A program made the translations under genes and the position numbers. Positions 1 through 64,000 of a DNA stretch of 64,000 bases are shown here, in pieces. The DNA lies in the NCBI GenBank assembly GCA_045633705.1, contig JAZQYV010000012.1, forward strand, positions 82,057 to 146,056. Reading direction: 5' to 3'. Origin of the DNA: Candidatus Onthoplasma sp. (lineage in GTDB: Bacteria > Bacillota > Clostridia > Christensenellales > UBA1242). Position 1 is the first letter of the stretch. Each line of letters starts with the position of its first letter. Below the pieces are notes generated by a model. That model was given only the letters and a program-made list of their open reading frames with translations, did no database searches and was not told where the DNA came from.

Positions 1-402
1 AAATATCTCGTTAAATTGGTCCTTTTTAACCTCTTGAGATTTAATATACTTTAATTCAGTAAATCTATTTAGTAAATTAGTTTTAGCCCTACTTATTTTT
101 ACCTCATCAGAGTCAAAATGCGCATACCACTTTAATGCTTGATTAGAAGACAATCTTACCTCTTTTGCTTTTATTTTATTATGTGACATTAAAGCCTTAA
201 TAATCTCCAACATATCAGCATACATAGTTTTAACCTTTGCAACAAGTTTACATTTTTCAGCTTCGGCAAAAGTCTGCAAAAACAAGGAATGTAAAGCATT
301 TTCATATTCCTCATTTTTCAAAACTACACATTGCCCCTGATAGCCTTTTTCTGATAAATTATTTAGGGCGCTATTTCTAACTATACTTCCTAAATTTGCC
401 AT
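1..402 (-). CDS. hypothetical protein, 5' part only (ORF runs off the left edge of the window)
   Basis: Not in the ORF track. Manual minus-strand translation from ATG 402-400 ([38 protein letters not shown]...) stays open to position 1 (134 codons). The ATG overlaps the recA stop (TAATG), suggesting translational coupling. No diagnostic motif recognised. Confidence 0.45.
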   Translation of the reverse strand, partial: MANLGSIVRNSALNNLSEKGYQGQCVVLKNEEYENALHSLFLQTFAEAEKCKLVAKVKTMYADMLEIIKALMSHNKIKAKEVRLSSNQALKWYAHFDSDEVKISRAKTNLLNRFTELKYIKSQEVKKDQFNEIF

Positions 403-1394
403 TATACCATTTTCTCTCTTATTAATTTTTCAATTTCATCAGCCAATTCTGGTGTATTTTGTAAATATGTTATTACATTGTCACGTCCTTGACCAATTTT
501 ATTTCCATTATAACTAAACCAAGAACCGCTTTTTTCAACAATATTAAATTCAATAGCCATATCAAGCAAACATCCAAGCATTGAAATTCCTTCACCATAC
601 ATAATGTCAAATTCCGCCTGTTTAAATGGTGGAGCAACCTTATTTTTTACCACTTTAACACGTGTTCTACTACCAACCATATCTTGTCCGCTTTTTAAAG
701 TTTCTACTTTACGAACATCCATACGTACACTTGAATAGAACTTTAGCGCCTTACCACCCGGTGTTGTTTCAGGTGAGCCAAACATTACGCCAACTTTTTC
801 ACGCAACTGGTTAATAAATATAACCAAAGTATTACTTTTAGCTATACCAGATGTTAACTTTCTTAAGGCCTGACTCATAAGTCTAGCTTGCAAACCAATA
901 AAACTATCACCCATTTCGCCGTCAATTTCAGCTTTTGGTGTAAGCGCTGCAACTGAGTCTACAACCACAATATCCACGCCGCCACTACGAACCAATTGTT
1001 CGGTAATTTCAAGTGCCTGTTCACCAGTATCCGGTTGAGATACATATAAGTTATTGATATCTACACCCAATTTACTAGCATAATTAGGGTCAAGCGCATG
1101 CTCAGCATCAATAAAGGCTGCCACTCCCCCCATCTTCTGAGCTTCTGCCACAACGTGCAAAGCAACTGTTGTTTTACCAGAAGATTCAGGGCCATAAATT
1201 TCAATAATACGCCCTCTTGGAAGGCCACCAACACCCAAAGCGTAGTCAAGCGTTAAACAGCCAGTTGGTATCACTTCAATATCCTTTCTAGCCTCTTCAT
1301 CCATCTTAATAATAGAGCCTTTGCCAAATTGCTTTTCAATTTGCAATATTACTTGGCTAAGCACTTTTTGTTTTTCCTCTCTATCCATATTCAT
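402..1394 (-). CDS. recA: recombinase RecA
   Basis: 330 aa; Walker [10 protein letters not shown] and canonical RecA core ([32 protein letters not shown]). Confidence 0.97.
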
Positions 1395-1440
1395 TCCTTT
1401 TTATGTTTTAAGTTTTGAATTTAAAACAAACAATTTAGCA

Positions 1441-2025
1441 CTATTTAGTGCTAATAACTTGTTTGTTCTTTACGATATAGTTTACCCCGGAAATTACGGT
1501 TAATACAGCCGAAACGCCAATTAACACATAACATACTACAGAAAAAACTGTCAAACCAACTGTTCCGTCAAATTTTGCTATTCCATTAAAGAATGATAAC
1601 AAGATACATAATGGCATTGTCCAGCATTGAACCATAGTTTTAGCTTTACCAATAATATCAGCGGCCAAAACAATACCCTTAGTGCAAGCAATTAGCCTAA
1701 ATGCATCAATAATAAGCTCACGACTAATAATTACTGTAAGCACAATAACGCCCCATGGACCTGGAACTGTACCATCAACAACAATCATAATCAATACACT
1801 TATTACAAGTAATTTATCTGCAATTGGATCCAAAAATTTACCAAAATCCGTTACAAGATTATACTTCCTAGCTATATAACCATCTAAGAAATCAGTAAAT
1901 GCTGCGATTACAAATAAAGCTAATGCAATTATCTTACCAAAAGGTATAGCATCAACCATGTAAAACACCATTACTAGCGGTATCATAATTACACGTAAAA
2001 TAGTTAATTTGTTAGGTAGATTCAT
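1441..2025 (-). CDS. pgsA: CDP-diacylglycerol--glycerol-3-phosphate 3-phosphatidyltransferase
   Basis: 194 aa polytopic membrane protein with the CDP-alcohol phosphatidyltransferase motif (DFLDGYIARK...G...DPIADKLL). SD AAAGGAGGGG lies upstream of the ATG. pgsA upstream of recA is common Firmicute synteny. Confidence 0.9.
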   Translation of the reverse strand: MNLPNKLTILRVIMIPLVMVFYMVDAIPFGKIIALALFVIAAFTDFLDGYIARKYNLVTDFGKFLDPIADKLLVISVLIMIVVDGTVPGPWGVIVLTVIISRELIIDAFRLIACTKGIVLAADIIGKAKTMVQCWTMPLCILLSFFNGIAKFDGTVGLTVFSVVCYVLIGVSAVLTVISGVNYIVKNKQVISTK

Positions 2026-2190
2026 AAAATCCCCTCCTTTTAATTACTAATATCATAGCAAACAAATCAAAATTTTACAAACAATTTTAACAAGTTGATT
2101 ATAAATTTAAAAATTTTATTCAACCAATAATAGATTCCTAAATTTTTAAGCGTTTTATATTAGTATAAAATAAACATGTGTCTATTTTAG

Positions 2191-2220
2191 TTGACAATTC
2201 CTTTTATAATAATATATAAT
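2191..2220 (+). promoter_or_regulatory. sigma-A-type promoter candidate for degV
   Basis: TTGACA 2191-2196, 18-bp spacer, TATAAT 2215-2220. Confidence 0.5.
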
Positions 2221-2251
2221 ATTATCATTGTTATACATAAAGGAGAAAACT

Positions 2252-3139
2252 ATGGCTAAAGTTGGTATTGTTACCGATAATAGTTCGGGCTTCACAATTC
2301 AAGAAGCAAATAAATTAGGAATTAAAATGACTTACATACCTTTCCTTATTAATGGTGAGGAATATAGTGAAGATAAAAATTTAACACAATCATTGTTTTA
2401 TGAAAAATTAGATAGTTCTGCAAGTGTATCAACATCTCAACCAAGTCAAGAACTGGTTAAATCCGTTTGGAATGAAATGCTAAAAGAATATGATGAAATT
2501 GTTTACATTCCTTTATCAAGTGGCTTAAGTTCTACATATCAATCATCAATGTTTTCAGCCAGCAATTACAACGGAAAAGTCCATGTTGTAAATAATAAAC
2601 GCGTATCAGTTACTCTTAAATTAGATGTTTTGGAGGCTTTAGAACTTGCAAAACAAGGTAAATCAGCACTTGAAATTAAAAACATTTTGGAACAAAACTG
2701 TTTAAATTCTAGTATTTATATTATGGTTCCTACCCTTAAATATCTTAAGAAGGGTGGACGTATAACTCCTGCAGCGGCAGCTATTGGCTCTTTGCTTAGC
2801 ATTAAGCCAGTACTTCAAATCCAAGGAGATAAATTAGATTCTTATGCAAAAGTATTAACGGTTAAACAAGCAAAATCAAAAATGATTAATGCTATTAAAA
2901 AAGATATTCAAACAAGATTTAACAATATTCCATCTAATAAAAAGATTGTACTAGCACTAGCCCATACAACGTCAGATGATAACGAACTAAAAATGTTTAA
3001 AAATGAAGTTGAAAGTGAATTAAACGACTATCCAATTAGTTTTATTGACCCACTTCCTCTTGCAATTGCTTGCCACATTGGGAAAGGAGCTTTAGCAATG
3101 GCTTGCTGTGTTGTTGATAATAATATCGCAAATAATTAA
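2252..3139 (+). CDS. DegV family fatty-acid-binding protein
   Basis: MAKVGIVTDNSSG... typical DegV N-terminus, plus GLSSTYQS and LKKGGRI motifs. I prefer the ATG at 2252 (SD AAAGGAG 2240-2246) over the track start at 2228. Confidence 0.85.
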   Translation: MAKVGIVTDNSSGFTIQEANKLGIKMTYIPFLINGEEYSEDKNLTQSLFYEKLDSSASVSTSQPSQELVKSVWNEMLKEYDEIVYIPLSSGLSSTYQSSMFSASNYNGKVHVVNNKRVSVTLKLDVLEALELAKQGKSALEIKNILEQNCLNSSIYIMVPTLKYLKKGGRITPAAAAIGSLLSIKPVLQIQGDKLDSYAKVLTVKQAKSKMINAIKKDIQTRFNNIPSNKKIVLALAHTTSDDNELKMFKNEVESELNDYPISFIDPLPLAIACHIGKGALAMACCVVDNNIANN

Positions 3140-3144
3140 ATATA

Positions 3145-3175
3145 AAAAACTCTTGGCATGACCAAGAGTTTTTTA
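3145..3175 (+). terminator. intrinsic terminator after degV
   Basis: AAAAACTCTTGG / CCAAGAGTTTTT hairpin followed by a T-run. Confidence 0.8.
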
Positions 3176-3243
3176 TTGATGTTTACCCTGTTAATTATTA
3201 CAATTAAATCCAATAATTTGTTATTAAGTATACCAATCCATAC

Positions 3244-3285
3244 CTATATATATTATATACGCACGCGCATATATAATATATATAG
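3244..3285. repeat. perfect 16-bp inverted repeat with a 10-nt G+C-only-like spacer
   Basis: CTATATATATTATATA (3244-3259), spacer CGCACGCGCA (3260-3269), TATATAATATATATAG (3270-3285). The arms are exact reverse complements. Confidence 0.9.
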
Positions 3286-3560
3286 TATATTTATTATATA
3301 TATACATTATATAATACGTAATCTTTAGTCCGCTTAAATATATCATATAATATACCTATCTATCATATCTATTTGTAGTAATATATATTTGAATCTTAAA
3401 ACAGCCACTATTCAACTTACTGTTATTATACATTTGTATTAATGTAATTATTCAAAAAAACACAATTAAGTATTATATCATTATATCAATTTAAAAATAA
3501 AATTTATCATTTGTATTTTTAATAAATTTTATCATTTGTTTTTAATTTTTATTAAATTTA

Positions 3561-3588
3561 TTGACTATTTGTTATTTTTTGATATAAT
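3561..3588 (+). promoter_or_regulatory. sigma-A-type promoter candidate for recF (extended -10)
   Basis: TTGACT 3561-3566, 16-bp spacer, TGaTATAAT ending at 3588. Confidence 0.55.
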
Positions 3589-3639
3589 TAAAATGATTTG
3601 ATATATATTTTATATATTAATTTGATTTATTAAAACAAT

Positions 3640-4713
3640 ATGAAAATTAATAGCATTAAACTTACCAACTTTAGAAATTATACTAACTCCATAATTAAAT
3701 TTAGTAATGGAGTAAATTTTGTGTTGGGTAAAAATGCGCAAGGGAAAACCAATTTGCTAGAAAGTATATATTTGTGTGCTATTAGTAAAAGCCCTCGCAC
3801 CAGTAAAGAAAAGCAAATGATTAAGTTTGAAAACGAGTATGCACAAGTTAGCTTGGATTTTAATACAATTGGTGGAACTAAAAATATTGAGGTTACATTA
3901 AACAATTCTAACAAAAAAGTAATTAAGATTAATAAAATACCAATTGTAAAACTTACACAACTTATTGGAGAGCTTAATGTTGTATATTTCTCACCAGATG
4001 AATTAAGATTAGTTAAAGAAACTCCTGAAGATAGAAGACATTTTTTAGATATATCTATTAGCCAATTTGATAAACAATATATGTTTGACTTAATACGCTA
4101 CGATAAAATATTAAAACAACGTAATTGTGTGTTAAAATCAAATATAAGTAATCAATCTAAAATAGAGCAATTAAATATATGGACACCACAACTCATATTG
4201 ATAGCTGAAAAAATAATTAAAAAAAGAATTTTATTTATTGAAAATTTGAAAAAATATTCGAAAATGATTTACAATTCAATTATTTTAGGTGAAACTCTTG
4301 ATATTTCCTACTCTTTTGCAGAAAAAAATAATATTTCTATTTTTGACGATTTAACCAGTCAATTTAATTTAAATTTAAATAAAGAGCTGGAAATGCAACA
4401 TACCTTAATTGGTCCACACCGAGATGATATTATTTTTAAAGTTAATAATCAGGACTGCAGATATTTTTCATCTCAAGGTCAACAACGAACAGTAGCACTA
4501 ACGTTAAAACTTGCATTAATGGAAATTATAAAAGAAGAAGTTAAAGAATATCCTGTTCTTTTGTTGGACGATGTGTTAAGTGAACTAGACAACAATCGCC
4601 AAGAAAGGCTCCTTGGTATTGTTAAAAATTATCAAACAATTATTTCATGTGCTGATATAAATTTAAACCTCGATGGAAATAAAATATATATTGAAAATGG
4701 TACACAAAAGTAA
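3640..4713 (+). CDS. recF: DNA replication/repair protein RecF
   Basis: 357 aa; Walker A GKNAQGKTNLLES, ABC signature SQGQQR, Walker B LLLDDVLSELD. Confidence 0.93.
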   Translation: MKINSIKLTNFRNYTNSIIKFSNGVNFVLGKNAQGKTNLLESIYLCAISKSPRTSKEKQMIKFENEYAQVSLDFNTIGGTKNIEVTLNNSNKKVIKINKIPIVKLTQLIGELNVVYFSPDELRLVKETPEDRRHFLDISISQFDKQYMFDLIRYDKILKQRNCVLKSNISNQSKIEQLNIWTPQLILIAEKIIKKRILFIENLKKYSKMIYNSIILGETLDISYSFAEKNNISIFDDLTSQFNLNLNKELEMQHTLIGPHRDDIIFKVNNQDCRYFSSQGQQRTVALTLKLALMEIIKEEVKEYPVLLLDDVLSELDNNRQERLLGIVKNYQTIISCADINLNLDGNKIYIENGTQK

Positions 4714-4797
4714 AACTTAATGTTTTGCTTTTTTTGTTGAGTAGAAACCATACTTGCTAGAATTTGCTAAAATTTTGAATTGGTTTTATTTTTAGCA

Positions 4798-4826
4798 TTG
4801 ACATTTTAATAAATTAAGTGTATAAT
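4798..4826 (+). promoter_or_regulatory. sigma-A-type promoter candidate for dnaA
   Basis: TTGACA 4798-4803, 17-bp spacer, TATAAT 4821-4826. SD AAGAGGTG lies before the ATG at 4879. Confidence 0.65.
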
Positions 4827-4878
4827 ATTATTAATTATAACTAAAAAATTTGTAAATATATTTATTAAGAGGTGTGTT

Positions 4879-6210
4879 ATGTTGCAAGAACAATGGAATA
4901 ATGTTTTAAGTGTGTTACAAAATCAAGTGACAGCAATCACTTTTGATTTGTGGATTAATACTCTTAAGCCAATTAGCTATCATGACGATGAACTAATTTT
5001 GCAAGCTCCTAGTAGTTCGGCTAAACATCAAGCAACTAATTCTAACATTTTGTCAAAAATCCAATCAGCTGTTCATCAAGTATTTAATCTTTATACAGAG
5101 GTTAGGATTATTGAAGAAAAGGAAATTGAAAATCTTCAACCAAAACATATCGAGCAAACTGGCGATGATAAGTTAAAATCAAAATTTAATCAAAAATATA
5201 CATTTAACAATTTTGTTGTTGGTAAAAGCAATCAATTTGTGCATGCAGCCATGTTAAGTGTTGCTGAAAATCCAAGTTCTAAATTTAATCCATTATTTAT
5301 TTATGGTGGAGTAGGACTTGGAAAAACCCACTTACTTCATGCCGTAGGTAATCATTTAAACAATACTAGACCCGAGCTTAATGTTTTGTATGTAACATGT
5401 GAAAAATTTACAAATGATTATGTTGAATCTATTCGTTCGGGTAAAGATAAAGCAAATTTATTCTTCAGAGAAAAATATCGTAACGTCGACGTATTGATGA
5501 TTGATGATATCCAGTTTATCTCTAACAAGATGGGAATACAAGAAGAATTCTTCCATACATTTAATGATTTGTATCAGAATAACAAACAAATTATTATTGC
5601 ATCAGATCGCTCTCCTAAAGATATGTCCGCTTTGGAAGAAAGATTACGTTCTCGCTTTAGCAGTGGATTAATTCAGGATATACAAACTCCGGATTATGAA
5701 ACTCGTGTTGCAATATTACGTAAAAAAGCTAGTCAGGAAGGCTATTTAGTAGATAATGAAGTGATTGACTTTATTGCACAAAAACTTAATACCAATATTC
5801 GTGAAATGGAAGGAATACTTTCAAAGGTGGTCTTCTATTCATCATTGATTGGAAAGTCATCTGCTAATATGGATGACGCTAGAGAAGCTTTAAAAGATAG
5901 TGAAGAGCCAGAAAAAGAAACTTTAGATGCAGAACGTATTGTACAAACTGTATGCCAATTCTTTAAAATTTCAAAAGAAGAATTGATTGGAAAAAAGAAA
6001 AATAAAGAAATTGTTGAACCTCGTCAACTTTGTATTTATTTAATTAACGAAATGCTAGATATTCCTTTAACTGCTATTGGTACAATATTTGGTGGTAGAG
6101 ATCATACAACCATTATGCACGCAAGAGATAAGATATCCACACAGATGAAGACTAATCCACATATAAAAACATTGGTTGGAGACATCAAATCGCAGATTTT
6201 AAGATACTAA
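4879..6210 (+). CDS. dnaA: chromosomal replication initiator DnaA
   Basis: 443 aa; AAA+ Walker A GGVGLGKTHLLHA, Walker B MIDDIQF, C-terminal DnaA-box-binding helix (GGRDHTTIMHA). Confidence 0.98.
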   Translation: MLQEQWNNVLSVLQNQVTAITFDLWINTLKPISYHDDELILQAPSSSAKHQATNSNILSKIQSAVHQVFNLYTEVRIIEEKEIENLQPKHIEQTGDDKLKSKFNQKYTFNNFVVGKSNQFVHAAMLSVAENPSSKFNPLFIYGGVGLGKTHLLHAVGNHLNNTRPELNVLYVTCEKFTNDYVESIRSGKDKANLFFREKYRNVDVLMIDDIQFISNKMGIQEEFFHTFNDLYQNNKQIIIASDRSPKDMSALEERLRSRFSSGLIQDIQTPDYETRVAILRKKASQEGYLVDNEVIDFIAQKLNTNIREMEGILSKVVFYSSLIGKSSANMDDAREALKDSEEPEKETLDAERIVQTVCQFFKISKEELIGKKKNKEIVEPRQLCIYLINEMLDIPLTAIGTIFGGRDHTTIMHARDKISTQMKTNPHIKTLVGDIKSQILRY

Positions 6211-6919
6211 AACGCGAAATTTGGCACTTTTACACAGATTTGTGGGTAAATTGTGTATTATTTTACACTTTTTATCCACAAATTTTTTTGTGCAATTTTA
6301 CAATATATTGTACTGTTATTGTTTTTAAACACTTTATATGGTGGTATTTTGAGTTATACACATATCCACAGCCCATAATATATCTAATATTTTAAAAAAA
6401 TAAATATATATAAGTAAATTTTAATTAGCACGTGCGTATTAATAAATCAATATACTTATTTATTAGTAAAATTTATATTTACTAAAACTGGATTTTATCT
6501 GTACTCAATCATTTAATAAATATATATACTTAATTTTTATGTTATGCTAAAAAATATAGTACTTAATTTATTAAATGAAAAAAGATGGTTATGTGGATAA
6601 AAATTATGGTGCGTTTTGTGGATAAATACATACTTGTCCACATGTCGTGGATAACTTATTTTAAGCACACTATTGAATATTTTAAGCGTATTTGTTATAA
6701 CATATTATTATAAATTAAGTATACTTTTTTTAACTAATATTTAATAAAGCAGTATACTTATTTATTAATAGTGTCGAAATGGTTAAGATTATTATATTCT
6801 AATAAATATAGTTAACATATTATATATAAAAAAATAAAAATATGTGTTAAAATTTTGGCTATAATTATTGACAGATTTAGGGTTGTGTGTTATTATTAAA
6901 GTGCTTATAGGAGAAGATT
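6211..6919. other. candidate oriC: DnaA-box cluster plus AT-rich unwinding region in the dnaA-dnaN spacer
   Basis: Perfect TTATCCACA at 6272-6280. Perfect reverse boxes TGTGGATAA at 6592-6600 and 6617-6625. One-mismatch boxes at 6354-6362, 6362-6370, 6634-6642 and 6646-6654. Nearly pure A+T stretches with repeated motifs lie between and after them. Confidence 0.7.
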
Positions 6920-8017
6920 ATGTTATTTAGATGTGACGGATTAGATTTATCAGAAGCTGTTAATAAAGTTTTAAAGGCAGTTTCTTCAAAAACAATATCT
7001 CCAATTTTGGAAGGTATAAAGATTAGTGCTTTTGGAGACTCAGTAGTTTTGTCAGGCACAGATTTAGAATTGTCTATTCAAAAAACAATTAAAGCTGAAG
7101 TTATTGATGAAGGCGAAACAGTTGTTCCTGGTAAATTATTTGGAGAATATTTAAGAAAATTAACTAATGAACAGATTAGTTTGGAACTAAATGAACGCAA
7201 TCAACTAAGAATTAGTTATTCAGATAGTGAAGGATTTATTCAATGCATGGATGTACTTGAATTTCCAGAGCTTAAGAATATTGATAAAGTGGAATACTTT
7301 GAAATTAATAGAAGTGCGTTAAAGAATTTGATTAACACTGTAATATTTGCTGTTGCGGTAGATGATAGCCGACCAATTTTAAAAGGTGTATTGTTTGAAG
7401 TTAATAGCGAAAGTGTTCGTGCTGTTGCACTAGATGGATTTAGAATGGCTATGGCAAATCAAAAGATTAATACTACAACTTCAGATTTTAGCTTTATTGT
7501 GCCAGCAAGAAGTTTAGCAGAGATTGCAAGAATGTTAGATAATGATGAAACCGTTAAGGTCTATGTACATTCAAACAATTTAATGGTTGATATGATTGAT
7601 ACAGTTATAACAACAAGACTTTTAGAAGGTCAATTTATAAATTATCGTCAAATTTTAAATTCTAACTTTAATACAACGATTACAATTAAGAAATCTCAAC
7701 TTGAAGATGCTATTGACCGTGCAAGTTTATTATCAAAAGGTGATAAAAACAGTAGAGTTAAGTTTGATATAACTGAAAATTCATTAGTTTTAACATCTGA
7801 TAGTGAAATTGGTAATGTTAAGGAGAATATTCCAGTAACAATGAAAGGTGCTGATATTGTTATTGCATTCAATTCAAAATACTTTACAGATTGCTTGCGT
7901 GCAACTGAAGATGAATATATAAAAATCAACTTTAGCAATGCAATTTCACATTGTATTGTTACGCCAAATGAAAATGAAGACTATTTGTTCTTAATACTAC
8001 CAGTAAGAATGGTTTAA
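6920..8017 (+). CDS. dnaN: DNA polymerase III beta sliding clamp
   Basis: 365 aa with typical DnaN sequence throughout (SRPILKGVLFE, LLEGQFINYRQIL). SD TAGGAGAAG lies upstream. Confidence 0.97.
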   Translation: MLFRCDGLDLSEAVNKVLKAVSSKTISPILEGIKISAFGDSVVLSGTDLELSIQKTIKAEVIDEGETVVPGKLFGEYLRKLTNEQISLELNERNQLRISYSDSEGFIQCMDVLEFPELKNIDKVEYFEINRSALKNLINTVIFAVAVDDSRPILKGVLFEVNSESVRAVALDGFRMAMANQKINTTTSDFSFIVPARSLAEIARMLDNDETVKVYVHSNNLMVDMIDTVITTRLLEGQFINYRQILNSNFNTTITIKKSQLEDAIDRASLLSKGDKNSRVKFDITENSLVLTSDSEIGNVKENIPVTMKGADIVIAFNSKYFTDCLRATEDEYIKINFSNAISHCIVTPNENEDYLFLILPVRMV

Positions 8018-8076
8018 GACTAAAATAACATTATTTTATATATAATATATATATTTTTAAATAATTGATAATAAAG

Positions 8077-8108
8077 TTATCCACATTGAAAGTGAATTTT
8101 GTGGATAA
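8077..8108. promoter_or_regulatory. inverted pair of perfect DnaA boxes upstream of rpmH
   Basis: TTATCCACA 8077-8085 and TGTGGATAA 8100-8108. Confidence 0.7.
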
Positions 8109-8134
8109 CTTTTTGTTTAAATTTTAAATTATCA

Positions 8135-8163
8135 TTGACAAATCGCAAGATTAAAGTTATAAT
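8135..8163 (+). promoter_or_regulatory. consensus sigma-A promoter for the rpmH operon
   Basis: TTGACA 8135-8140, 17-bp spacer, TATAAT 8158-8163. Confidence 0.7.
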
Positions 8164-8196
8164 GCTATTACTTGATTTTGATAAAAGGAGAAGATT

Positions 8197-8331
8197 ATGA
8201 AGCAAACTTATCAACCAAAGAAAAGACAAAGAAGTAAAGTTCATGGCTTTAGAGCTAGAATGAAGACATTGTCAGGCAGAAAGGTTTTAAAGAGACGCAG
8301 AAATAGAGGAAGAAATAAATTATCAGCATAG
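8197..8331 (+). CDS. rpmH: 50S ribosomal protein L34
   Basis: Absent from the ORF track (44 aa). Manual translation gives [56 protein letters not shown] lies upstream, and the gene sits directly before rnpA. Confidence 0.93.
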
Positions 8332-8339
8332 GAAGTGGT

Positions 8340-8690
8340 ATGTTAAAACGAATTAACAGAGTAAAGAAAACCAAAGAATTTAATTACATCTATAGAAAAG
8401 GTTTGTTTTATAGTTGTAAGTATTTTTCCGTTCACTATGTTGATACAAAATTGCCTGTTGCAAAAGTTGGTATTTCAGTTAGCAATAAGGTTGGTAATTC
8501 GGTTACACGCAGTAGGTATAAGCGAATTATGAGCGAAATTGTTAGAGTTAAATTACCAATTTTAGCAATCAAAAATTATATTATAACATTAAAGCCTGAA
8601 GCTACTAGTGTAGACTTTATGGTTTTAAATGAACAGTTTAATCAATTTTTAATTAAACATGATTTAATCAAGGATACAAAAGATGTATAA
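8340..8690 (+). CDS. rnpA: ribonuclease P protein component
   Basis: 116 aa basic protein immediately downstream of rpmH. RnpA-like N-terminus (RINRVKKTKEFNYIYRKG). Confidence 0.9.
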   Translation: MLKRINRVKKTKEFNYIYRKGLFYSCKYFSVHYVDTKLPVAKVGISVSNKVGNSVTRSRYKRIMSEIVRVKLPILAIKNYIITLKPEATSVDFMVLNEQFNQFLIKHDLIKDTKDV

Positions 8691-8958
8691 AATGTTAAAA
8701 ATCGTGCTTTTTCCATTGTTATGTGTAGAGCTTGTATTCTTGATTTTTTATAAATTAATTATATCACCACTGATTGGTTCAAATTGTTCAAAAATGCCAA
8801 CGTGCTCAATTTATATGATGCGTTGTGTGCTTAAATTTAACGCTGTAACTGGCGTTATTATTGGAACTAAACGTCTTTTTAGATGTACCAAAACGCATAA
8901 AGGCGGATTAGATTTAGAACCATTAAATATTTTAGGAGTGTACAAATGGGTGTGTTAA
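8683..8958 (+). CDS. yidD: membrane protein insertion efficiency factor YidD
   Basis: Contains the conserved YidD core (PTCSIYMMRCV...G...TKRLFRC..., HKGGLDLEP). Overlaps the rnpA stop and the yidC start. Confidence 0.85.
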   Translation: MYKMLKIVLFPLLCVELVFLIFYKLIISPLIGSNCSKMPTCSIYMMRCVLKFNAVTGVIIGTKRLFRCTKTHKGGLDLEPLNILGVYKWVC

Positions 8959-10013
8959 AATTTTCACAATTACTAATAACAAAAGCCTTTTGGGGGAAAT
9001 TGATTGACTTGTTTGTAAAATGGGTGGGAAATTATGGTTGGGCAATAATATTGCTTACAATTGCAATTAAATTGGTATTAACACCAATTGAAATTATGCA
9101 AAAGCGTACAAATGCTCAAAATGCTAAAATGCAGGCCATAATGCAACCAGAACTACAAAAAGTTCAACAACAATATCCAGGAGATAGAAACAAGCTAAAC
9201 CAAAAACAAATGGAATTAGCTAAAAAATATAACTTTAACATGACAGGGACATGCTTAACACTGCTTGTATCGATGATTATAACCTTAACCGTGTTTACAT
9301 CATTGTTTATAGGTTTAAAGTCATTGTCAACCAAGCAGGAAAATAAAGCTTTTAATGAAATATATCAAACTTATCAACAAGCTGTAACATATACAGTGGA
9401 TAATCAAGATGAATTTTTGAAAGATGGAACTGAAATTGACCAAGCTAAAATAGATACATATATTTCTAATCAAGTAAATGCTAAATTTAAAGAGCAATCT
9501 AAAAAATATAGCTTTATGTGGGTTAAGAATGTATGGAAAGGAGACTCTAAAACTTCTCCTGTAGTTAATTACTCAGCATTTAAAAAATACGCACTTAAAA
9601 ATGGTATTGTAGTAGAAGCTAATTTAGAACAATTTGAAGCCGATTATAATAAAATTAAGGGTATTATTGAGTATAAAACACCAAACAATGGTTGTTATTT
9701 GTTGATAATATTAGCAGGCGCAATAACTTTCCTAGTACAATTTTTACAAACTAAATTGCAGGAAAAGAAAACGGGTGTTAAAAATCCAAGTACAAAAGTA
9801 ATGTTGTTTATAATGCCTTTATTTATGGTAATATTTGCAGCAACATCTAGTGCTTTGTTTACTTTGTATATTATTACAAACTCGATAGTATCTGCCATTA
9901 TATCAACCGTTGTTGATTTGTGTATGCCAACTAATAAAGGTGATAACAATGTTGTATATAAAAAAGGCAATACAGAAGTAGTAGAATACAGTAGAAATTA
10001 CAATAAAGGATAA
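8946..10013 (+). CDS. yidC: YidC/Oxa1-family membrane protein insertase
   Basis: 355 aa polytopic protein with the typical first TM (WAIILLTIAIKLVLTPI) and MQ.IQPE..K.Q..Y motif region. Conserved rnpA-yidC-jag synteny. Confidence 0.9.
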   Translation: MGVLKFSQLLITKAFWGKLIDLFVKWVGNYGWAIILLTIAIKLVLTPIEIMQKRTNAQNAKMQAIMQPELQKVQQQYPGDRNKLNQKQMELAKKYNFNMTGTCLTLLVSMIITLTVFTSLFIGLKSLSTKQENKAFNEIYQTYQQAVTYTVDNQDEFLKDGTEIDQAKIDTYISNQVNAKFKEQSKKYSFMWVKNVWKGDSKTSPVVNYSAFKKYALKNGIVVEANLEQFEADYNKIKGIIEYKTPNNGCYLLIILAGAITFLVQFLQTKLQEKKTGVKNPSTKVMLFIMPLFMVIFAATSSALFTLYIITNSIVSAIISTVVDLCMPTNKGDNNVVYKKGNTEVVEYSRNYNKG

Positions 10014-10018
10014 GGATT

Positions 10019-10828
10019 ATGAAAGAATATATTAGTATTGGTAAAAATGTAGATGTAGCAATTGAAGATGGGTTAAGAACCATTGGGTTAACTCGTGAAG
10101 ATGTTGATATTAAGATTTTGGAAACAGGCGGTTTGTTCAAAAAAGCTAAAGTGTGCTTAATGTATGAAGAAAAACCACAAATCGAAGAGGTTAAGGTTGA
10201 AGTTGTAGAAGTTGAAGAAAAGGAGACTGAACAAGCACAACCTGAACAAGAATTGATAGAACAAGTTGAAGAAACTGAAGTTGAAACTGTTGAAAGCAGC
10301 CCTGTTGAGGTTGTCGAAGAAAAAGTTGAAGCTCAACCTGAAGTTGAAAAAATTGTAAAGGAAGTAAAAATTGTTAGTCCAGATGAATTAAAGGCAAGAG
10401 TTGAAGAGTTTTTAATAGAGCTTGCTAAAAATATGAAGATTGATATTGAAATTGAATATCAAATTAATGAAAACGACCTAAGTTTTAACATTAAAGGTCA
10501 AAATGTTGGAAAACTTATTGGATACCGTGGCGAAACACTTAATGCTATACAAACTTTGCTTGGAGGATTAAAGCGTGCAGGTGAAGGAAGATATAGAGTT
10601 TACCTTGATGTTGAAAATTATAAGAAGGCTCGTGAACAAACTTTGGTTGATTTAGCAAATAAAATGGCTGACAAAGCTGAAGAAATTGAACGTAACGTGC
10701 ATTTGGACCCAATGAGCGCGTACGAACGTCGTATAGTACATTCAGCACTTCAAGACAGAACTTTGGTAGAAACAGAAAGTATGGGCGAAGGCGAAAAACG
10801 TCACGTTGTAATTAAATTTAAAAGATAA
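10019..10828 (+). CDS. jag: Jag/KhpB RNA-binding protein (Jag_N, KH, R3H) with a long acidic E/V-rich linker
   Basis: 269 aa; KH region (GKLIGYRGETLNAIQ) and R3H (YERRIVHSALQD). Sits downstream of yidC. Confidence 0.88.
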   Translation: MKEYISIGKNVDVAIEDGLRTIGLTREDVDIKILETGGLFKKAKVCLMYEEKPQIEEVKVEVVEVEEKETEQAQPEQELIEQVEETEVETVESSPVEVVEEKVEAQPEVEKIVKEVKIVSPDELKARVEEFLIELAKNMKIDIEIEYQINENDLSFNIKGQNVGKLIGYRGETLNAIQTLLGGLKRAGEGRYRVYLDVENYKKAREQTLVDLANKMADKAEEIERNVHLDPMSAYERRIVHSALQDRTLVETESMGEGEKRHVVIKFKR

Positions 10829-10831
10829 AAG

Positions 10832-10860
10832 TTAAGGCGAAAGCCTTAATTTTTGTTTTT
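10832..10860 (+). terminator. intrinsic terminator after jag
   Basis: TTAAGGC-GAAA-GCCTTAA hairpin followed by a T-run. Confidence 0.8.
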
Positions 10861-10973
10861 AATATTAGGTTATACACATCTTATGCACTATTTTGTTGAA
10901 ATTTAAGGATATATTTTATTTATACTACTAGTAAATTGGTTTGATTTGTGATATACTTATAAACGAGGTTTAT

Positions 10974-12284
10974 ATGTTAGAAGATACAATTGTGGCACTT
11001 GCTACTCCGCCTGGTAAAGCGGGTGTTGCTATAGTTAGAATAAGTGGAGATAAATCACATCAAATACTAAAGAGTATAACAAAGTGTGATAGTGATTTTT
11101 TGCCACGATATATGTATTTGAAAGATATATATTTAGATGATATTGTTGATAATGCGCTAGTTGTATATTTTAAAGCGCCAAACTCTTATACGGGTGAAGA
11201 CATTGCTGAAATTCAATGTCATGGGGGATATTTTATTGCCCAACAAGTTATTTCAGTTTGCCAAAAATTAGGCGCACGTATGGCTGAGCCAGGTGAATAT
11301 TCTAAACGTGCATTTTTGAATGGAAAGTTAAGTGTTGACCAAGCTGAAGGGATTATTGATATTATAAATTCGGAAAGTGAAGCCCAAGCCAAAGCTGGAA
11401 GTGCACTGGCGCAAGGTAAATTATTGCAAATTATATCAGATTTACAAACACAACTTACTGATATTTTAGCCGAAATTGAAGCCAAATTGGATTATCCAGA
11501 GTATGAATATACCGATATTGAAAATGAACAAGTGTTGACCAGATTAAAACAAATTGAAGACGAGTTAAATACTTTGCTTGCTACAAAGATTAGTGGAATG
11601 AAGATAAAAAATGGAGTTAAAGTGGCAATTGTTGGTGCCCCTAATGCGGGTAAATCAAGTTTGCTTAATTCATTAACTAATAGCGATAAATCCATTGTAA
11701 CCGATATTGCTGGTACTACACGTGATATTGTTGAGGCTGAATATGTTTATAATGGTATTGTGTTTAGGTTGTTTGATACCGCAGGAATACGTGAAAGTAA
11801 TGATATTGTTGAACAAATTGGTATTGACCGCGCTAAACAAAGTATTCAAGACGCAGATTTGGTATTAAAACTAATAGATATATCAAATCCTCAAAATATT
11901 GAAATGGAAGATAAGCCAACAATAATTGTGTATAACAAAATTGACTTATCCACAACAAAAGAACAAAATGAGGATAATGTAATTTATATTAGTGCTAAAG
12001 ATGGTACAAATGTTGAATCGCTAAAGCAAATGGTTTTTGATAAAACAATTGCACAAGGGTACAACACATCACAATTTTATTTGTCAAACACGCGCCATAT
12101 TGAATGCATCAACAACGCAAAAGAGGCGCTAAATAGCGCTATTAACACTTTTACAAGCACAAGCCTTGACTTTGTTGTGGCCGATATTCATATGTGCTGG
12201 CAATATTTGGGCGAAGTTAGTGGTGTTAGTTCAAATGAAAAAATAATTGACAGAATTTTTGAAAAGTTCTGTTTAGGGAAATAA
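10974..12284 (+). CDS. mnmE: tRNA modification GTPase MnmE
   Basis: G-domain GAPNAGKSSLLN, DTAGIR, NKIDL. C-terminal FCLGK. I prefer the ATG at 10974 (MLEDTIVALATPPG) over the TTG at 10941. Confidence 0.95.
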   Translation: MLEDTIVALATPPGKAGVAIVRISGDKSHQILKSITKCDSDFLPRYMYLKDIYLDDIVDNALVVYFKAPNSYTGEDIAEIQCHGGYFIAQQVISVCQKLGARMAEPGEYSKRAFLNGKLSVDQAEGIIDIINSESEAQAKAGSALAQGKLLQIISDLQTQLTDILAEIEAKLDYPEYEYTDIENEQVLTRLKQIEDELNTLLATKISGMKIKNGVKVAIVGAPNAGKSSLLNSLTNSDKSIVTDIAGTTRDIVEAEYVYNGIVFRLFDTAGIRESNDIVEQIGIDRAKQSIQDADLVLKLIDISNPQNIEMEDKPTIIVYNKIDLSTTKEQNEDNVIYISAKDGTNVESLKQMVFDKTIAQGYNTSQFYLSNTRHIECINNAKEALNSAINTFTSTSLDFVVADIHMCWQYLGEVSGVSSNEKIIDRIFEKFCLGK

Positions 12285-12285
12285 T

Positions 12286-14151
12286 ATGAAATATGTTGAT
12301 AATTATGATGCAATAGTTATTGGAAGTGGACATGCAGGTTGTGAAGCGTGTCTTGCTCTTTCGCGTCTAAACTGCAAAACCTTACTTGTAACCCTTAATC
12401 TTGACAGCATTGGATTTTTGGCATGCAATCCATCAATAGGAGGAACGGCAAAAGGTCAATTAGCGGGTGAAATTGATGCACTAGGCGGTGAAATGGCAAT
12501 AAATGCCGATAAGTCATTGTTGCAACTACGTATGCTTAACAGTGGTAAAGGCCCTGCTGTGCAAAGCTTACGTGCTCAAGTAGATAAAGTGGTTTACCAT
12601 ACTGAAATGAAGCGAACATTGGAACGCCAAGCAAATTTAGATGTGTTACAAGCCGAAGTTAGTGATATTATAGTTAAAGATGGCAAGGTTGTTGGAGTTA
12701 CAACATTGGCTGGCGAAAGCTTTGGCGCCAAGGCGGTAATTGTTTGTACGGGCGTATATTTAAATTCGAAGATTATAATAGGCGATTATTGTAAGTTTAC
12801 GGGCCCAAACGGCTTTGAACCGGCAAATCATCTAACCAAAAGCTTAATGCGTCTAGGATTTGATATTTTGCGCTTTAAAACAGGAACGCCAGCAAGAGTT
12901 GACGGCAAAAGTATTGACTATACACAATTTGAGGTTCAAAATGGAGATGAATTAGGCCATAACTTTTCAATTTTAAACAAAAGCAACACTAAAAACAAAC
13001 AAATATGTTATTTAGGATACACTAGCGAAAAAATGCACGAAGTAATACGTAACAACATTTCTCGTGCTCCATTATATTCCGGCAAGGTAAAAGGAATTGG
13101 GCCTAGATACTGCCCTTCAATTGAAGATAAGGTTATGAGATTTGCGGATAAAGAACGTCATCAATTGTTTTTAGAGCCTGAAAGTGCCTCCACCGATGAA
13201 ATTTATGTTCAAGGCATTAGCAGTTCAATGCCTGTAGATGTTCAGCGTGAAATGTATAAATGTATACCTGGCTTTGAAAATGTTAAGATAATGAGATTTG
13301 CCTATGCTATTGAATATGATTGTATTGATGCAACGCAGCTAAAACCAACATTGGAAAGTAAAAAGATAGATGGATTGTATTTTGCTGGCCAAATTAATGG
13401 AACTAGCGGATATGAAGAAGCTGGAGCACAAGGCCTTATGGCTGGCATAAATGCTTCACGAGCAATAAAAGGGCTATCCCCTATCGTTTTGGGCCGAAAT
13501 CAGGCATATATAGGCGTGTTAATTGATGACCTAGTAACCAAAAATATAGTAGAACCATACCGTATGATGACCAGCCGTGCCGAATATCGTTTGATTTTAC
13601 GTCAAGATAACTGTGACATACGTTTAACACAACTAGGGCGAGATATTGGCCTTGTAGATGACAAAAGATATCGCCAGTTCAAGAAAAAATTAAAACAAAT
13701 TAAAGATTTGGAAGTTGTTTTGGATAAAAGATATTCGCCAAAAGAAATAAATGAGTTTTTAAGGACTCACAGTGAAAGTGAAGTTGCAAATGGAATAACT
13801 GTGCGTGAGATAGTTAAAAGAAATAATATCAATATCTTTGATTTAAAACAAGAATTAAATTTATTTGAAGGTATTGCTGATGAGGTGTTAAGTTATGTTA
13901 ATACCGAAATTAAATATGAAGGATACATTAAACGTGAAAATGACAATATAGAGAAAGCTCAAAAGCTTGAAACTATTCAATTGCCAGATGACTTAGATTA
14001 TTCTCAGTTAAACGGATTAAGATTAGAAGCAAGGCAAAAGCTTAACACTATAAAACCATTAACCCTAGGTCAAGCTAAACGTATTGACGGTGTATCCCCT
14101 GCTGACATTAATGTAATTATGATATATTTAAAAATGAAAGGAGTTTTGTAA
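12286..14151 (+). CDS. mnmG: tRNA uridine 5-carboxymethylaminomethyl modification enzyme MnmG
   Basis: 621 aa; FAD-binding VIGSGHAGCEA, canonical GidA sequence throughout. Confidence 0.97.
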   Translation: MKYVDNYDAIVIGSGHAGCEACLALSRLNCKTLLVTLNLDSIGFLACNPSIGGTAKGQLAGEIDALGGEMAINADKSLLQLRMLNSGKGPAVQSLRAQVDKVVYHTEMKRTLERQANLDVLQAEVSDIIVKDGKVVGVTTLAGESFGAKAVIVCTGVYLNSKIIIGDYCKFTGPNGFEPANHLTKSLMRLGFDILRFKTGTPARVDGKSIDYTQFEVQNGDELGHNFSILNKSNTKNKQICYLGYTSEKMHEVIRNNISRAPLYSGKVKGIGPRYCPSIEDKVMRFADKERHQLFLEPESASTDEIYVQGISSSMPVDVQREMYKCIPGFENVKIMRFAYAIEYDCIDATQLKPTLESKKIDGLYFAGQINGTSGYEEAGAQGLMAGINASRAIKGLSPIVLGRNQAYIGVLIDDLVTKNIVEPYRMMTSRAEYRLILRQDNCDIRLTQLGRDIGLVDDKRYRQFKKKLKQIKDLEVVLDKRYSPKEINEFLRTHSESEVANGITVREIVKRNNINIFDLKQELNLFEGIADEVLSYVNTEIKYEGYIKRENDNIEKAQKLETIQLPDDLDYSQLNGLRLEARQKLNTIKPLTLGQAKRIDGVSPADINVIMIYLKMKGVL

Positions 14152-14152
14152 T

Positions 14153-14851
14153 ATGTCAGAGTTTAAAGAGATGTTTTCAATTTTAAATGTAGAGAATTTA
14201 GATAATGTTATTAAAAAGTTTGAAATATATTATAATGAACTGATTGATTATAATCAAAAGGTTAACTTAACCGCAATAACCGAAAAAGAAGAAGTGTATA
14301 CCAAACATTTTTATGATAGCGGATTAGCAATAAATTACATTCCATTAAATGCAAGTGTTGTAGATGTTGGAACGGGAGCAGGATTCCCAGGAGTTCCAAT
14401 AAAAATCTTAAGACCAGATATAAATTTAAGTTTAGTAGACTCATTAAACAAGAGAATAATATTTTTAGAGTATTTAAAAGATAAATTATCCATAAACTAT
14501 AACACATATCATTCTAGGGCTGAAGATTTTTGTTCTAATATCAAGTATCGTGAGCAATTCGATATATGTGTATCACGTGCTGTTGCAAAACTAAATACAT
14601 TGGCCGAGTATTGTTTACCTCTTGTTAAAGTTGGTGGTAGTTTTATAGCTTATAAGTCTGGAGATATTGAACAGGAAGTTGAGGAAAGCACAAATGCAAT
14701 AAAATTATTAGGTGGAGAAATAATTGAAATTAAAAAATTTAATTTACCTAACAATACTGGTGGCAGAAGTTTGGTTATTATAAAAAAAATAAAAAACACA
14801 AACAAAAAATATCCAAGAAATAAAAATCTGCCAAAACTTAAGCCGTTATAA
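14153..14851 (+). CDS. rsmG: 16S rRNA (guanine527-N7)-methyltransferase RsmG
   Basis: 232 aa; SAM motif DVGTGAGFPG; follows mnmG. Confidence 0.93.
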   Translation: MSEFKEMFSILNVENLDNVIKKFEIYYNELIDYNQKVNLTAITEKEEVYTKHFYDSGLAINYIPLNASVVDVGTGAGFPGVPIKILRPDINLSLVDSLNKRIIFLEYLKDKLSINYNTYHSRAEDFCSNIKYREQFDICVSRAVAKLNTLAEYCLPLVKVGGSFIAYKSGDIEQEVEESTNAIKLLGGEIIEIKKFNLPNNTGGRSLVIIKKIKNTNKKYPRNKNLPKLKPL

Positions 14852-14862
14852 ATAAAATAATT

Positions 14863-14898
14863 AATATTTAATAAAGTTAAATTTATTAAATATTTTTT
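14863..14898 (+). terminator. possible terminator after rsmG (all-A/T 13-bp stem)
   Basis: AATATTTAATAAA / TTTATTAAATATT followed by a T-run. The stem has no G-C pairs, so it is weak. Confidence 0.4.
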
Positions 14899-14976
14899 AT
14901 TTATTTTCTATTTTATTTATTATGCGTATATCAGATATGTAGATTTAAAAAAGTTTAAAAACATACTCAAAACAGA

Positions 14977-15004
14977 TTACAAACTTTTAAATTTATGCTA
15001 TAAT
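14977..15004 (+). promoter_or_regulatory. promoter candidate for parAB (extended -10)
   Basis: TTACAA 14977-14982, 16-bp spacer, TGcTATAAT ending at 15004. Confidence 0.55.
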
Positions 15005-15020
15005 CTAATTAGAGGTGAAT

Positions 15021-15791
15021 ATGGGCAAAATTATATCAATTACTAATCAAAAAGGTGGAGTTGGTAAAACAACTACCTGTGTCAACCTTGCAGCTTTCGT
15101 TGCTAAAGCCGGGAACAGAGTTCTAATTATTGATATGGACCCTCAAGGCAATGCTTCCAGTGCTGTTGGAGTTGAACCTACTAAAGAAGATAATACAATA
15201 TACGAGGTTTTAATTGGCGAATGTTCTACCAAAGAGGCAATTTATCCTAGCGTTATGCAAGGGTTAGATGTATTGCCAAGTACTGTAGACTTATCTGGAG
15301 CTGAAGTAGAACTTGTTCATTTAAATAATAGAGAAAATATACTAAAAGAAGCTCTAATACAGGCAAAGCGTGAGTATGATTATATATTTATTGATTGTCC
15401 TCCATCGCTTAGTTTGCTTACAGTTAACGCATTAACTGCAACAGATAGCATTATTATACCTATCCAATGCGAATATTTTGCATTAGTTGGTTTAGGTCAA
15501 CTAATGAACACTGTAAAGCTAATTAAAAAGCACTTAAATCCAACAATTGAAATCGAGGGTGTTTTACTTACAATGAAAGATGCAAGGTCAAATCTTGTAA
15601 ACCAAGTGGCTGAAGAAATTCAAAGATATTTTAAGGAAAAGGTATATAGTACATTTATTCCAAGAAATATTCGTTTAGCAGAATCGCCTAGTCATGGACA
15701 ACCTATTGCCATGTACGATGCCAAGAGCAAGGGCGCAATAGCATATCAAAATCTAGCAAATGAATTTTTGGCTAGTAACAAAAGAGTTTAA
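15021..15791 (+). CDS. parA: chromosome partitioning ATPase ParA/Soj
   Basis: Deviant Walker A NQKGGVGKTTT. I prefer the ATG at 15021 (SD AGAGG 15011-15015) over the GTG at 15015. Confidence 0.93.
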   Translation: MGKIISITNQKGGVGKTTTCVNLAAFVAKAGNRVLIIDMDPQGNASSAVGVEPTKEDNTIYEVLIGECSTKEAIYPSVMQGLDVLPSTVDLSGAEVELVHLNNRENILKEALIQAKREYDYIFIDCPPSLSLLTVNALTATDSIIIPIQCEYFALVGLGQLMNTVKLIKKHLNPTIEIEGVLLTMKDARSNLVNQVAEEIQRYFKEKVYSTFIPRNIRLAESPSHGQPIAMYDAKSKGAIAYQNLANEFLASNKRV

Positions 15792-15802
15792 AGGGGGTAT
15801 AT

Positions 15803-16714
15803 ATGAGAAGAGGTTTAGGTAAAGGGTTAGAAGAGCTATTAGCTATTTACGACAGAGAAGAAACAACAACCAATCCAGTTAAACAAGCAGAAACAGTTAA
15901 AAGTTTGGAAGAAAGAACTGCTTATTCCCCTGCAACAAAAGGAAATGTTAGTAAAATTAGTATTTCTGAAATATATCCAAACCCAAATCAGCCAAGAAAA
16001 ACATTTGATCAAGAAAGTTTGGAAGAACTAGCAGAATCTATACGAGTTCATGGACTTATCCAACCTATTATTGTGAATAAGATGGACGATGGTTATCTTA
16101 TTATTGCCGGTGAGCGCCGTTACAGAGCATGCAAACTAGCAGGCCTTACTGAGATAGACGCTATAGTAAAAAATTATACTGAAAGACAAATTGCAGAAAT
16201 TAGTATTATTGAAAATTTACAACGTGAAGACCTTAATCCTATTGAAATTGCTAAAAGCTTACAAAAACTTATGCAAGAATATAATATAACACAAGAACAG
16301 GTAGCAGCAAGAATTGGCAAAAATCGTTCAAGCATAGCAAATTATGTTAGATTACTTAGTTTATATCCCGAAGTTATTGATATGGTTGAAAAAGGAAAGG
16401 TTTCTCATGGGCATGCAAAATGTTTAGTGGCCGTAACCGATTATCCCACTCAATTAATGTTGGCCAAAAAGGTGGCTCAAAACAAGCTAACTGTAAGAGC
16501 TTTAGAAAAAGAAATAGATATTATTTTAGGTAAGGGAAAATCCAAAAAAGCTACACATTTACCATCTGATGAATTGTTAGCCTTTATAAGCGACTTACAA
16601 AGAAGATTGGGAACCAAAGTAACACTATTAGGAAATGATAAAAAAGGCAGAATATATATAGATTATTATTCGCAAGATGATCTAGATAGGATTTATGATA
16701 TAATATTAAAATAA
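15803..16714 (+). CDS. parB: chromosome partitioning protein ParB/Spo0J
   Basis: 303 aa; ParB box GERRYRA and HTH region; follows parA. Confidence 0.93.
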   Translation: MRRGLGKGLEELLAIYDREETTTNPVKQAETVKSLEERTAYSPATKGNVSKISISEIYPNPNQPRKTFDQESLEELAESIRVHGLIQPIIVNKMDDGYLIIAGERRYRACKLAGLTEIDAIVKNYTERQIAEISIIENLQREDLNPIEIAKSLQKLMQEYNITQEQVAARIGKNRSSIANYVRLLSLYPEVIDMVEKGKVSHGHAKCLVAVTDYPTQLMLAKKVAQNKLTVRALEKEIDIILGKGKSKKATHLPSDELLAFISDLQRRLGTKVTLLGNDKKGRIYIDYYSQDDLDRIYDIILK

Positions 16715-16743
16715 TTCAAATAATTTAAAAATAAATAAAAAAT

Positions 16744-16783
16744 AAATAGAAATATTAATAAAAAACAATATTTCTATTTTTTT
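16744..16783 (+). terminator. intrinsic terminator after parB
   Basis: AAATAGAAATATT (16744-16756) / AATATTTCTATTT (16767-16779) followed by a T-run. Confidence 0.65.
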
Positions 16784-16815
16784 ATACTCAAATTTAAACA
16801 TTTTAATATAAATAA

Positions 16816-16948
16816 TGTTTCACCCATGTGTTCCACACACAAAAATAATTAAATGTTCCATATAGAACATGTTTTTATATTTATTAAAGTTCTACGTGGA
16901 ACACTTTTAAAAGTAGTAGAATGTTATATGATGGTTCCATGTGGAACT
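16816..16948. promoter_or_regulatory. cluster of parS-like sites (three 16-mers plus two half-sites)
   Basis: TGTTCCATATAGAACA 16854-16869; AGTTCTACGTGGAACA 16888-16903; GGTTCCATGTGGAACT 16933-16948. Half-sites TGTTTCAC 16816-16823 and TGTTCCAC 16829-16836. Compared with the Firmicute parS consensus TGTTNCACGTGAAACA. Confidence 0.7.
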
Positions 16949-17123
16949 TTACACATTAATTACAAATTTATTTACAGATAATTTAAATATAAAACCAACA
17001 ATCTTAAGATATTTTAAAATCGAACCAGTTTTGCTGTTTGGCTGGTATTAATTGACGCAATGTTGGCTCTTGTGGTGGCGCGCTCAATAATGGGCGCAGA
17101 GAAAATAAAAATAACAAATTATG

Positions 17124-17153
17124 TTGACTTTGTGGTGTTGAATCGGGTATAAT
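17124..17153 (+). promoter_or_regulatory. sigma-A-type promoter whose -10 ends 6 nt before the ATG at 17160
   Basis: TTGACT 17124-17129, 18-bp spacer, TATAAT 17148-17153. Confidence 0.55.
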
Positions 17154-17159
17154 AATTAT

Positions 17160-18680
17160 ATGAAAAAGGTATTTAGAATTGGTTTTATATATATAGGAGT
17201 GTTATTGTTGGCGTTTTTGGCAACGACAATATTTTGCGGAGCATTTTTGTTCTTTTATAGAGATGGAAATATATTTGGGATAAAATACATTAGTTCGCGT
17301 GATACAATGTATGTAAAGCAAGATAAAGATATTAGCGAGCTAAAAACAATAGATGTTTCGGCTTCGGATTTAAATGTTACGGTTGAGGTTAGTGATAATG
17401 TTGATACGTTGGTTGGCGCAATGCATATAAGGATGTTTGGATATGCTTTTGAATCGAAGGCGCATGCAAATCTAGCTATGGAATATAATGAAATTACCAA
17501 CACTGCGATATTTACAGCTAAAGAGCCTAAAGGATGGTTAAATAAAAAGGGTTCCTACATAAAGATATTTATACCTGAACAGTGGGTGGACAATTATTAC
17601 AATATAAATATAAAAACGGCTAAAGGAGATATTACTATTGGTGGAACAAAAAATATAAAAACTAACAACTTATCGTTAGAAAGCTCTAAAGGTGATATAA
17701 ATATTCTTAATTCAACAATTAATAACAATATATACATAGATTGTGGAAAAGGGCTGGCATATATCGATGATAAGTGTGTGACTAATGGTGAAATTTCTGC
17801 ACAGCTTAGTGTAAATTCTGGAAAAATAAATTTAACAAAAATAAACAGCGAGAAATTTAAATTGGGTGTTGTAGAAATTGTTAAAAATAAAAAAGGGCTA
17901 ATTGCAATATCTAAAGCGGCAAAGGTTAGTACTTTTGAAAATATTAAAGGCGGAGGAGATGTTCAAATTGGCGAAGTAGATATTATTGATTTTTCAAGTT
18001 TGGATACCGATGTTACTGTTGCTAAAATCAATAAACTTTCAAATATAAAAATAACCGGCCGTGGAGATGTGTATGTTAAAGAGGCTGTAGGTATGCTTAC
18101 TGTTGATGGGTATAATGGGAATATTAAAATTGATAAAGCTTTAAATCATTTGATTTTATATACAAATAAAGGCGGAATAGACATAAACGGGGCAAATAAA
18201 CTTGTATCTGCCGAGTCTAATTCGGGAGATATTAATATAAGTTTTGATAAAAATGCAGGAGATTTTATATTAGAGGATAATAATAACAGGGCTGTATTTA
18301 TTTTAACAAACGATGGAACAGTTAATGTTGATGGTTTGCAAAACGGTACTATAAAGGCAACAGGTTCTGGTAAAATTAATTTATTTTATAATAAGGTTGT
18401 AGAAGGCAATAGCATTAGTGCGCAGTCGGGAAGTGTGTATATAGTTGTTCCTGCGCCAAAATCAAATATTCATGACAATGACTTAAATTTAAAAGTTGTT
18501 AGTTTGGTTGGTGCTGATGTTAAGGTTGGAGTTGGTGGAAATATCGAATATGACTCAACGGCTAAAGAGCAAGACTATATTGGGATATATAATTCCGGTT
18601 TAGCTACTTCCAATACTCTCGAAATAACTTCAACAACTGGAAAGATAAAAGTAAGAAGTAGCGATTTGACGGGGTTTTAG
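17160..18680 (+). CDS. membrane-anchored beta-strand-repeat protein (DUF4097-like putative adhesin fold)
   Basis: 506 aa. N-terminal TM (IGFIYIGVLLLAFLATTIFCGAFLFF) followed by many G-D-I/V-x-I repeats (GDITIGG, GDINILN, GDVQIG, GDVYVK, GGIDING, GDINISF). Confidence 0.6.
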   Translation: MKKVFRIGFIYIGVLLLAFLATTIFCGAFLFFYRDGNIFGIKYISSRDTMYVKQDKDISELKTIDVSASDLNVTVEVSDNVDTLVGAMHIRMFGYAFESKAHANLAMEYNEITNTAIFTAKEPKGWLNKKGSYIKIFIPEQWVDNYYNINIKTAKGDITIGGTKNIKTNNLSLESSKGDINILNSTINNNIYIDCGKGLAYIDDKCVTNGEISAQLSVNSGKINLTKINSEKFKLGVVEIVKNKKGLIAISKAAKVSTFENIKGGGDVQIGEVDIIDFSSLDTDVTVAKINKLSNIKITGRGDVYVKEAVGMLTVDGYNGNIKIDKALNHLILYTNKGGIDINGANKLVSAESNSGDINISFDKNAGDFILEDNNNRAVFILTNDGTVNVDGLQNGTIKATGSGKINLFYNKVVEGNSISAQSGSVYIVVPAPKSNIHDNDLNLKVVSLVGADVKVGVGGNIEYDSTAKEQDYIGIYNSGLATSNTLEITSTTGKIKVRSSDLTGF

Positions 18681-18711
18681 GCAATAATAATTTTAAAATA
18701 ATATTAATAAT

Positions 18712-18756
18712 AAAAAATCACACAAAATACTATAAAATAGTGATGTGTGATTTTTT
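18712..18756. terminator. bidirectional terminator between convergent genes
   Basis: AAAAAATCACACA / TGTGTGATTTTTT with A-run and T-run flanks. Confidence 0.7.
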
Positions 18757-18781
18757 ATGTAATTATTTAAAAATGTTAATT

Positions 18782-19750
18782 TTATTCAAATTCGTGTTTG
18801 TTTTCTCTGGCAAACAAATGTTTCAAAATTTCTTCCGGAGTGGATATGTGGTTAAGAATATTGTAAATTGCTTGGGTTATAGGAAGATCTATATTAAGTT
18901 CTTTACCCATCTTTAGCATTGCGCTTGTGGTTGCTACACCCTCGGCTAATTTTGTAAATGGCTCGCCCTTAACAAACATTTCTCCAAATTTTCTATTGTG
19001 GCTATGTGGTGAGAATAATGTTGCTTCATAGTCTCCCAAATGGCATAGTCCATATGCGGAAAGTTCTTTACCGCCCTTAGCTTTTATTAATTTTGAAACT
19101 TCATGTGCCCCACGAGCCATTAAAGCTCCTTTTAAAACTGAATAGCCAAGACCGTCAAGCATGCCGGCTCCTATTCCCATTACGTTTTTCGCGCCGGCGC
19201 CAATTTCGCTTCCAATTATGTCATCTCCCTTATAGAATCTGATTAAATCGCTTGCAAAATTTTCAACTAAATAGTCGATTAGCTGAGGGTTGTGGCTGTC
19301 AATAATCATACAATTTGGAACGTGACGAGTAAATTCTTGTATGTGACCAGGGCCCACCCAAACCGCAATTTTGTTTTTATCAACACCGCTTTCGGTTAAA
19401 ACCTCGCTTAATCTTTTACCAGTACTGTCTTCAATACCTTTCATGCACAATATAAAGGTTTTATCTTTATAAGATGGAATTTTATTAACGTGACTCATAA
19501 GGTCACGAACTCCTTGGGCGCTGATTGAAATAATGATTGTGTCCGCATGATTTAATGCCTTATTTAAATCGTGGGTAAGTTGTATTGATTCTGGGAATTC
19601 CACATAATCATTTTTTCTAGTTTTAATTAAGTTGTCTAACAGTGGGTCATTTTCGCGTCCCCAAACCATTACGTTATTTTTTTTAATACTATTCATGTAC
19701 CATGCAATAAATGAGCCCCATCGGCCGCAGCCTAAAAGTGTAATATTCAT
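18782..19750 (-). CDS. gpsA: NAD(P)H-dependent glycerol-3-phosphate dehydrogenase-like protein
   Basis: 322 aa; N-terminal Rossmann LLGCGRWGS and GpsA-like GAGAKNVMGIGAGMLDGLGY. Perfect SD TAGGAGGA. Confidence 0.8.
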   Translation of the reverse strand: MNITLLGCGRWGSFIAWYMNSIKKNNVMVWGRENDPLLDNLIKTRKNDYVEFPESIQLTHDLNKALNHADTIIISISAQGVRDLMSHVNKIPSYKDKTFILCMKGIEDSTGKRLSEVLTESGVDKNKIAVWVGPGHIQEFTRHVPNCMIIDSHNPQLIDYLVENFASDLIRFYKGDDIIGSEIGAGAKNVMGIGAGMLDGLGYSVLKGALMARGAHEVSKLIKAKGGKELSAYGLCHLGDYEATLFSPHSHNRKFGEMFVKGEPFTKLAEGVATTSAMLKMGKELNIDLPITQAIYNILNHISTPEEILKHLFARENKHEFE

Positions 19751-20094
19751 AAAATCCTCCTAAAAATTGTTTGTAATTTAATATTAAATATTTTATAAAA
19801 TTTTGTCAATTAATTTTATAAGAATTTTAAATAATTATTTTTTAGATAAATATACAAAAAATAAAATAAATTAAAAGAAATATTTTGCAAAATGCAAATT
19901 ATTTAATTTTTTATAAAAAATAATGATAAATTGCAAAAAGTCTATAAAATGCATAATTTTGCACAAAAACAGTAATAAAAATAGATTTTAATTTGTTTTT
20001 ATACGATTAAAACCGGCACGTGTTTTGTGAAAAATGTGCGCAGTTTTTAAAACAAAAAATGTTAAATTTTATACTAAAAAAAAGTGTTAATTGT

Positions 20095-20124
20095 TTGACT
20101 AAAATTGTCGAGTTTTGTTATAAT
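20095..20124 (+). promoter_or_regulatory. promoter candidate for the giant gene (extended -10)
   Basis: TTGACT 20095-20100, 18-bp spacer, TGtTATAAT ending at 20124. Confidence 0.6.
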
Positions 20125-20246
20125 ATAATTATATAAATATATAATTACTGACTTAAAGTATAAAAGTTAAGTAATCAAGCATTTATGTTTGATAAGGAAC
20201 TCTAGCAAGAGTGACAAAACCTAAAAATATCATTAAGGAGAAAATT

Positions 20247-23200
20247 ATGAAGTTGAAGAAAATTTTACTTCCAATATTTGTAGGGGTGGCAATTCTATCG
20301 TCAGCCCTTGTTGCCGTTGTGGCGGGTATTGCGATAAAGGAGAATAGGCAATCTCAGAAAGTAAGTGCTAATATTGAGGGTACTGACACTCCTGGCGCAT
20401 TTAATTTTGTGGTAATGACTATCGAAGGCGAAAATATTGCAGAGGGAGAGACTAAAACCTATTCTTGCACAGTTGGAGATAAAATTGAATACACCATATA
20501 TTATGAGGACATCGAGAGTCAATATTCTTATTCTCCGGGTACTGGCGAGGATGATGTTATGGCTTCGGTCGAAGTTGAGTATAGTAATTCGAACATTGTT
20601 GCGGATTATGGGGAATACTACCTAATTAAAGCAGCGGGCTCTTGTACAATAGAAGTATGTGCTATTGCTGAGGACAGCACTTTGTTGGCAACGATTAACA
20701 TTACGGCGGAAGAGTCTGAAGAGTCTGAAGATGGCGGGAACCCATATTTTTGGATTGAGGACTCCACCATCTATGCTGGGGAGTATCTTGATGCTTTTAT
20801 TTCGTGGGGTGCTGCGAATGATGATGGGTATCAGTATATAGAATTTTATTCTTCCGATACATCGTGTGTTGAACTTAGCCCAGGTTATAATAATGAGCTT
20901 AGTAGGGATTTTCAATATTTTGTGAATGGGTTAAAATTTGGTTCTGCGGATATAGTATTGAGAGGTAGAAGAACTTCATCAGGTTCCTGGACAACACTGG
21001 CAAGCGTAACGGTTACGGTTAAAGGACATGATCCGCTTGAGTTGGTAACAGCGGCAGAGGATAAAGGTGCTATATACTTTAATAGATTATATCACGGAAG
21101 TTCATATAATTATGAAATGCCTGACAAAAATGTTTTTGGAATCACAAATAAAACTGGATTAAATATTAAATATAGGCTTCGTAGAACCAGTATGAGAACT
21201 GGTATGAGAACCTTAGTGGGGCAATACGAGTCGTCTGCTAGAAAAACAACAGTACAATCAGTTGGAGCAGGTGTGTATAGGTTAGAATACCAGATAGAAG
21301 GTGGCGTTTATGATGACATTATTTATCAAGATTCCCCATGGATTAGATTTGAATTGGAAACAACCATTCTATTGGGTGATCCAGATGAACATGTTTCGGT
21401 AAGGGAGATAAATTCAACGTATGATGGTGAGGAGCATCAATTAATTGAGTGTGGATACAACGAAACGGATGGCGTTGTGAGATTTATACGTGAAGAAGAT
21501 TTTAATTATATAGACAATCATTCTGGGCCTTGGAGTGTGCTACCATTTTTTGAAACCGAAGCCCACACTTATGGACTATATTGGAAGCTTGATGGGGGCG
21601 AAAATTATAATGATATTTCTCCTCGGTATTTACAGGCTACAATATCTCCAGCCATGGCGAGTGTGGCTGCATCATGTGAAGCATCAATCCAATTGAAAAA
21701 GGGCGAATCGCTTGATGTTGAGATTAGTTCGGTTGGTGCGACTTTGGTAGACTGGTATTCGACTTATTTTGCAGCTGCGGAGTGTGTTATAAATTCTACA
21801 AATTCAGTAACGATTAAAGCTGGAGATGATGCTGGAACTGCGACAGTTAGATTGATTTTTGAATGGGAAAGTTCTAATTACAGTGCTGGATGTAATAATG
21901 TGCCTTGGGAAGAATACGAGCCTTATAACATACAATACTCATATTGTTATAATATACAGGTTACCGTTGTAGATGATGCCCCAGCAAATATTTCGTTATA
22001 CAAGATAGAAGATGGGGTAACTACGAGTATAAGTGGCGGAGATACGTTAAATTTGATGTATGGTAAATCTATAATAATTGGAATGACTGCAACAACGTCT
22101 AATGGTAACGCTATAGAAACTTCTTATATGAGTTCGGTAAAGGATAATTCAAAATATTTAACATTGGTTGATTCAACTTCTGCTAACAAGTTTGAAACAT
22201 CTATAGCTTGTATTAAAGTAAGCCGTAACTCTTTAGTTGTTTATTTTAATATTGCGGCTAAAAACGGAGAGTGGAGAGCAACTAGTTCATATGTGTTCAT
22301 AGAAACAATTAAGGCCGGAGGTGTTGAGGGTGGCACTGGAGGTGTGGCTGACCCTGTTGTTATAAGTATTGCAAACATTCCTGTTAATGGAATACCGGTT
22401 GGAACAAGTCTTGTCATAAATTATGAAGCAACTGGATTGGTTAACGGAGATACGGTTGATAGTATTGGAGTAAGCCACACAATTGTGGATAGTAAAGGAA
22501 AAGACGTTACAGGAACAAGTATCAGTAAATTAAACCCTGGAGTATATACAGTAACACCGGTTGCTGTTAGCAATAATTATAATTTCACTTTACAGGCTTC
22601 AACGTTAAGTATTTACCCACCAGATACTGCGGTTTTGGTTACTGGATTTGATTTGATATACACTGGCGGAAACCAAACCTTGGTAGAAGCTAGAGTGTTT
22701 AATGGGGAAAATCGCGATATATATTATTCGGTTGGAACTGAATTAAATTCAACTAATTATTCTACAGCCGGCAGCACTTCAACACCAAAGAAAACTGACG
22801 CGGGGATATATACTGTATTCTATTATATACCTGCGGTAGATGACCGTGAAGAATTTACAGGAAGTGTAACTGTTGAAATTAAGAGAGCTGATAATAGCCT
22901 TGAAATTGATACGCCAGACTTATATATTACTGGTTCGGCACAAGAATTGTTAACAATAAGACCTAAAAATGGAACTGTTTATTACAAAACCATGCAAAAC
23001 GCTACTTATAACAGCTCAGAGGCATTAAATAAAGACAATTATTCTAGCGAAGGTAGTACGGTAAAACCTACCGGTACTGAGGCTGGTACATACATTGTGT
23101 ACTATTATGTAAAAAGTAGTAACTATACAGATATTGCTGGTTGGATGTACATTACAATTAAGTCAAATGTATTTGAAAATCCAGCATTGGATATTTCTTG

Positions 23201-26200
23201 GTATGATACGGTAGATGGGGCAACTGGGCAGGCAGGAAGTGATAGTAAATTAAACTTTGCTGAAACAGCGTATGTAACCCCTATCAACATGCCAGGAGCG
23301 TCATTTGCTTACCAATGGTATTATACTGATAAGATTATAAGCGATGGAGCAGTTGTAAATTCTTTAGACAGACTAGATGGAACTGCAATAGATGGTGCAA
23401 CCTTAGCAAGATGGCTAGTTTCTGGAGAAGTGCAAGGTAAATATATTTATGCTGTGGCAGTTGTGACAAAAGCTGGATTCCATGCTATTATTGTTCATTC
23501 GCCAACAATTGGTCCTGTGAACTCAGTAGAGTATAAGATAACACTTACTCATGCGGACGGAACAAATATCAAATATATCGAAGACGGAACAAACCTCGAT
23601 TATCAATACAAGAGAGCTCCAGAAAAGTGGGAAGCTTCAATTAAATCACATGCAACAGTTGTGGAAGATTATTCAATATTGAGTGTGGATATAGAGGTTA
23701 GCCAAGGAAGCTTTATACCAACTATGACGATAAGTCAAAATGTTTTAACAATACAAGACTTAAATCATGAAAATTTAGATGCTGGAACTATTGTAACAAT
23801 AACCATTACATGTTTGGCAAAAGATGGCTATGCTAGTACAAGTATGACATTTACTATTGCTATTAAAGAATTGGGCAAGATGGAAATTGATATTCAACCA
23901 ATTACATTGTACTATGGAGAAACTGCAACACTTGTGTTTACAATGAAGGATGCGGAAGAAAATACAATAACGGCACAGGGTTATCAAACATCTCTTGACA
24001 ATAATGGCAAAACTGTTATAGTAGAAAACAATTCGTCAATGTATGTAACAATACAACAGAAAAGTTCAACAAATCCTTTTGAGTGGCAATTTTATGCCAT
24101 AAATATGCCTAAAGATGAAGTGGCAACCACGGTGGTATTTACCTTCCCTGGATACACTGAAGCTTATGACGATGTAACCATCAGTATTCTTATAGTTAAC
24201 TCTCAAGATGATTCTCAAGACACTAAAATCAAAATATTGCAAAGAGACCTTACAATTACTTCATGTGATGCTTCTAAAGATTACGATGGAACTCCGTTAA
24301 CATGTAATAGATATACTGTATCGTGGATTAAGGTTGGCGGACTTGCAAGTATTGATGGCGTTTCGGATATGTTAAACGTAACCATTACAGGTTCTCAAAC
24401 CGAATGTGGAGAATCGCCAAACACAATCAGCAGTATAAAGGTTACGCGACCTGATGGAGAAGATGTTACACACGCTTATTCGATAGTTGGGGCAAAAGAA
24501 GGGAAGCTAACTGTTAATAAAGCTAAGAATATACTAACAATCGAAAGCTCGTCGGATTTAGTATGTACAGGCAATCCTCAAGATTTATTAACTAGTGTAG
24601 AGCATATTAACAGCGATGCTGAAGATATTAAGGGGACTCCTCTTGAGAATGGCTTAGAAAAGATTGTATATTATGGATATCAAGAAATAAATTCTAATAA
24701 TTATCTTAATAACAGTATTGCAACAACTGAAATTCCTAAAGGGATACACGCCGGTACCTATAATATATATTTATATGTACCAGAAAGTAAGAACTATATG
24801 GAAATAGGTGGTGTTGTGGTTGTAGAGATTGCCCAAAACCCAACTTTACCTGTTGTGGGAAATGTTACTTTGAGTGATGTCGGTGTGGTAACTTGGACAG
24901 CTCCAACATTTATAACGCTTGGACAATTAAGTATCTCGTACACATATGAGCTAGCAGTGTTTAATGATGCTGATGAGCAAGTAGGCGAAACTATTACAAA
25001 TATAACTGAAACATCTTATGATGCAAGCGACTTAATGCTTCAATATGCTGATACATATTATGTAAAAGTGTGTGCAATCCCAGTAATTAATGGTTGTGCA
25101 GATTTTGATGTTAAATGTGTTGCAAATAGCGAATGGAAAGATTCAAATACTATTACAACATTAGAAGTTACATTTAAGGCTCAAGATGCAACAATTAATG
25201 GTCAACCTGTGGGCTATATAAAGGTCTTAAACGGAAACGAGACAAATGAAATTAAACGTATTGTAATGCCTGGGTGGACATTTAGCAGCTTGGACAATGA
25301 ATTTAAATTTGCGGGTAATCAAGATGACTACAGCTCATTTACATATTCAAATGGTCTTGTTGCACTAGTGTCAATATATCCAGTGGCAGCAATTGTTACA
25401 GGATATACAATCAGCTTTGATTATTGGCAGGCAGACAATAGCACTGCTCCAACGGTAATAACCGCATATTTTGTAGGCAATGCCAACACACTAACACTTA
25501 CAATGAAAGGAAATGCTGAAGATGTTGTGATTCCGGAAAGTGAACATTGGGCTGTTGATGGCACTGATGCAATTAAAACTGTGAATTATCAAGAAACGTA
25601 TGGAGAATTACCAACTCCAACTAGAGCAGGGTATAAATTTGAGGGTTGGTATGGTGGTAAAAATTTATTAAGTGTTAGTGGAAGAACGGTTGCCCAATTA
25701 TCTTCTGGGGGAATGAATACCGAAATAAGACAGTTTGAATTTGACAAATATTATCTTGGTTTAGCATATAATAACTATTATAGAAAAACAAGTATAACGG
25801 ATTATTCTATTAGCAATAATACAATAGTTCAAACAAATGCTTCGGGGTCTACCGGATACGGCATTGGACTACCGGTAAAAGTGAAGCCGAATACAACTTA
25901 TGTAGTATCAGCAAATTGTGAATTAGCTCAAGCGCAGTATACAAGCTCAGGTGAATACATTACCGGCGGAGTAACTTCGAAATTTACAACAGCTGAAAAT
26001 TGTGGAATTGTGGTTATTATTACGTATAATGCGGGTGGACAAACGAAGCAATTTACTAATATGCAATTAGAAGAAGGTGAAACTACTACAAGTTATACTC
26101 CGTATGTCTATACTGATGCTGATGGCAAAATTACCAGCGATAGCATAGTAAAAACTCATTACAATCATACTGTATATGCAAAGTGGACACCTATTACTTA

Positions 26201-29200
26201 TAGTGTAAAATATAATGGCAATGGTGCAACAGCGGGCGGTTCGACAGCAGAAATTATTGATACGAGAACATGGACATATGATGTTGAACAAAATTTGTGG
26301 CCTTGCTATTTTACAAAAACAAACTCAAAATTCTTGGGTTGGTCTAAAACTATAGATGCAACAGCAGCTGAGTATAATACAACCAATCCAGTGAAAAATC
26401 TAACAACAACAAACCTAGAAGTTGTCGTGTTGTATGCTGTGTGGGCTGAAAACACATATGTTGCTAATGTGTATGTTGAAAAAACATCTGGCGATGGATT
26501 TGATGCTCCACAATTGCATAACATTGCTGCCACTGCAGGACGAGTTATTCATGGTGGTAACATAGCTGCTGAAGCAAGCAAGATTACCGGAGTGGCTGTA
26601 GAAAACGGAATAAAATTTGATTACGCAAAATTTGGAAGCAAAAAGATAGGAAATATAAATGCAACACCTGTAAGTGGAGTGACATTTGAAACAAATAAAT
26701 ATTATAGTAAGATTGGCGAAGATTATTTCTTGCTAGCAAATGAGCCTACTGATTGGGCAAATCAAACATATTATACTATTTCAAATAACGACAGCACAGA
26801 ATGTTTTGTAGTTGTTAGCGATAGTACGACAATAGATTTCTACTTTATTAGACTTGAGTATAAACTAACTCTTAATGCTGGCGAACAAACAGTCATTACA
26901 ATTGATACAACTGTAACGGCTTATGAAAAAGACAAATATTATACTCTTAACCAGACCACTGGGGAATATAATTTAATTTCAAGCAAACCTCAAGATTGGG
27001 GAACGGAAGGATTTAATGTATATATCATAATTGTTCCAACATTTGCAGCTGAAACTGGTTGGACAAAAGTAAGCAACCAAGCTATTTGGAGGGAATATAA
27101 TTATGGTTTAATATATGGTCAATTGCCACAACCTTCAAAAGCGGGCTACGAATTTAAGGGTTGGAGCACTAATGCTGCAGCAACCGAGGCAGATGCTTCA
27201 ATTACAGCTGATACAACCATGGGAACAAGCGATGTTACGCTATATGCGGTTTGGAGCGCTGTGAAATATATTGTTTCGTTTAATACCGAATACAACAAAG
27301 TTGACACAAGTTTCTTAATATTTAAGGCGGATACATATTACACATTTGATAGTGCAACTAAGCAATTTGTATTGCTAACATCACAACCAGCTGATTGGGG
27401 AAGTGCTACCTATTATATTAAAGAGGAATTAACCGTTCCAGCTTCAAAAGATGTGGATTATGCCACACCATATGGCGAGTTGCCAACTCCAACACGTCCT
27501 GGATACACTTTTGAATCATGGAATACTTTGCCAGACGGAAAAGGATCAACAATAAAAGATGTTACACTTGTAAGCATTGTTGGAAATCATACTATATATG
27601 CTCAGTGGATAGCTAATATTTATAATGTAACATTTGAAGAATATGGATATGACGAAGAACCTGCAGATGTTAAAGTTGTGTTTGGTAGACCTTATGCTGA
27701 AGCTTATAACGAGGAAAATCCTTTAACCAATAAAGGATTGCCTGAAATTGGAAATACAGGTTACACACTTGTAGGTTGGAGGATTAAGGAAACCGGCCAA
27801 GATATAACCATAATTGATATAAACAATAACATTTATAAAATAGGTGATGATATTGCGGTAGTGTCATATGTTGGCGACCATACATTAATATATTTGTGGG
27901 AAGCAAAAGACGATATCATTGTTACAGCCAATGCGGGAGATGGAACAATGCCAGAAACTGAAGGTTGGACCGGCAGTGGAGCAACAGCAACCAAAGCGGT
28001 GGTATATGGTCAATCATATGGATTATTACCAGAACCAAGTCGTGAAGGTTATACATTTATAACATGGGCAACAATTGATGCAAGCTCCGATGAAGAGGTT
28101 GAAATAGATAGTGATTCATACGTGTTAAATGCTTACAACCATGAGATTTATGCAAAGTGGGAAGCAAACACATATACGGTAACTGCAGATGCTAATGGCG
28201 GAACAATTCCAACAACTGATGGCTGGACAGGCAGTGGAGAAACTGCAACCAAATCAGTAACATATGACCAAGAATACAGCACATTGCCAACACCAACTCG
28301 AGAAGGTTATGAATTTGATGGTTGGTATGGAAAAAACTTATTTAATATTAATAATTTAGTTGAAACTGAAGATATTATAAAAAATCAAGATAAAAGCATA
28401 ACAGTAAAAGCATATCCTAGTAGAACAGCTAGCAAGTTGGGTGAATTATGCCCAGAATTAAAGGCGGGGCAGAGTATCGTATTTTCTTTTGTTACAACAG
28501 GTTATGGTCAGATATATTTGTATAATGTGGAAAGTGGGTTTAACACATATTTTACAAACGGCTACCAACATATTGTTACCGAAGAGATGTTGGGAAGTGT
28601 GGTGTATTTTTATAGGCAAACATCAGCACAAGGTGGTGGAAGTGCAACCATTAAAAACATCCAAATAGAATTAGGCGAAGTTAAAACAAAATATGCTCCT
28701 TATGTTTATGTGGGTAATGATGGAAAAATTAGCAGTGATAGCCTAGTAAAAACTCCTTACGACCATACATTGTTTGCTAAATGGAATGCTAGAACAGATA
28801 TTGTTTTAACAGCTGATGCTAATGGCGGAACAATACCAGTGACTACAGGTTGGAGTCCTGCAGGTTCAACTGAAACAAAAACCAAATCAGTAACGTACAA
28901 CCAAGCATATGGAACATTACCAACCCCAACACGAGATGGATATACATTTAAAGGCTGGTGGACCGGGAATGGCATTAGTTCGTGGGGAGATGAAGTAAAA
29001 GATACAACCGTTGTGACTAACGCTGCAAACCACACTATTTATGCAAAGTGGGATATTAATAATTATGTATTAACTGCAGATGCAAATGGCGGAACAATTC
29101 CAACAACCGATGGTTGGACAGGGACTGGAGCCACTGCAACCAAATCAGTAACATTTGGTGAAAGCTACGGCGCGTTGCCAACACCAGTATTGGAAGGATA

Positions 29201-32200
29201 CAGCTTCTTGGGTTGGTTCACGGAAAAAGATGGCGGAACAGAAGTGAACCATCAAAACAAAATGAGTGCAGCTGATGTAACAATTTATGCTCACTGGGAG
29301 ATTAATGGATATACATTAACATTTGAAGGCAATGGAACTTTAATTGATGGCGAATGTGCAGATATCGAATTTGAAACTGGCGAAACTTGTAAAAAGGTAG
29401 TTACTAAACTTTATAACGAAGTGTATGGTGATCTTCCTAATGTTACAAGAACAGGATACCTATTTAGGGGCTGGAACACACAAGCAGACGGTAATGGCGA
29501 TACTGTTACCAAGGACGATATTATGCCTGCAAACAACGTAACAGTCTACGCTGTGTGGGAAATTAAAAAGGTTACAGTAGTTATCCGCAATTTATCTGGA
29601 ACATCAGATGAAGGTCAAGTTGTCGTAAACGGCAGTACTGTTGCGATTGCAAACTCGAACAATTATGGCTCCAGCGTTGAATATCATTTTAATGACAAGA
29701 TAACCCTAGGCACTATTAATGGAATTTACAATTACAACTTTAAAAAGTGGATACGAGTAACTGATATTAATAATATTAATATGGCAAATGTGGAAGAAAT
29801 TTCTAATACATACTCAATAACCGATGAAGATTGCGGCAACACAACAATTTATTTAGTAGCTTGTTATAAGTATTATATAAAAGTTAGTGCATTAAGCAAT
29901 TATGTTGGTGGCACGACAATAGGTGGAACTGTTAAAGCTTATAATGGAGATACAAACAACATTTCGGCATCATCGCATTACGAGGGTTGGTATCAAAACC
30001 AAACAACAACAACCAATACTATGGTTGCGAGTCCTAAGAATGGATATAAATTTATGGGCTGGTACACAACTTCTCCATACAAAAATTACGAAGAAAACAG
30101 ACTTTCACAAGATATAAGTTATAACTATAATATGTGGCAAGTAAAGATGAATAAAAGTCAACCATCTAACACGAGCTACGGAGACTATAATTATGAATAT
30201 AGTTATATTGAATATTATGCACTATTCTTAAGTGAAACAACACTTACAATTAATCCTAATGAAGGATATGTGTTATTGCCTGCCGAGCCACAAGATTGGA
30301 ATGAGGCGTGGACAAACTATTACAAGTTGGAAAATGGAGAATATGTACAATTGACTTCTATTTCAGCTCCAAAGTTTGCAAATGACACATATTATAGTTT
30401 GACAGCAGTAAGCCTCACGGGTGTTTATAATGAAACATTAATAATACCTGACCCAATTAGAGAAAATTATACATTTACAGGCTGGGGATATGATTCGGCA
30501 AAAGCAACATTCGATGATTCAAACAAGTTATATACTTTTGGAACCAATGATGTTGAGTTTATAGCTCAATACAATATAAATACTCAAAGCCTAACAATTA
30601 ATTACAGCCAAGAACTAAGCAATGCTACTGTTTATAGTGATATTAATATATCAACAACAAATAGCGATTGTACTATTTCATCAACAACAATTAATGTTAA
30701 TGGAAGCTCGGTTGTTAAACATGACTACAACGATAATATAGAGATTTCTATCAACTTTGAGCCATCAACTAATTATAAGGTATATATTGATATTGGTAAT
30801 GATGGTATTATAGATAATGATGAAGAGTTAACAAATCAACCATATGTATGGACACCAAATCAAGACACTGAAATAACTGTGTATCTTGTGCAATATCATT
30901 TAATATACAAGATAAGTATTGAAGAAGGAATTGCAAGCGCTTGGATTGATGTTTATAAAGATGTTACAAATCCAGAAACTATCGTTGAAGGAAATATAAC
31001 ACAAAGTTACTATGTAATAAATGGTTATGATATTGTATTTAATGCAATTGCTTTAGAAGGATATGATAATATTGTATGGGAAGGTGTAAGCTTTACAAGA
31101 GATAATATTGTTGAAAATGTAAACAAACAACATAATAGTATCAAAGTGCACGCAGAACCTATTAAATACATATTAACAGCTGATGCAACTGCAGATGGGC
31201 TATATCCTGATGCAGAAATTGATATAAGTACCCTTCCTAATGGATGGAATGTGTCGCAAGATATGAAAACAGCAACAAAAGAAGTTGCTTATACCAAAGG
31301 GTATGGAATTTTACCAAGCTCTGTTTTGGCAGGTTATGCATTCTCATATTGGACTGATGCAAATGACAATCAAGTAAATAGTATAACTAAAATGATTATT
31401 GGTGGTGCAACCATTTATGCAAACTATTCTGCAAATACTTATAAAGTTAAATACGCAAGCAACAAACCTAGTGGAGCAAGCACTGAAATTGTGGGAAGCA
31501 TGCAAGATGATGAGTTTGTGTATGGTGTAAAACACAACTTAAGTAAAAACGCATACTCCTTGCTAGGCTACACATTCACAGGTTGGGACGAGGTTTCTAG
31601 CGGAATCAATAAATATGCAGATAGAGCGCAAGTTAGCAACCTAACAACTGGTGAAGAAATCATATTATATGCACAATGGCGCAAGAATGTTTATTTTGTT
31701 AAGTATGATAGCAATGGTGGCGAAGGAGAAATGACTCAAACAAGGTGTACTTATGATACATACTTTACTTTAAATCCAAATGCATATACAAAAACAGGAT
31801 ACATATTTGATAGTTGGAATACTGAAATAGATGGTAAAGGAAAATCATATAATGATGAGGAAACATTAATAAATCTTACTGCTGAAGAAAATGCAGAAAT
31901 TATACTATATGCTCAATGGGTGGCAGATAAGTATAAAGTAACAGCTAATGCAAATGGCGGAACAATTCTTTCAACTGAAGGCTGGACCGGTAGCGGAACA
32001 ACTGCAACCAAAATGGTTACTTTTAATTCATATTATGGATTGCTTCCAACTCCGGGAAGAATAGGATACTCATTTATAGGTTGGAACACAGCAGAAGATG
32101 GGACTGGTACTTTAATAACTCAAGAAACTAAAGTTTATTTAGCAGAAAATCATACATTGTATGCACAATGGTCTACAGATGAATATACAGTAACACTTAA

Positions 32201-35200
32201 TTACCAAGGCGGAACTGACAACAAATTGAACCACACATTGAATAATGAGTCTACTATTATAGATTATACATATGAAAGCGGAGATATTGGAAAGTATAGT
32301 AGCAATTCTCCTATAACAGTTGAAATTAGTGACAATGCATTTAATGGCGAAAAGAGTTTAAGTTATACAATCTTATCAGACAACAATAATGGAACCGCAC
32401 TATATTATGTTGGCTTATTGCCGGCTGGTGCATATAAGCTAAGTGCATATGTACAATTAGCGCAAGCTGGCAGACTAAATGTTTATCAATTAAGAAGTGC
32501 TGATTGGACTGGTTCACACTTCGTTAACAGACTTGTTCAACCAAATATTTGGCATTATGTAGAAGGTGAGTTTACAGTTGCTGAGGGTGATGGAAAAATT
32601 GATATATTCTTCTATGGTGACGTAGGTACAACATATTATATTGATGATGTAATGCTAACTCGCACTGATAGCAATAGTGAAAACCCAACATATGATTATG
32701 ACATAATCACTCCTGAAACCAAGTTGCCTTATGCGGCAAAACCGGGACATACATTCCTAGGTTGGAACACTGAATCAGATGGAAGCGGAAACTGGGTAAC
32801 AAGTTATAAAGGAACAGATTTAAAGACCGTTACTTACTATGCAATTTACGAGAAATCTCGTGCAAGTGTTAAGGTAGATAGCGACACAACAATTAACTTT
32901 AACAGTACAGATGTTACATTAACTGCATCTATTACAAATAATGTAACTGTTGATAATTATCAATGGCAAATCAGTACTGATGGAAACAACTTTAGCGATA
33001 TAGCAGAAGCAACAAGTAGCACGTACATTCATAAGAAAGATTCTAAAGATATTGGAACATATTATTATAGATGTGTAGTGACTCAAAACGGACTTGTAAA
33101 GAAAGCAGATGGTCAAGGAACAACACAATACGAGGGCAATAAACTTGAAACAACATCAAATTATGTAACTGTTGTAGTAAACAAAACCACTACGACCAAT
33201 GCAACATTAACAAGCAGTGTTACCGAATATGAGTATGGTAATGATGAGTCGTTTAATAATTTTGTAGAAGCTGCTATACAAACATACGACAAGGTAAATT
33301 ATCAGCCAGAAAGAGCTTATACAGCAGCAGATAACAATATTACAATAACTTATTATTATAATAACGTTAACAATAATTACGGTGGAACGGCTTGGAACGG
33401 AATGACTGCTACAGCACTTGATGCAGGAACATACTATATGTATGCCGAAATAAGAGGAAGCATAAATTACTACGATATTATTACCCAAACAATGCAATTT
33501 ACTGTGGCTAAGGGTAATATGGTTATAACAATAACCAGTCAACATGGCGTAACTCCAGAAGTTGAAAATGGTATAATTGTAGGATTCAGCAAAGTATATG
33601 ATGGTGAGGAAATGCCTCTATTTGTATCAGCTGATATTGCAACAACGTTAAGCTACGGCACAACTGATAGCTATGGAACTACTTTAAATCCAAATGCTAA
33701 TGCTATCACTCAAATTGGTGGACAAACTAATACTACTGGTGTAACTGGTGTTACATATTACTATAAGTTTACCGCACCTAACTACAATGATGTGATTGGC
33801 CAAGTTACATTAAAAATTACGACCAAATCGGTTAAAGTAGAGTGGGAAGTTGATTCTAGCTACACTTATAATGGTCAAGTTCAAGTTGTTAAGGCATACA
33901 TTTTAGACACCGACAACACTACCAGAATATATTGTGATGTAACATTTACTGGACAAGATACAATCTTTAAAGATGCAGGAACGTATACAGCACATGCGAC
34001 ATTGGCAGATGCTGACTATACACTAACTGATGCAACTTATGAAGGAATTGTGATTGGTAAATATGCAGTTACAATTGCCGCAAATGATGCAAGTATGCAA
34101 TATGGTGATAGTGCTCCAGAATTTACTGCTGACATTACACCAGACCCATTTGATGCTTATAATATGGTATACACTATAAAGAACGAACAAAATCAAGATG
34201 TTACTGCTAAGATTTCAGAACAAAATATTGGAACTTATACAATACATCCTTCAAGTGATTTGTCGCAGAATAATTATAGTATAAAATACGAAATAGCAAA
34301 ATTAACAATTGATAGATGTATTTTAACCCAAACCAACACTCAAATTGGTGAAATTCCTGACCAAACATATATTGCTGATGAGATAACACCAATTCCTGAA
34401 ATAGCAATTCTGCTTGGCTGTGGCAAAACAGTTTCGTTAAATAATTTAACTGACTTTAGCTGTGAATATACAAATAATATTAATGTAGGAACAGCAACTA
34501 TTACTATAACCGGTACAGGAAATTATGATGGAACAATTAGCACAACATTTAACATTGTTTCAAAAGGAATTTATAAGCCAACCACGGTAACCAGAGAATT
34601 CTATTATGATGGAACTGAAAAGGTTATTACCGGTGATGACTTGAATGTATTTGATAGCAACATAATGGTGATTAGGCCAGTTGTTGAAAATTCAAATATT
34701 GGCGACAGATTTACTGACGTTGGCAAGTATAAAGTTGTAGTAGGTTTGAAAGATACAACAAACTTTAAGTGGATTGATGACACAACTGCTGATGTTGAAA
34801 TAGATTGGGAAATTAATAAAGCCAATACCATTTTGACAATTAATCCAAAAGATATAACAATGTATCTAGGACAAACAACTACATTTAGCGCAAAATTAAC
34901 TTATAGCACAAACAACGGCGTTTCAACTACTGCCACTGGTGCAATTACTGCAATTTCCGATTATGCAACAATAACCGCAAAAGAAGTTGGAGGAAAAGTA
35001 TTTAACGAAGGTATTGCAACAATTGAGGTTAAGGCAGATAAACGAAGTGTGAACGAAACTCAGACAATTATAGTAACATATGCTGGTGATAAAAACCATA
35101 ATGGCTCGACTGAAACATTTACTTTATTAATTCCAACAATTACTATTAATATTGTTGATGAAAACAATAATGATGTTTCTGATAAGTTTACAATTACAGG

Positions 35201-36428
35201 CGTTGAAAACAACCAAAACAACGAAGTTTCTATTGGTTCAGAGATTTCATTAAGTGCAGATAAACTTGGCAATAATGTAGGACTATTAAGTTACAAGCTT
35301 CCAGGTGAAGATATTGTTTATAACAACACATCAATTACTGAAGAATACACAATTGAACAAATTAGCGTAATCGAAGAATTAATTGATAAGACAGATAAAA
35401 AGGTTGTTGTTGAAGTTAAACTTGATAGCATTGTTGACTTTAAAGTAAACATCAATGACCAAGATGGAGCATTGGGAACACCGGACGTTACAACTTCAGT
35501 TGATGGAAATGTTTCTGTGGCTCGTTCATTTGATGATGGATTGTTAAAAGTGTTTGAAAGCTCAACTATTCAGCTTAATACAACTGCAAGTATTATTAAT
35601 GGGCAATATTATGCTGTTAAGAACATTGACATCAATGGTTACACATTGCAAGGTCCAACGGTAGCATCAGAATTAACATTCAGTAAACAATCATTGATTA
35701 ATGATGAGGTTTATAATGAAACTGGTGAAAATATTATTACAATTGATGCATCAAAGATATTTGACGCGGAGACTAAAGTGTTGAAAGACACCAAAAATGA
35801 AACAATTGCAACTATGGATATAGTTGATATATCTAACAATAATACAGTATTGGTTGATACAAATGACATACCAACAGACACAATTTCTGATGACACTGCA
35901 TTTGTAATCGAAAATGCTACGGTTAATTATGTGATAACCGAAAATAATTCAGGCTATGGTTTCGTAGGAATTAAGATATATGATGAGGCTGCTGGCACAA
36001 CAGTAACCAAAGCAAAAGGTCAGCTAAATGCCCACGATTGGACATTTGGTAATACAACCCATGTATGGAATAAGCAACCATTTACTAAAGCATTATCTGA
36101 AGCGCAAGCAGTAGTGCTATACAAGTGGTTTAATCCAAACACCACATCAACTAGCCCAATTACGGTTAGTATGCCAGAAAGTGGCGTTGGCGCCGAATTG
36201 AAAAACTTTGATACTGGATATTCTTATGCTTTGTCTAATACGTTATTTACTGGCACAAACTCTCAACCTATGTTTGAGGGCGAATGGCAAGTTAATATAA
36301 CTCAAGGACAAGGAATTACAGCAACAATACAAATAACTTATGTAAATGGTTCAACTGAAAGATTTAGTGCTGGAGATAAATTTGAAATTAACTCTAACGT
36401 TAAATCAGTAGCAATTACCATTGCCTAA
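20247..36428 (+). CDS. giant (~5,393 aa) N-terminally anchored, repeat-rich surface protein
   Basis: Single uninterrupted 16.2-kb ORF. SD AAGGAG 20236-20241 and ATG 20247 (the track starts at GTG 20211). N-terminal hydrophobic anchor KILLPIFVGVAILSSALVAVVAGIAI. The N-terminal third is Ig-like (Big_2-like). It also has MBG-like segments with Y-D-G-T/AGTY motifs. About 18 Listeria-Bacteroides-type repeats are present (...Y-G-x-L-P-x-P-T-R-x-G-Y-x-F-x-G-W...Y-A-x-W). A CBM_4_9-like module ends in YYIDDVMLTR. There is no LPXTG or other recognisable C-terminal anchor. Confidence 0.9.
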   Translation: MKLKKILLPIFVGVAILSSALVAVVAGIAIKENRQSQKVSANIEGTDTPGAFNFVVMTIEGENIAEGETKTYSCTVGDKIEYTIYYEDIESQYSYSPGTGEDDVMASVEVEYSNSNIVADYGEYYLIKAAGSCTIEVCAIAEDSTLLATINITAEESEESEDGGNPYFWIEDSTIYAGEYLDAFISWGAANDDGYQYIEFYSSDTSCVELSPGYNNELSRDFQYFVNGLKFGSADIVLRGRRTSSGSWTTLASVTVTVKGHDPLELVTAAEDKGAIYFNRLYHGSSYNYEMPDKNVFGITNKTGLNIKYRLRRTSMRTGMRTLVGQYESSARKTTVQSVGAGVYRLEYQIEGGVYDDIIYQDSPWIRFELETTILLGDPDEHVSVREINSTYDGEEHQLIECGYNETDGVVRFIREEDFNYIDNHSGPWSVLPFFETEAHTYGLYWKLDGGENYNDISPRYLQATISPAMASVAASCEASIQLKKGESLDVEISSVGATLVDWYSTYFAAAECVINSTNSVTIKAGDDAGTATVRLIFEWESSNYSAGCNNVPWEEYEPYNIQYSYCYNIQVTVVDDAPANISLYKIEDGVTTSISGGDTLNLMYGKSIIIGMTATTSNGNAIETSYMSSVKDNSKYLTLVDSTSANKFETSIACIKVSRNSLVVYFNIAAKNGEWRATSSYVFIETIKAGGVEGGTGGVADPVVISIANIPVNGIPVGTSLVINYEATGLVNGDTVDSIGVSHTIVDSKGKDVTGTSISKLNPGVYTVTPVAVSNNYNFTLQASTLSIYPPDTAVLVTGFDLIYTGGNQTLVEARVFNGENRDIYYSVGTELNSTNYSTAGSTSTPKKTDAGIYTVFYYIPAVDDREEFTGSVTVEIKRADNSLEIDTPDLYITGSAQELLTIRPKNGTVYYKTMQNATYNSSEALNKDNYSSEGSTVKPTGTEAGTYIVYYYVKSSNYTDIAGWMYITIKSNVFENPALDISWYDTVDGATGQAGSDSKLNFAETAYVTPINMPGASFAYQWYYTDKIISDGAVVNSLDRLDGTAIDGATLARWLVSGEVQGKYIYAVAVVTKAGFHAIIVHSPTIGPVNSVEYKITLTHADGTNIKYIEDGTNLDYQYKRAPEKWEASIKSHATVVEDYSILSVDIEVSQGSFIPTMTISQNVLTIQDLNHENLDAGTIVTITITCLAKDGYASTSMTFTIAIKELGKMEIDIQPITLYYGETATLVFTMKDAEENTITAQGYQTSLDNNGKTVIVENNSSMYVTIQQKSSTNPFEWQFYAINMPKDEVATTVVFTFPGYTEAYDDVTISILIVNSQDDSQDTKIKILQRDLTITSCDASKDYDGTPLTCNRYTVSWIKVGGLASIDGVSDMLNVTITGSQTECGESPNTISSIKVTRPDGEDVTHAYSIVGAKEGKLTVNKAKNILTIESSSDLVCTGNPQDLLTSVEHINSDAEDIKGTPLENGLEKIVYYGYQEINSNNYLNNSIATTEIPKGIHAGTYNIYLYVPESKNYMEIGGVVVVEIAQNPTLPVVGNVTLSDVGVVTWTAPTFITLGQLSISYTYELAVFNDADEQVGETITNITETSYDASDLMLQYADTYYVKVCAIPVINGCADFDVKCVANSEWKDSNTITTLEVTFKAQDATINGQPVGYIKVLNGNETNEIKRIVMPGWTFSSLDNEFKFAGNQDDYSSFTYSNGLVALVSIYPVAAIVTGYTISFDYWQADNSTAPTVITAYFVGNANTLTLTMKGNAEDVVIPESEHWAVDGTDAIKTVNYQETYGELPTPTRAGYKFEGWYGGKNLLSVSGRTVAQLSSGGMNTEIRQFEFDKYYLGLAYNNYYRKTSITDYSISNNTIVQTNASGSTGYGIGLPVKVKPNTTYVVSANCELAQAQYTSSGEYITGGVTSKFTTAENCGIVVIITYNAGGQTKQFTNMQLEEGETTTSYTPYVYTDADGKITSDSIVKTHYNHTVYAKWTPITYSVKYNGNGATAGGSTAEIIDTRTWTYDVEQNLWPCYFTKTNSKFLGWSKTIDATAAEYNTTNPVKNLTTTNLEVVVLYAVWAENTYVANVYVEKTSGDGFDAPQLHNIAATAGRVIHGGNIAAEASKITGVAVENGIKFDYAKFGSKKIGNINATPVSGVTFETNKYYSKIGEDYFLLANEPTDWANQTYYTISNNDSTECFVVVSDSTTIDFYFIRLEYKLTLNAGEQTVITIDTTVTAYEKDKYYTLNQTTGEYNLISSKPQDWGTEGFNVYIIIVPTFAAETGWTKVSNQAIWREYNYGLIYGQLPQPSKAGYEFKGWSTNAAATEADASITADTTMGTSDVTLYAVWSAVKYIVSFNTEYNKVDTSFLIFKADTYYTFDSATKQFVLLTSQPADWGSATYYIKEELTVPASKDVDYATPYGELPTPTRPGYTFESWNTLPDGKGSTIKDVTLVSIVGNHTIYAQWIANIYNVTFEEYGYDEEPADVKVVFGRPYAEAYNEENPLTNKGLPEIGNTGYTLVGWRIKETGQDITIIDINNNIYKIGDDIAVVSYVGDHTLIYLWEAKDDIIVTANAGDGTMPETEGWTGSGATATKAVVYGQSYGLLPEPSREGYTFITWATIDASSDEEVEIDSDSYVLNAYNHEIYAKWEANTYTVTADANGGTIPTTDGWTGSGETATKSVTYDQEYSTLPTPTREGYEFDGWYGKNLFNINNLVETEDIIKNQDKSITVKAYPSRTASKLGELCPELKAGQSIVFSFVTTGYGQIYLYNVESGFNTYFTNGYQHIVTEEMLGSVVYFYRQTSAQGGGSATIKNIQIELGEVKTKYAPYVYVGNDGKISSDSLVKTPYDHTLFAKWNARTDIVLTADANGGTIPVTTGWSPAGSTETKTKSVTYNQAYGTLPTPTRDGYTFKGWWTGNGISSWGDEVKDTTVVTNAANHTIYAKWDINNYVLTADANGGTIPTTDGWTGTGATATKSVTFGESYGALPTPVLEGYSFLGWFTEKDGGTEVNHQNKMSAADVTIYAHWEINGYTLTFEGNGTLIDGECADIEFETGETCKKVVTKLYNEVYGDLPNVTRTGYLFRGWNTQADGNGDTVTKDDIMPANNVTVYAVWEIKKVTVVIRNLSGTSDEGQVVVNGSTVAIANSNNYGSSVEYHFNDKITLGTINGIYNYNFKKWIRVTDINNINMANVEEISNTYSITDEDCGNTTIYLVACYKYYIKVSALSNYVGGTTIGGTVKAYNGDTNNISASSHYEGWYQNQTTTTNTMVASPKNGYKFMGWYTTSPYKNYEENRLSQDISYNYNMWQVKMNKSQPSNTSYGDYNYEYSYIEYYALFLSETTLTINPNEGYVLLPAEPQDWNEAWTNYYKLENGEYVQLTSISAPKFANDTYYSLTAVSLTGVYNETLIIPDPIRENYTFTGWGYDSAKATFDDSNKLYTFGTNDVEFIAQYNINTQSLTINYSQELSNATVYSDINISTTNSDCTISSTTINVNGSSVVKHDYNDNIEISINFEPSTNYKVYIDIGNDGIIDNDEELTNQPYVWTPNQDTEITVYLVQYHLIYKISIEEGIASAWIDVYKDVTNPETIVEGNITQSYYVINGYDIVFNAIALEGYDNIVWEGVSFTRDNIVENVNKQHNSIKVHAEPIKYILTADATADGLYPDAEIDISTLPNGWNVSQDMKTATKEVAYTKGYGILPSSVLAGYAFSYWTDANDNQVNSITKMIIGGATIYANYSANTYKVKYASNKPSGASTEIVGSMQDDEFVYGVKHNLSKNAYSLLGYTFTGWDEVSSGINKYADRAQVSNLTTGEEIILYAQWRKNVYFVKYDSNGGEGEMTQTRCTYDTYFTLNPNAYTKTGYIFDSWNTEIDGKGKSYNDEETLINLTAEENAEIILYAQWVADKYKVTANANGGTILSTEGWTGSGTTATKMVTFNSYYGLLPTPGRIGYSFIGWNTAEDGTGTLITQETKVYLAENHTLYAQWSTDEYTVTLNYQGGTDNKLNHTLNNESTIIDYTYESGDIGKYSSNSPITVEISDNAFNGEKSLSYTILSDNNNGTALYYVGLLPAGAYKLSAYVQLAQAGRLNVYQLRSADWTGSHFVNRLVQPNIWHYVEGEFTVAEGDGKIDIFFYGDVGTTYYIDDVMLTRTDSNSENPTYDYDIITPETKLPYAAKPGHTFLGWNTESDGSGNWVTSYKGTDLKTVTYYAIYEKSRASVKVDSDTTINFNSTDVTLTASITNNVTVDNYQWQISTDGNNFSDIAEATSSTYIHKKDSKDIGTYYYRCVVTQNGLVKKADGQGTTQYEGNKLETTSNYVTVVVNKTTTTNATLTSSVTEYEYGNDESFNNFVEAAIQTYDKVNYQPERAYTAADNNITITYYYNNVNNNYGGTAWNGMTATALDAGTYYMYAEIRGSINYYDIITQTMQFTVAKGNMVITITSQHGVTPEVENGIIVGFSKVYDGEEMPLFVSADIATTLSYGTTDSYGTTLNPNANAITQIGGQTNTTGVTGVTYYYKFTAPNYNDVIGQVTLKITTKSVKVEWEVDSSYTYNGQVQVVKAYILDTDNTTRIYCDVTFTGQDTIFKDAGTYTAHATLADADYTLTDATYEGIVIGKYAVTIAANDASMQYGDSAPEFTADITPDPFDAYNMVYTIKNEQNQDVTAKISEQNIGTYTIHPSSDLSQNNYSIKYEIAKLTIDRCILTQTNTQIGEIPDQTYIADEITPIPEIAILLGCGKTVSLNNLTDFSCEYTNNINVGTATITITGTGNYDGTISTTFNIVSKGIYKPTTVTREFYYDGTEKVITGDDLNVFDSNIMVIRPVVENSNIGDRFTDVGKYKVVVGLKDTTNFKWIDDTTADVEIDWEINKANTILTINPKDITMYLGQTTTFSAKLTYSTNNGVSTTATGAITAISDYATITAKEVGGKVFNEGIATIEVKADKRSVNETQTIIVTYAGDKNHNGSTETFTLLIPTITINIVDENNNDVSDKFTITGVENNQNNEVSIGSEISLSADKLGNNVGLLSYKLPGEDIVYNNTSITEEYTIEQISVIEELIDKTDKKVVVEVKLDSIVDFKVNINDQDGALGTPDVTTSVDGNVSVARSFDDGLLKVFESSTIQLNTTASIINGQYYAVKNIDINGYTLQGPTVASELTFSKQSLINDEVYNETGENIITIDASKIFDAETKVLKDTKNETIATMDIVDISNNNTVLVDTNDIPTDTISDDTAFVIENATVNYVITENNSGYGFVGIKIYDEAAGTTVTKAKGQLNAHDWTFGNTTHVWNKQPFTKALSEAQAVVLYKWFNPNTTSTSPITVSMPESGVGAELKNFDTGYSYALSNTLFTGTNSQPMFEGEWQVNITQGQGITATIQITYVNGSTERFSAGDKFEINSNVKSVAITIA
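25490..32855 (+). repeat. array of ~18 Listeria-Bacteroides-type (Flg_new-like) coding repeats inside the giant gene
   Basis: Recurring ...GWTGSGATATK.V.Y...YG.LP.PTR.GY.F.GW...IYA.W units. Several copies share long nearly identical nucleotide stretches (e.g. 28181-28270 vs 29073-29162). Confidence 0.75.
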
Positions 36429-36464
36429 AACCATAGTGTATCAAAGATTAATATTATATTAGCT

Positions 36465-36509
36465 TGATGATGCAGAGGGGGCAAAACCCCTCTGGCGCAA
36501 GCTTCATCA
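36465..36509 (+). other. G+C-rich stem-loop just after the giant gene stop, without a U-tract
   Basis: CAGAGGGG (36473-36480) / CCCCTCTG (36487-36494), 6-nt loop. Possibly extended by TGATGA 36465-36470 / TCATCA 36504-36509. Confidence 0.4.
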
Positions 36510-36510
36510 G

Positions 36511-36538
36511 TTGATATATTTATATCTATTGATATAAT
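36511..36538 (+). promoter_or_regulatory. promoter candidate for the orphan RNA (extended -10)
   Basis: TTGATA 36511-36516, 16-bp spacer, TGaTATAAT 36530-36538. Confidence 0.55.
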
Positions 36539-36544
36539 AAATTG

Positions 36545-36803
36545 GCACAACCTTAAGTTAAGCGATTAATATTAGGGAGTGCAACTTGTGATAGCGCGAA
36601 TAAGGCATTTGAAGTGAGGGGACTTCAATAAATAACATTATTCCAACCAATAATGAAAAATGTTATCCAACCATAACAATATGGTGTTAGCCTTACGCCA
36701 AGGATTTGTCGCTTGACCTTAACAAAGCGATAGCACCGAGTTTGGTGCTGGGTTAGTTTGACCTGAAACAAACTAAAAGGAGGACATTTGTCCTCCTTTT
36801 TTG
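36545..36803 (+). ncRNA. candidate structured non-coding RNA of unknown class (~260 nt)
   Basis: Bounded by its own promoter and intrinsic terminator, with no SD-led ORF. Multiple nested helices were found by eye, including two adjacent hairpins with identical CCAACC loops (36636-36655 and 36661-36678). Long-range pairings are 36553-36565/36709-36722 and 36596-36606/36690-36698. Confidence 0.5.
36776..36803 (+). terminator. intrinsic terminator of the RNA candidate (could also serve the convergent minus-strand ORF)
   Basis: AAAGGAGGA (36776-36784) / TCCTCCTTT (36791-36799), loop CATTTG, followed by a T-run. Confidence 0.8.
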
Positions 36804-36863
36804 ATATATTATTATTTAATAACAACCATAATTTCAACACTTAATCAGAAGCAAGCCAGCATG

Positions 36864-37130
36864 TCAATGTTTTAATTTTTGATATAAATGTTTTAAGCGG
36901 TCGTATTTAAGTTTTAATTGCAGATACTTTTCAGTTTGCTCTTGCTGAACCTTTTCACGCAATAGGGTTAATAGGCCTTTAAATAAAGAAGTTATGTCTT
37001 TATCCTGAATGCGTGATGGAATTGTAAAAATTTTTATATGCTCGAGAGTTGAAAGTGGCTTTAGTTTTACCAATATATCTTGTTTTAAAATAGGTTTAAA
37101 ATTATTTGTATTTATTGCTGTATTAATCAT
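36864..37130 (-). CDS. hypothetical protein (88 aa)
   Basis: Open frame in an otherwise stop-rich AT spacer with K/L/E-rich helical-looking sequence. No SD, and the start is only 6 nt from the divergent ORF start. Confidence 0.45.
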   Translation of the reverse strand: MINTAINTNNFKPILKQDILVKLKPLSTLEHIKIFTIPSRIQDKDITSLFKGLLTLLREKVQQEQTEKYLQLKLKYDRLKHLYQKLKH

Positions 37131-37136
37131 AAGTTA

Positions 37137-38090
37137 ATGATTAACCAATTTTGTAAATATATACTAGCAATAAACAATATCGACAATAATTGCATATATA
37201 ATAATGTGCAATTATATTTATATTCAAGTCAAGATTTAATAATGAGGGGAGATAGCACTTTTAATATTAGGGCTAATACTGTTTATTGGCTAAATTTGGC
37301 GCAAGATCAAATAATATATATTTATAGCACCAGTTGCTGTGGCTGCATTATTTTAAATAAAGAAATAATAGACAACCAATTGCACAGCCAAATAATATTT
37401 CATCGAATAAATGACAACACGTTGCTGTGTGAGATAAAGCCATTTGTTGACTATGAACCCACAATAGAATATGCTATATGCAATAGAGTTGTAAAACTTT
37501 GCAGCAACACTAACACAACCAATATATATGTTGACGGAAAACATTTCGCAACACTTGACTGTGAGTCGGGTAATACAAAGATTAAAAAGATTGAAAAAGA
37601 GAATGAAGAGGTTGGAATATTAGAAATTGGTGGTCACCATAAACACATAATATTATTTAGTAACAAAGGAATAGAATATTGTGGACATTGTTATGACTAT
37701 GAAATCTTAAATGATAGAATTCAAATATATCGACACAACTCCAATATATTCAATTTAGGACAGCTAATTATTTACAATTTTAAAACAAAGGAATTAGAGT
37801 ATAAGCAGGTGGCCGACAGAGGTGACGAACAAATACTAATTAATAAAGATTTTTGTTTGATATATTTTGTAGATGCAATCAAATGTGGTCGATACAAATA
37901 CGCGTATAATTTACTTTCGTATGAATTAAAATCAATAATAAATATTGCTACCATTAAAAAGTATTTTCCACAATTCGATAATTGTATTTATTTGCAAAAT
38001 CAAGATGTATTTATTATGATTAATAATAAAAAAATTGTTGGAATATATAATATTAAAATTAAAAATAATTTAATAAATAATATATATTAA
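37137..38090 (+). CDS. hypothetical protein (317 aa, soluble, moderately Cys-rich)
   Basis: Long ORF with no TM or signal peptide and no motif I recognise. The start is uncertain: there is no SD at 37137 and the next Met is at 37242. Confidence 0.6.
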   Translation: MINQFCKYILAINNIDNNCIYNNVQLYLYSSQDLIMRGDSTFNIRANTVYWLNLAQDQIIYIYSTSCCGCIILNKEIIDNQLHSQIIFHRINDNTLLCEIKPFVDYEPTIEYAICNRVVKLCSNTNTTNIYVDGKHFATLDCESGNTKIKKIEKENEEVGILEIGGHHKHIILFSNKGIEYCGHCYDYEILNDRIQIYRHNSNIFNLGQLIIYNFKTKELEYKQVADRGDEQILINKDFCLIYFVDAIKCGRYKYAYNLLSYELKSIINIATIKKYFPQFDNCIYLQNQDVFIMINNKKIVGIYNIKIKNNLINNIY

Positions 38091-38212
38091 TAAAATACTT
38101 AAAATAAGCGTGATGTGAGTGATTTAAATTAATAAATATAATAACAAAAAAATAAATTATTTAAATATAATTAATTATTACTAATAATATTTATTGTAAA
38201 TTAATTTCAAAC

Positions 38213-38242
38213 AAAAAACTCCTAAATTAATAGGAGTTTTTT
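38213..38242. terminator. bidirectional terminator between convergent genes
   Basis: AAAAAACTCCTA / TAGGAGTTTTTT. Confidence 0.8.
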
Positions 38243-38243
38243 A

Positions 38244-40631
38244 CTAACTGTCTTCAGGTGTGATTTGCTTAATGCTATCAAATGCTTTTGTAATCATATG
38301 ATATACAGGATATGATGTTTCGATTACGATTATTGTAAATAACAATTCGGTTGTCGAAAGGCTTACATAAGTTAGCAAGTTTGGCATAAATATAATAATT
38401 GCTAAAGCAAAAGCACTCATTGATATCATCAAAATTGAACGCAACGCATTGAACGGTCGACAAAGATTGAATAATACAATTAACCCTGTACACGTAATAG
38501 CAATTGACGCCATTGTTGCCAATGTCATATTTGATATACCCATAAAATGTTGATAAATGTATATTGCTACCGCATTTAAAACCAATGTTAAACCGGCAGG
38601 CAATGCATTTTTTAGTAAGTTTGATATAAATTTGCCCTTAATAATATTATGGTTAGGTTGCAGTGCCAAGAAGAATGATGGCAATCCAATTACAAAATAT
38701 TCTAGTACCATAAATTGTACTGGGCTGAAAGGATAACTTTTTCCCCATATCAAAACCATGATTGATACTATAATAGTAAATAAGGTTTTCATTAAGAATA
38801 ATGATGAGGACTTTTGAATATTGTTAACAACCCGTCTACCTTCGGCCACCACGCTAGGCATCGAACTAAAGTTGCTATCAAGCAATACTAGATGGGATAC
38901 ACTGCGAGCAGCGTCACTGCCGGCTGCTATTGCTACCGAACAATCTGCTTCCTTTAGTGCTAAAATATCATTAACACCATCACCGGTCATCGCAACGGTT
39001 TTGCCTTTAGCCTTTAGTGCCTTCACTAGTGTTGCTTTTTGTTCAGGTGTAACACGGCCAAATATTGTATACTTATCAGCAATTTCAATAACTTCTTGCT
39101 TTGATAATCCGTGAAGGCTTATATAGTTATCGTAGTTGTCAATGCCAACTCTACGAGCAACTTCACTAACCGTTACAGGATTATCACCAGAAATAACACG
39201 AATATCTACAGAATTTTCTTTAAACCACTTAATTGTGTTTTGTGCATCTTTACGAATATTGTCCTCAAGCAATATAAAGGCTATAGGAGTTGTATTTTCA
39301 TTTGAAAAGGATTTGTCACATTCAACCAACATCAACACTCTAAATCCTTTAGATGCAAATTCTTCGGCTTGACGTTTAAGTGATGCTGTTGGGCTTTTTG
39401 TCACATATTCGTATGCGCCAATTTTAAAGCTGCCAACGCGGTTAAAACTACATCCCATAAACTTACGTTCTGATGAGAAAGGAATTGATTTATCTGCAAT
39501 AAGAGAGCCTTTTCCAAAGAATGATTTTAATGCGATAGCTGTGTGGTTTGCCTCATGGAAGGCACCAACAATTGATGAAATGATTTTATTAATATCTTTA
39601 TCTTGGTACTTGTTATTTGAAATGTTTACCATTTCTCTAACCTTCATTGAACCATCGGTCAACGTTCCCGTCTTGTCAAGGCATAGCACATTAACTCGTG
39701 CCAACATTTCGATACAATATAGTTCTTGAACTAGTGTACGTTTTTTTGCAAGGCGGACCACGCTTACTGCCAACGCTACAGACGTTAATAAGAACATTCC
39801 GGCAGGAATCATACCAATTACGCTACCGGCAGTTTTAGTAATAGTGTGGTATAAATTGCCATCATACACTTTATGGTTGTTGAAGAACATTAATGTTCCG
39901 AGTGGGATTATTATAATACCAATTAATCTAATGATAAATGTTAAAGATGATAAAAGTTCACTTTTGGGTTTAGAATATTTTTTGGCTTTGCTAGATAATT
40001 TTTCAATGTAGTTAGCACTACCAACTTTTTCAACCTGAGCTTTACAAGTTCCGCTGGATATAAAACTTCCAGCCATAAGGTGGTCGCCAACATTTTTGCG
40101 TATTGGTTGAGATTCGCCAGTTAACAAACTTTCGTTAACTTCTACAGTGCCATCAACCACAACGCTGTCCGAAGCTATTTGCATGCCTGAAGCCAAAATT
40201 AAAATATCGTCAATTACAACTTCTTTTTTATAAATTTCAATTGCTTCGCCTTCTCGCAACACTTTAGTAAAATTGGAGTTTGTTAGTGTTAATTTGTCAA
40301 TTGTTCTCTTGGCTTTAATTTCTTGAATTATGCTAATTAACGTGTTTGCTACCACTATTATCATAAAAATGGTATCGGACCAAGAGCCAACAAACCATAA
40401 GGCAACTGCACATGCCAAACATATTATATTAAAGAAGGTAAAAATATTGCTTATTAATATCTTGGTATAACTTTTAGATGTTTTGGTTTCAGAATTATTG
40501 GTCAACCCCATTAATGTGCGTTCATCAATTTGCTCTTGGTTTAGCCCAAGCTCAATATCAGTTACAAATTTTTTTGATTTTGTAACTGGAGATGAATTCT
40601 TTTTTGTTTTAGATTTGCTTAAATTTTTCAT
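38244..40631 (-). CDS. cation-transporting P-type ATPase (HAD-IC family)
   Basis: 795 aa; phosphorylation motif CLDKTGTLT, TGES, hinge TGDGVNDILALKEAD, and multiple TM helices. Confidence 0.92.
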   Translation of the reverse strand: MKNLSKSKTKKNSSPVTKSKKFVTDIELGLNQEQIDERTLMGLTNNSETKTSKSYTKILISNIFTFFNIICLACAVALWFVGSWSDTIFMIIVVANTLISIIQEIKAKRTIDKLTLTNSNFTKVLREGEAIEIYKKEVVIDDILILASGMQIASDSVVVDGTVEVNESLLTGESQPIRKNVGDHLMAGSFISSGTCKAQVEKVGSANYIEKLSSKAKKYSKPKSELLSSLTFIIRLIGIIIIPLGTLMFFNNHKVYDGNLYHTITKTAGSVIGMIPAGMFLLTSVALAVSVVRLAKKRTLVQELYCIEMLARVNVLCLDKTGTLTDGSMKVREMVNISNNKYQDKDINKIISSIVGAFHEANHTAIALKSFFGKGSLIADKSIPFSSERKFMGCSFNRVGSFKIGAYEYVTKSPTASLKRQAEEFASKGFRVLMLVECDKSFSNENTTPIAFILLEDNIRKDAQNTIKWFKENSVDIRVISGDNPVTVSEVARRVGIDNYDNYISLHGLSKQEVIEIADKYTIFGRVTPEQKATLVKALKAKGKTVAMTGDGVNDILALKEADCSVAIAAGSDAARSVSHLVLLDSNFSSMPSVVAEGRRVVNNIQKSSSLFLMKTLFTIIVSIMVLIWGKSYPFSPVQFMVLEYFVIGLPSFFLALQPNHNIIKGKFISNLLKNALPAGLTLVLNAVAIYIYQHFMGISNMTLATMASIAITCTGLIVLFNLCRPFNALRSILMISMSAFALAIIIFMPNLLTYVSLSTTELLFTIIVIETSYPVYHMITKAFDSIKQITPEDS

Positions 40632-40783
40632 AAAACCCCTTTCGTATATATCATTATAATATCATATTGCAATCAATAAAACAAATGCTTGTGTCAAAAT
40701 TTATAAAAAATTTAATGATTTCACATATTTACAATATTGTATGGACGCAATTTTATAATGTTTAATATAATAACTTTTAACGG

Positions 40784-40820
40784 GGAAAACAAACAGCCTT
40801 ATTATATCATGAGGCTGTTT
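40784..40820 (-). terminator. terminator after the PRC-barrel-like gene
   Basis: On the minus strand: AAACAGCC...GGCTGTTT followed by GTTTTCC. Confidence 0.6.
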
Positions 40821-40829
40821 GCTTTAAAA

Positions 40830-41537
40830 CTATTTTGGCTTGCTAAATTTTATTAGGTCGTTTAATTTATTTTTGCTAGTGGCCAAAGCTAAAATATGTT
40901 CAGTTATTGTCGAGTTTTGTTTTACAATTAAATTTTTATTATTGTCAAAGATGTCTTGCGCACATATTCGTCCAACCATAAAATTATTTTTAGCGTTATT
41001 TACTTGTGAGATTTTGTTAAATTGGGTAAACAATTTTGGTAAAATTTTTACTTTGGTTGTATTAATCGGCTTATTTTTAATTCTATATCTAAATGAGTTA
41101 ATGTTTACATGTTCGTCTGAATCATAAACTACGATAGATGTTTTGCTGCAAGATGCCAAATATTTAATATTAATTAATTGCTGACTATCTAAAATCAAGC
41201 TTTCTATTATATATTTTTCATTAATAACATAATCGGCAACTAGTCCAATATATTCGCCTTGCAATGAAAAGACCTTTACATCAATAGGTAAAATGCAATC
41301 ATTTATCTGGTTAAAGTTAAGTTCTAAATTTTGCTTGTTTTTAATTGTGATGGCATGTTTTCCGAAACTGTATATATTTTTAGGTTGAATGTAATAGGCA
41401 ATATCCTCACTATTAATAATTTCAAAAAATTTAATTTTGTTATTTTGTTTGCAAAAATATACTTTGCTAACATTTCCTAAAATTTCACCATCGTATAGGC
41501 TTAATATTGGTTTTTGTAATAATTCTTTTAAATACAT
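40830..41537 (-). CDS. PRC-barrel-like domain protein (two barrels, YlmC/YmxH-like N-terminus)
   Basis: 235 aa; LLQKPILSLYDGEILGNVSKVYF resembles PRC-barrel sporulation proteins. SD AAGGAG. The assignment is from memory of the family, not from a search. Confidence 0.55.
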   Translation of the reverse strand: MYLKELLQKPILSLYDGEILGNVSKVYFCKQNNKIKFFEIINSEDIAYYIQPKNIYSFGKHAITIKNKQNLELNFNQINDCILPIDVKVFSLQGEYIGLVADYVINEKYIIESLILDSQQLINIKYLASCSKTSIVVYDSDEHVNINSFRYRIKNKPINTTKVKILPKLFTQFNKISQVNNAKNNFMVGRICAQDIFDNNKNLIVKQNSTITEHILALATSKNKLNDLIKFSKPK

Positions 41538-41766
41538 AATTTACTCCTTACAATATTTGTATTGCAAATTTTAATCTGTATGCTGACGCAATTTGTGGAT
41601 TTATAATTTAAAATGTAAAAACTAATAATTTTATTTGCTTTTAGCAGATTAAATATTATATAATAATATTAATATTAGGCATAATATCATTAATATCATA
41701 AATTTAAAGAATTGTTGCACATACTTGAGATATATTAATGAGTTGTGTTGGTTTGTAAGGGGTAAT

Positions 41767-44700
41767 ATGAAAAAGAGATTCTTGTTCGTATTTATATTAT
41801 TAAGCGCGCTAATGTTTATAGGCTGTGGTGATGACAACAAGATGAAAGGAACGCTGTCAGCGCCACAGGAAATTACTATAAGGTCAGACAATGGCAAAAG
41901 TCTGATTATTTTTGATGAGGTTAAAAACGCTGAATACTATAACATATATATAAATGATGTTGCACGCACTGTAAAATCAAATGGTAGTGGAACTGTTCAG
42001 TTTGATGCATCTAAAATTATAAATTTGCCACAAACTTATACTATCAAAGTTAAAGCTGGCGCAGACAAGTATTTTGAAAGTGAATTTTCTAGCGAACACA
42101 TTTACACTCATAAAGAAACATTAGTGGCCCCAATAATAAGTATAGATGGTAAAATTTTAAATTGGAACAAAATTGAAAATGCGGACTTTTATGACGTGTT
42201 GGTTACAAATCCTGACACACTAATTCAATCTAGTTATAGATTTTCAACCAATAGATTTGATTTTTCAAATATTTTATCGGATAAGGGTATATATAGCTTT
42301 AAAGTTAAAGCCGTAAGTCCAAGTGTTGAATATGGCGATAGTATATATTCAAATCAACTTACATACACACATAATATAACACTGTTAACTCCATATAAAT
42401 TGCAAGCAAATTACGACATTCAAAATGATGAGCAATTGTTAACATTTGTATCTAGCGAAAAGGTTGAAAGTTTTGTGGTTAAGATTGATGGCACTGAGCA
42501 CGTATTAACAGGTGCTCAACTAAATTCATATTTAGTAGAGAATGATTTGGGAAACACTTATGTGTTTAAATTGTCGTCGTTTGTAAGAAACAAAAATATA
42601 CCAATAAACAATTCACGTTTACTCAATGTTAGTATCAAAGCAGACAATAACAATCAACGATATATATATGATTCGGATTTTTCAGACAATATTACTTGCC
42701 AGTTCTATAGTGTTTTACAAGCTCCAGAAGTAAATATTACAAAAAGCGGGGATAACTGCACCATTAATATAACCCCTAAAGGAGATTCAACATACCTAAG
42801 CGGTTTTGCAATATACTTAAATCAATTAAAGTACAAAACTATATCGTCTAATGTAAAAACGATAGAGATTCCTTGTGATGCTGTTGGCAGTGCGGGTATC
42901 AGAGTTCAGGCAGTTAGCAATAACAATAACTGCTACCCATCGATACTAACAGACGCTAAATATCTCGAAACTAACACTCAAACATTGCAAAAACCTACAG
43001 TTGAGTATTCTAATTGGCAAATAAATTGGAATTCTGTAGAAAACGCACAGTTATACTATGTTGAGATTTTTAATAAAATATTTAAATATTCAATAACAAC
43101 CAATCAAACAAGTTTAAGTTTGGTTAATGTGTGTGGCTACGGCAAATACAATGTAAAGGTTATTGCCATGGCTGACGGATATAAGCAAAATGAAGGAACA
43201 TTATCCATCGAATGCGTAAAGCAATTACAAAAAGTTACAGATGTTAACATAGCTAGAGTTGGAGATAAAACATATCTAGAGTTTATTGGAGATGAAAATG
43301 CTTATGGCTATGTAATGTATTTAAATGGAGTAATGAAAGACAAACTTTTTGTAACCAACATTATTGATATTAGTGGATATATAAGTGAACTAAAAACTTA
43401 CAATATAACCATTCAGGCAGTAGGTGTTGGGATTGATTCAATTAAAAATGGAGAAAAATCCGACCAACATACATTGCAAAATATCAAAACGCTTGCATCA
43501 CCAATACTAACAATTACTTCAGAGGGCGACAAATATTACTTAAATATTGATGTTGATGAAAATGAAGCGAGCATATCTTCCGGATATGAAGTGTGGATTA
43601 ATTACACATCAGCATTTGTAGAAACTGAACTTAAAGATTCGGTTAAGGACATAACATCGTATTTTGCTAATGCTGGGGAATATCATTTTATGATTCAAGC
43701 AAACGCAGATGAATCTAACACAAACATTAAAGATTCGGTATTATCAAGTGTAACATATAAAATCACAAAACAATTAGATTTGGTTAGCAATATACTAGTT
43801 CAAAAATCTAACGAAGATAAATATATTTTAACATTTACAGAACAAACATTGGCTGCCAAATACCTTGTAACAATACGAAAAGCCGAAGATAATACATTTA
43901 AAAAACAATTTGAATTAACTACTGGATATGCAGATATCAGTCAGTATATAACTGAAAACGGAGTATATCGTGTGTATGTTAAGGCAATAGCACTAACAGG
44001 TGGAGCATACACCGACTCGCCAGATAGCGGAAATCCATATCGAATTGTAAAAGGCGAAACATTGCCTGTGGCACAAAACATTACATTTGACAAAACAGCA
44101 GATGGCGAAATATTAGTGAAATGGGCAAAGGTTGAAAATGCTGTGGGCTATCAGATTTACGTGTACTATAATCAAGATGGCATCAACCTATTAAAACAAT
44201 CAGTATATGTTGCACAAAATGACCAACCAAATATAAACATCGGCTCGGGACAATACAAATGCGTTGGTAAAGAAGGTGTGTACAGTGTGCAAATCAAGGC
44301 TTTGGGGGATAATGTTGCATATGAAAATAGCCAACTTGCAGGTTCGGCATACAGCTATGTAATGGAAAATGTTGTAGATTTTGAAAGACATCAAGTGTTT
44401 ATGTATGGAAAAGAATACGCATATAAGGTTACAAAACTAGAAGATTTAAAAAACTTATTGTGGTATCACTACTTGTACAACAAAGATGTTTGGAATTATA
44501 ACAATTCTCTAGAATATAACCTAAAAATATATTTTGATGATACAGAATATATTTTAGGCAAGGACCAAGATAATAATGATATTTATGTAGACCCTATATA
44601 TGAATTAGCAAGAGAAATTTCAGATGATTTTGCAACAAGTGTGTCAGCTTATACCAACAATGCTGACAAGATGAGTGCAATTGCACTAGAGGTGTTGCGT

Positions 44701-45954
44701 AGATATCCTGAAATTGCAGTATATTCATATCAAAAGATTGATGCTACCGGGGCGCAATACTGGTGCTTTAACGAGCAAGATAACATCTATTTGTTCAGAT
44801 ATCAAAACGAATTAAACGACAATAAGCTTGACAAGGTAGAGCCTAGTGTACAAGTGTTTAAGGAAAAGATTGAAACTGTTAGCGCATTTGACAAGCGTGA
44901 TGTGGCTTATACATTTGCGATTGATTTAAGAGAAGGTGTTGATGTAACCACAACCGAACAATTGTTTATGGCATTACAATATAACAAAAAACCTAACTTT
45001 GTTGGTGATAGTGCGGTGGCGGAAGCAGTATATCAAAATGCAAGATTTGTATTGCGTGAAATATGTTCTGATGATATGTCCGATTATGAAAAGGTGTTGC
45101 AAATATACAACTTTTTGTCAAAGAGCATTGTATACAATCATAATGTAAGTTTAGGCCAAGCTGCAACAATTGTTGAGGTGAACAACGGCACAACCATGCG
45201 TGGAAACATTTCAGATTTCTATTTGGAAGGCGTATTATATAACTTTGCAACTGGAAGCGATGGGAGATTTAGCAAGATTGAAGATTTTGCGGGTCAAACA
45301 GCAGTATGTGACGGACTTTCAAAAGCATTTGTTGTATTATGTAGCATTGAAGGTATTGATAGTATCAAAGTAAAAAATTCATCGCATGCTTGGAACAAGG
45401 TGTATATTGATGTAGATGGCGAAGACGGGCTTGAATACACTAAGGCTTGGTATGCTATTGATATTACTGCCGGAATTCAAAACAACAGCTTTAAATTTAA
45501 TGGCGCAACATATCAAGTTGGGTTACATAACTTATTTTTGGTAAAAGATACTTTGGCACAAACCGCAAGTTATTTGCATAAGAGATTGGGTGACACTACA
45601 AGCTATATGGCAGAAACTGAATTTAACTATTATCAAAATACAATTTGCGAGGCAAGTTTTGGCAACTTTTCGATTAACCGAAATCTTGTTGTAAATGATG
45701 AAGAGGATATTATTAATCTCTTAGCATACGGAATGCTAAAGGCAAACAAAAAATATCGTGCAATTGTAACAATTAACACAAAAGGTGAAGAAGATATAAA
45801 TAGATTGATAAGTAACTTTAGTGGGACTTATGGATATACCAATACAGCAAAACAAATGCTAAAAGGCCAATACAATTGTCAAGTTTCAGCAACATTATCT
45901 TCAAATGGAAGGTATATTATAATTGCTCTTCAAGGCACTAGTTATGTTAATTAG
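41767..45954 (+). CDS. large lipoprotein: ~10 Fn3-like repeats plus a C-terminal transglutaminase-like (Cys-His-Asp) core
   Basis: Start ATG 41767 (SD AAGGGG). Signal peptide with lipobox MKKRFLFVFILLSALMFIGC. Repeated ...W..VENA..Y.V... modules. C-terminal GQTAVCDG (Cys codon 45306-45308), SSHAWNKVYI (His codon 45385-45387) and WYAIDIT (Asp codon 45460-45462). Confidence 0.8.
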   Translation: MKKRFLFVFILLSALMFIGCGDDNKMKGTLSAPQEITIRSDNGKSLIIFDEVKNAEYYNIYINDVARTVKSNGSGTVQFDASKIINLPQTYTIKVKAGADKYFESEFSSEHIYTHKETLVAPIISIDGKILNWNKIENADFYDVLVTNPDTLIQSSYRFSTNRFDFSNILSDKGIYSFKVKAVSPSVEYGDSIYSNQLTYTHNITLLTPYKLQANYDIQNDEQLLTFVSSEKVESFVVKIDGTEHVLTGAQLNSYLVENDLGNTYVFKLSSFVRNKNIPINNSRLLNVSIKADNNNQRYIYDSDFSDNITCQFYSVLQAPEVNITKSGDNCTINITPKGDSTYLSGFAIYLNQLKYKTISSNVKTIEIPCDAVGSAGIRVQAVSNNNNCYPSILTDAKYLETNTQTLQKPTVEYSNWQINWNSVENAQLYYVEIFNKIFKYSITTNQTSLSLVNVCGYGKYNVKVIAMADGYKQNEGTLSIECVKQLQKVTDVNIARVGDKTYLEFIGDENAYGYVMYLNGVMKDKLFVTNIIDISGYISELKTYNITIQAVGVGIDSIKNGEKSDQHTLQNIKTLASPILTITSEGDKYYLNIDVDENEASISSGYEVWINYTSAFVETELKDSVKDITSYFANAGEYHFMIQANADESNTNIKDSVLSSVTYKITKQLDLVSNILVQKSNEDKYILTFTEQTLAAKYLVTIRKAEDNTFKKQFELTTGYADISQYITENGVYRVYVKAIALTGGAYTDSPDSGNPYRIVKGETLPVAQNITFDKTADGEILVKWAKVENAVGYQIYVYYNQDGINLLKQSVYVAQNDQPNINIGSGQYKCVGKEGVYSVQIKALGDNVAYENSQLAGSAYSYVMENVVDFERHQVFMYGKEYAYKVTKLEDLKNLLWYHYLYNKDVWNYNNSLEYNLKIYFDDTEYILGKDQDNNDIYVDPIYELAREISDDFATSVSAYTNNADKMSAIALEVLRRYPEIAVYSYQKIDATGAQYWCFNEQDNIYLFRYQNELNDNKLDKVEPSVQVFKEKIETVSAFDKRDVAYTFAIDLREGVDVTTTEQLFMALQYNKKPNFVGDSAVAEAVYQNARFVLREICSDDMSDYEKVLQIYNFLSKSIVYNHNVSLGQAATIVEVNNGTTMRGNISDFYLEGVLYNFATGSDGRFSKIEDFAGQTAVCDGLSKAFVVLCSIEGIDSIKVKNSSHAWNKVYIDVDGEDGLEYTKAWYAIDITAGIQNNSFKFNGATYQVGLHNLFLVKDTLAQTASYLHKRLGDTTSYMAETEFNYYQNTICEASFGNFSINRNLVVNDEEDIINLLAYGMLKANKKYRAIVTINTKGEEDINRLISNFSGTYGYTNTAKQMLKGQYNCQVSATLSSNGRYIIIALQGTSYVN

Positions 45955-45990
45955 TGAATAAATTAAAGTTATAAACAAATACTAACACCA

Positions 45991-47430
45991 ATGAAGAGTG
46001 CTAGTAAAATACTTAATATTGTACAAAAATCACTGCACTTCAGTACCGATATAAAGGTAAGAGAAGTGCAGTTTTTTGACACGCAATTATTTATTGTGTA
46101 TATTGCTCCGCTTACGGATAATAATTTGCTTAATGAAAGCGTTATTAAACCACTTGTAGAATTTGACCAAGAGTTAGAGGGTGGAGTCTGCACATTTATT
46201 CAAGAGCAAGTGCTGGCAAACAATGAGGTTAAGGAACAAAATGATATAAATCAATTTATAACCGAACTTTTGCAAGGACGAGCGGGAATTATTATAGATA
46301 AATCGGGCAAAATGCTTACTTGCGATGTTGAAAAAATTGTAGTGCGCCCAATACAAGAACCTCCAAACTCGGCAGTAATCAAAGGGCCACGTGAAGGGTT
46401 TAATGAAAGCTTGAAATACAACTTATCTTTAATCAGGCACAAACTTCCAACGCCAGATTTGGTGATTGATAGTTTTTCGGTGGGCAAATATACCAAGACG
46501 CAAATTGCGGTAGTGTATTTGCAAGATGTTGCTGATAAAAATGTGATTAAAGAAGTTGAACGTCGTATATCAAAAATCAATATTGACGGCGTGGTTGATA
46601 GTTATTATATTTCAGCATATTTGCAAAGCAAACCAAACTCAATATTTAAGCAAGTGGGCGATACAGAAAAGCCGGATATTTTGGTTGCAAAAATGTTGGA
46701 AGGTCGCATTGGAATTATTGTTGATGGTTCGCCAATAGTATTAACGTTACCATTTATATTAATTGAAGATTTGCAAAGTAGTGACGACTATTATTCGCAA
46801 CCACTCAAAGTTGCTTTTTTGCGTATACTACGACTTATTGGTGTTATACTGGCAGTGTTATTGCCTGGAACTTACGTGGCAATACAGTTATATCATTATA
46901 AAATATTGCCGACTGAGTTTTTAATAACCATCATGGACACAACCCAGGGCATACCATTTACACCTTTTACCGAAGTGCTGTTTATTGTACTGCTGTTTGA
47001 AATTTTGTACGAAGCCAATTTGCATATGCCGCAATATATGGGTATGGCTTTAAGTATTGTGGGTGCACTAATCTTGGGTGAAACTGCAGTTAATGCAGGG
47101 CTTGTGAGCCCACCAGCGGTTATGATTGTAGCACTTAGTGGACTAACATTTTATATTGTGCCAAACCAGGCCTCACAATTTTCAATGCTACGAATATTGT
47201 ATATTTTTGTTGGTGCAACGTTAGGATTGTTTGGAATATTGGCATTTAGTGTATGGGTGGTATCATATTTAAGCAGTTTCGACACATATGAGTCAGCATA
47301 TCTTGCACCGTGTACGCCATATATCAAAAGCGATATGAAAGACTTTTTGATAAAATCTCCAATAACTCAAATGAAAACAAGGCCACAAAGCATAGCAAAT
47401 AATAAGAATAATAGGACACGACAAAAATGA
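45991..47430 (+). CDS. spore germination protein, GerA-family A subunit
   Basis: 479 aa; typical GerAA/GerKA sequence (IKGPREGFNESLKYNLSLIRHKL) plus a C-terminal TM cluster. Confidence 0.9.
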   Translation: MKSASKILNIVQKSLHFSTDIKVREVQFFDTQLFIVYIAPLTDNNLLNESVIKPLVEFDQELEGGVCTFIQEQVLANNEVKEQNDINQFITELLQGRAGIIIDKSGKMLTCDVEKIVVRPIQEPPNSAVIKGPREGFNESLKYNLSLIRHKLPTPDLVIDSFSVGKYTKTQIAVVYLQDVADKNVIKEVERRISKINIDGVVDSYYISAYLQSKPNSIFKQVGDTEKPDILVAKMLEGRIGIIVDGSPIVLTLPFILIEDLQSSDDYYSQPLKVAFLRILRLIGVILAVLLPGTYVAIQLYHYKILPTEFLITIMDTTQGIPFTPFTEVLFIVLLFEILYEANLHMPQYMGMALSIVGALILGETAVNAGLVSPPAVMIVALSGLTFYIVPNQASQFSMLRILYIFVGATLGLFGILAFSVWVVSYLSSFDTYESAYLAPCTPYIKSDMKDFLIKSPITQMKTRPQSIANNKNNRTRQK

Positions 47431-48617
47431 AGATGACATATAGACAAACCACAATAATAATATTTTATATGCTAGTAGCATTTAAAGTTTTGTCACTGCC
47501 AAGCTTGATGTATCAAACTTGCAAAAATGATGGATATTTGGCGGTATTGATTATGATGCTGGTTGATGCGGTACTACTTTGGGCATCATTAAAGATTTTA
47601 AAACAAGCTAAGGACAAGAATATTTATGATTTTATTAAGGAAAAGACCGGAAGTATTATAGCCAAAATATTTGTAATAGCATTAACTTTGGTTCCGTTAA
47701 TACATTTAGCAATTAAAACAAAGGGCTTAGAGTGGTTTTTGGTCAAAAACTTGTATACTAAGTTTGAGTGGTTTCAGTTTGCTATACCGATTGCCCTAGT
47801 TACTTGCTATATGATATATAAAGGTGTTAGAAATATTGGTAGGGTTTCCGAGTTTTTTGTATGGATAATTATATTTGGAGTGATAGTTATTGTAATTAAA
47901 GGGCTTGCGTCGGTGGATTGGACATTTTTTTTGCCAGTACTTAGCAAGGGCTTAAAGCCAGTATTTAAAGCAATTTATGATTATCTTGCATGGTTTGGTA
48001 TAGGGGGAGAGTTGTTGTTATTTTCCGGCTGTATAGACTTTAAAACCGAAAAGAAATACAGGGTGTTTTTGTACTCTGGTATAGCAATAATATTAGTTCA
48101 AATGGTGCTTTGGAGTTTTTATGGTGCATACGGCATTATGGTATCAACACACAATTTTGCAATATCTGACATCAGCCAAATATCTAATGCCAATATGGCA
48201 TTGGACGAATTATCGTGGTTAATTGTTACCGTTTGGGCAATAGCACAAATATTGCATGTTGCCATATATGGCTATTTGTTTTGCCGAGGATTACAACTGA
48301 TATTTAATATAAAAAATGACACATTTGCAACATTTATATTATTTATTTTGATTGTGGTTTGGATTTTTTGGGGAGAACATACGGTTGCTCTTGAAAAATT
48401 ATTCTTGCATCAATCGATTGTTTGGATTGTAATTGTAGGGCAATATATAGTACCGATTATCGTGTTTGCCTTAAGCTTTATTAAAAATAAAAGGAAAGAT
48501 AAAGCGGATTTAAACAAAACAAGAACCGAAGACAGCAAACAAATTAGGCACAATAAATCCACTAATAAATCAATCAGCAAATCAAAGGCTAAAGGAGGAA
48601 AGTATGCAAAAGTTTAA
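47427..48617 (+). CDS. spore germination protein, GerA-family B subunit (APC-type permease)
   Basis: 396 aa with ~10 TM segments. ATGA overlap with the A subunit. Lys-rich C-terminal tail. Confidence 0.85.
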   Translation: MKMTYRQTTIIIFYMLVAFKVLSLPSLMYQTCKNDGYLAVLIMMLVDAVLLWASLKILKQAKDKNIYDFIKEKTGSIIAKIFVIALTLVPLIHLAIKTKGLEWFLVKNLYTKFEWFQFAIPIALVTCYMIYKGVRNIGRVSEFFVWIIIFGVIVIVIKGLASVDWTFFLPVLSKGLKPVFKAIYDYLAWFGIGGELLLFSGCIDFKTEKKYRVFLYSGIAIILVQMVLWSFYGAYGIMVSTHNFAISDISQISNANMALDELSWLIVTVWAIAQILHVAIYGYLFCRGLQLIFNIKNDTFATFILFILIVVWIFWGEHTVALEKLFLHQSIVWIVIVGQYIVPIIVFALSFIKNKRKDKADLNKTRTEDSKQIRHNKSTNKSISKSKAKGGKYAKV

Positions 48618-49857
48618 GCAAATATTTTCTCCACGCAAAACAATTATTTGGGTTAGCATATTTGTTCTTATAATATCATTTCAATATACCAACCAGCCTG
48701 CACAAAGTCAAACACAAGCAATAGCAACCGCCTTGGCTGTAGAGCAAACTGAAGATAATATGATAGAAGTAAGCGCTGTGATTTTAACGCCAATTCCTGC
48801 ATCTACTAGCAAGCGTAAAGCGTATACAGCAAAAGGATATGACATAACAAACGCAATTAACAATATTTCGTTGCAGGTTGGCAAACAAATTGGCTTTGGT
48901 CAGTGCGATATTATGGCTGTGGGAGACAAATTGTGTGAAACTAATGCATTAAAAGCTTTAGACTATCTAACACGTACCAAACGTGTTGGACGTAATGCAG
49001 TATTGTTAAATTTTTCAGGTAAAACTGAAGATTTTGCAAACTGCGTGGTGCAAATAAATGACAGCTTAAGCCTAAAAGTTAGCGAAATTATTAATTTTAA
49101 TAAAGAGTATATAACAGCAACAGAAACTAATATTGAAAGTTTTTTTAGAGGTTATTATGGCGATTTGGGTGTGTCTACTATGCCTAAAATTAAGATTAGC
49201 GAAACTGAAATGGATAATGCAATACCAATTAAGGTTCAAGAAGCTAGCTCATCACAAAGTGAAACATCGGGTAGTGGTGGCTCTAGTAGTGGAGGTGGAG
49301 GCAAAGAACTGTATTTTGCAAACGACGGAACTACGTCAATATTTAGAGATGGCAAAAAATTTACAGAAATCACACCAAGCGACATCAAATATGTAAACTT
49401 GCTGCAACCTGAAAATGTGTTAGGAACATTCATTCTTGAAAATGTTAATAGCAATTTGTTTAAAGATGCGCGCGTGGTAATAGACTTAACCAACAAGGAA
49501 ATGATGTTTAAACTAGATTTTGAAAATGGTAAGCCAAAGATTAAATATGACATTCAATTATATATTATGATTGATGAAATTATTGAGGCGGAAAAAACCG
49601 AAAATCTATTGCATACAGAAAATTGGTTTGTAGATGATAGTGTTGTTAACGGATTAACTGAAAAGGTGCAAGAAAATCTTGACAAGGTGGTTCAAAAATT
49701 AAAAGACCAGAATATGGATATAATTGAAGTTTACGACAAGTTTTATAAATTCAAAAACAAAAAGTTTACTAAATTTTTAAACACGCTTGAAAACAAAGAG
49801 GATTTTCTAAAAGAGGTAATCTTTGATTACAAAATTACAATCCATAGTTCGTATTAA
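48604..49857 (+). CDS. spore germination protein, Ger(x)C-family subunit
   Basis: 417 aa, third gene of the A-B-C operon. SD AAAGGAGGAAAG. Overlaps the end of the B subunit. It has an N-terminal hydrophobic segment but no lipobox Cys. Confidence 0.8.
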   Translation: MQKFKQIFSPRKTIIWVSIFVLIISFQYTNQPAQSQTQAIATALAVEQTEDNMIEVSAVILTPIPASTSKRKAYTAKGYDITNAINNISLQVGKQIGFGQCDIMAVGDKLCETNALKALDYLTRTKRVGRNAVLLNFSGKTEDFANCVVQINDSLSLKVSEIINFNKEYITATETNIESFFRGYYGDLGVSTMPKIKISETEMDNAIPIKVQEASSSQSETSGSGGSSSGGGGKELYFANDGTTSIFRDGKKFTEITPSDIKYVNLLQPENVLGTFILENVNSNLFKDARVVIDLTNKEMMFKLDFENGKPKIKYDIQLYIMIDEIIEAEKTENLLHTENWFVDDSVVNGLTEKVQENLDKVVQKLKDQNMDIIEVYDKFYKFKNKKFTKFLNTLENKEDFLKEVIFDYKITIHSSY

Positions 49858-49860
49858 TAA

Positions 49861-49891
49861 AAATATAGTGGTCAAATGCCACTATTTTTTA
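49861..49891 (+). terminator. intrinsic terminator after the ger operon
   Basis: ATAGTGG (49865-49871) / CCACTAT (49879-49885) followed by TTTTTT. Confidence 0.8.
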
Positions 49892-49996
49892 ATAGGTTGC
49901 TTAAATGCGTGCTAATGCTAAAAAAAGGTGTTATTATAATTAAGATTAATAAGGTTGAGGGAATTGCTTAATAATTAATAAAATTTTTAAAACTTG

Positions 49997-50025
49997 TTGA
50001 CAAAATGCTTTGTTGGTGGTAATAT
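49997..50025 (+). promoter_or_regulatory. promoter candidate for the T-box/pheST operon
   Basis: TTGACA 49997-50002, 17-bp spacer, TAATAT 50020-50025. Confidence 0.55.
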
Positions 50026-50214
50026 AAATATAGGAAGTAAATTTGAAACGAGTTCAAATTTGCTATTGCTAACGCAATAAATTCGTTATACTCATACTTC
50101 CTATATATGTATAACCATCAGTTGCTATCAAATGCCACTACGTGTCGCTTGATGACAACTTCCGGTAATATAATATTAATGCGTAAGCAGAAATTTAACA
50201 AAAACTGTGAAGAT

Positions 50215-50452
50215 GTATCAGTAGTTTGTTGTTTTCATAAAGGGAGAGTGGTCGCCGATTGAGAGCCACTTATGTTCAAACAATAAATGAATTTCAACAT
50301 TGGAGTTGCACTTGGTAAACACTAGTTAGTGATTAAGAGTTGCCGGACAAAACCGTAAAAATGTAATGAGGTTTTAAATATACTTAGTATATTAAAATAA
50401 ATTTAGGTGGTACCACGAGTGATTTCGTCCTAATATTAGGGCGATTTTTTTG
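50215..50452 (+). promoter_or_regulatory. T-box riboswitch leader, probable Phe (UUC) specifier
   Basis: T-box sequence ATTTAGGTGGTACCACGAG at 50401-50419. It overlaps an antiterminator/terminator region: TCGTCCTA 50425-50432 / TAGGGCGA 50437-50444 followed by T7. Stem I region has AGGGAGAG and the helix AGTGG...CCACT. TTC-A at 50275-50278 directly precedes the closing helix. pheS-pheT lie downstream. Confidence 0.8.
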
Positions 50453-50470
50453 TTTTTAAAAGGAGGGTTT

Positions 50471-51589
50471 ATGAAAAGGCTTATCAAGCCTAATTGGAAG
50501 AAAAGCAATTTAAATATATCTGCCACGCTTGCTGAATTTTTAGGTGTACTAAACACTAATGCAACTTTGCCAATTCTAAAAAAAGAATTAAGCAAGAGAT
50601 ATAAAAATGTTGTATTTATATGTTTTGATGGCATGGGAATAAATCCTATTGTTAAAAATTTAAACAAAAATGATTTTTTAAGAAGAAATATCAAGAAGAC
50701 TTTGACTTCAACATTTCCATCAACCACAACAAACGCAACGACTTCGTTAGCCACAAACTTATTGCCACTACAACATGGTTGGTTTGGTTGGAGTTTGCAT
50801 TTTGAGGATATTAGGCAAAATGTTGATATATATCTTCATGCAAATTCACAAACGGGAGAAAAATTAGATTACAAATATCCAATTGCAGACAATTCAAATT
50901 GTTATTTTGATAATGCTAATACGGATTACAATATTACACCGATATTGCCAGTATATGTTCAAACCAAAAGTGAAGACAAAAAGATTGCAATTGAAAATGA
51001 GTTTGATTTATGCAAGGCGATTAAAAAGGTGTGCAACAAAAAAGGCAAACAATTTATTTATGCATATTTGCCAGAACCTGATTCAACAATGCATGATTTT
51101 GGGATAACTAGCATTGAAGCAAAGAATAAAATCGAAAGCATTAATACTGAAATTGAAAAGCTGTATAATGATTTAGAGAATACTTTAATAATTATAACCG
51201 CAGACCATGGTCAGATTGATGTTGAAGATTATATTGAATTTTATAAAGATAAAGAGCTTAATGAGTTGTTAGAATGTGTACCATATTTAGATGCAAGAAC
51301 ACCAGCATTTATTGTCAAAAAAGGTTATGAAAGGCAATTTGAGACCAAGTTTAAACAAAAATACGGCAAAGATTTTAAATTGTTTAAATCAAAAGATTTG
51401 ATTGATAGAGGTTACTTTGGTACAAGTGGCGAATATGGATATTTGCTTGGAGATTATATTGCAATAGGAACACATACACACAAACAATTTTTGGCACATG
51501 AAAAAGCACCAAGATTTAAAGGTCATCACACTTCACTTACCGAAGAAATGAAAGTACCATTAATAATATTAAAAAAAGGAAAGGAGTAA
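50471..51589 (+). CDS. alkaline phosphatase superfamily protein (nucleotide pyrophosphatase/phosphodiesterase-like)
   Basis: I prefer the ATG at 50471 (SD AAAGGAGGG). Metal-site-like motifs FICFDGMG, TSTFPSTTTNATTS and ITADHGQ. Confidence 0.75.
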   Translation: MKRLIKPNWKKSNLNISATLAEFLGVLNTNATLPILKKELSKRYKNVVFICFDGMGINPIVKNLNKNDFLRRNIKKTLTSTFPSTTTNATTSLATNLLPLQHGWFGWSLHFEDIRQNVDIYLHANSQTGEKLDYKYPIADNSNCYFDNANTDYNITPILPVYVQTKSEDKKIAIENEFDLCKAIKKVCNKKGKQFIYAYLPEPDSTMHDFGITSIEAKNKIESINTEIEKLYNDLENTLIIITADHGQIDVEDYIEFYKDKELNELLECVPYLDARTPAFIVKKGYERQFETKFKQKYGKDFKLFKSKDLIDRGYFGTSGEYGYLLGDYIAIGTHTHKQFLAHEKAPRFKGHHTSLTEEMKVPLIILKKGKE

Positions 51590-51592
51590 AAT

Positions 51593-52630
51593 ATGAAACA
51601 AGAAATTGAAAAAGTAAGCATTGAATTTGATAGCGAGATTAAGTCTATTGAAAGTCAAGCACAATTAGAAGAATTAAGAGTTAAATATCTAGGTAAAAGC
51701 GGGAAGATTACTGCTATTATGCCTATGATGAAAACAGTACCTGCCGAAGATAAGCGTGAAATGGGTATGTTGATTAATGAATTAAAAGGCAAGATTGAAA
51801 CGGCAGTTGCATCTATGCAAGAAGAATTTAAGCAACGTGCAATCTTGGAAGAAATCAATAATGCTGAGCGTATTGATATTACCCTTCCAGTTGAAACAAA
51901 TGTAGGCTCACTTCACCCACGCACAATTGTTCAAAAGGAAATTGAAGATGTGTTCGTGTCAATGGGATTTGTTGTGGAAGAAGGTTATGAGGTTGAAACT
52001 GAATATAACAACTTTGACGCAGTTAATGTGCCAAGCAATCACCCAGCGCGTGATATGCAAGATACATTCTGGTTGAGCAATGGTCAAGTGTTAAAAACTC
52101 ATACATCTGCAGCACAAAACCGCATTTTAAAGAAGTATAAAAACAATATGCCTATTCGTGCAATCTTCCCTGGACGTTGTTTTAGAAATGAAGAGCTAGA
52201 CGCTGGTCATGAAAATACTTTCTTCCAACTTGAAGGTATTATTGTGGATGAAAATGTGTCAGTTGCAAACTTGATTTATTTTATGAAGGAAATGCTTTCA
52301 CGTATATTTAAAAAGGAAGTTGATGTACGACTTCGCCCTGGTTTCTTCCCATTTGTAGAACCTGGCTTTGAAATGGATGTTAAGTGCCCATATTGTGATG
52401 GCAAGGGTTGTAATGTTTGTAAGCAGGGTGGCTGGATAGAACTTTGCCCATGCGGTATGATACATCCAAATGTGTTAAAGGAGGCAGGTATTGATAGCGA
52501 AAAATACAGCGGTTGTGCATTTGGTCTAGGTCTTGACCGCATGGTTATGATGACAATGGGCTTTAAGGATATTCGTGATTTAAATAGCGGAAATCTTAAA
52601 ATCTTCAAACAATTTAAGGTAGAGAGGTAA
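51593..52630 (+). CDS. pheS: phenylalanine--tRNA ligase alpha subunit
   Basis: 345 aa; canonical PheS class II motifs (HPARDMQDTFW, FRNE..D..H...FHQLEG-like, GLGLDRMVMM). Confidence 0.97.
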   Translation: MKQEIEKVSIEFDSEIKSIESQAQLEELRVKYLGKSGKITAIMPMMKTVPAEDKREMGMLINELKGKIETAVASMQEEFKQRAILEEINNAERIDITLPVETNVGSLHPRTIVQKEIEDVFVSMGFVVEEGYEVETEYNNFDAVNVPSNHPARDMQDTFWLSNGQVLKTHTSAAQNRILKKYKNNMPIRAIFPGRCFRNEELDAGHENTFFQLEGIIVDENVSVANLIYFMKEMLSRIFKKEVDVRLRPGFFPFVEPGFEMDVKCPYCDGKGCNVCKQGGWIELCPCGMIHPNVLKEAGIDSEKYSGCAFGLGLDRMVMMTMGFKDIRDLNSGNLKIFKQFKVER

Positions 52631-52634
52631 ATGT

Positions 52635-55001
52635 ATGTATATTTCATTAAATTGGATAAAGGAATTTGTTAATCTTGATGGAATTGAGGTTGATGAAATT
52701 GTAAAGCGTTTTGGTCTTGCTACTGCCGAAGTGGAAGGTGTGGAATATAAAGGTCAAAACATTTCAAATATTGTGGTGGCGGAAATTAAGAGTGTTGAAA
52801 ACCACCCAGATAGCAAAAAATTACACATTTTGCAAGTTGATGACGGACTTGAAAGTTTAACACAAGTTGTGTGTGGTGCACCTAATGTGCGTGTTGGTAT
52901 GAAAACTGCATTTGCACGTGTTGGTGCACAAGTGCAAGATATTAAAATTGGCAAAGCAAAACTTGCAGGTGTTGATAGTTTTGGTATGTGCTGTGGCGAA
53001 GATGAAATTGGCATTGGTAGTGATGGCTCTGGTATTATTGATCTTGACGCTAGTTACAAAAATGGTACTGATATTAAGGAAATTTTTCCTATTGATGACG
53101 TGATTATTGAAGTAGACAACAAGTCACTTACCAATCGCCCAGACCTATGGGGACATTATGGTATTGCACGTGAGTTTGCAACAATTTTCAAACGTGAATT
53201 AAAATTAGATATCCCAAGAATAGATTTAAGACAATACAGCAATCTACCTAAATTAGATGTTAAGGTTGAAACGCCTGATTGTTATCGTTATAGTGCATTA
53301 AGCGTTGATAATGTAACAGTTAAAAAATCTCCACAAGTTATGAAGATAAGACTTAATTATTGCGGTATGCGTGATATTAACCTGCTTGCCGATATGACCA
53401 ACTATTTAATGTTGGAACTTGGTCAACCAATGCACGCTTTTGATCATAATATTGTTAAAGGGATTCGTGTGGTTACCACAAAGCAACCTACACCAATGTT
53501 GACTTTGGAGGGTGAAGAGCATATTGTGGACGAAAATGCTACACTTATTTGTGATGAAAACCATACTCCAGTTGCAATTGCAGGTGTTAAGGGTGGATTA
53601 AAGTCTGGTATTAGTGAGCAAACAAATTCATTATTACTTGAAAGTGCAACGTTTAGCCCTATGGCAATTCGTAAAACTAGCCGTAAAATTGGTTTGATTA
53701 CAGACGCAAGTTTAAGGTACGAAAAATCCCTTGATCCAGAAATGACTACGCTTGCAATTGAAAGACTTGTATATTTATTAAAAAATATTGATAATGGAAT
53801 TAAAGTAAGTTCAAGTTTAACTGATTGCTATGATTATAAGTATCCAACTAATACTATTAAGTTAAGTGCTGATTTTATCAATCGTCGTGGTGGCGTAAAT
53901 ATTGCAGTTGAAGATATGGTTGATATTCTTGGCCGACTTGGATTTAAGGTGCGCGGGCAAAACAACGATTTGGAAATAACTGTTCCATCTTGGCGTGCAA
54001 CCAAGGATGTGTCAATTAAAGAAGATTTGGTGGAAGAAATTTTACGTATGTATGGTTATGATAATATCAAACCTGCAACTATGAACATGCCACTAAATCC
54101 AGTAGAGCAATTGCCTATTCATAATTTTGAATATAAAACAAAAAGATTGTTGGCTGAAAAGTATGGGTTAAACGAGCTTCATTCATACATTTGGAATTAC
54201 AAAGACTTCAACGAAGATATGGGTATTAAGCAAGATAGCATTGTAGAACTATTAGATAGTAGCAATAGCGGACAAAGTGGTTTACGTAGTAGATTACTTC
54301 CTACAATGTTAAAATTCTTCTATGAAAATAAAAACAATTTTGATGATGTGTCAATTTTTGAAATTGGCCGTACCGCGGAAGGTTTAAATGAAAACAAATT
54401 AGTTGAAGAAAAGCGCAAACTTTCAATCGTGCTTGCGTCAATGACAAAAACTGAAAAAGAATTGTATTTTACATTGAAGAAAATTGTAGAAGATTTAAGC
54501 GAACTTGCTTCAGTTAAAGTAAATTACAATGTTGATGCTAATGTAAGCGAGTGTTTGCACCCAGTTAATTCTTGTGCAATTAATGATTTTGGCGAAATTG
54601 GCGTAATTCATCCAAGTATTGCTAAAAATCTTGACAAACGTTTTAATATTGTTGGTTTAGAATTAGATTTGGAAGAACTTTTAAATGCTGAAAAAACAAC
54701 TTCTAAGCGTAACACAATTTCAAAATATCAAGCTAGCGACCTTGACTTTAACTTTGTTATGAGTAAGGACAAGGTTTATGGTTATCTTGAAAATGCGTTA
54801 AATCAATTTAGATGTAATTATTTACTTGAAATTAAATTGAAAGATATATACATTAATCAAGAAGTATTGCCAGACAAAATTAGTTACACAATGGCAATCA
54901 AAGTTACGCCAAAAGACAGAACTTTGGAAGCAAGCGATATTGAAAAATTTAGCAAACGTCTAATCGACCATATGGCAAGTTTTGATATTGCGTTAAGATA
55001 A
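52635..55001 (+). CDS. pheT: phenylalanine--tRNA ligase beta subunit
   Basis: 788 aa; N-terminal tRNA-binding domain (MYISLNWIKEF...), B3/4, B5 and C-terminal FDX-ACB-like domain. Confidence 0.97.
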   Translation: MYISLNWIKEFVNLDGIEVDEIVKRFGLATAEVEGVEYKGQNISNIVVAEIKSVENHPDSKKLHILQVDDGLESLTQVVCGAPNVRVGMKTAFARVGAQVQDIKIGKAKLAGVDSFGMCCGEDEIGIGSDGSGIIDLDASYKNGTDIKEIFPIDDVIIEVDNKSLTNRPDLWGHYGIAREFATIFKRELKLDIPRIDLRQYSNLPKLDVKVETPDCYRYSALSVDNVTVKKSPQVMKIRLNYCGMRDINLLADMTNYLMLELGQPMHAFDHNIVKGIRVVTTKQPTPMLTLEGEEHIVDENATLICDENHTPVAIAGVKGGLKSGISEQTNSLLLESATFSPMAIRKTSRKIGLITDASLRYEKSLDPEMTTLAIERLVYLLKNIDNGIKVSSSLTDCYDYKYPTNTIKLSADFINRRGGVNIAVEDMVDILGRLGFKVRGQNNDLEITVPSWRATKDVSIKEDLVEEILRMYGYDNIKPATMNMPLNPVEQLPIHNFEYKTKRLLAEKYGLNELHSYIWNYKDFNEDMGIKQDSIVELLDSSNSGQSGLRSRLLPTMLKFFYENKNNFDDVSIFEIGRTAEGLNENKLVEEKRKLSIVLASMTKTEKELYFTLKKIVEDLSELASVKVNYNVDANVSECLHPVNSCAINDFGEIGVIHPSIAKNLDKRFNIVGLELDLEELLNAEKTTSKRNTISKYQASDLDFNFVMSKDKVYGYLENALNQFRCNYLLEIKLKDIYINQEVLPDKISYTMAIKVTPKDRTLEASDIEKFSKRLIDHMASFDIALR

Positions 55002-55026
55002 TTAATGGTAAGTAAATAAAAATATA

Positions 55027-55076
55027 AATCACATTAATTCGAGTAAAACATACTTATAATTAGTGTGATTTTTTAA
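55027..55076 (+). terminator. intrinsic terminator after pheT
   Basis: AAATCACATTAATT / AATTAGTGTGATTT followed by a T-run. Confidence 0.75.
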
Positions 55077-55097
55077 TATCTATTTTAAAGTTTAATA

Positions 55098-55126
55098 TTG
55101 ACAGATTTGGCATTGTATGATATTAT
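55098..55126 (+). promoter_or_regulatory. promoter candidate for the paralog pair
   Basis: TTGACA 55098-55103, 17-bp spacer, TGaTATTAT ending at 55126. Confidence 0.6.
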
Positions 55127-55155
55127 ACGGATAGTAATGTATAAGGAGAAAAATT

Positions 55156-55608
55156 ATGACAGAAAATAAAAGACCTATAGTATACGTGGCAAGAAAAATA
55201 ACTTATTATAATGATTACAATATTGAGTGCTTAGGGGGATTTTATGTATCTAAGGCATATTTAAATTTTGCTGGCAAATGTTATGAAAAAGATGGTGGTG
55301 TGTCAAAAGAGTATATGGTGGATTTTATAAATCAAATTGAATTAATAGACTCAGAACATGAATTGTTTGCTGAAACTGACCCTAATACATCTAAGACAGA
55401 AGTGTTTACAACGTATATAGACTGTAAATATTTTGTAAAAGAACAAAATAACAAATTGGCAACAAGGGTAGGAACTACTTATGCATCAAAAATAGCAAGT
55501 CGTGTTGAATTTTATAAAAAAGTTCGTAGACATGGTGAAAAATTAGAGAAAAAATATATTTCGGCCGAAGAACGTGAGAAAATAAGTGAAGATGTAAAAA
55601 GTTATTAA
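55156..55608 (+). CDS. hypothetical protein (150 aa), paralog 1
   Basis: SD TAAGGAGAAAAAT. Homologous along its length to the next ORF (P-I-x-Y-x-A-R..., ISKAYL, DG-V-KE, VFT..x.C...N.KL). Confidence 0.65.
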   Translation: MTENKRPIVYVARKITYYNDYNIECLGGFYVSKAYLNFAGKCYEKDGGVSKEYMVDFINQIELIDSEHELFAETDPNTSKTEVFTTYIDCKYFVKEQNNKLATRVGTTYASKIASRVEFYKKVRRHGEKLEKKYISAEEREKISEDVKSY

Positions 55609-55616
55609 GGAGAAAA

Positions 55617-56039
55617 ATGATGGCAGGAAAGTTTCCAATTAGATATGCAGCAAGAGAAGTAAGGGACAACGGTAAAGTGGTTGCATATTTTATATCCAAA
55701 GCCTATTTGTTTGAAGAAAGAAAAAAATACAACTCTGACGGAAGCGTTAAGGAGCTTTATGATATTGATTTTGTAACGGCAATACGCAACGAAAGATATG
55801 AAATTGAAAATGGCAACACTTATAAAAGCTATTACAAAGACAGGGTGTTTACAAACTTTCAAAATTGTATGGGCTATATAAATGGCCTTAATCGCAAGTT
55901 GTGGGCCGAAGCAATTGAAGGATTGGATTTAGATGAGGTTGAGAAAAAACGAAAACAATATAAAAAATATTTTGAATTTGCAAATAAGATAAAAAATAGA
56001 TATCTTGCAATTGAATTGGATGTACAAAATTTAAAATAA
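55617..56039 (+). CDS. hypothetical protein (140 aa), paralog 2
   Basis: Same SD context TAAGGAGAAAAAT; see paralog 1. Confidence 0.65.
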   Translation: MMAGKFPIRYAAREVRDNGKVVAYFISKAYLFEERKKYNSDGSVKELYDIDFVTAIRNERYEIENGNTYKSYYKDRVFTNFQNCMGYINGLNRKLWAEAIEGLDLDEVEKKRKQYKKYFEFANKIKNRYLAIELDVQNLK

Positions 56040-56138
56040 TTTAAATAATCATTAAAATACTTAAAAATAGCATAATTTCGATATATTGCGCTATTTTTCT
56101 TTTATTTATTTTTAATTAATTTATTTTAATATTTAATT

Positions 56139-58418
56139 ATGAAAAAAATTAAAATAAATAAATCTCAATTAATTAAATATTTTTTAATATTTATTATGTT
56201 TTTAGTATTGACCAATGCTAGAGGTTATTCGGTTTCGCCATTTGGTGTTGGTGCACTATTTGCGCTTATGTGGTGTGGACTATATTTGCCTGTAATTGCA
56301 GGTGAGTATTTGCTTGCCAACTTGTTACTTATAAACAAAGTTGCAGACATATATTCGGCTATTACAACAGTGTTTGTTTTACTGGTTGTATATTTTATAC
56401 ATAAACGAATTAAAAAACCGATGAATGTGTTTTTGGTTGGTGTATATACATTACTTAGCCAAGTGGTAAGTTTGTATTACATATACAATGTTGGCGGTTG
56501 GCTGGACTGCTTGATTTTTGCAATTATTGCAGTTGTGTTTTTGTATGCGTGCGTTAGTGTGTTTCAAGTGGTAGTATTGCGGGGCTGGTTTTACAAACTT
56601 ACACTAGATGAAATGGTGTGTTTGATTGTTCTTATTGTGGCAATGACATTTGGCATTGCTGAGACCTATATTTTTGATTGTGCTTTATATAAGTTGGTGT
56701 CCACATTGGCTATCTTGATTTGTGTGGGGGTAAACAAAAAGAATTTTTCGATAATTATTGGCTTGTCAATAGGCTTGGGCGTAAGTATAGTTACGTCCAG
56801 CCCTGAGCCTATAGGAAATATTGCAATACTTACATTAGTTGCAAATATTTTTAGCTATCCCAACAAGTATAAGATTTGTGTTACAACCTTACTGGGGCTG
56901 GCAGTTAGTGAAATATATTTTAATGGGTTAAACAGCGATTTAATGTATTCGGTTATTCCTGTTGCATTTGCATGCGTGACATTTTTATGTATACCCAATA
57001 AAGCAATTGATAAAATTGCCGACCAATATTTAACTGCTAATGCTGAATTAAGTGTTAGGAATGTGATAACCTCTACACGTAGAAATATACAACAGCGAAT
57101 GAGTGGGCTTAGTGATGTTTTTGAGCAAATGCAACTGATGTATGTAAAGTTGATAGGGCAAGAGTTGAGCGATGCCCAGACTGTGGCGCTTTTACGTAAG
57201 GAGATTTACGAAAGTTTGTGTGCCGAGTGCAAGCATAAAAATATGTGCCATAAAGGTATTGATGATGGCGGGTTAAGCAAACTTATTGAAATTGCGCTAA
57301 AAAAAGGAAGGGTTAATATTTTGGATTTGCCATCAAATATGGCTCAAAAGTGCGGAATTGTTAATTTGGTTATTGGTAAAACAAATCAACTTGTTGCAAA
57401 TTATCAACAATATAGCACCATGCAAAAAGATGTAAACAATGTAAAGTTTTTGCTAGCGGAGCAAATGCATGCTGTGGCGCAACTGTTAAGCGATTTAGGC
57501 GAAGATTTAAATCAAAGTATAACATTTGATAGTGCTATGCACAATAAAATTGTAAACAGACTACTAGCTAATAATATAATATGTAGTGAAGTTCTAATAT
57601 TTAATGAAAAAAATGAAGATGTTAATATAATCGTAATTATAAAAGGTGAAAATGCATATAATCCAGCCATTGAAAAGATTATTAGCAAAATTGTAAGATT
57701 TTCGGTAAAAGTGGTAGAGGTTGAGCCAACAGATTTAAATGATTACTTTTCGGTAAAACTGGAACGTGTCTGTAACCGCGATATTGTGTTTGGGATAAGC
57801 AGCGTTTGTAAAACTGGTTCGGTTAGTAGTGGCGATAGTCATAGCTTGATAAGGCTTGGCAATAATAAATATCTTCTTGCGCTTTGTGATGGTATGGGGA
57901 GTGGTGAAAATGCACGCAAAATGAGTGCGCTAACTATGGGATTGGTAGAAAATTTTTATAAGGCAGGGTTTGAAAATCAATTTGTATTAGATAATATCAA
58001 TAAGTTGCTTTCGGTTACAAATCAAGAAAATTTCTCTACATTAGACTTGTGCGTGATTGACTTAACTAAAGAGTTTATTGATTTTATTAAGTTGGGAGCT
58101 ACATATGGGGCGGTTAAGCGAGAAAATTATGTTGAACTGATTGAGGCTGGGGCGTTGCCGATTGGTGTATTAAAACAAATTACGCCAACGATTAGACAAG
58201 TTGCTGTAAGCAATAAAGATATGGTTATAATGGTAACCGATGGAATAACTGATGCGTTTGGCGAGTACGAGCAATTTGCTGAGTTTGTAAATGCAATTGT
58301 AAGCACCAATCCGCAAGTGGTGGCTCAAACTATTCTTGATGAGGCCATCGCGCGAAATAATGGAAGCCCTAAAGATGATATGACAGTGCTGGTGGCACGA
58401 ACTTTTATAAAAAGATAA
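56139..58418 (+). CDS. spoIIE: stage II sporulation protein E (PP2C phosphatase with polytopic N-terminal membrane domain)
   Basis: 759 aa with ~10 N-terminal TM helices. C-terminal PP2C core SGDSHSLI...LCDGMGSGENA...VTDGITD. No SD at 56139, so the start is uncertain. Confidence 0.9.
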   Translation: MKKIKINKSQLIKYFLIFIMFLVLTNARGYSVSPFGVGALFALMWCGLYLPVIAGEYLLANLLLINKVADIYSAITTVFVLLVVYFIHKRIKKPMNVFLVGVYTLLSQVVSLYYIYNVGGWLDCLIFAIIAVVFLYACVSVFQVVVLRGWFYKLTLDEMVCLIVLIVAMTFGIAETYIFDCALYKLVSTLAILICVGVNKKNFSIIIGLSIGLGVSIVTSSPEPIGNIAILTLVANIFSYPNKYKICVTTLLGLAVSEIYFNGLNSDLMYSVIPVAFACVTFLCIPNKAIDKIADQYLTANAELSVRNVITSTRRNIQQRMSGLSDVFEQMQLMYVKLIGQELSDAQTVALLRKEIYESLCAECKHKNMCHKGIDDGGLSKLIEIALKKGRVNILDLPSNMAQKCGIVNLVIGKTNQLVANYQQYSTMQKDVNNVKFLLAEQMHAVAQLLSDLGEDLNQSITFDSAMHNKIVNRLLANNIICSEVLIFNEKNEDVNIIVIIKGENAYNPAIEKIISKIVRFSVKVVEVEPTDLNDYFSVKLERVCNRDIVFGISSVCKTGSVSSGDSHSLIRLGNNKYLLALCDGMGSGENARKMSALTMGLVENFYKAGFENQFVLDNINKLLSVTNQENFSTLDLCVIDLTKEFIDFIKLGATYGAVKRENYVELIEAGALPIGVLKQITPTIRQVAVSNKDMVIMVTDGITDAFGEYEQFAEFVNAIVSTNPQVVAQTILDEAIARNNGSPKDDMTVLVARTFIKR

Positions 58419-58512
58419 TTATGATAAAAATATTAATTAAACAATTATTTAAATATAAAATAAATTACAATCAAATTAATCCAATAAAATGTTAATTAAT
58501 TTTAATAAAATA

Positions 58513-59391
58513 CTATTTATAGGGCAAATACTCTACCTCCAATTCAAGAAGTATATTATATTTTTGATAAATTTTTTGTTTAATAATTTCAATAAGTGTA
58601 AATATGTCTTTTGATGACGCTTGCCCTTTGTTTATTATAAAGCCGGCATGTTTAGTGGATATTTCGGCATTGTTTATACTAAAGCCTTTTAGTCCACACT
58701 CATCAATTAGCTTTGCAGGAATTATATTTTCAGTCCGCTTAAAGATACTGCCCGCACTTGGATATTCCATAGGCTGAGAAATTTTGCGTTTGTTGATAAA
58801 ATTGATTATATTTGTTTGCGTGGTAAGTTTATCTTGTCTTGGTAACTTTAATATTGCAGCTAAAATTATATCAGAAGAGTTTTGAAAAACGCTAGAGTGG
58901 TAGCTGAATTTGCAATCAGCAAAATTTAAATATGCTAGGCGGTTATTTCTCAAAACGGTAACTTGCTCAACAAAATCAGAGATTTGGCGGTTGTGCGCGC
59001 CAAAATTATTTACGATTGCCCCTCCAAGTCTAGTTGGAATGCCTGCGCAAAATTCAAGCCCGCCAAGACTTTGTTGCATGCAGTAAGAAATCAATTCGTT
59101 TGTAATACACCCGCTGTTGGCGTAAAGTAAATTTTCATCAATTTGTTTTAAGCTGTTGTTGTAAACAATTATTGCGCCGTTAAAGCCCATGTCGTCAAAT
59201 AAAATATTTGAACCACCTCCAATTATCTTGTGGTTAATAGAATGTTGTCTGCATTTTTCCAAAACTTCTAATAGTGATTCGATGTTGTTTGCAAAAATAA
59301 AATGCTTGGCATTTCCGCCAACCTTAAAAGTGCAATGATTTGCGAGGGGCTCATTTTTTAGATAAGAAATATTATATATATTAGAAAACAT
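58513..59391 (-). CDS. murB: UDP-N-acetylenolpyruvoylglucosamine reductase
   Basis: 292 aa; FAD-binding N-terminus (TFKVGGNAKHF, IIGGGSNILF) and C-terminal MurB domain (PSAGSIFK). Confidence 0.93.
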   Translation of the reverse strand: MFSNIYNISYLKNEPLANHCTFKVGGNAKHFIFANNIESLLEVLEKCRQHSINHKIIGGGSNILFDDMGFNGAIIVYNNSLKQIDENLLYANSGCITNELISYCMQQSLGGLEFCAGIPTRLGGAIVNNFGAHNRQISDFVEQVTVLRNNRLAYLNFADCKFSYHSSVFQNSSDIILAAILKLPRQDKLTTQTNIINFINKRKISQPMEYPSAGSIFKRTENIIPAKLIDECGLKGFSINNAEISTKHAGFIINKGQASSKDIFTLIEIIKQKIYQKYNILLELEVEYLPYK

Positions 59392-59612
59392 AAAACCTCA
59401 AAATGGTTGATATAACTGGAATATAATTTGTAATTTTTAAATCTTTGTAAGTGTAATAATAAAGGGTTTAAATTATATAATTATATCTATGTTTAAAATG
59501 TTATAAAAATGTTAAAAATAAATATATTAAATAAAAATATTTTAAAATTAATAAAAATTATTAAATAAATATAAAAATGCTTAAAATAAGGCCGTTATGA
59601 AATGTTTATAAT

Positions 59613-59651
59613 AAAAAATATTAAGTGTGTTTTATGTGCACTTAATATTTT
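59613..59651 (-). terminator. terminator after the 93-aa ORF
   Basis: On the minus strand: ATTAAGTG...CACTTAAT followed by ATTTTTT. Confidence 0.55.
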
Positions 59652-59931
59652 ATTTAATATTATTTTCATAATTATCATTGTTTTGATAATTTATTAGTTG
59701 CTGTATTGTAAATGGGTTGTTTTTAATGTTTGTTTCGTAATAATTAATCAGGTCTTGTTCTATCTCGTCTTTAGCGATAATTTTACAATCAATCAACACC
59801 GAAAAACAATCATCTAAATTTTCATATAATTCTTTAGCCTGTGAGTTGGAAAAATGTTTGTTGTAATATATTGCAACATCTTCATCTTTAAATCCCATTT
59901 TTATTAAGTTTTCAAACACTGTATTTTTCAT
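59650..59931 (-). CDS. hypothetical protein (93 aa)
   Basis: Isolated ORF in an AT-rich spacer with its own terminator. No SD and no recognisable motif. Confidence 0.5.
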   Translation of the reverse strand: MKNTVFENLIKMGFKDEDVAIYYNKHFSNSQAKELYENLDDCFSVLIDCKIIAKDEIEQDLINYYETNIKNNPFTIQQLINYQNNDNYENNIK

Positions 59932-60057
59932 GCTTTATATACATAAATTTTAACACACAATTAAAACTAATGCAATAGTTTTTATTAATTATTAGATAAT
60001 ACAAAAGGTTTGAATATTATTAAATAATTAAAAATCATTTTCAAAACAGATTTTATG

Positions 60058-60066
60058 TGATATAAT
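60058..60066 (+). promoter_or_regulatory. extended -10 element 6 nt upstream of the uvrC ATG
   Basis: TGaTATAAT 60058-60066; weak -35 TTTTCA 17 bp upstream. Confidence 0.5.
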
Positions 60067-60072
60067 ACTTAT

Positions 60073-61890
60073 ATGGAATTATTGCAAGAAAAAATCAAAA
60101 ATCTACCTACCAATCCGGGTGTTTATTTAATGAAGGATAAATATAACAATGTTATATATGTGGGTAAGGCAAAAAATTTAAAAAAGCGAGCAAGTCAATA
60201 TTTTTTGCGTAAGCAAGATATACCAAAAGTCCAAGCTATGGTAAGCAATGTTGTTGACTTTGATTTTTTCGTGGTTGCAACCGAATATGATGCATTAGCA
60301 TTAGAAAGTAATTTAATTAAAAAATACCAGCCGTATTATAATATACTTTTAAAAGATGGTAAGGCATTTGCGTATATCAAGGTTAATTTGCGTGAGGATT
60401 TTCCAAAATTTGAAGTGACTCGCAAGATTAATAGCAAGGATAAATTTTTTGGACCATACTTTGCGGGGATTAGCGCAAATGATATTTTAGATATTATTAA
60501 TTATGCATATCCTGTGCGCAAGTGTGGGCAAGCATTGAGTGAAACGGGGAAAGAAAAAAAGTCATGCCTATACCATGACATGCATTTATGCAGTGCGCCA
60601 TGTGCTAAAAAGATTGGTAGAGATGAATATCATGAAGTTGTGAACTCGGCAATAAAGTTTTTGCGTGGCGACACAAAAGAAATTAAGGAAATTCTAACCC
60701 AAAAAATGGAAACCAGCGCAAAAGCTGAAAACTTTGAAACCGCATTAATTTTGCGTGATAAAATTAAAATGGTGGATAGGCTGAAGGACCGTGTAGTAAT
60801 GCAACTGCGCAATAATATTGACCTTGACGTGTTTAATATGTGTACCAATGGCGAGTTAAGTGCCATGTGTGTAGTGGTTATACGTGGAGGAAAGGTGCAA
60901 GGGGTGCAATCGTTTGATATGCTTAATTTTATTGAAAGAGATGAAGCTTATCAACAGTTTTTAGTTCAATACTATACAACACATATATATAATGTTGATG
61001 AAATTATATTGCCAAGCGATGTAAAGGGGCTTGATGTGGTAAAGCAATATATTGAAACAAAGCATAACAAAAAAGTGACTTTTACTCAACCAACCACAAA
61101 TACGGATAAAATGAAAATACTAAAGATGGCGGAGCAAAATGCTTGTTTGCATCTTGAAAAGAATGTGGAAAACACCAAAAAGAAGATTAACACATCAATC
61201 GGTGCTGTTAAGCAATTACAAAAAGAACTTGGCTTAAGCCGTGAGCCAAGGCGAATAGAGTGTTTTGATATATCGCACACTCACGGCGAGTATACCGTTG
61301 CATCAATGTCGGTTGTAATTAATGGCGAGAAGGCAAAACAACATTATCGTAAATTTAAGATTAAGAATGTAGACTTTATTGATGATTTTGCTAGCATGAA
61401 TGAGGTATTGACTAGGCGTATGAACGAATTAAATGGCGACGACATCAGCTTTAGCAGCATCCCTGATTTGATTATTATAGATGGCGGTAAAGGGCAACTT
61501 GGTATAGCGCTTGAAGTTGTTAAACAATACGGTTACACTAATGATATTATAAGTTTGGCGGAAAGATTGGAAGAGGTGTTTGTGCCTAATCAAAAGAATT
61601 CAATATATTTACCAAGAGGTAGTTATAGTTTACGTTTACTTCAACTTGCACGCGATGAAGCGCACCGCTTTGCTATCACGTACAATCGCCAACTTCGTAG
61701 TAAAGGGATGTTCAAAGGAGGGCTTCAGGCAATTAAAGGAGTTGGTCCAACCACTAGGAAAATATTGCTAAGCAAATTTCGCACGCTTGAAAATATTAAA
61801 AATGCAACCTTAGAAGAGATACAAAGCACCAAAGGCATATCGAAACCTGTTGCTAAAAATATATATGACGCTTATCATAAACCAATTTAA
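60073..61890 (+). CDS. uvrC: excinuclease ABC subunit C
   Basis: 605 aa; GIY-YIG (GVYLMKD...IYVGKAKNLKKR), UVR domain, endonuclease V-like domain and C-terminal HhH. Confidence 0.96.
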   Translation: MELLQEKIKNLPTNPGVYLMKDKYNNVIYVGKAKNLKKRASQYFLRKQDIPKVQAMVSNVVDFDFFVVATEYDALALESNLIKKYQPYYNILLKDGKAFAYIKVNLREDFPKFEVTRKINSKDKFFGPYFAGISANDILDIINYAYPVRKCGQALSETGKEKKSCLYHDMHLCSAPCAKKIGRDEYHEVVNSAIKFLRGDTKEIKEILTQKMETSAKAENFETALILRDKIKMVDRLKDRVVMQLRNNIDLDVFNMCTNGELSAMCVVVIRGGKVQGVQSFDMLNFIERDEAYQQFLVQYYTTHIYNVDEIILPSDVKGLDVVKQYIETKHNKKVTFTQPTTNTDKMKILKMAEQNACLHLEKNVENTKKKINTSIGAVKQLQKELGLSREPRRIECFDISHTHGEYTVASMSVVINGEKAKQHYRKFKIKNVDFIDDFASMNEVLTRRMNELNGDDISFSSIPDLIIIDGGKGQLGIALEVVKQYGYTNDIISLAERLEEVFVPNQKNSIYLPRGSYSLRLLQLARDEAHRFAITYNRQLRSKGMFKGGLQAIKGVGPTTRKILLSKFRTLENIKNATLEEIQSTKGISKPVAKNIYDAYHKPI

Positions 61891-61905
61891 GCAAAAGGAG
61901 AATTT

Positions 61906-62715
61906 ATGAAAAACAGAAGAGTTTTAATAATTTTAGTAAGTTTATTTTTATGTATGCTTATAGGATTATCATTTACAATAACCGATGTTTCGCTAAACAA
62001 CACTTTAGAACTTTTGGTAAGTTTAGGAATTTTAATTTCATTAGTTGTAGTTATCGTTTTTTCAATAAAGCTAAAAAGGTATAGCCCTAAAAATAAAATT
62101 TCAGCTATTGTTGACGAAAATGTGTTAAAAGGGCGCAAAGAATATAAGAGAATATTAAGAGGGCACTTTAAAACTTGGTTATACCTAATATTGGCTGGCA
62201 CTTTTATTGGGTTTACTATAATAATATTTTATATTATTAAATTTAACTTGTTTATGCTTATTTTCTCTTGCGTGATGATGTTGATTGTGCCTTTATTTAT
62301 ATTTGCAATAACCTACTTTATATCAAAACCATTTTATTTCCCATATAAAGAAATTATTTTTAATAATGAAACCTTTGTTTTGTTTTTGTCAAAAAGAAGT
62401 TTCCATAAACGTAGATACGATCCTTGCTTCCATGTTTTTTATAATGGAAATGGATATACGACATTAGGAAGGGAAATTTGGGTGGGAGACGGATTCGATA
62501 ATCTTTCAATCGCTTTGATTGGTGATTTATTTGATTGGTTTAACGACAAAAAGTTTACAAACTATTTACGTATTGATGTGGACACTGAAAAATCGGGAAG
62601 AGTTCAATGTGTTTGTAAGTTGGGTTTAAATCAATTTAGAGTTACAAACGATTTAAACAAATTAAAAGGTTGTTTTGAAATATCTCGAAGTCAGGTTAAG
62701 AAAAATAAAAAATAA
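61906..62715 (+). CDS. hypothetical membrane protein (269 aa)
   Basis: SD AAAGGAG. About 4 TM segments followed by a soluble C-terminal domain. No motif recognised. Confidence 0.6.
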   Translation: MKNRRVLIILVSLFLCMLIGLSFTITDVSLNNTLELLVSLGILISLVVVIVFSIKLKRYSPKNKISAIVDENVLKGRKEYKRILRGHFKTWLYLILAGTFIGFTIIIFYIIKFNLFMLIFSCVMMLIVPLFIFAITYFISKPFYFPYKEIIFNNETFVLFLSKRSFHKRRYDPCFHVFYNGNGYTTLGREIWVGDGFDNLSIALIGDLFDWFNDKKFTNYLRIDVDTEKSGRVQCVCKLGLNQFRVTNDLNKLKGCFEISRSQVKKNKK

Positions 62716-62740
62716 TATTTTACTAAAATGTACACCATAA

Positions 62741-62775
62741 AAAAAAGAAAGTAAATTAGTTGCTTTCTTTTTTGA
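62741..62775. terminator. bidirectional terminator between convergent genes
   Basis: AAAAGAAAG (62743-62751) / CTTTCTTTT (62764-62772). Confidence 0.6.
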
Positions 62776-62784
62776 TATTTTGAA

Positions 62785-63531
62785 TTACTTTTTATAGTAG
62801 TCTTGTTTAGATTTTTCAATTTGCTCTGGGGTAAAGGTCATTTTGCCAAGCTGGTTACAGCGGTCTACTAGACGTTTAGCAATCTGCTCTTTGGTTTCAC
62901 CATTTTTAGTTAATTCCGAATACTTAACTGGTGCGTCAACAATGTACACTTTATCTCTTTTTCTAAAATATGTTACATATATGGGTAAATCTATTCCGCG
63001 ACGCTTACAAGTTTCTGCCAGGGCAATAAATCCCATATAGAATCCTTCAAGTTCTTCCAAATAACCCTTGGTTGAATCTTCTGGGAAAATTACAATATTT
63101 TCGCCATTACGTATAGCTTCGATGCTTTGCTTGATAGTTTTCATAAATCGTTGGTCTTTATATGTTGAAATGAGATTTAGGCCTTTATAAAACAGATTGG
63201 TTAAAGGGCTGGCAATTAGGCAAAATGCGCGTGCGGCAAACAAATTCCAGTGTTTTTTTTCGTGATAATAAACCTTGGTTTGATATTTATACATTTTAAT
63301 AAGCCCAGAATTCATTTCATGTGCGCCCCACATACGGATTGGTGCCTTGCCATAAATTTCAAGTGACATTGGAGCATCTGTTCCTTCGTGATTACTTAAA
63401 ATTATAGAACTATTTCCAAATTTTTCGCCTAAAAACATAAAGGCAGGCTTTTTGTACCTGATTTTCATAATTTTTTTAAGTAGTTTAAACCACCATTTGC
63501 GCTTGCTTTTAACTGTTGTTGTGTTTTCCAT
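62785..63531 (-). CDS. lysophospholipid (PlsC-like) acyltransferase family protein
   Basis: 248 aa; acyltransferase motif I NHEGTDAP (H-x4-D) and motif III-like IVIFPEDST. Confidence 0.8.
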   Translation of the reverse strand: MENTTTVKSKRKWWFKLLKKIMKIRYKKPAFMFLGEKFGNSSIILSNHEGTDAPMSLEIYGKAPIRMWGAHEMNSGLIKMYKYQTKVYYHEKKHWNLFAARAFCLIASPLTNLFYKGLNLISTYKDQRFMKTIKQSIEAIRNGENIVIFPEDSTKGYLEELEGFYMGFIALAETCKRRGIDLPIYVTYFRKRDKVYIVDAPVKYSELTKNGETKEQIAKRLVDRCNQLGKMTFTPEQIEKSKQDYYKK

Positions 63532-63549
63532 AATTAGATATTAACATAT

Positions 63550-63566
63550 TTCGACAATATTCGACA
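63550..63566 (-). promoter_or_regulatory. two perfect tandem Spo0A (0A) boxes
   Basis: On the gene (minus) strand: TGTCGAA-tat-TGTCGAA (plus-strand TTCGACA at 63550-63556 and 63560-63566). Spacing is exactly 10 bp. The boxes overlap the -35 position relative to TAATAT (63543-63538). Confidence 0.6.
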
Positions 63567-63578
63567 AGCAAAATAATA

Positions 63579-63620
63579 AAAAAAACAAACCTTTACTAAA
63601 AAGTAGGGGTTTGTTGTGAA
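63579..63620 (-). terminator. possible terminator after the partial upstream gene
   Basis: On the minus strand: ACAAACC...GGTTTGT followed by T8. Confidence 0.5.
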
Positions 63621-64000
63621 TTATTTGGATTTGGTGCTGTTTTTGCAATGTTGTTGAATTAAATTAATTAGTTCATTAACGTCTTCGCTAATGCAACTTA
63701 ATTTTAGATATGGCAGGAGTTTGTCATTGTAATACAATATAATTGTTTTGGTTTTGGGTTTAAACATTTTATCTACAATTGCTGTTTTGATTTTATAACC
63801 TATAAATTTTGAGTTGTCGCCATAAGTGCAAGCGTCTTCATATGATTTTAGCACGTAATTTTCGTATAAAGTATATTCTACTTTAATTAGCGACTTTTTG
63901 ACTGCAAATATTGTCCAAACTATACAGCTTAAAATTGTTGCAGATGAAATGGTGATTACTAGCCAATGGTTAAATATTAATATAAATCTAACAAATATAA
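63621..64000 (-). CDS. hypothetical membrane-anchored protein, 3' part only (ORF enters from beyond the right edge)
   Basis: The track lists a 77-aa ORF from GTG 63854. The same frame is open upstream to position 64000 and encodes a TM-like segment there (FILIFNHWLVITISSATILSCIVWTIFAV). Confidence 0.5.
   Translation of the reverse strand, partial: IFVRFILIFNHWLVITISSATILSCIVWTIFAVKKSLIKVEYTLYENYVLKSYEDACTYGDNSKFIGYKIKTAIVDKMFKPKTKTIILYYNDKLLPYLKLSCISEDVNELINLIQQHCKNSTKSK

Follow-up and report, generated by a model that had tools for sequence, protein, structure and literature searches.

A conserved structured RNA with probable tandem pseudoknots at the 3' end of a giant surface-protein gene in Onthoplasma-like Christensenellales

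Described RNAs and how the locus compares

Small RNAs derived from 3' untranslated regions (3' UTRs), such as CpxQ, SroC, DapZ and FimR2, lie just 3' of a stop codon, have the terminator of the mRNA in common with it, are conserved above their surroundings and are made either from an internal promoter or by processing; FimR2 comes from the E. coli fimbrial operon, an adhesin locus. RNAs of this kind are 50-100 nt long, proteobacterial, linked to Hfq or CsrA and equipped with a linear seed. The RNA described here, found in a 64,000-nt stretch of DNA from Candidatus Onthoplasma sp. (hereafter the window), resembles them in that it is encoded on the same strand as an upstream gene, directly past its stop codon, and ends at that gene's terminator (9/9 full-length relatives). 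It differs from them in its length of ~210 nt, its multi-branch domain, its probable tandem pseudoknots and its Firmicute origin.

Protein-sponge RNAs of the CsrB/RsmZ type display one short motif in the loops of several hairpins that are unrelated in other respects, and the copy number of the motif differs by species. The present RNA also displays a repeated motif in loops, but this motif is CCAACC and not GGA, and only one to three copies are present. As regards topology, H-type pseudoknot aptamers (preQ1-I, SAM-II, guanidine-III) follow the order S1a-L1-S2a-L2-S1b-L3-S2b with an A-rich L3, and the pseudoknot or exonuclease-resistant domains of viral 3' UTRs occur in tandem copies at a comparable position. 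The pseudoknots proposed below have the same topology, but match no such model and control no downstream ORF. RoxS comprises 115 nt and is not known to contain pseudoknots. In the Firmicute sRNA RoxS/RsaE, several unpaired regions carry one and the same short C-rich motif and thus offer redundant seeds (PMC4409812). A repeated, unpaired C-rich loop motif is likewise found in the present RNA; however, the RsaE/RoxS motif (CCCC/UCCC) is anti-Shine-Dalgarno whereas CCAACC is not complementary to GGAGG, the RsaE model gave no match and there is no sequence similarity.

ModT/raiA is a non-coding RNA of Clostridia, 215-260 nt long, with many helices, two pseudoknots, a SigA promoter and an intrinsic terminator, which acts in trans in a manner as yet unknown (PMC11706538). 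The present RNA shares with the raiA motif RNA/ModT (RF03072) the class Clostridia, a (probable) pair of pseudoknots, a terminator and, in this genome, a near-consensus promoter, but the raiA covariance model did not match even at E <= 10, and the conserved sequences and the order of helices differ. Moreover, raiA is free-standing and present in >2,500 species, whereas the present RNA was found in about ten Onthoplasma-like metagenome-assembled genomes (MAGs), fused to the 3' end of a giant gene.

At the gathering threshold, Rfam 15 gave no match in the 64-kb window and none in nine relatives; at E <= 10 the matches in either consisted of terminator-driven or microRNA noise. In agreement with the preliminary description of this DNA, which saw no signatures of tmRNA, RNase P, SRP, 6S, T-box or common riboswitches, these models were without a match in the window and the nine relatives, as were raiA, ribozymes and RsaE, and ARAGORN found no tRNA or tmRNA gene in the window. 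The RNA thus belongs to a family without an Rfam model, and we found no published description of it. A diversity-generating retroelement, which the position at the 3' end of a surface-protein gene had brought into consideration, was rejected because no long direct repeat links the end of the gene to the downstream DNA and no reverse transcriptase is encoded nearby (a domain search found no such domain in the neighbouring proteins); a type III toxin-antitoxin system, a retron and an omega-RNA were rejected since the required protein genes or repeats are missing.

Genomic setting, conservation and fold

The upstream gene (20247..36428, + strand) comprises ~16 kb or 5,393 codons from the ATG at 20247, with the reading frame and start checked, and encodes a surface protein with Flg_new/MBG repeats; Pfam detected MBG_2 in its product and both Flg_new and MBG_2 in the orthologues. 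Outside the RNA, a convergent small gene (36864..37130, - strand) encodes a protein of 88 aa that is conserved in an alignment of 10 homologues and belongs to no known family. This gene also occurs where the RNA is missing, as at locus L011, from which the giant gene is absent too. Further on, a 317-aa gene on the + strand has its own conserved promoter (TTGACA-N17-TATACT), for which reason the RNA was rejected as its leader; the 317-aa protein has a confident predicted fold, for which structure comparison found nothing informative and nothing that would hint at RNA binding.

Searches of related genomes returned nine further distinct full-length homologues of the RNA and one partial one, all of which stem from gut MAGs that carry the label Candidatus Onthoplasma or "Clostridia bacterium" (Christensenellales). 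Only the core at 36589-36803, about 210 nt, is conserved, with 63-85% identity among homologues as compared to 42-51% for the neighbouring protein. In all nine full-length relatives this core abuts the 3' end of the giant gene on the same strand and has the terminator in common with it. Conservation sets in abruptly a few nt past the stop codon with an invariant UGAYAGCG. A covariance model of the 3' domain (R1) scored 84-101 bits once per locus and detected no second copy in the window or the other loci. A pattern scan of 185,579 GTDB species genomes gave six true loci and four chance matches, a distribution that is a lower bound because the pattern was strict. With the same conserved pattern, all 29 matches among JGI metagenome contigs (GC 41-65%, no similarity) and the single match among viral contigs were spurious, and BLAST searches with this region in plasmids and phages found nothing. 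As far as could be searched, the family is hence confined to Onthoplasma-like Christensenellales from animal guts.

For the region 36545-36803, the predicted folding energy is -80.4 kcal/mol as compared to -54.2 +/- 4.3 kcal/mol for dinucleotide shuffles (z = -6.1; 0/200 as good). Since the minus strand reaches a similar z, fold energy alone cannot choose the strand. Pairs were counted on a structural alignment that we drew up manually so as to suit the structure, with 10 sequences, all of one narrow clade; its 60 pairs comprise 533 cells, 97.4% of them standard, and 26 pairs changed on both sides. None of 500 shuffles matched this result, and sliding the partners by 1-3 columns left 33-44% paired. 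Read as minus-strand RNA, only 90.4% of the cells pair, and the 40 G-U cells far outnumber the 3 A-C cells, which identifies the + strand as the RNA. No reading frame is open across the homologues (longest stop-free stretches of 11-64 codons, in differing frames). We conclude that the core is a member of a real conserved structured RNA family, in line with the non-coding + strand RNA postulated in the preliminary description, whose remark on base composition also applies (G+C 0.37-0.43 within the RNA, 0.21-0.31 just downstream).

The conserved 5' domain (36589..36698) begins with UGAUA and is closed by two invariant helices, P1 (GCG 36594-96/CGC 36696-98) and P2 (UAAGGC 36601-06/GCCUUA 36690-95), which enclose one to three hairpins and are followed by Pd, Pe and Pf. 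In the window there are three: Pa (36609-28, loop GAGGGG), Pb (36636-55) and Pc (36661-78), the latter two with CCAACC hexaloops. They show 6, 3 and 8 pairs, respectively, changed on both sides, counts that are inflated by the alignment of hairpin stems outward from their loops. Pc with its CCAACC is present in 10/10 sequences, whereas Pa and Pb are dispensable, and whole hairpins have been gained or lost between homologues. A candidate closing helix (5' UURUG/3' AACAY) is 85% paired in one register, shows no covariation and has inconsistent registers; a pairing of 5' UGACA with GUGUUA in the junction was rejected on inspection, as it fails in 4/10 sequences.

Between the two proposed pseudoknot modules of the 3' half lies the hairpin Pe (36732..36749, AGCACC/GGUGCU), which is 100% paired and has an invariant 3' strand and adjoining GGG; its changes are all one-sided by way of G-U (U-G in 4 sequences, G-U in 9) and thus again mark the + strand. 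Module 1 (36699..36731) consists of S1 (AGG 36701-03/CCU 36717-19) and Pd (GUCGCUU 36708-14/AAGCGAU 36725-31), with the loop GA-CCU-UAACA; Pd has 3 pairs changed on both sides, and S1, paired in 100% of cases, has exchanged A-U for G-C once (L007). Module 2 (36750..36775) consists of S1 (GGGU 36750-53/ACCU 36761-64) and Pf (UAGUU 36754-58/AACUA 36771-75), with the loop G-ACCU-GAAAC; in Pf 4 pairs changed on both sides, and in S1 we observe one C-G to U-A swap (the window itself) and one G-U to G-C change (L014). Both modules follow one design, namely an S1 of 3-4 bp and the conserved loop G-R-CCU-n-AAC. The 3' half of the RNA thus probably forms two tandem H-type pseudoknots, with one compensatory change behind each.

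Directly downstream, the strong intrinsic terminator that had been pointed out before is indeed present at 36776..36803 (AAAGGAGGAC/GTCCTCCTTT at 36776-36799, then a T-run to 36802), and because A's precede and T's follow the stem it looks bidirectional. Seen from the convergent small ORF, it is located 64 nt beyond the stop codon as well. A canonical terminator occupies the same place in 9/10 sequences, and the exception, L017, has there a CCAACC-loop hairpin without a U-tract. In L009, L010, L012, L014 and L018 the terminator loop itself carries CCAACC. Counting terminator loops, each RNA displays one to three CCAACC(A) loops, and the 10 RNAs together hold 21 such motifs on differing hairpins, 18 of them with an A directly 3'. 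The twin loops noticed in the window are accordingly a conserved hallmark; other CCAACC-loop hairpins do not rise above background in the window, and we found no literature on sRNAs with CCAACC loops.

Most of the helices proposed in the preliminary description are conserved. An enclosing helix 36596-36606/36690-98 corresponds to our P1 and P2, the pairing of TCGCTT (36709-14) with AAGCGA (36725-30) is stem Pd, and the hairpins at 36609-28, 36636-55, 36661-78, 36732-49 and 36754-75 are all backed by conservation and covariation in the relatives, a search of which it had suggested. What does not recur is an outer helix (36553-65/36709-22), whose 5' arm falls into a 160-nt stretch unique to this genome; a mutually exclusive fold via AAGCGA at 36560-65 rests on the same non-conserved leader.

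A promoter and an insert peculiar to this genome

From the stop codon of the giant gene to the core there are 160 nt in the window as compared to 3-26 nt in 9/9 full-length relatives. This insert contains a hairpin (36462..36510, + strand; core CAGAGGGG 36473-80/CCCCTCTG 36487-94) with a predicted fold of -41.7 kcal/mol and no U-tract 3' of the stem, which is absent from all relatives. Neither the insert nor the hairpin has a second copy elsewhere in the window or in the relatives' loci, and a repeated mobile element was rejected on this ground.

The hairpin is followed by the near-consensus sigma-70-type promoter reported earlier (36511..36538, + strand), for which we can confirm TTGATA at 36511-36516, a 16-nt spacer, TATAAT at 36533-36538 and a TG at 36530-31. 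With a score of 11/12 and the extended -10 it is the top site within 36000-37500, and the predicted transcription start lies near 36545. The 5' leader (36545..36588), in which the 5' arm of the unconfirmed outer helix is located, is not conserved, forms a local hairpin (-15.2 kcal/mol) and has no counterpart in the relatives. Among the nine full-length relatives, no promoter of at least 10/12 was found within the stretch of up to 250 nt scanned upstream, the best promoter-like sites scoring 8-9/12 at inconsistent positions. The notion of an orphan unit running from promoter to terminator therefore holds for this genome, but not for its relatives, in which the RNA begins 3-26 nt past the stop of the giant gene without a good promoter. 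As the insert adds both a hairpin and a promoter, the RNA can probably also be made alone here, as a predicted transcript of ~255 nt.

Possible roles of the RNA

Most likely, the RNA has a regulatory role and forms part of, or derives from, the 3' UTR of the giant gene. In the relatives it is the gene's 3' trailer, with the gene's terminator in common, and a stable RNA would be embedded in, or released from, this 3' UTR. The invariant double-pseudoknot domain may then serve as a nuclease-resistant or protein-binding core, and the variable 5' domain, with its one to three identical CCAACC(A) loops, would allow multivalent binding in trans. A partner could be an RNA with (U)GGUUGG or an RNA-binding protein, and the outcome might be that some other process is coupled to expression of the giant gene. 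Taken as a whole, from the pseudoknot core to loops held out to a trans partner, this explanation seems to us evenly poised between right and wrong.

We tentatively allow for a second possibility, namely that the RNA is purely a cis-acting 3'-UTR element of the giant mRNA without any trans target. As a folded trailer it would shield the transcript of 16 kb against attack by 3' exonucleases or RNase, or localise or anchor the mRNA, and the promoter in this genome would be incidental or recently acquired. This agrees with a core that abuts the stop codon and uses the gene's only terminator in 9/9 relatives, with the want of a usable promoter in these relatives, with the single copy per locus and with the joint loss of RNA and giant gene at L011. 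However, a terminator hairpin is normally enough for 3' protection, and both the invariant single-stranded nucleotides and the repeated, relocatable CCAACC loops point to specific recognition. Furthermore, hairpin and 11/12 promoter part the RNA from the gene in this genome, which suggests that it is useful alone. As regards synteny, a purely cis role fits equally well.

As a speculation, the preliminary description pointed to the complementarity of the CCAACC loops to GGUUGG, which recurs at Gly-Trp codons of the giant gene's repeats; on this model, an independent sRNA would pair with and regulate the giant mRNA. The recurrence itself is real: of the 43 GGTTGG sites in the window (16.5 expected), 19 fall within the giant gene in sense orientation, more than the 16.5 expected for both strands of the whole 64-kb window, and 15 are in-frame Gly-Trp codons of the repeat motif. 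In addition, the RNA of the relatives is tethered to this very mRNA, and as the RNA itself contains no GGUUGG, any loop partner must be in trans. Yet the enrichment follows from the protein repeat (F-x-G-W). The ratio of GGT to GGC at Gly-Trp sites (22:12) equals the baseline (335:191), and GGU is consequently not selected there; an apparent excess of GGT reflects an avoidance of GGA before TGG that is general and equally seen in other genes. A 5' U that would extend the pairing to the conserved CCAACCA is present at only 4/19 sites, the last 2.3-3.6 kb of the giant gene lack GGUUGG in the window, and comparably short fragments from five relatives (L007, L009, L010, L012, L017) contain no GGT Gly-Trp. 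With codon usage showing no selection, the 6-nt match, weak as it is, remains the sole argument, and we regard such targeting as unlikely. Near start codons, the 64-kb window contains no GGUUGG, and an RNAduplex pairing of the RNA with the 5' UTR of the giant gene was discarded as a long meaningless duplex.

Decidedly unlikely, in our opinion, is a reading in which the RNA represents a new class of bacterial RNAs with complex folds: the tandem pseudoknot core would itself have a biochemical function, and the CCAACC and NAGGGG loops would engage a cellular RNA. That function could be ligand binding, catalysis or a block to RNase J/RNase R that leaves a stable fragment of the giant mRNA, and a candidate for the cellular RNA is 16S rRNA, the 3' tail of which reads GGUUGGAUCACCUCCUU in many bacteria. 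The start of this tail is a complement of CCAACC, and its anti-Shine-Dalgarno one of AGGGG, the NAGGGG loop being Shine-Dalgarno-like. If true, a module for binding to 30S subunits would be located at the 3' end of the giant mRNA.

Known small riboswitch aptamers have the same H-type topology, and two similar pseudoknots with invariant loop and junction nucleotides directly 5' of a terminator would suit a ligand-sensing RNA that controls termination and thereby sets read-through into the small ORF in antisense and onward to the 317-aa gene. We nevertheless judge this very improbable, since the next gene is convergent and the + strand gene beyond it has its own conserved TTGACA-N17-TATACT promoter, no riboswitch model matched even at E <= 10, and the terminators vary among the ten homologues, in which visual inspection found no anti-terminator partner and none that covaries. 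Hardly credible, finally, is a self-processing or RNase-guiding element, i.e. a ribozyme or a structure directing cleavage past the stop codon to release a stable RNA: the abrupt onset of conservation at UGAYAGCG, the richness in pseudoknots and the need of the relatives to separate the RNA from a 16-kb mRNA speak for it, but no ribozyme family matched and the same facts are compatible with ordinary processing of the RNase Y or RNase J type.

Well-supported families of structured RNA that combine a length of ~200 nt with pseudoknots and with unpaired nucleotides that do not vary are rare, and historically such families have proved to be ribozymes, riboswitches or ribonucleoprotein cores. The present family comes from a narrow, uncultured clade, and its value is that of a solid lead, not of a mechanism. 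Its natural variation, with the gain and loss of hairpins, the shift of CCAACC into terminator loops and one genome with a separate promoter, already provides an outline mutational map. In these poorly known gut Christensenellales, the RNA goes together with the 3' end of a surface-protein gene of 16 kb, and this link raises the question of how bacteria handle or signal the expression of a giant mRNA.

A conserved RNA downstream of a giant surface-protein gene

The segment at 36589-36803 of the + strand (the core) belongs to a real, conserved and complex-folded RNA that is absent from Rfam. At gathering thresholds, Rfam 15 gave no match across the 64 kb of the window or at nine loci from relatives, and at E <= 10 it returned terminator-driven noise only; ARAGORN found neither a tRNA nor a tmRNA, and BLAST searches of plasmid and phage collections yielded no match.

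The 317-aa gene (37137-38090, +) has 22 homologues at 42-51% identity, the named genomes among them being gut MAGs called "Clostridia bacterium". In the relatives' contigs the gene order is kept, namely giant Flg_new/MBG gene, gap, small minus-strand ORF, 294-aa gene and P-type ATPase, and the gap matches window 36589-36803 at a much higher level than is seen for the neighbouring protein. A GTDB scan with one genome per species, using a 22-base pattern built on invariant positions, recovered six true loci, three of them new (L014, L017, L018) and three duplicating sequences already in the set (L015, L019, L021), all labelled Candidatus Onthoplasma sp. or Clostridia bacterium within the order Christensenellales; four further matches, in high-GC genomes, were due to chance. 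A similar scan of JGI metagenome contigs and viral contigs gave spurious matches only. Several high-GC JGI contigs (L024, L025, L028, L029, L032, L036 and L049) match the pattern over the same 46-nt span without resembling the RNA; a conserved gene segment common to them, with a chance fit to the pattern, is the probable cause. The family thus comprises ten different sequences of full length and one partial sequence, with pairwise identities of 63-85%. Searched with a covariance model of the 3' domain, each locus shows a single copy (84-101 bits), and the window contains no further hit.

Fold and strand

Two helices, P1 (GCG 36594-96 / CGC 36696-98) and P2 (UAAGGC 36601-06 / GCCUUA 36690-95), enclose up to three hairpins, Pa (36609-28, loop NAGGGG), Pb (36636-55) and Pc (36661-78), the latter two with CCAACC loops, and are followed by Pd (36708-14 / 36725-31), Pe (36732-49) and Pf (36754-58 / 36771-75). 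As MAFFT misaligns the variable hairpins, the structural alignment was built by hand with N as padding, and every row was checked to be a real subsequence of its locus. The 60 proposed pairs are standard in 97.4% of 533 cells and 26 of them change on both sides, values that none of 500 shuffles reached, although for Pa, Pb and Pc these counts are on the generous side, the structure having guided the alignment and each hairpin stem having been placed outward from its loop; the regions of Pd, Pe and Pf are aligned identically by MAFFT. Sliding the 3' partners by 1-3 columns as a control left 33-44% paired. P2, all five hairpins and the TCGCTT/AAGCGA pairing (36709-14 / 36725-30) of the preliminary description were hence borne out, whereas its P1 (36553-65 / 36709-22) and the alternative partner AAGCGA at 36560-65 found no support, as they involve a leader exclusive to this genome.

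A GGGC/GCCU helix proposed by RNAalifold (36750-53 / 36761-64) crosses Pf, and the equivalent AGG/CCU helix (36701-03 / 36717-19) crosses Pd. Both are 100% paired with one compensatory swap each, from C-G to U-A in the window for the former and from A-U to G-C in L007 for the latter. The simplest reading, with each helix resting on a single event, is that the 3' half probably forms two tandem H-type pseudoknots of one design, the proposed loops of which are conserved as GA-CCU-nAACA and RG-GCCU-GnAAC.

A folding energy of -80.4 kcal/mol was computed for the predicted transcript (36545-36803), compared with -54.2 +/- 4.3 for dinucleotide shuffles (z = -6.1), but since the reverse strand folds about equally well, fold energy alone cannot settle the strand. 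The pairing pattern assigns the RNA to the + strand, because G-U cells far outnumber A-C cells (40 vs 3), pairing is higher than if the minus strand were the RNA (97.4% vs 90.4%), and the strand opposite the invariant 3' GGUGCU of Pe shows C/U and A/G variation that passes through wobble pairs. No conserved reading frame was found across the homologues.

Promoter, terminator and genomic neighbours

The promoter and terminator were both located where the preliminary description had placed them. The former (TTGATA 36511-16, 16-nt spacer, TG-n-TATAAT 36530-38) is sigma-70-like with an extended -10, matches at 11/12 positions and is the best such site in 36000-37500. The latter is a strong hairpin (36776-99, AAAGGAGGAC / GTCCTCCTTT) with a T-run, the whole element spanning 36776-36803; because A's lie upstream and T's downstream, it can, as predicted, be used by both strands. 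G+C is 0.37-0.43 within the RNA unit against 0.21-0.31 immediately downstream.

Every one of the nine full-length relatives has the core, beginning with UGACAGCG, 3-26 nt past the stop codon of the giant gene, and in the upstream sequence examined there (up to 250 nt) the promoter-like sites are all weak (8-9/12) and vary in position. The window differs in having 160 nt in between, an insert that is not a repeated element; it contains a G+C-rich hairpin without U-tract (36462-36510), then the promoter scoring 11/12 and, preceding the core, a leader of 44 nt that has no counterpart elsewhere. A strong promoter of its own is predicted for the RNA in this genome alone. A direct repeat (TTGATATATTTATATCTA, 36511-36528; TTGATATATTATTATTTA, 36801-36818; 15/18 identical) brackets the promoter-to-terminator unit exactly and could be either the trace of a rearrangement that gave the separate promoter or chance in AT-rich DNA. 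Part of the leader (36545-36565, ACAACCTTAAGTTAAGCGA) is weakly similar to the end of the L009 giant gene, stop and final codons included (3377-3400 of that locus, ATAACGATAAGTTAAGCAA), which hints that the leader may be left over from a former gene end.

Presence of the RNA follows the giant gene rather than the small ORF or the 317-aa gene, since the core adjoins the giant-gene stop in the relatives, each locus has one copy, and L011, a relative by its 317-aa gene in which the small ORF lies beside a SpoIVB-type peptidase gene, lacks both the giant gene at this position and the RNA. Upstream of the giant gene (20247-36428, +), a good promoter-like site (TTGACT-N18-TATAAT, near 20096-20125) is followed by a leader of ~120 nt and AAGGAG-N7-ATG at 20247; the GTG start at 20211 from the ORF lister is probably too early.

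The small ORF (36864-37130, -) encodes a conserved product of 86-95 aa (MINxA..KPILKQ..IF.MPS.I.D.DI.AMF.GLL.L.REK.QQEQTEKYL.LKLKY.RLK.LY), and neither this protein nor the 317-aa family (23 members) matches a Pfam or NCBIfam family. The AlphaFold (AF2) model of the 317-aa protein is confident (pLDDT 84.8, pTM 0.82); in it, a beta-rich N-terminal part leads through a short helical segment to a small C-terminal beta domain; comparison with the PDB gave only weak, propeller-like matches (TM below 0.2), and the model may represent an undescribed fold family. Its first 22 residues have a pLDDT below 50. Beside the small-ORF start, all relatives (L003-L011) share a block (window 37131-37223) of TTGACA-N17-TATACT, then TAAAAACAAAAAAA, then GCATATATAATAAT|GTGCAATTRTAT, in which an ATATAAT-N9-ATTATAT inverted repeat could serve as an operator or 5' hairpin. 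In the window, a call from ATG 37137 places this block within the 317-aa ORF, so translation probably begins near GTG 37204 instead, in keeping with the low pLDDT of the first 22 residues.

The CCAACC loops and possible functions

Pc carries a CCAACC loop in 10/10 RNAs, while Pa and Pb are dispensable (absences occur in L018 and L007), and the loop of Pb may differ (L010 has GCAA, L017 has UUU). The motif recurs in the terminator loop of five RNAs (L009, L010, L012, L014, L018) and, in L017, in the loop of a hairpin replacing the terminator, giving one to three copies per RNA, 18/21 of them followed by A; the window holds no other tight CCAACC-loop hairpin. Because the motif is kept exactly while moving between unrelated hairpins, these patterns point to specific recognition by a trans factor, either RNA or protein. 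The RNA itself contains no GGUUGG, so any base-pairing partner must lie elsewhere.

It had been speculated that CCAACC pairs with GGUUGG at the Gly-Trp codons of the giant mRNA. GGTTGG is indeed enriched in the window (43 sites vs 16.5 expected), and 15 of the 19 sites on the giant-gene sense strand are in-frame Gly-Trp of the repeat motif. GGT before TGG at first seemed over-used (15/23 vs 31% overall, p = 8e-4). The window was then pooled with partial orthologues and set against other genes. Among Gly codons, GGA ranks first in the giant genes and makes up about a third in the others, yet it precedes TGG in only 2/37 and 1/7 cases, respectively, and GGT:GGC at Gly-Trp sites (22:12) matches the baseline (335:191). 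This shows that the apparent excess reflects avoidance of GGA, and that GGU is not selected. The avoidance directly before Trp is a codon-pair bias of the lineage, unrelated to the RNA. Furthermore, only 4/19 sites have the U needed to extend pairing to CCAACCA, and no GGUUGG lies beside a start codon in the window; the proposed pairing may exist, but nothing beyond the hexamer supports it.

CsrB-type protein sponges are one analogue of such a repeated loop motif. A functional analogue is the RoxS/RsaE sRNA, with repeated C-rich regions there (PMC4409812) and CCAACC loops here. By size and complexity, the closest described Clostridia RNA is raiA/ModT (215-260 nt, SigA promoter, two pseudoknots; PMC11706538), the model of which does not match here.

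The main rival to a regulatory function, a purely cis stabilising or localising role, would fit the position next to the giant gene and is possible, if the less probable reading. A riboswitch or leader is unlikely, as the next gene is convergent and encodes a conserved protein, the following gene has its own conserved TTGACA-N17-TATACT promoter, and inspection of the homologues revealed no conserved anti-terminator. DGR, retron, toxin-antitoxin and omega-RNA are rejected, as the required genes or repeats are absent.

Overall, three traits define the family, namely its location where a giant surface-protein gene ends (3'), a 5' domain that varies and displays CCAACC(A) loops, and an almost invariant 3' domain, probably of two tandem pseudoknots. 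From our point of view, its most likely function, held with about even confidence, would be that of a regulatory RNA contained in the 3' UTR, or derived from it, and acting through a multivalent loop motif.
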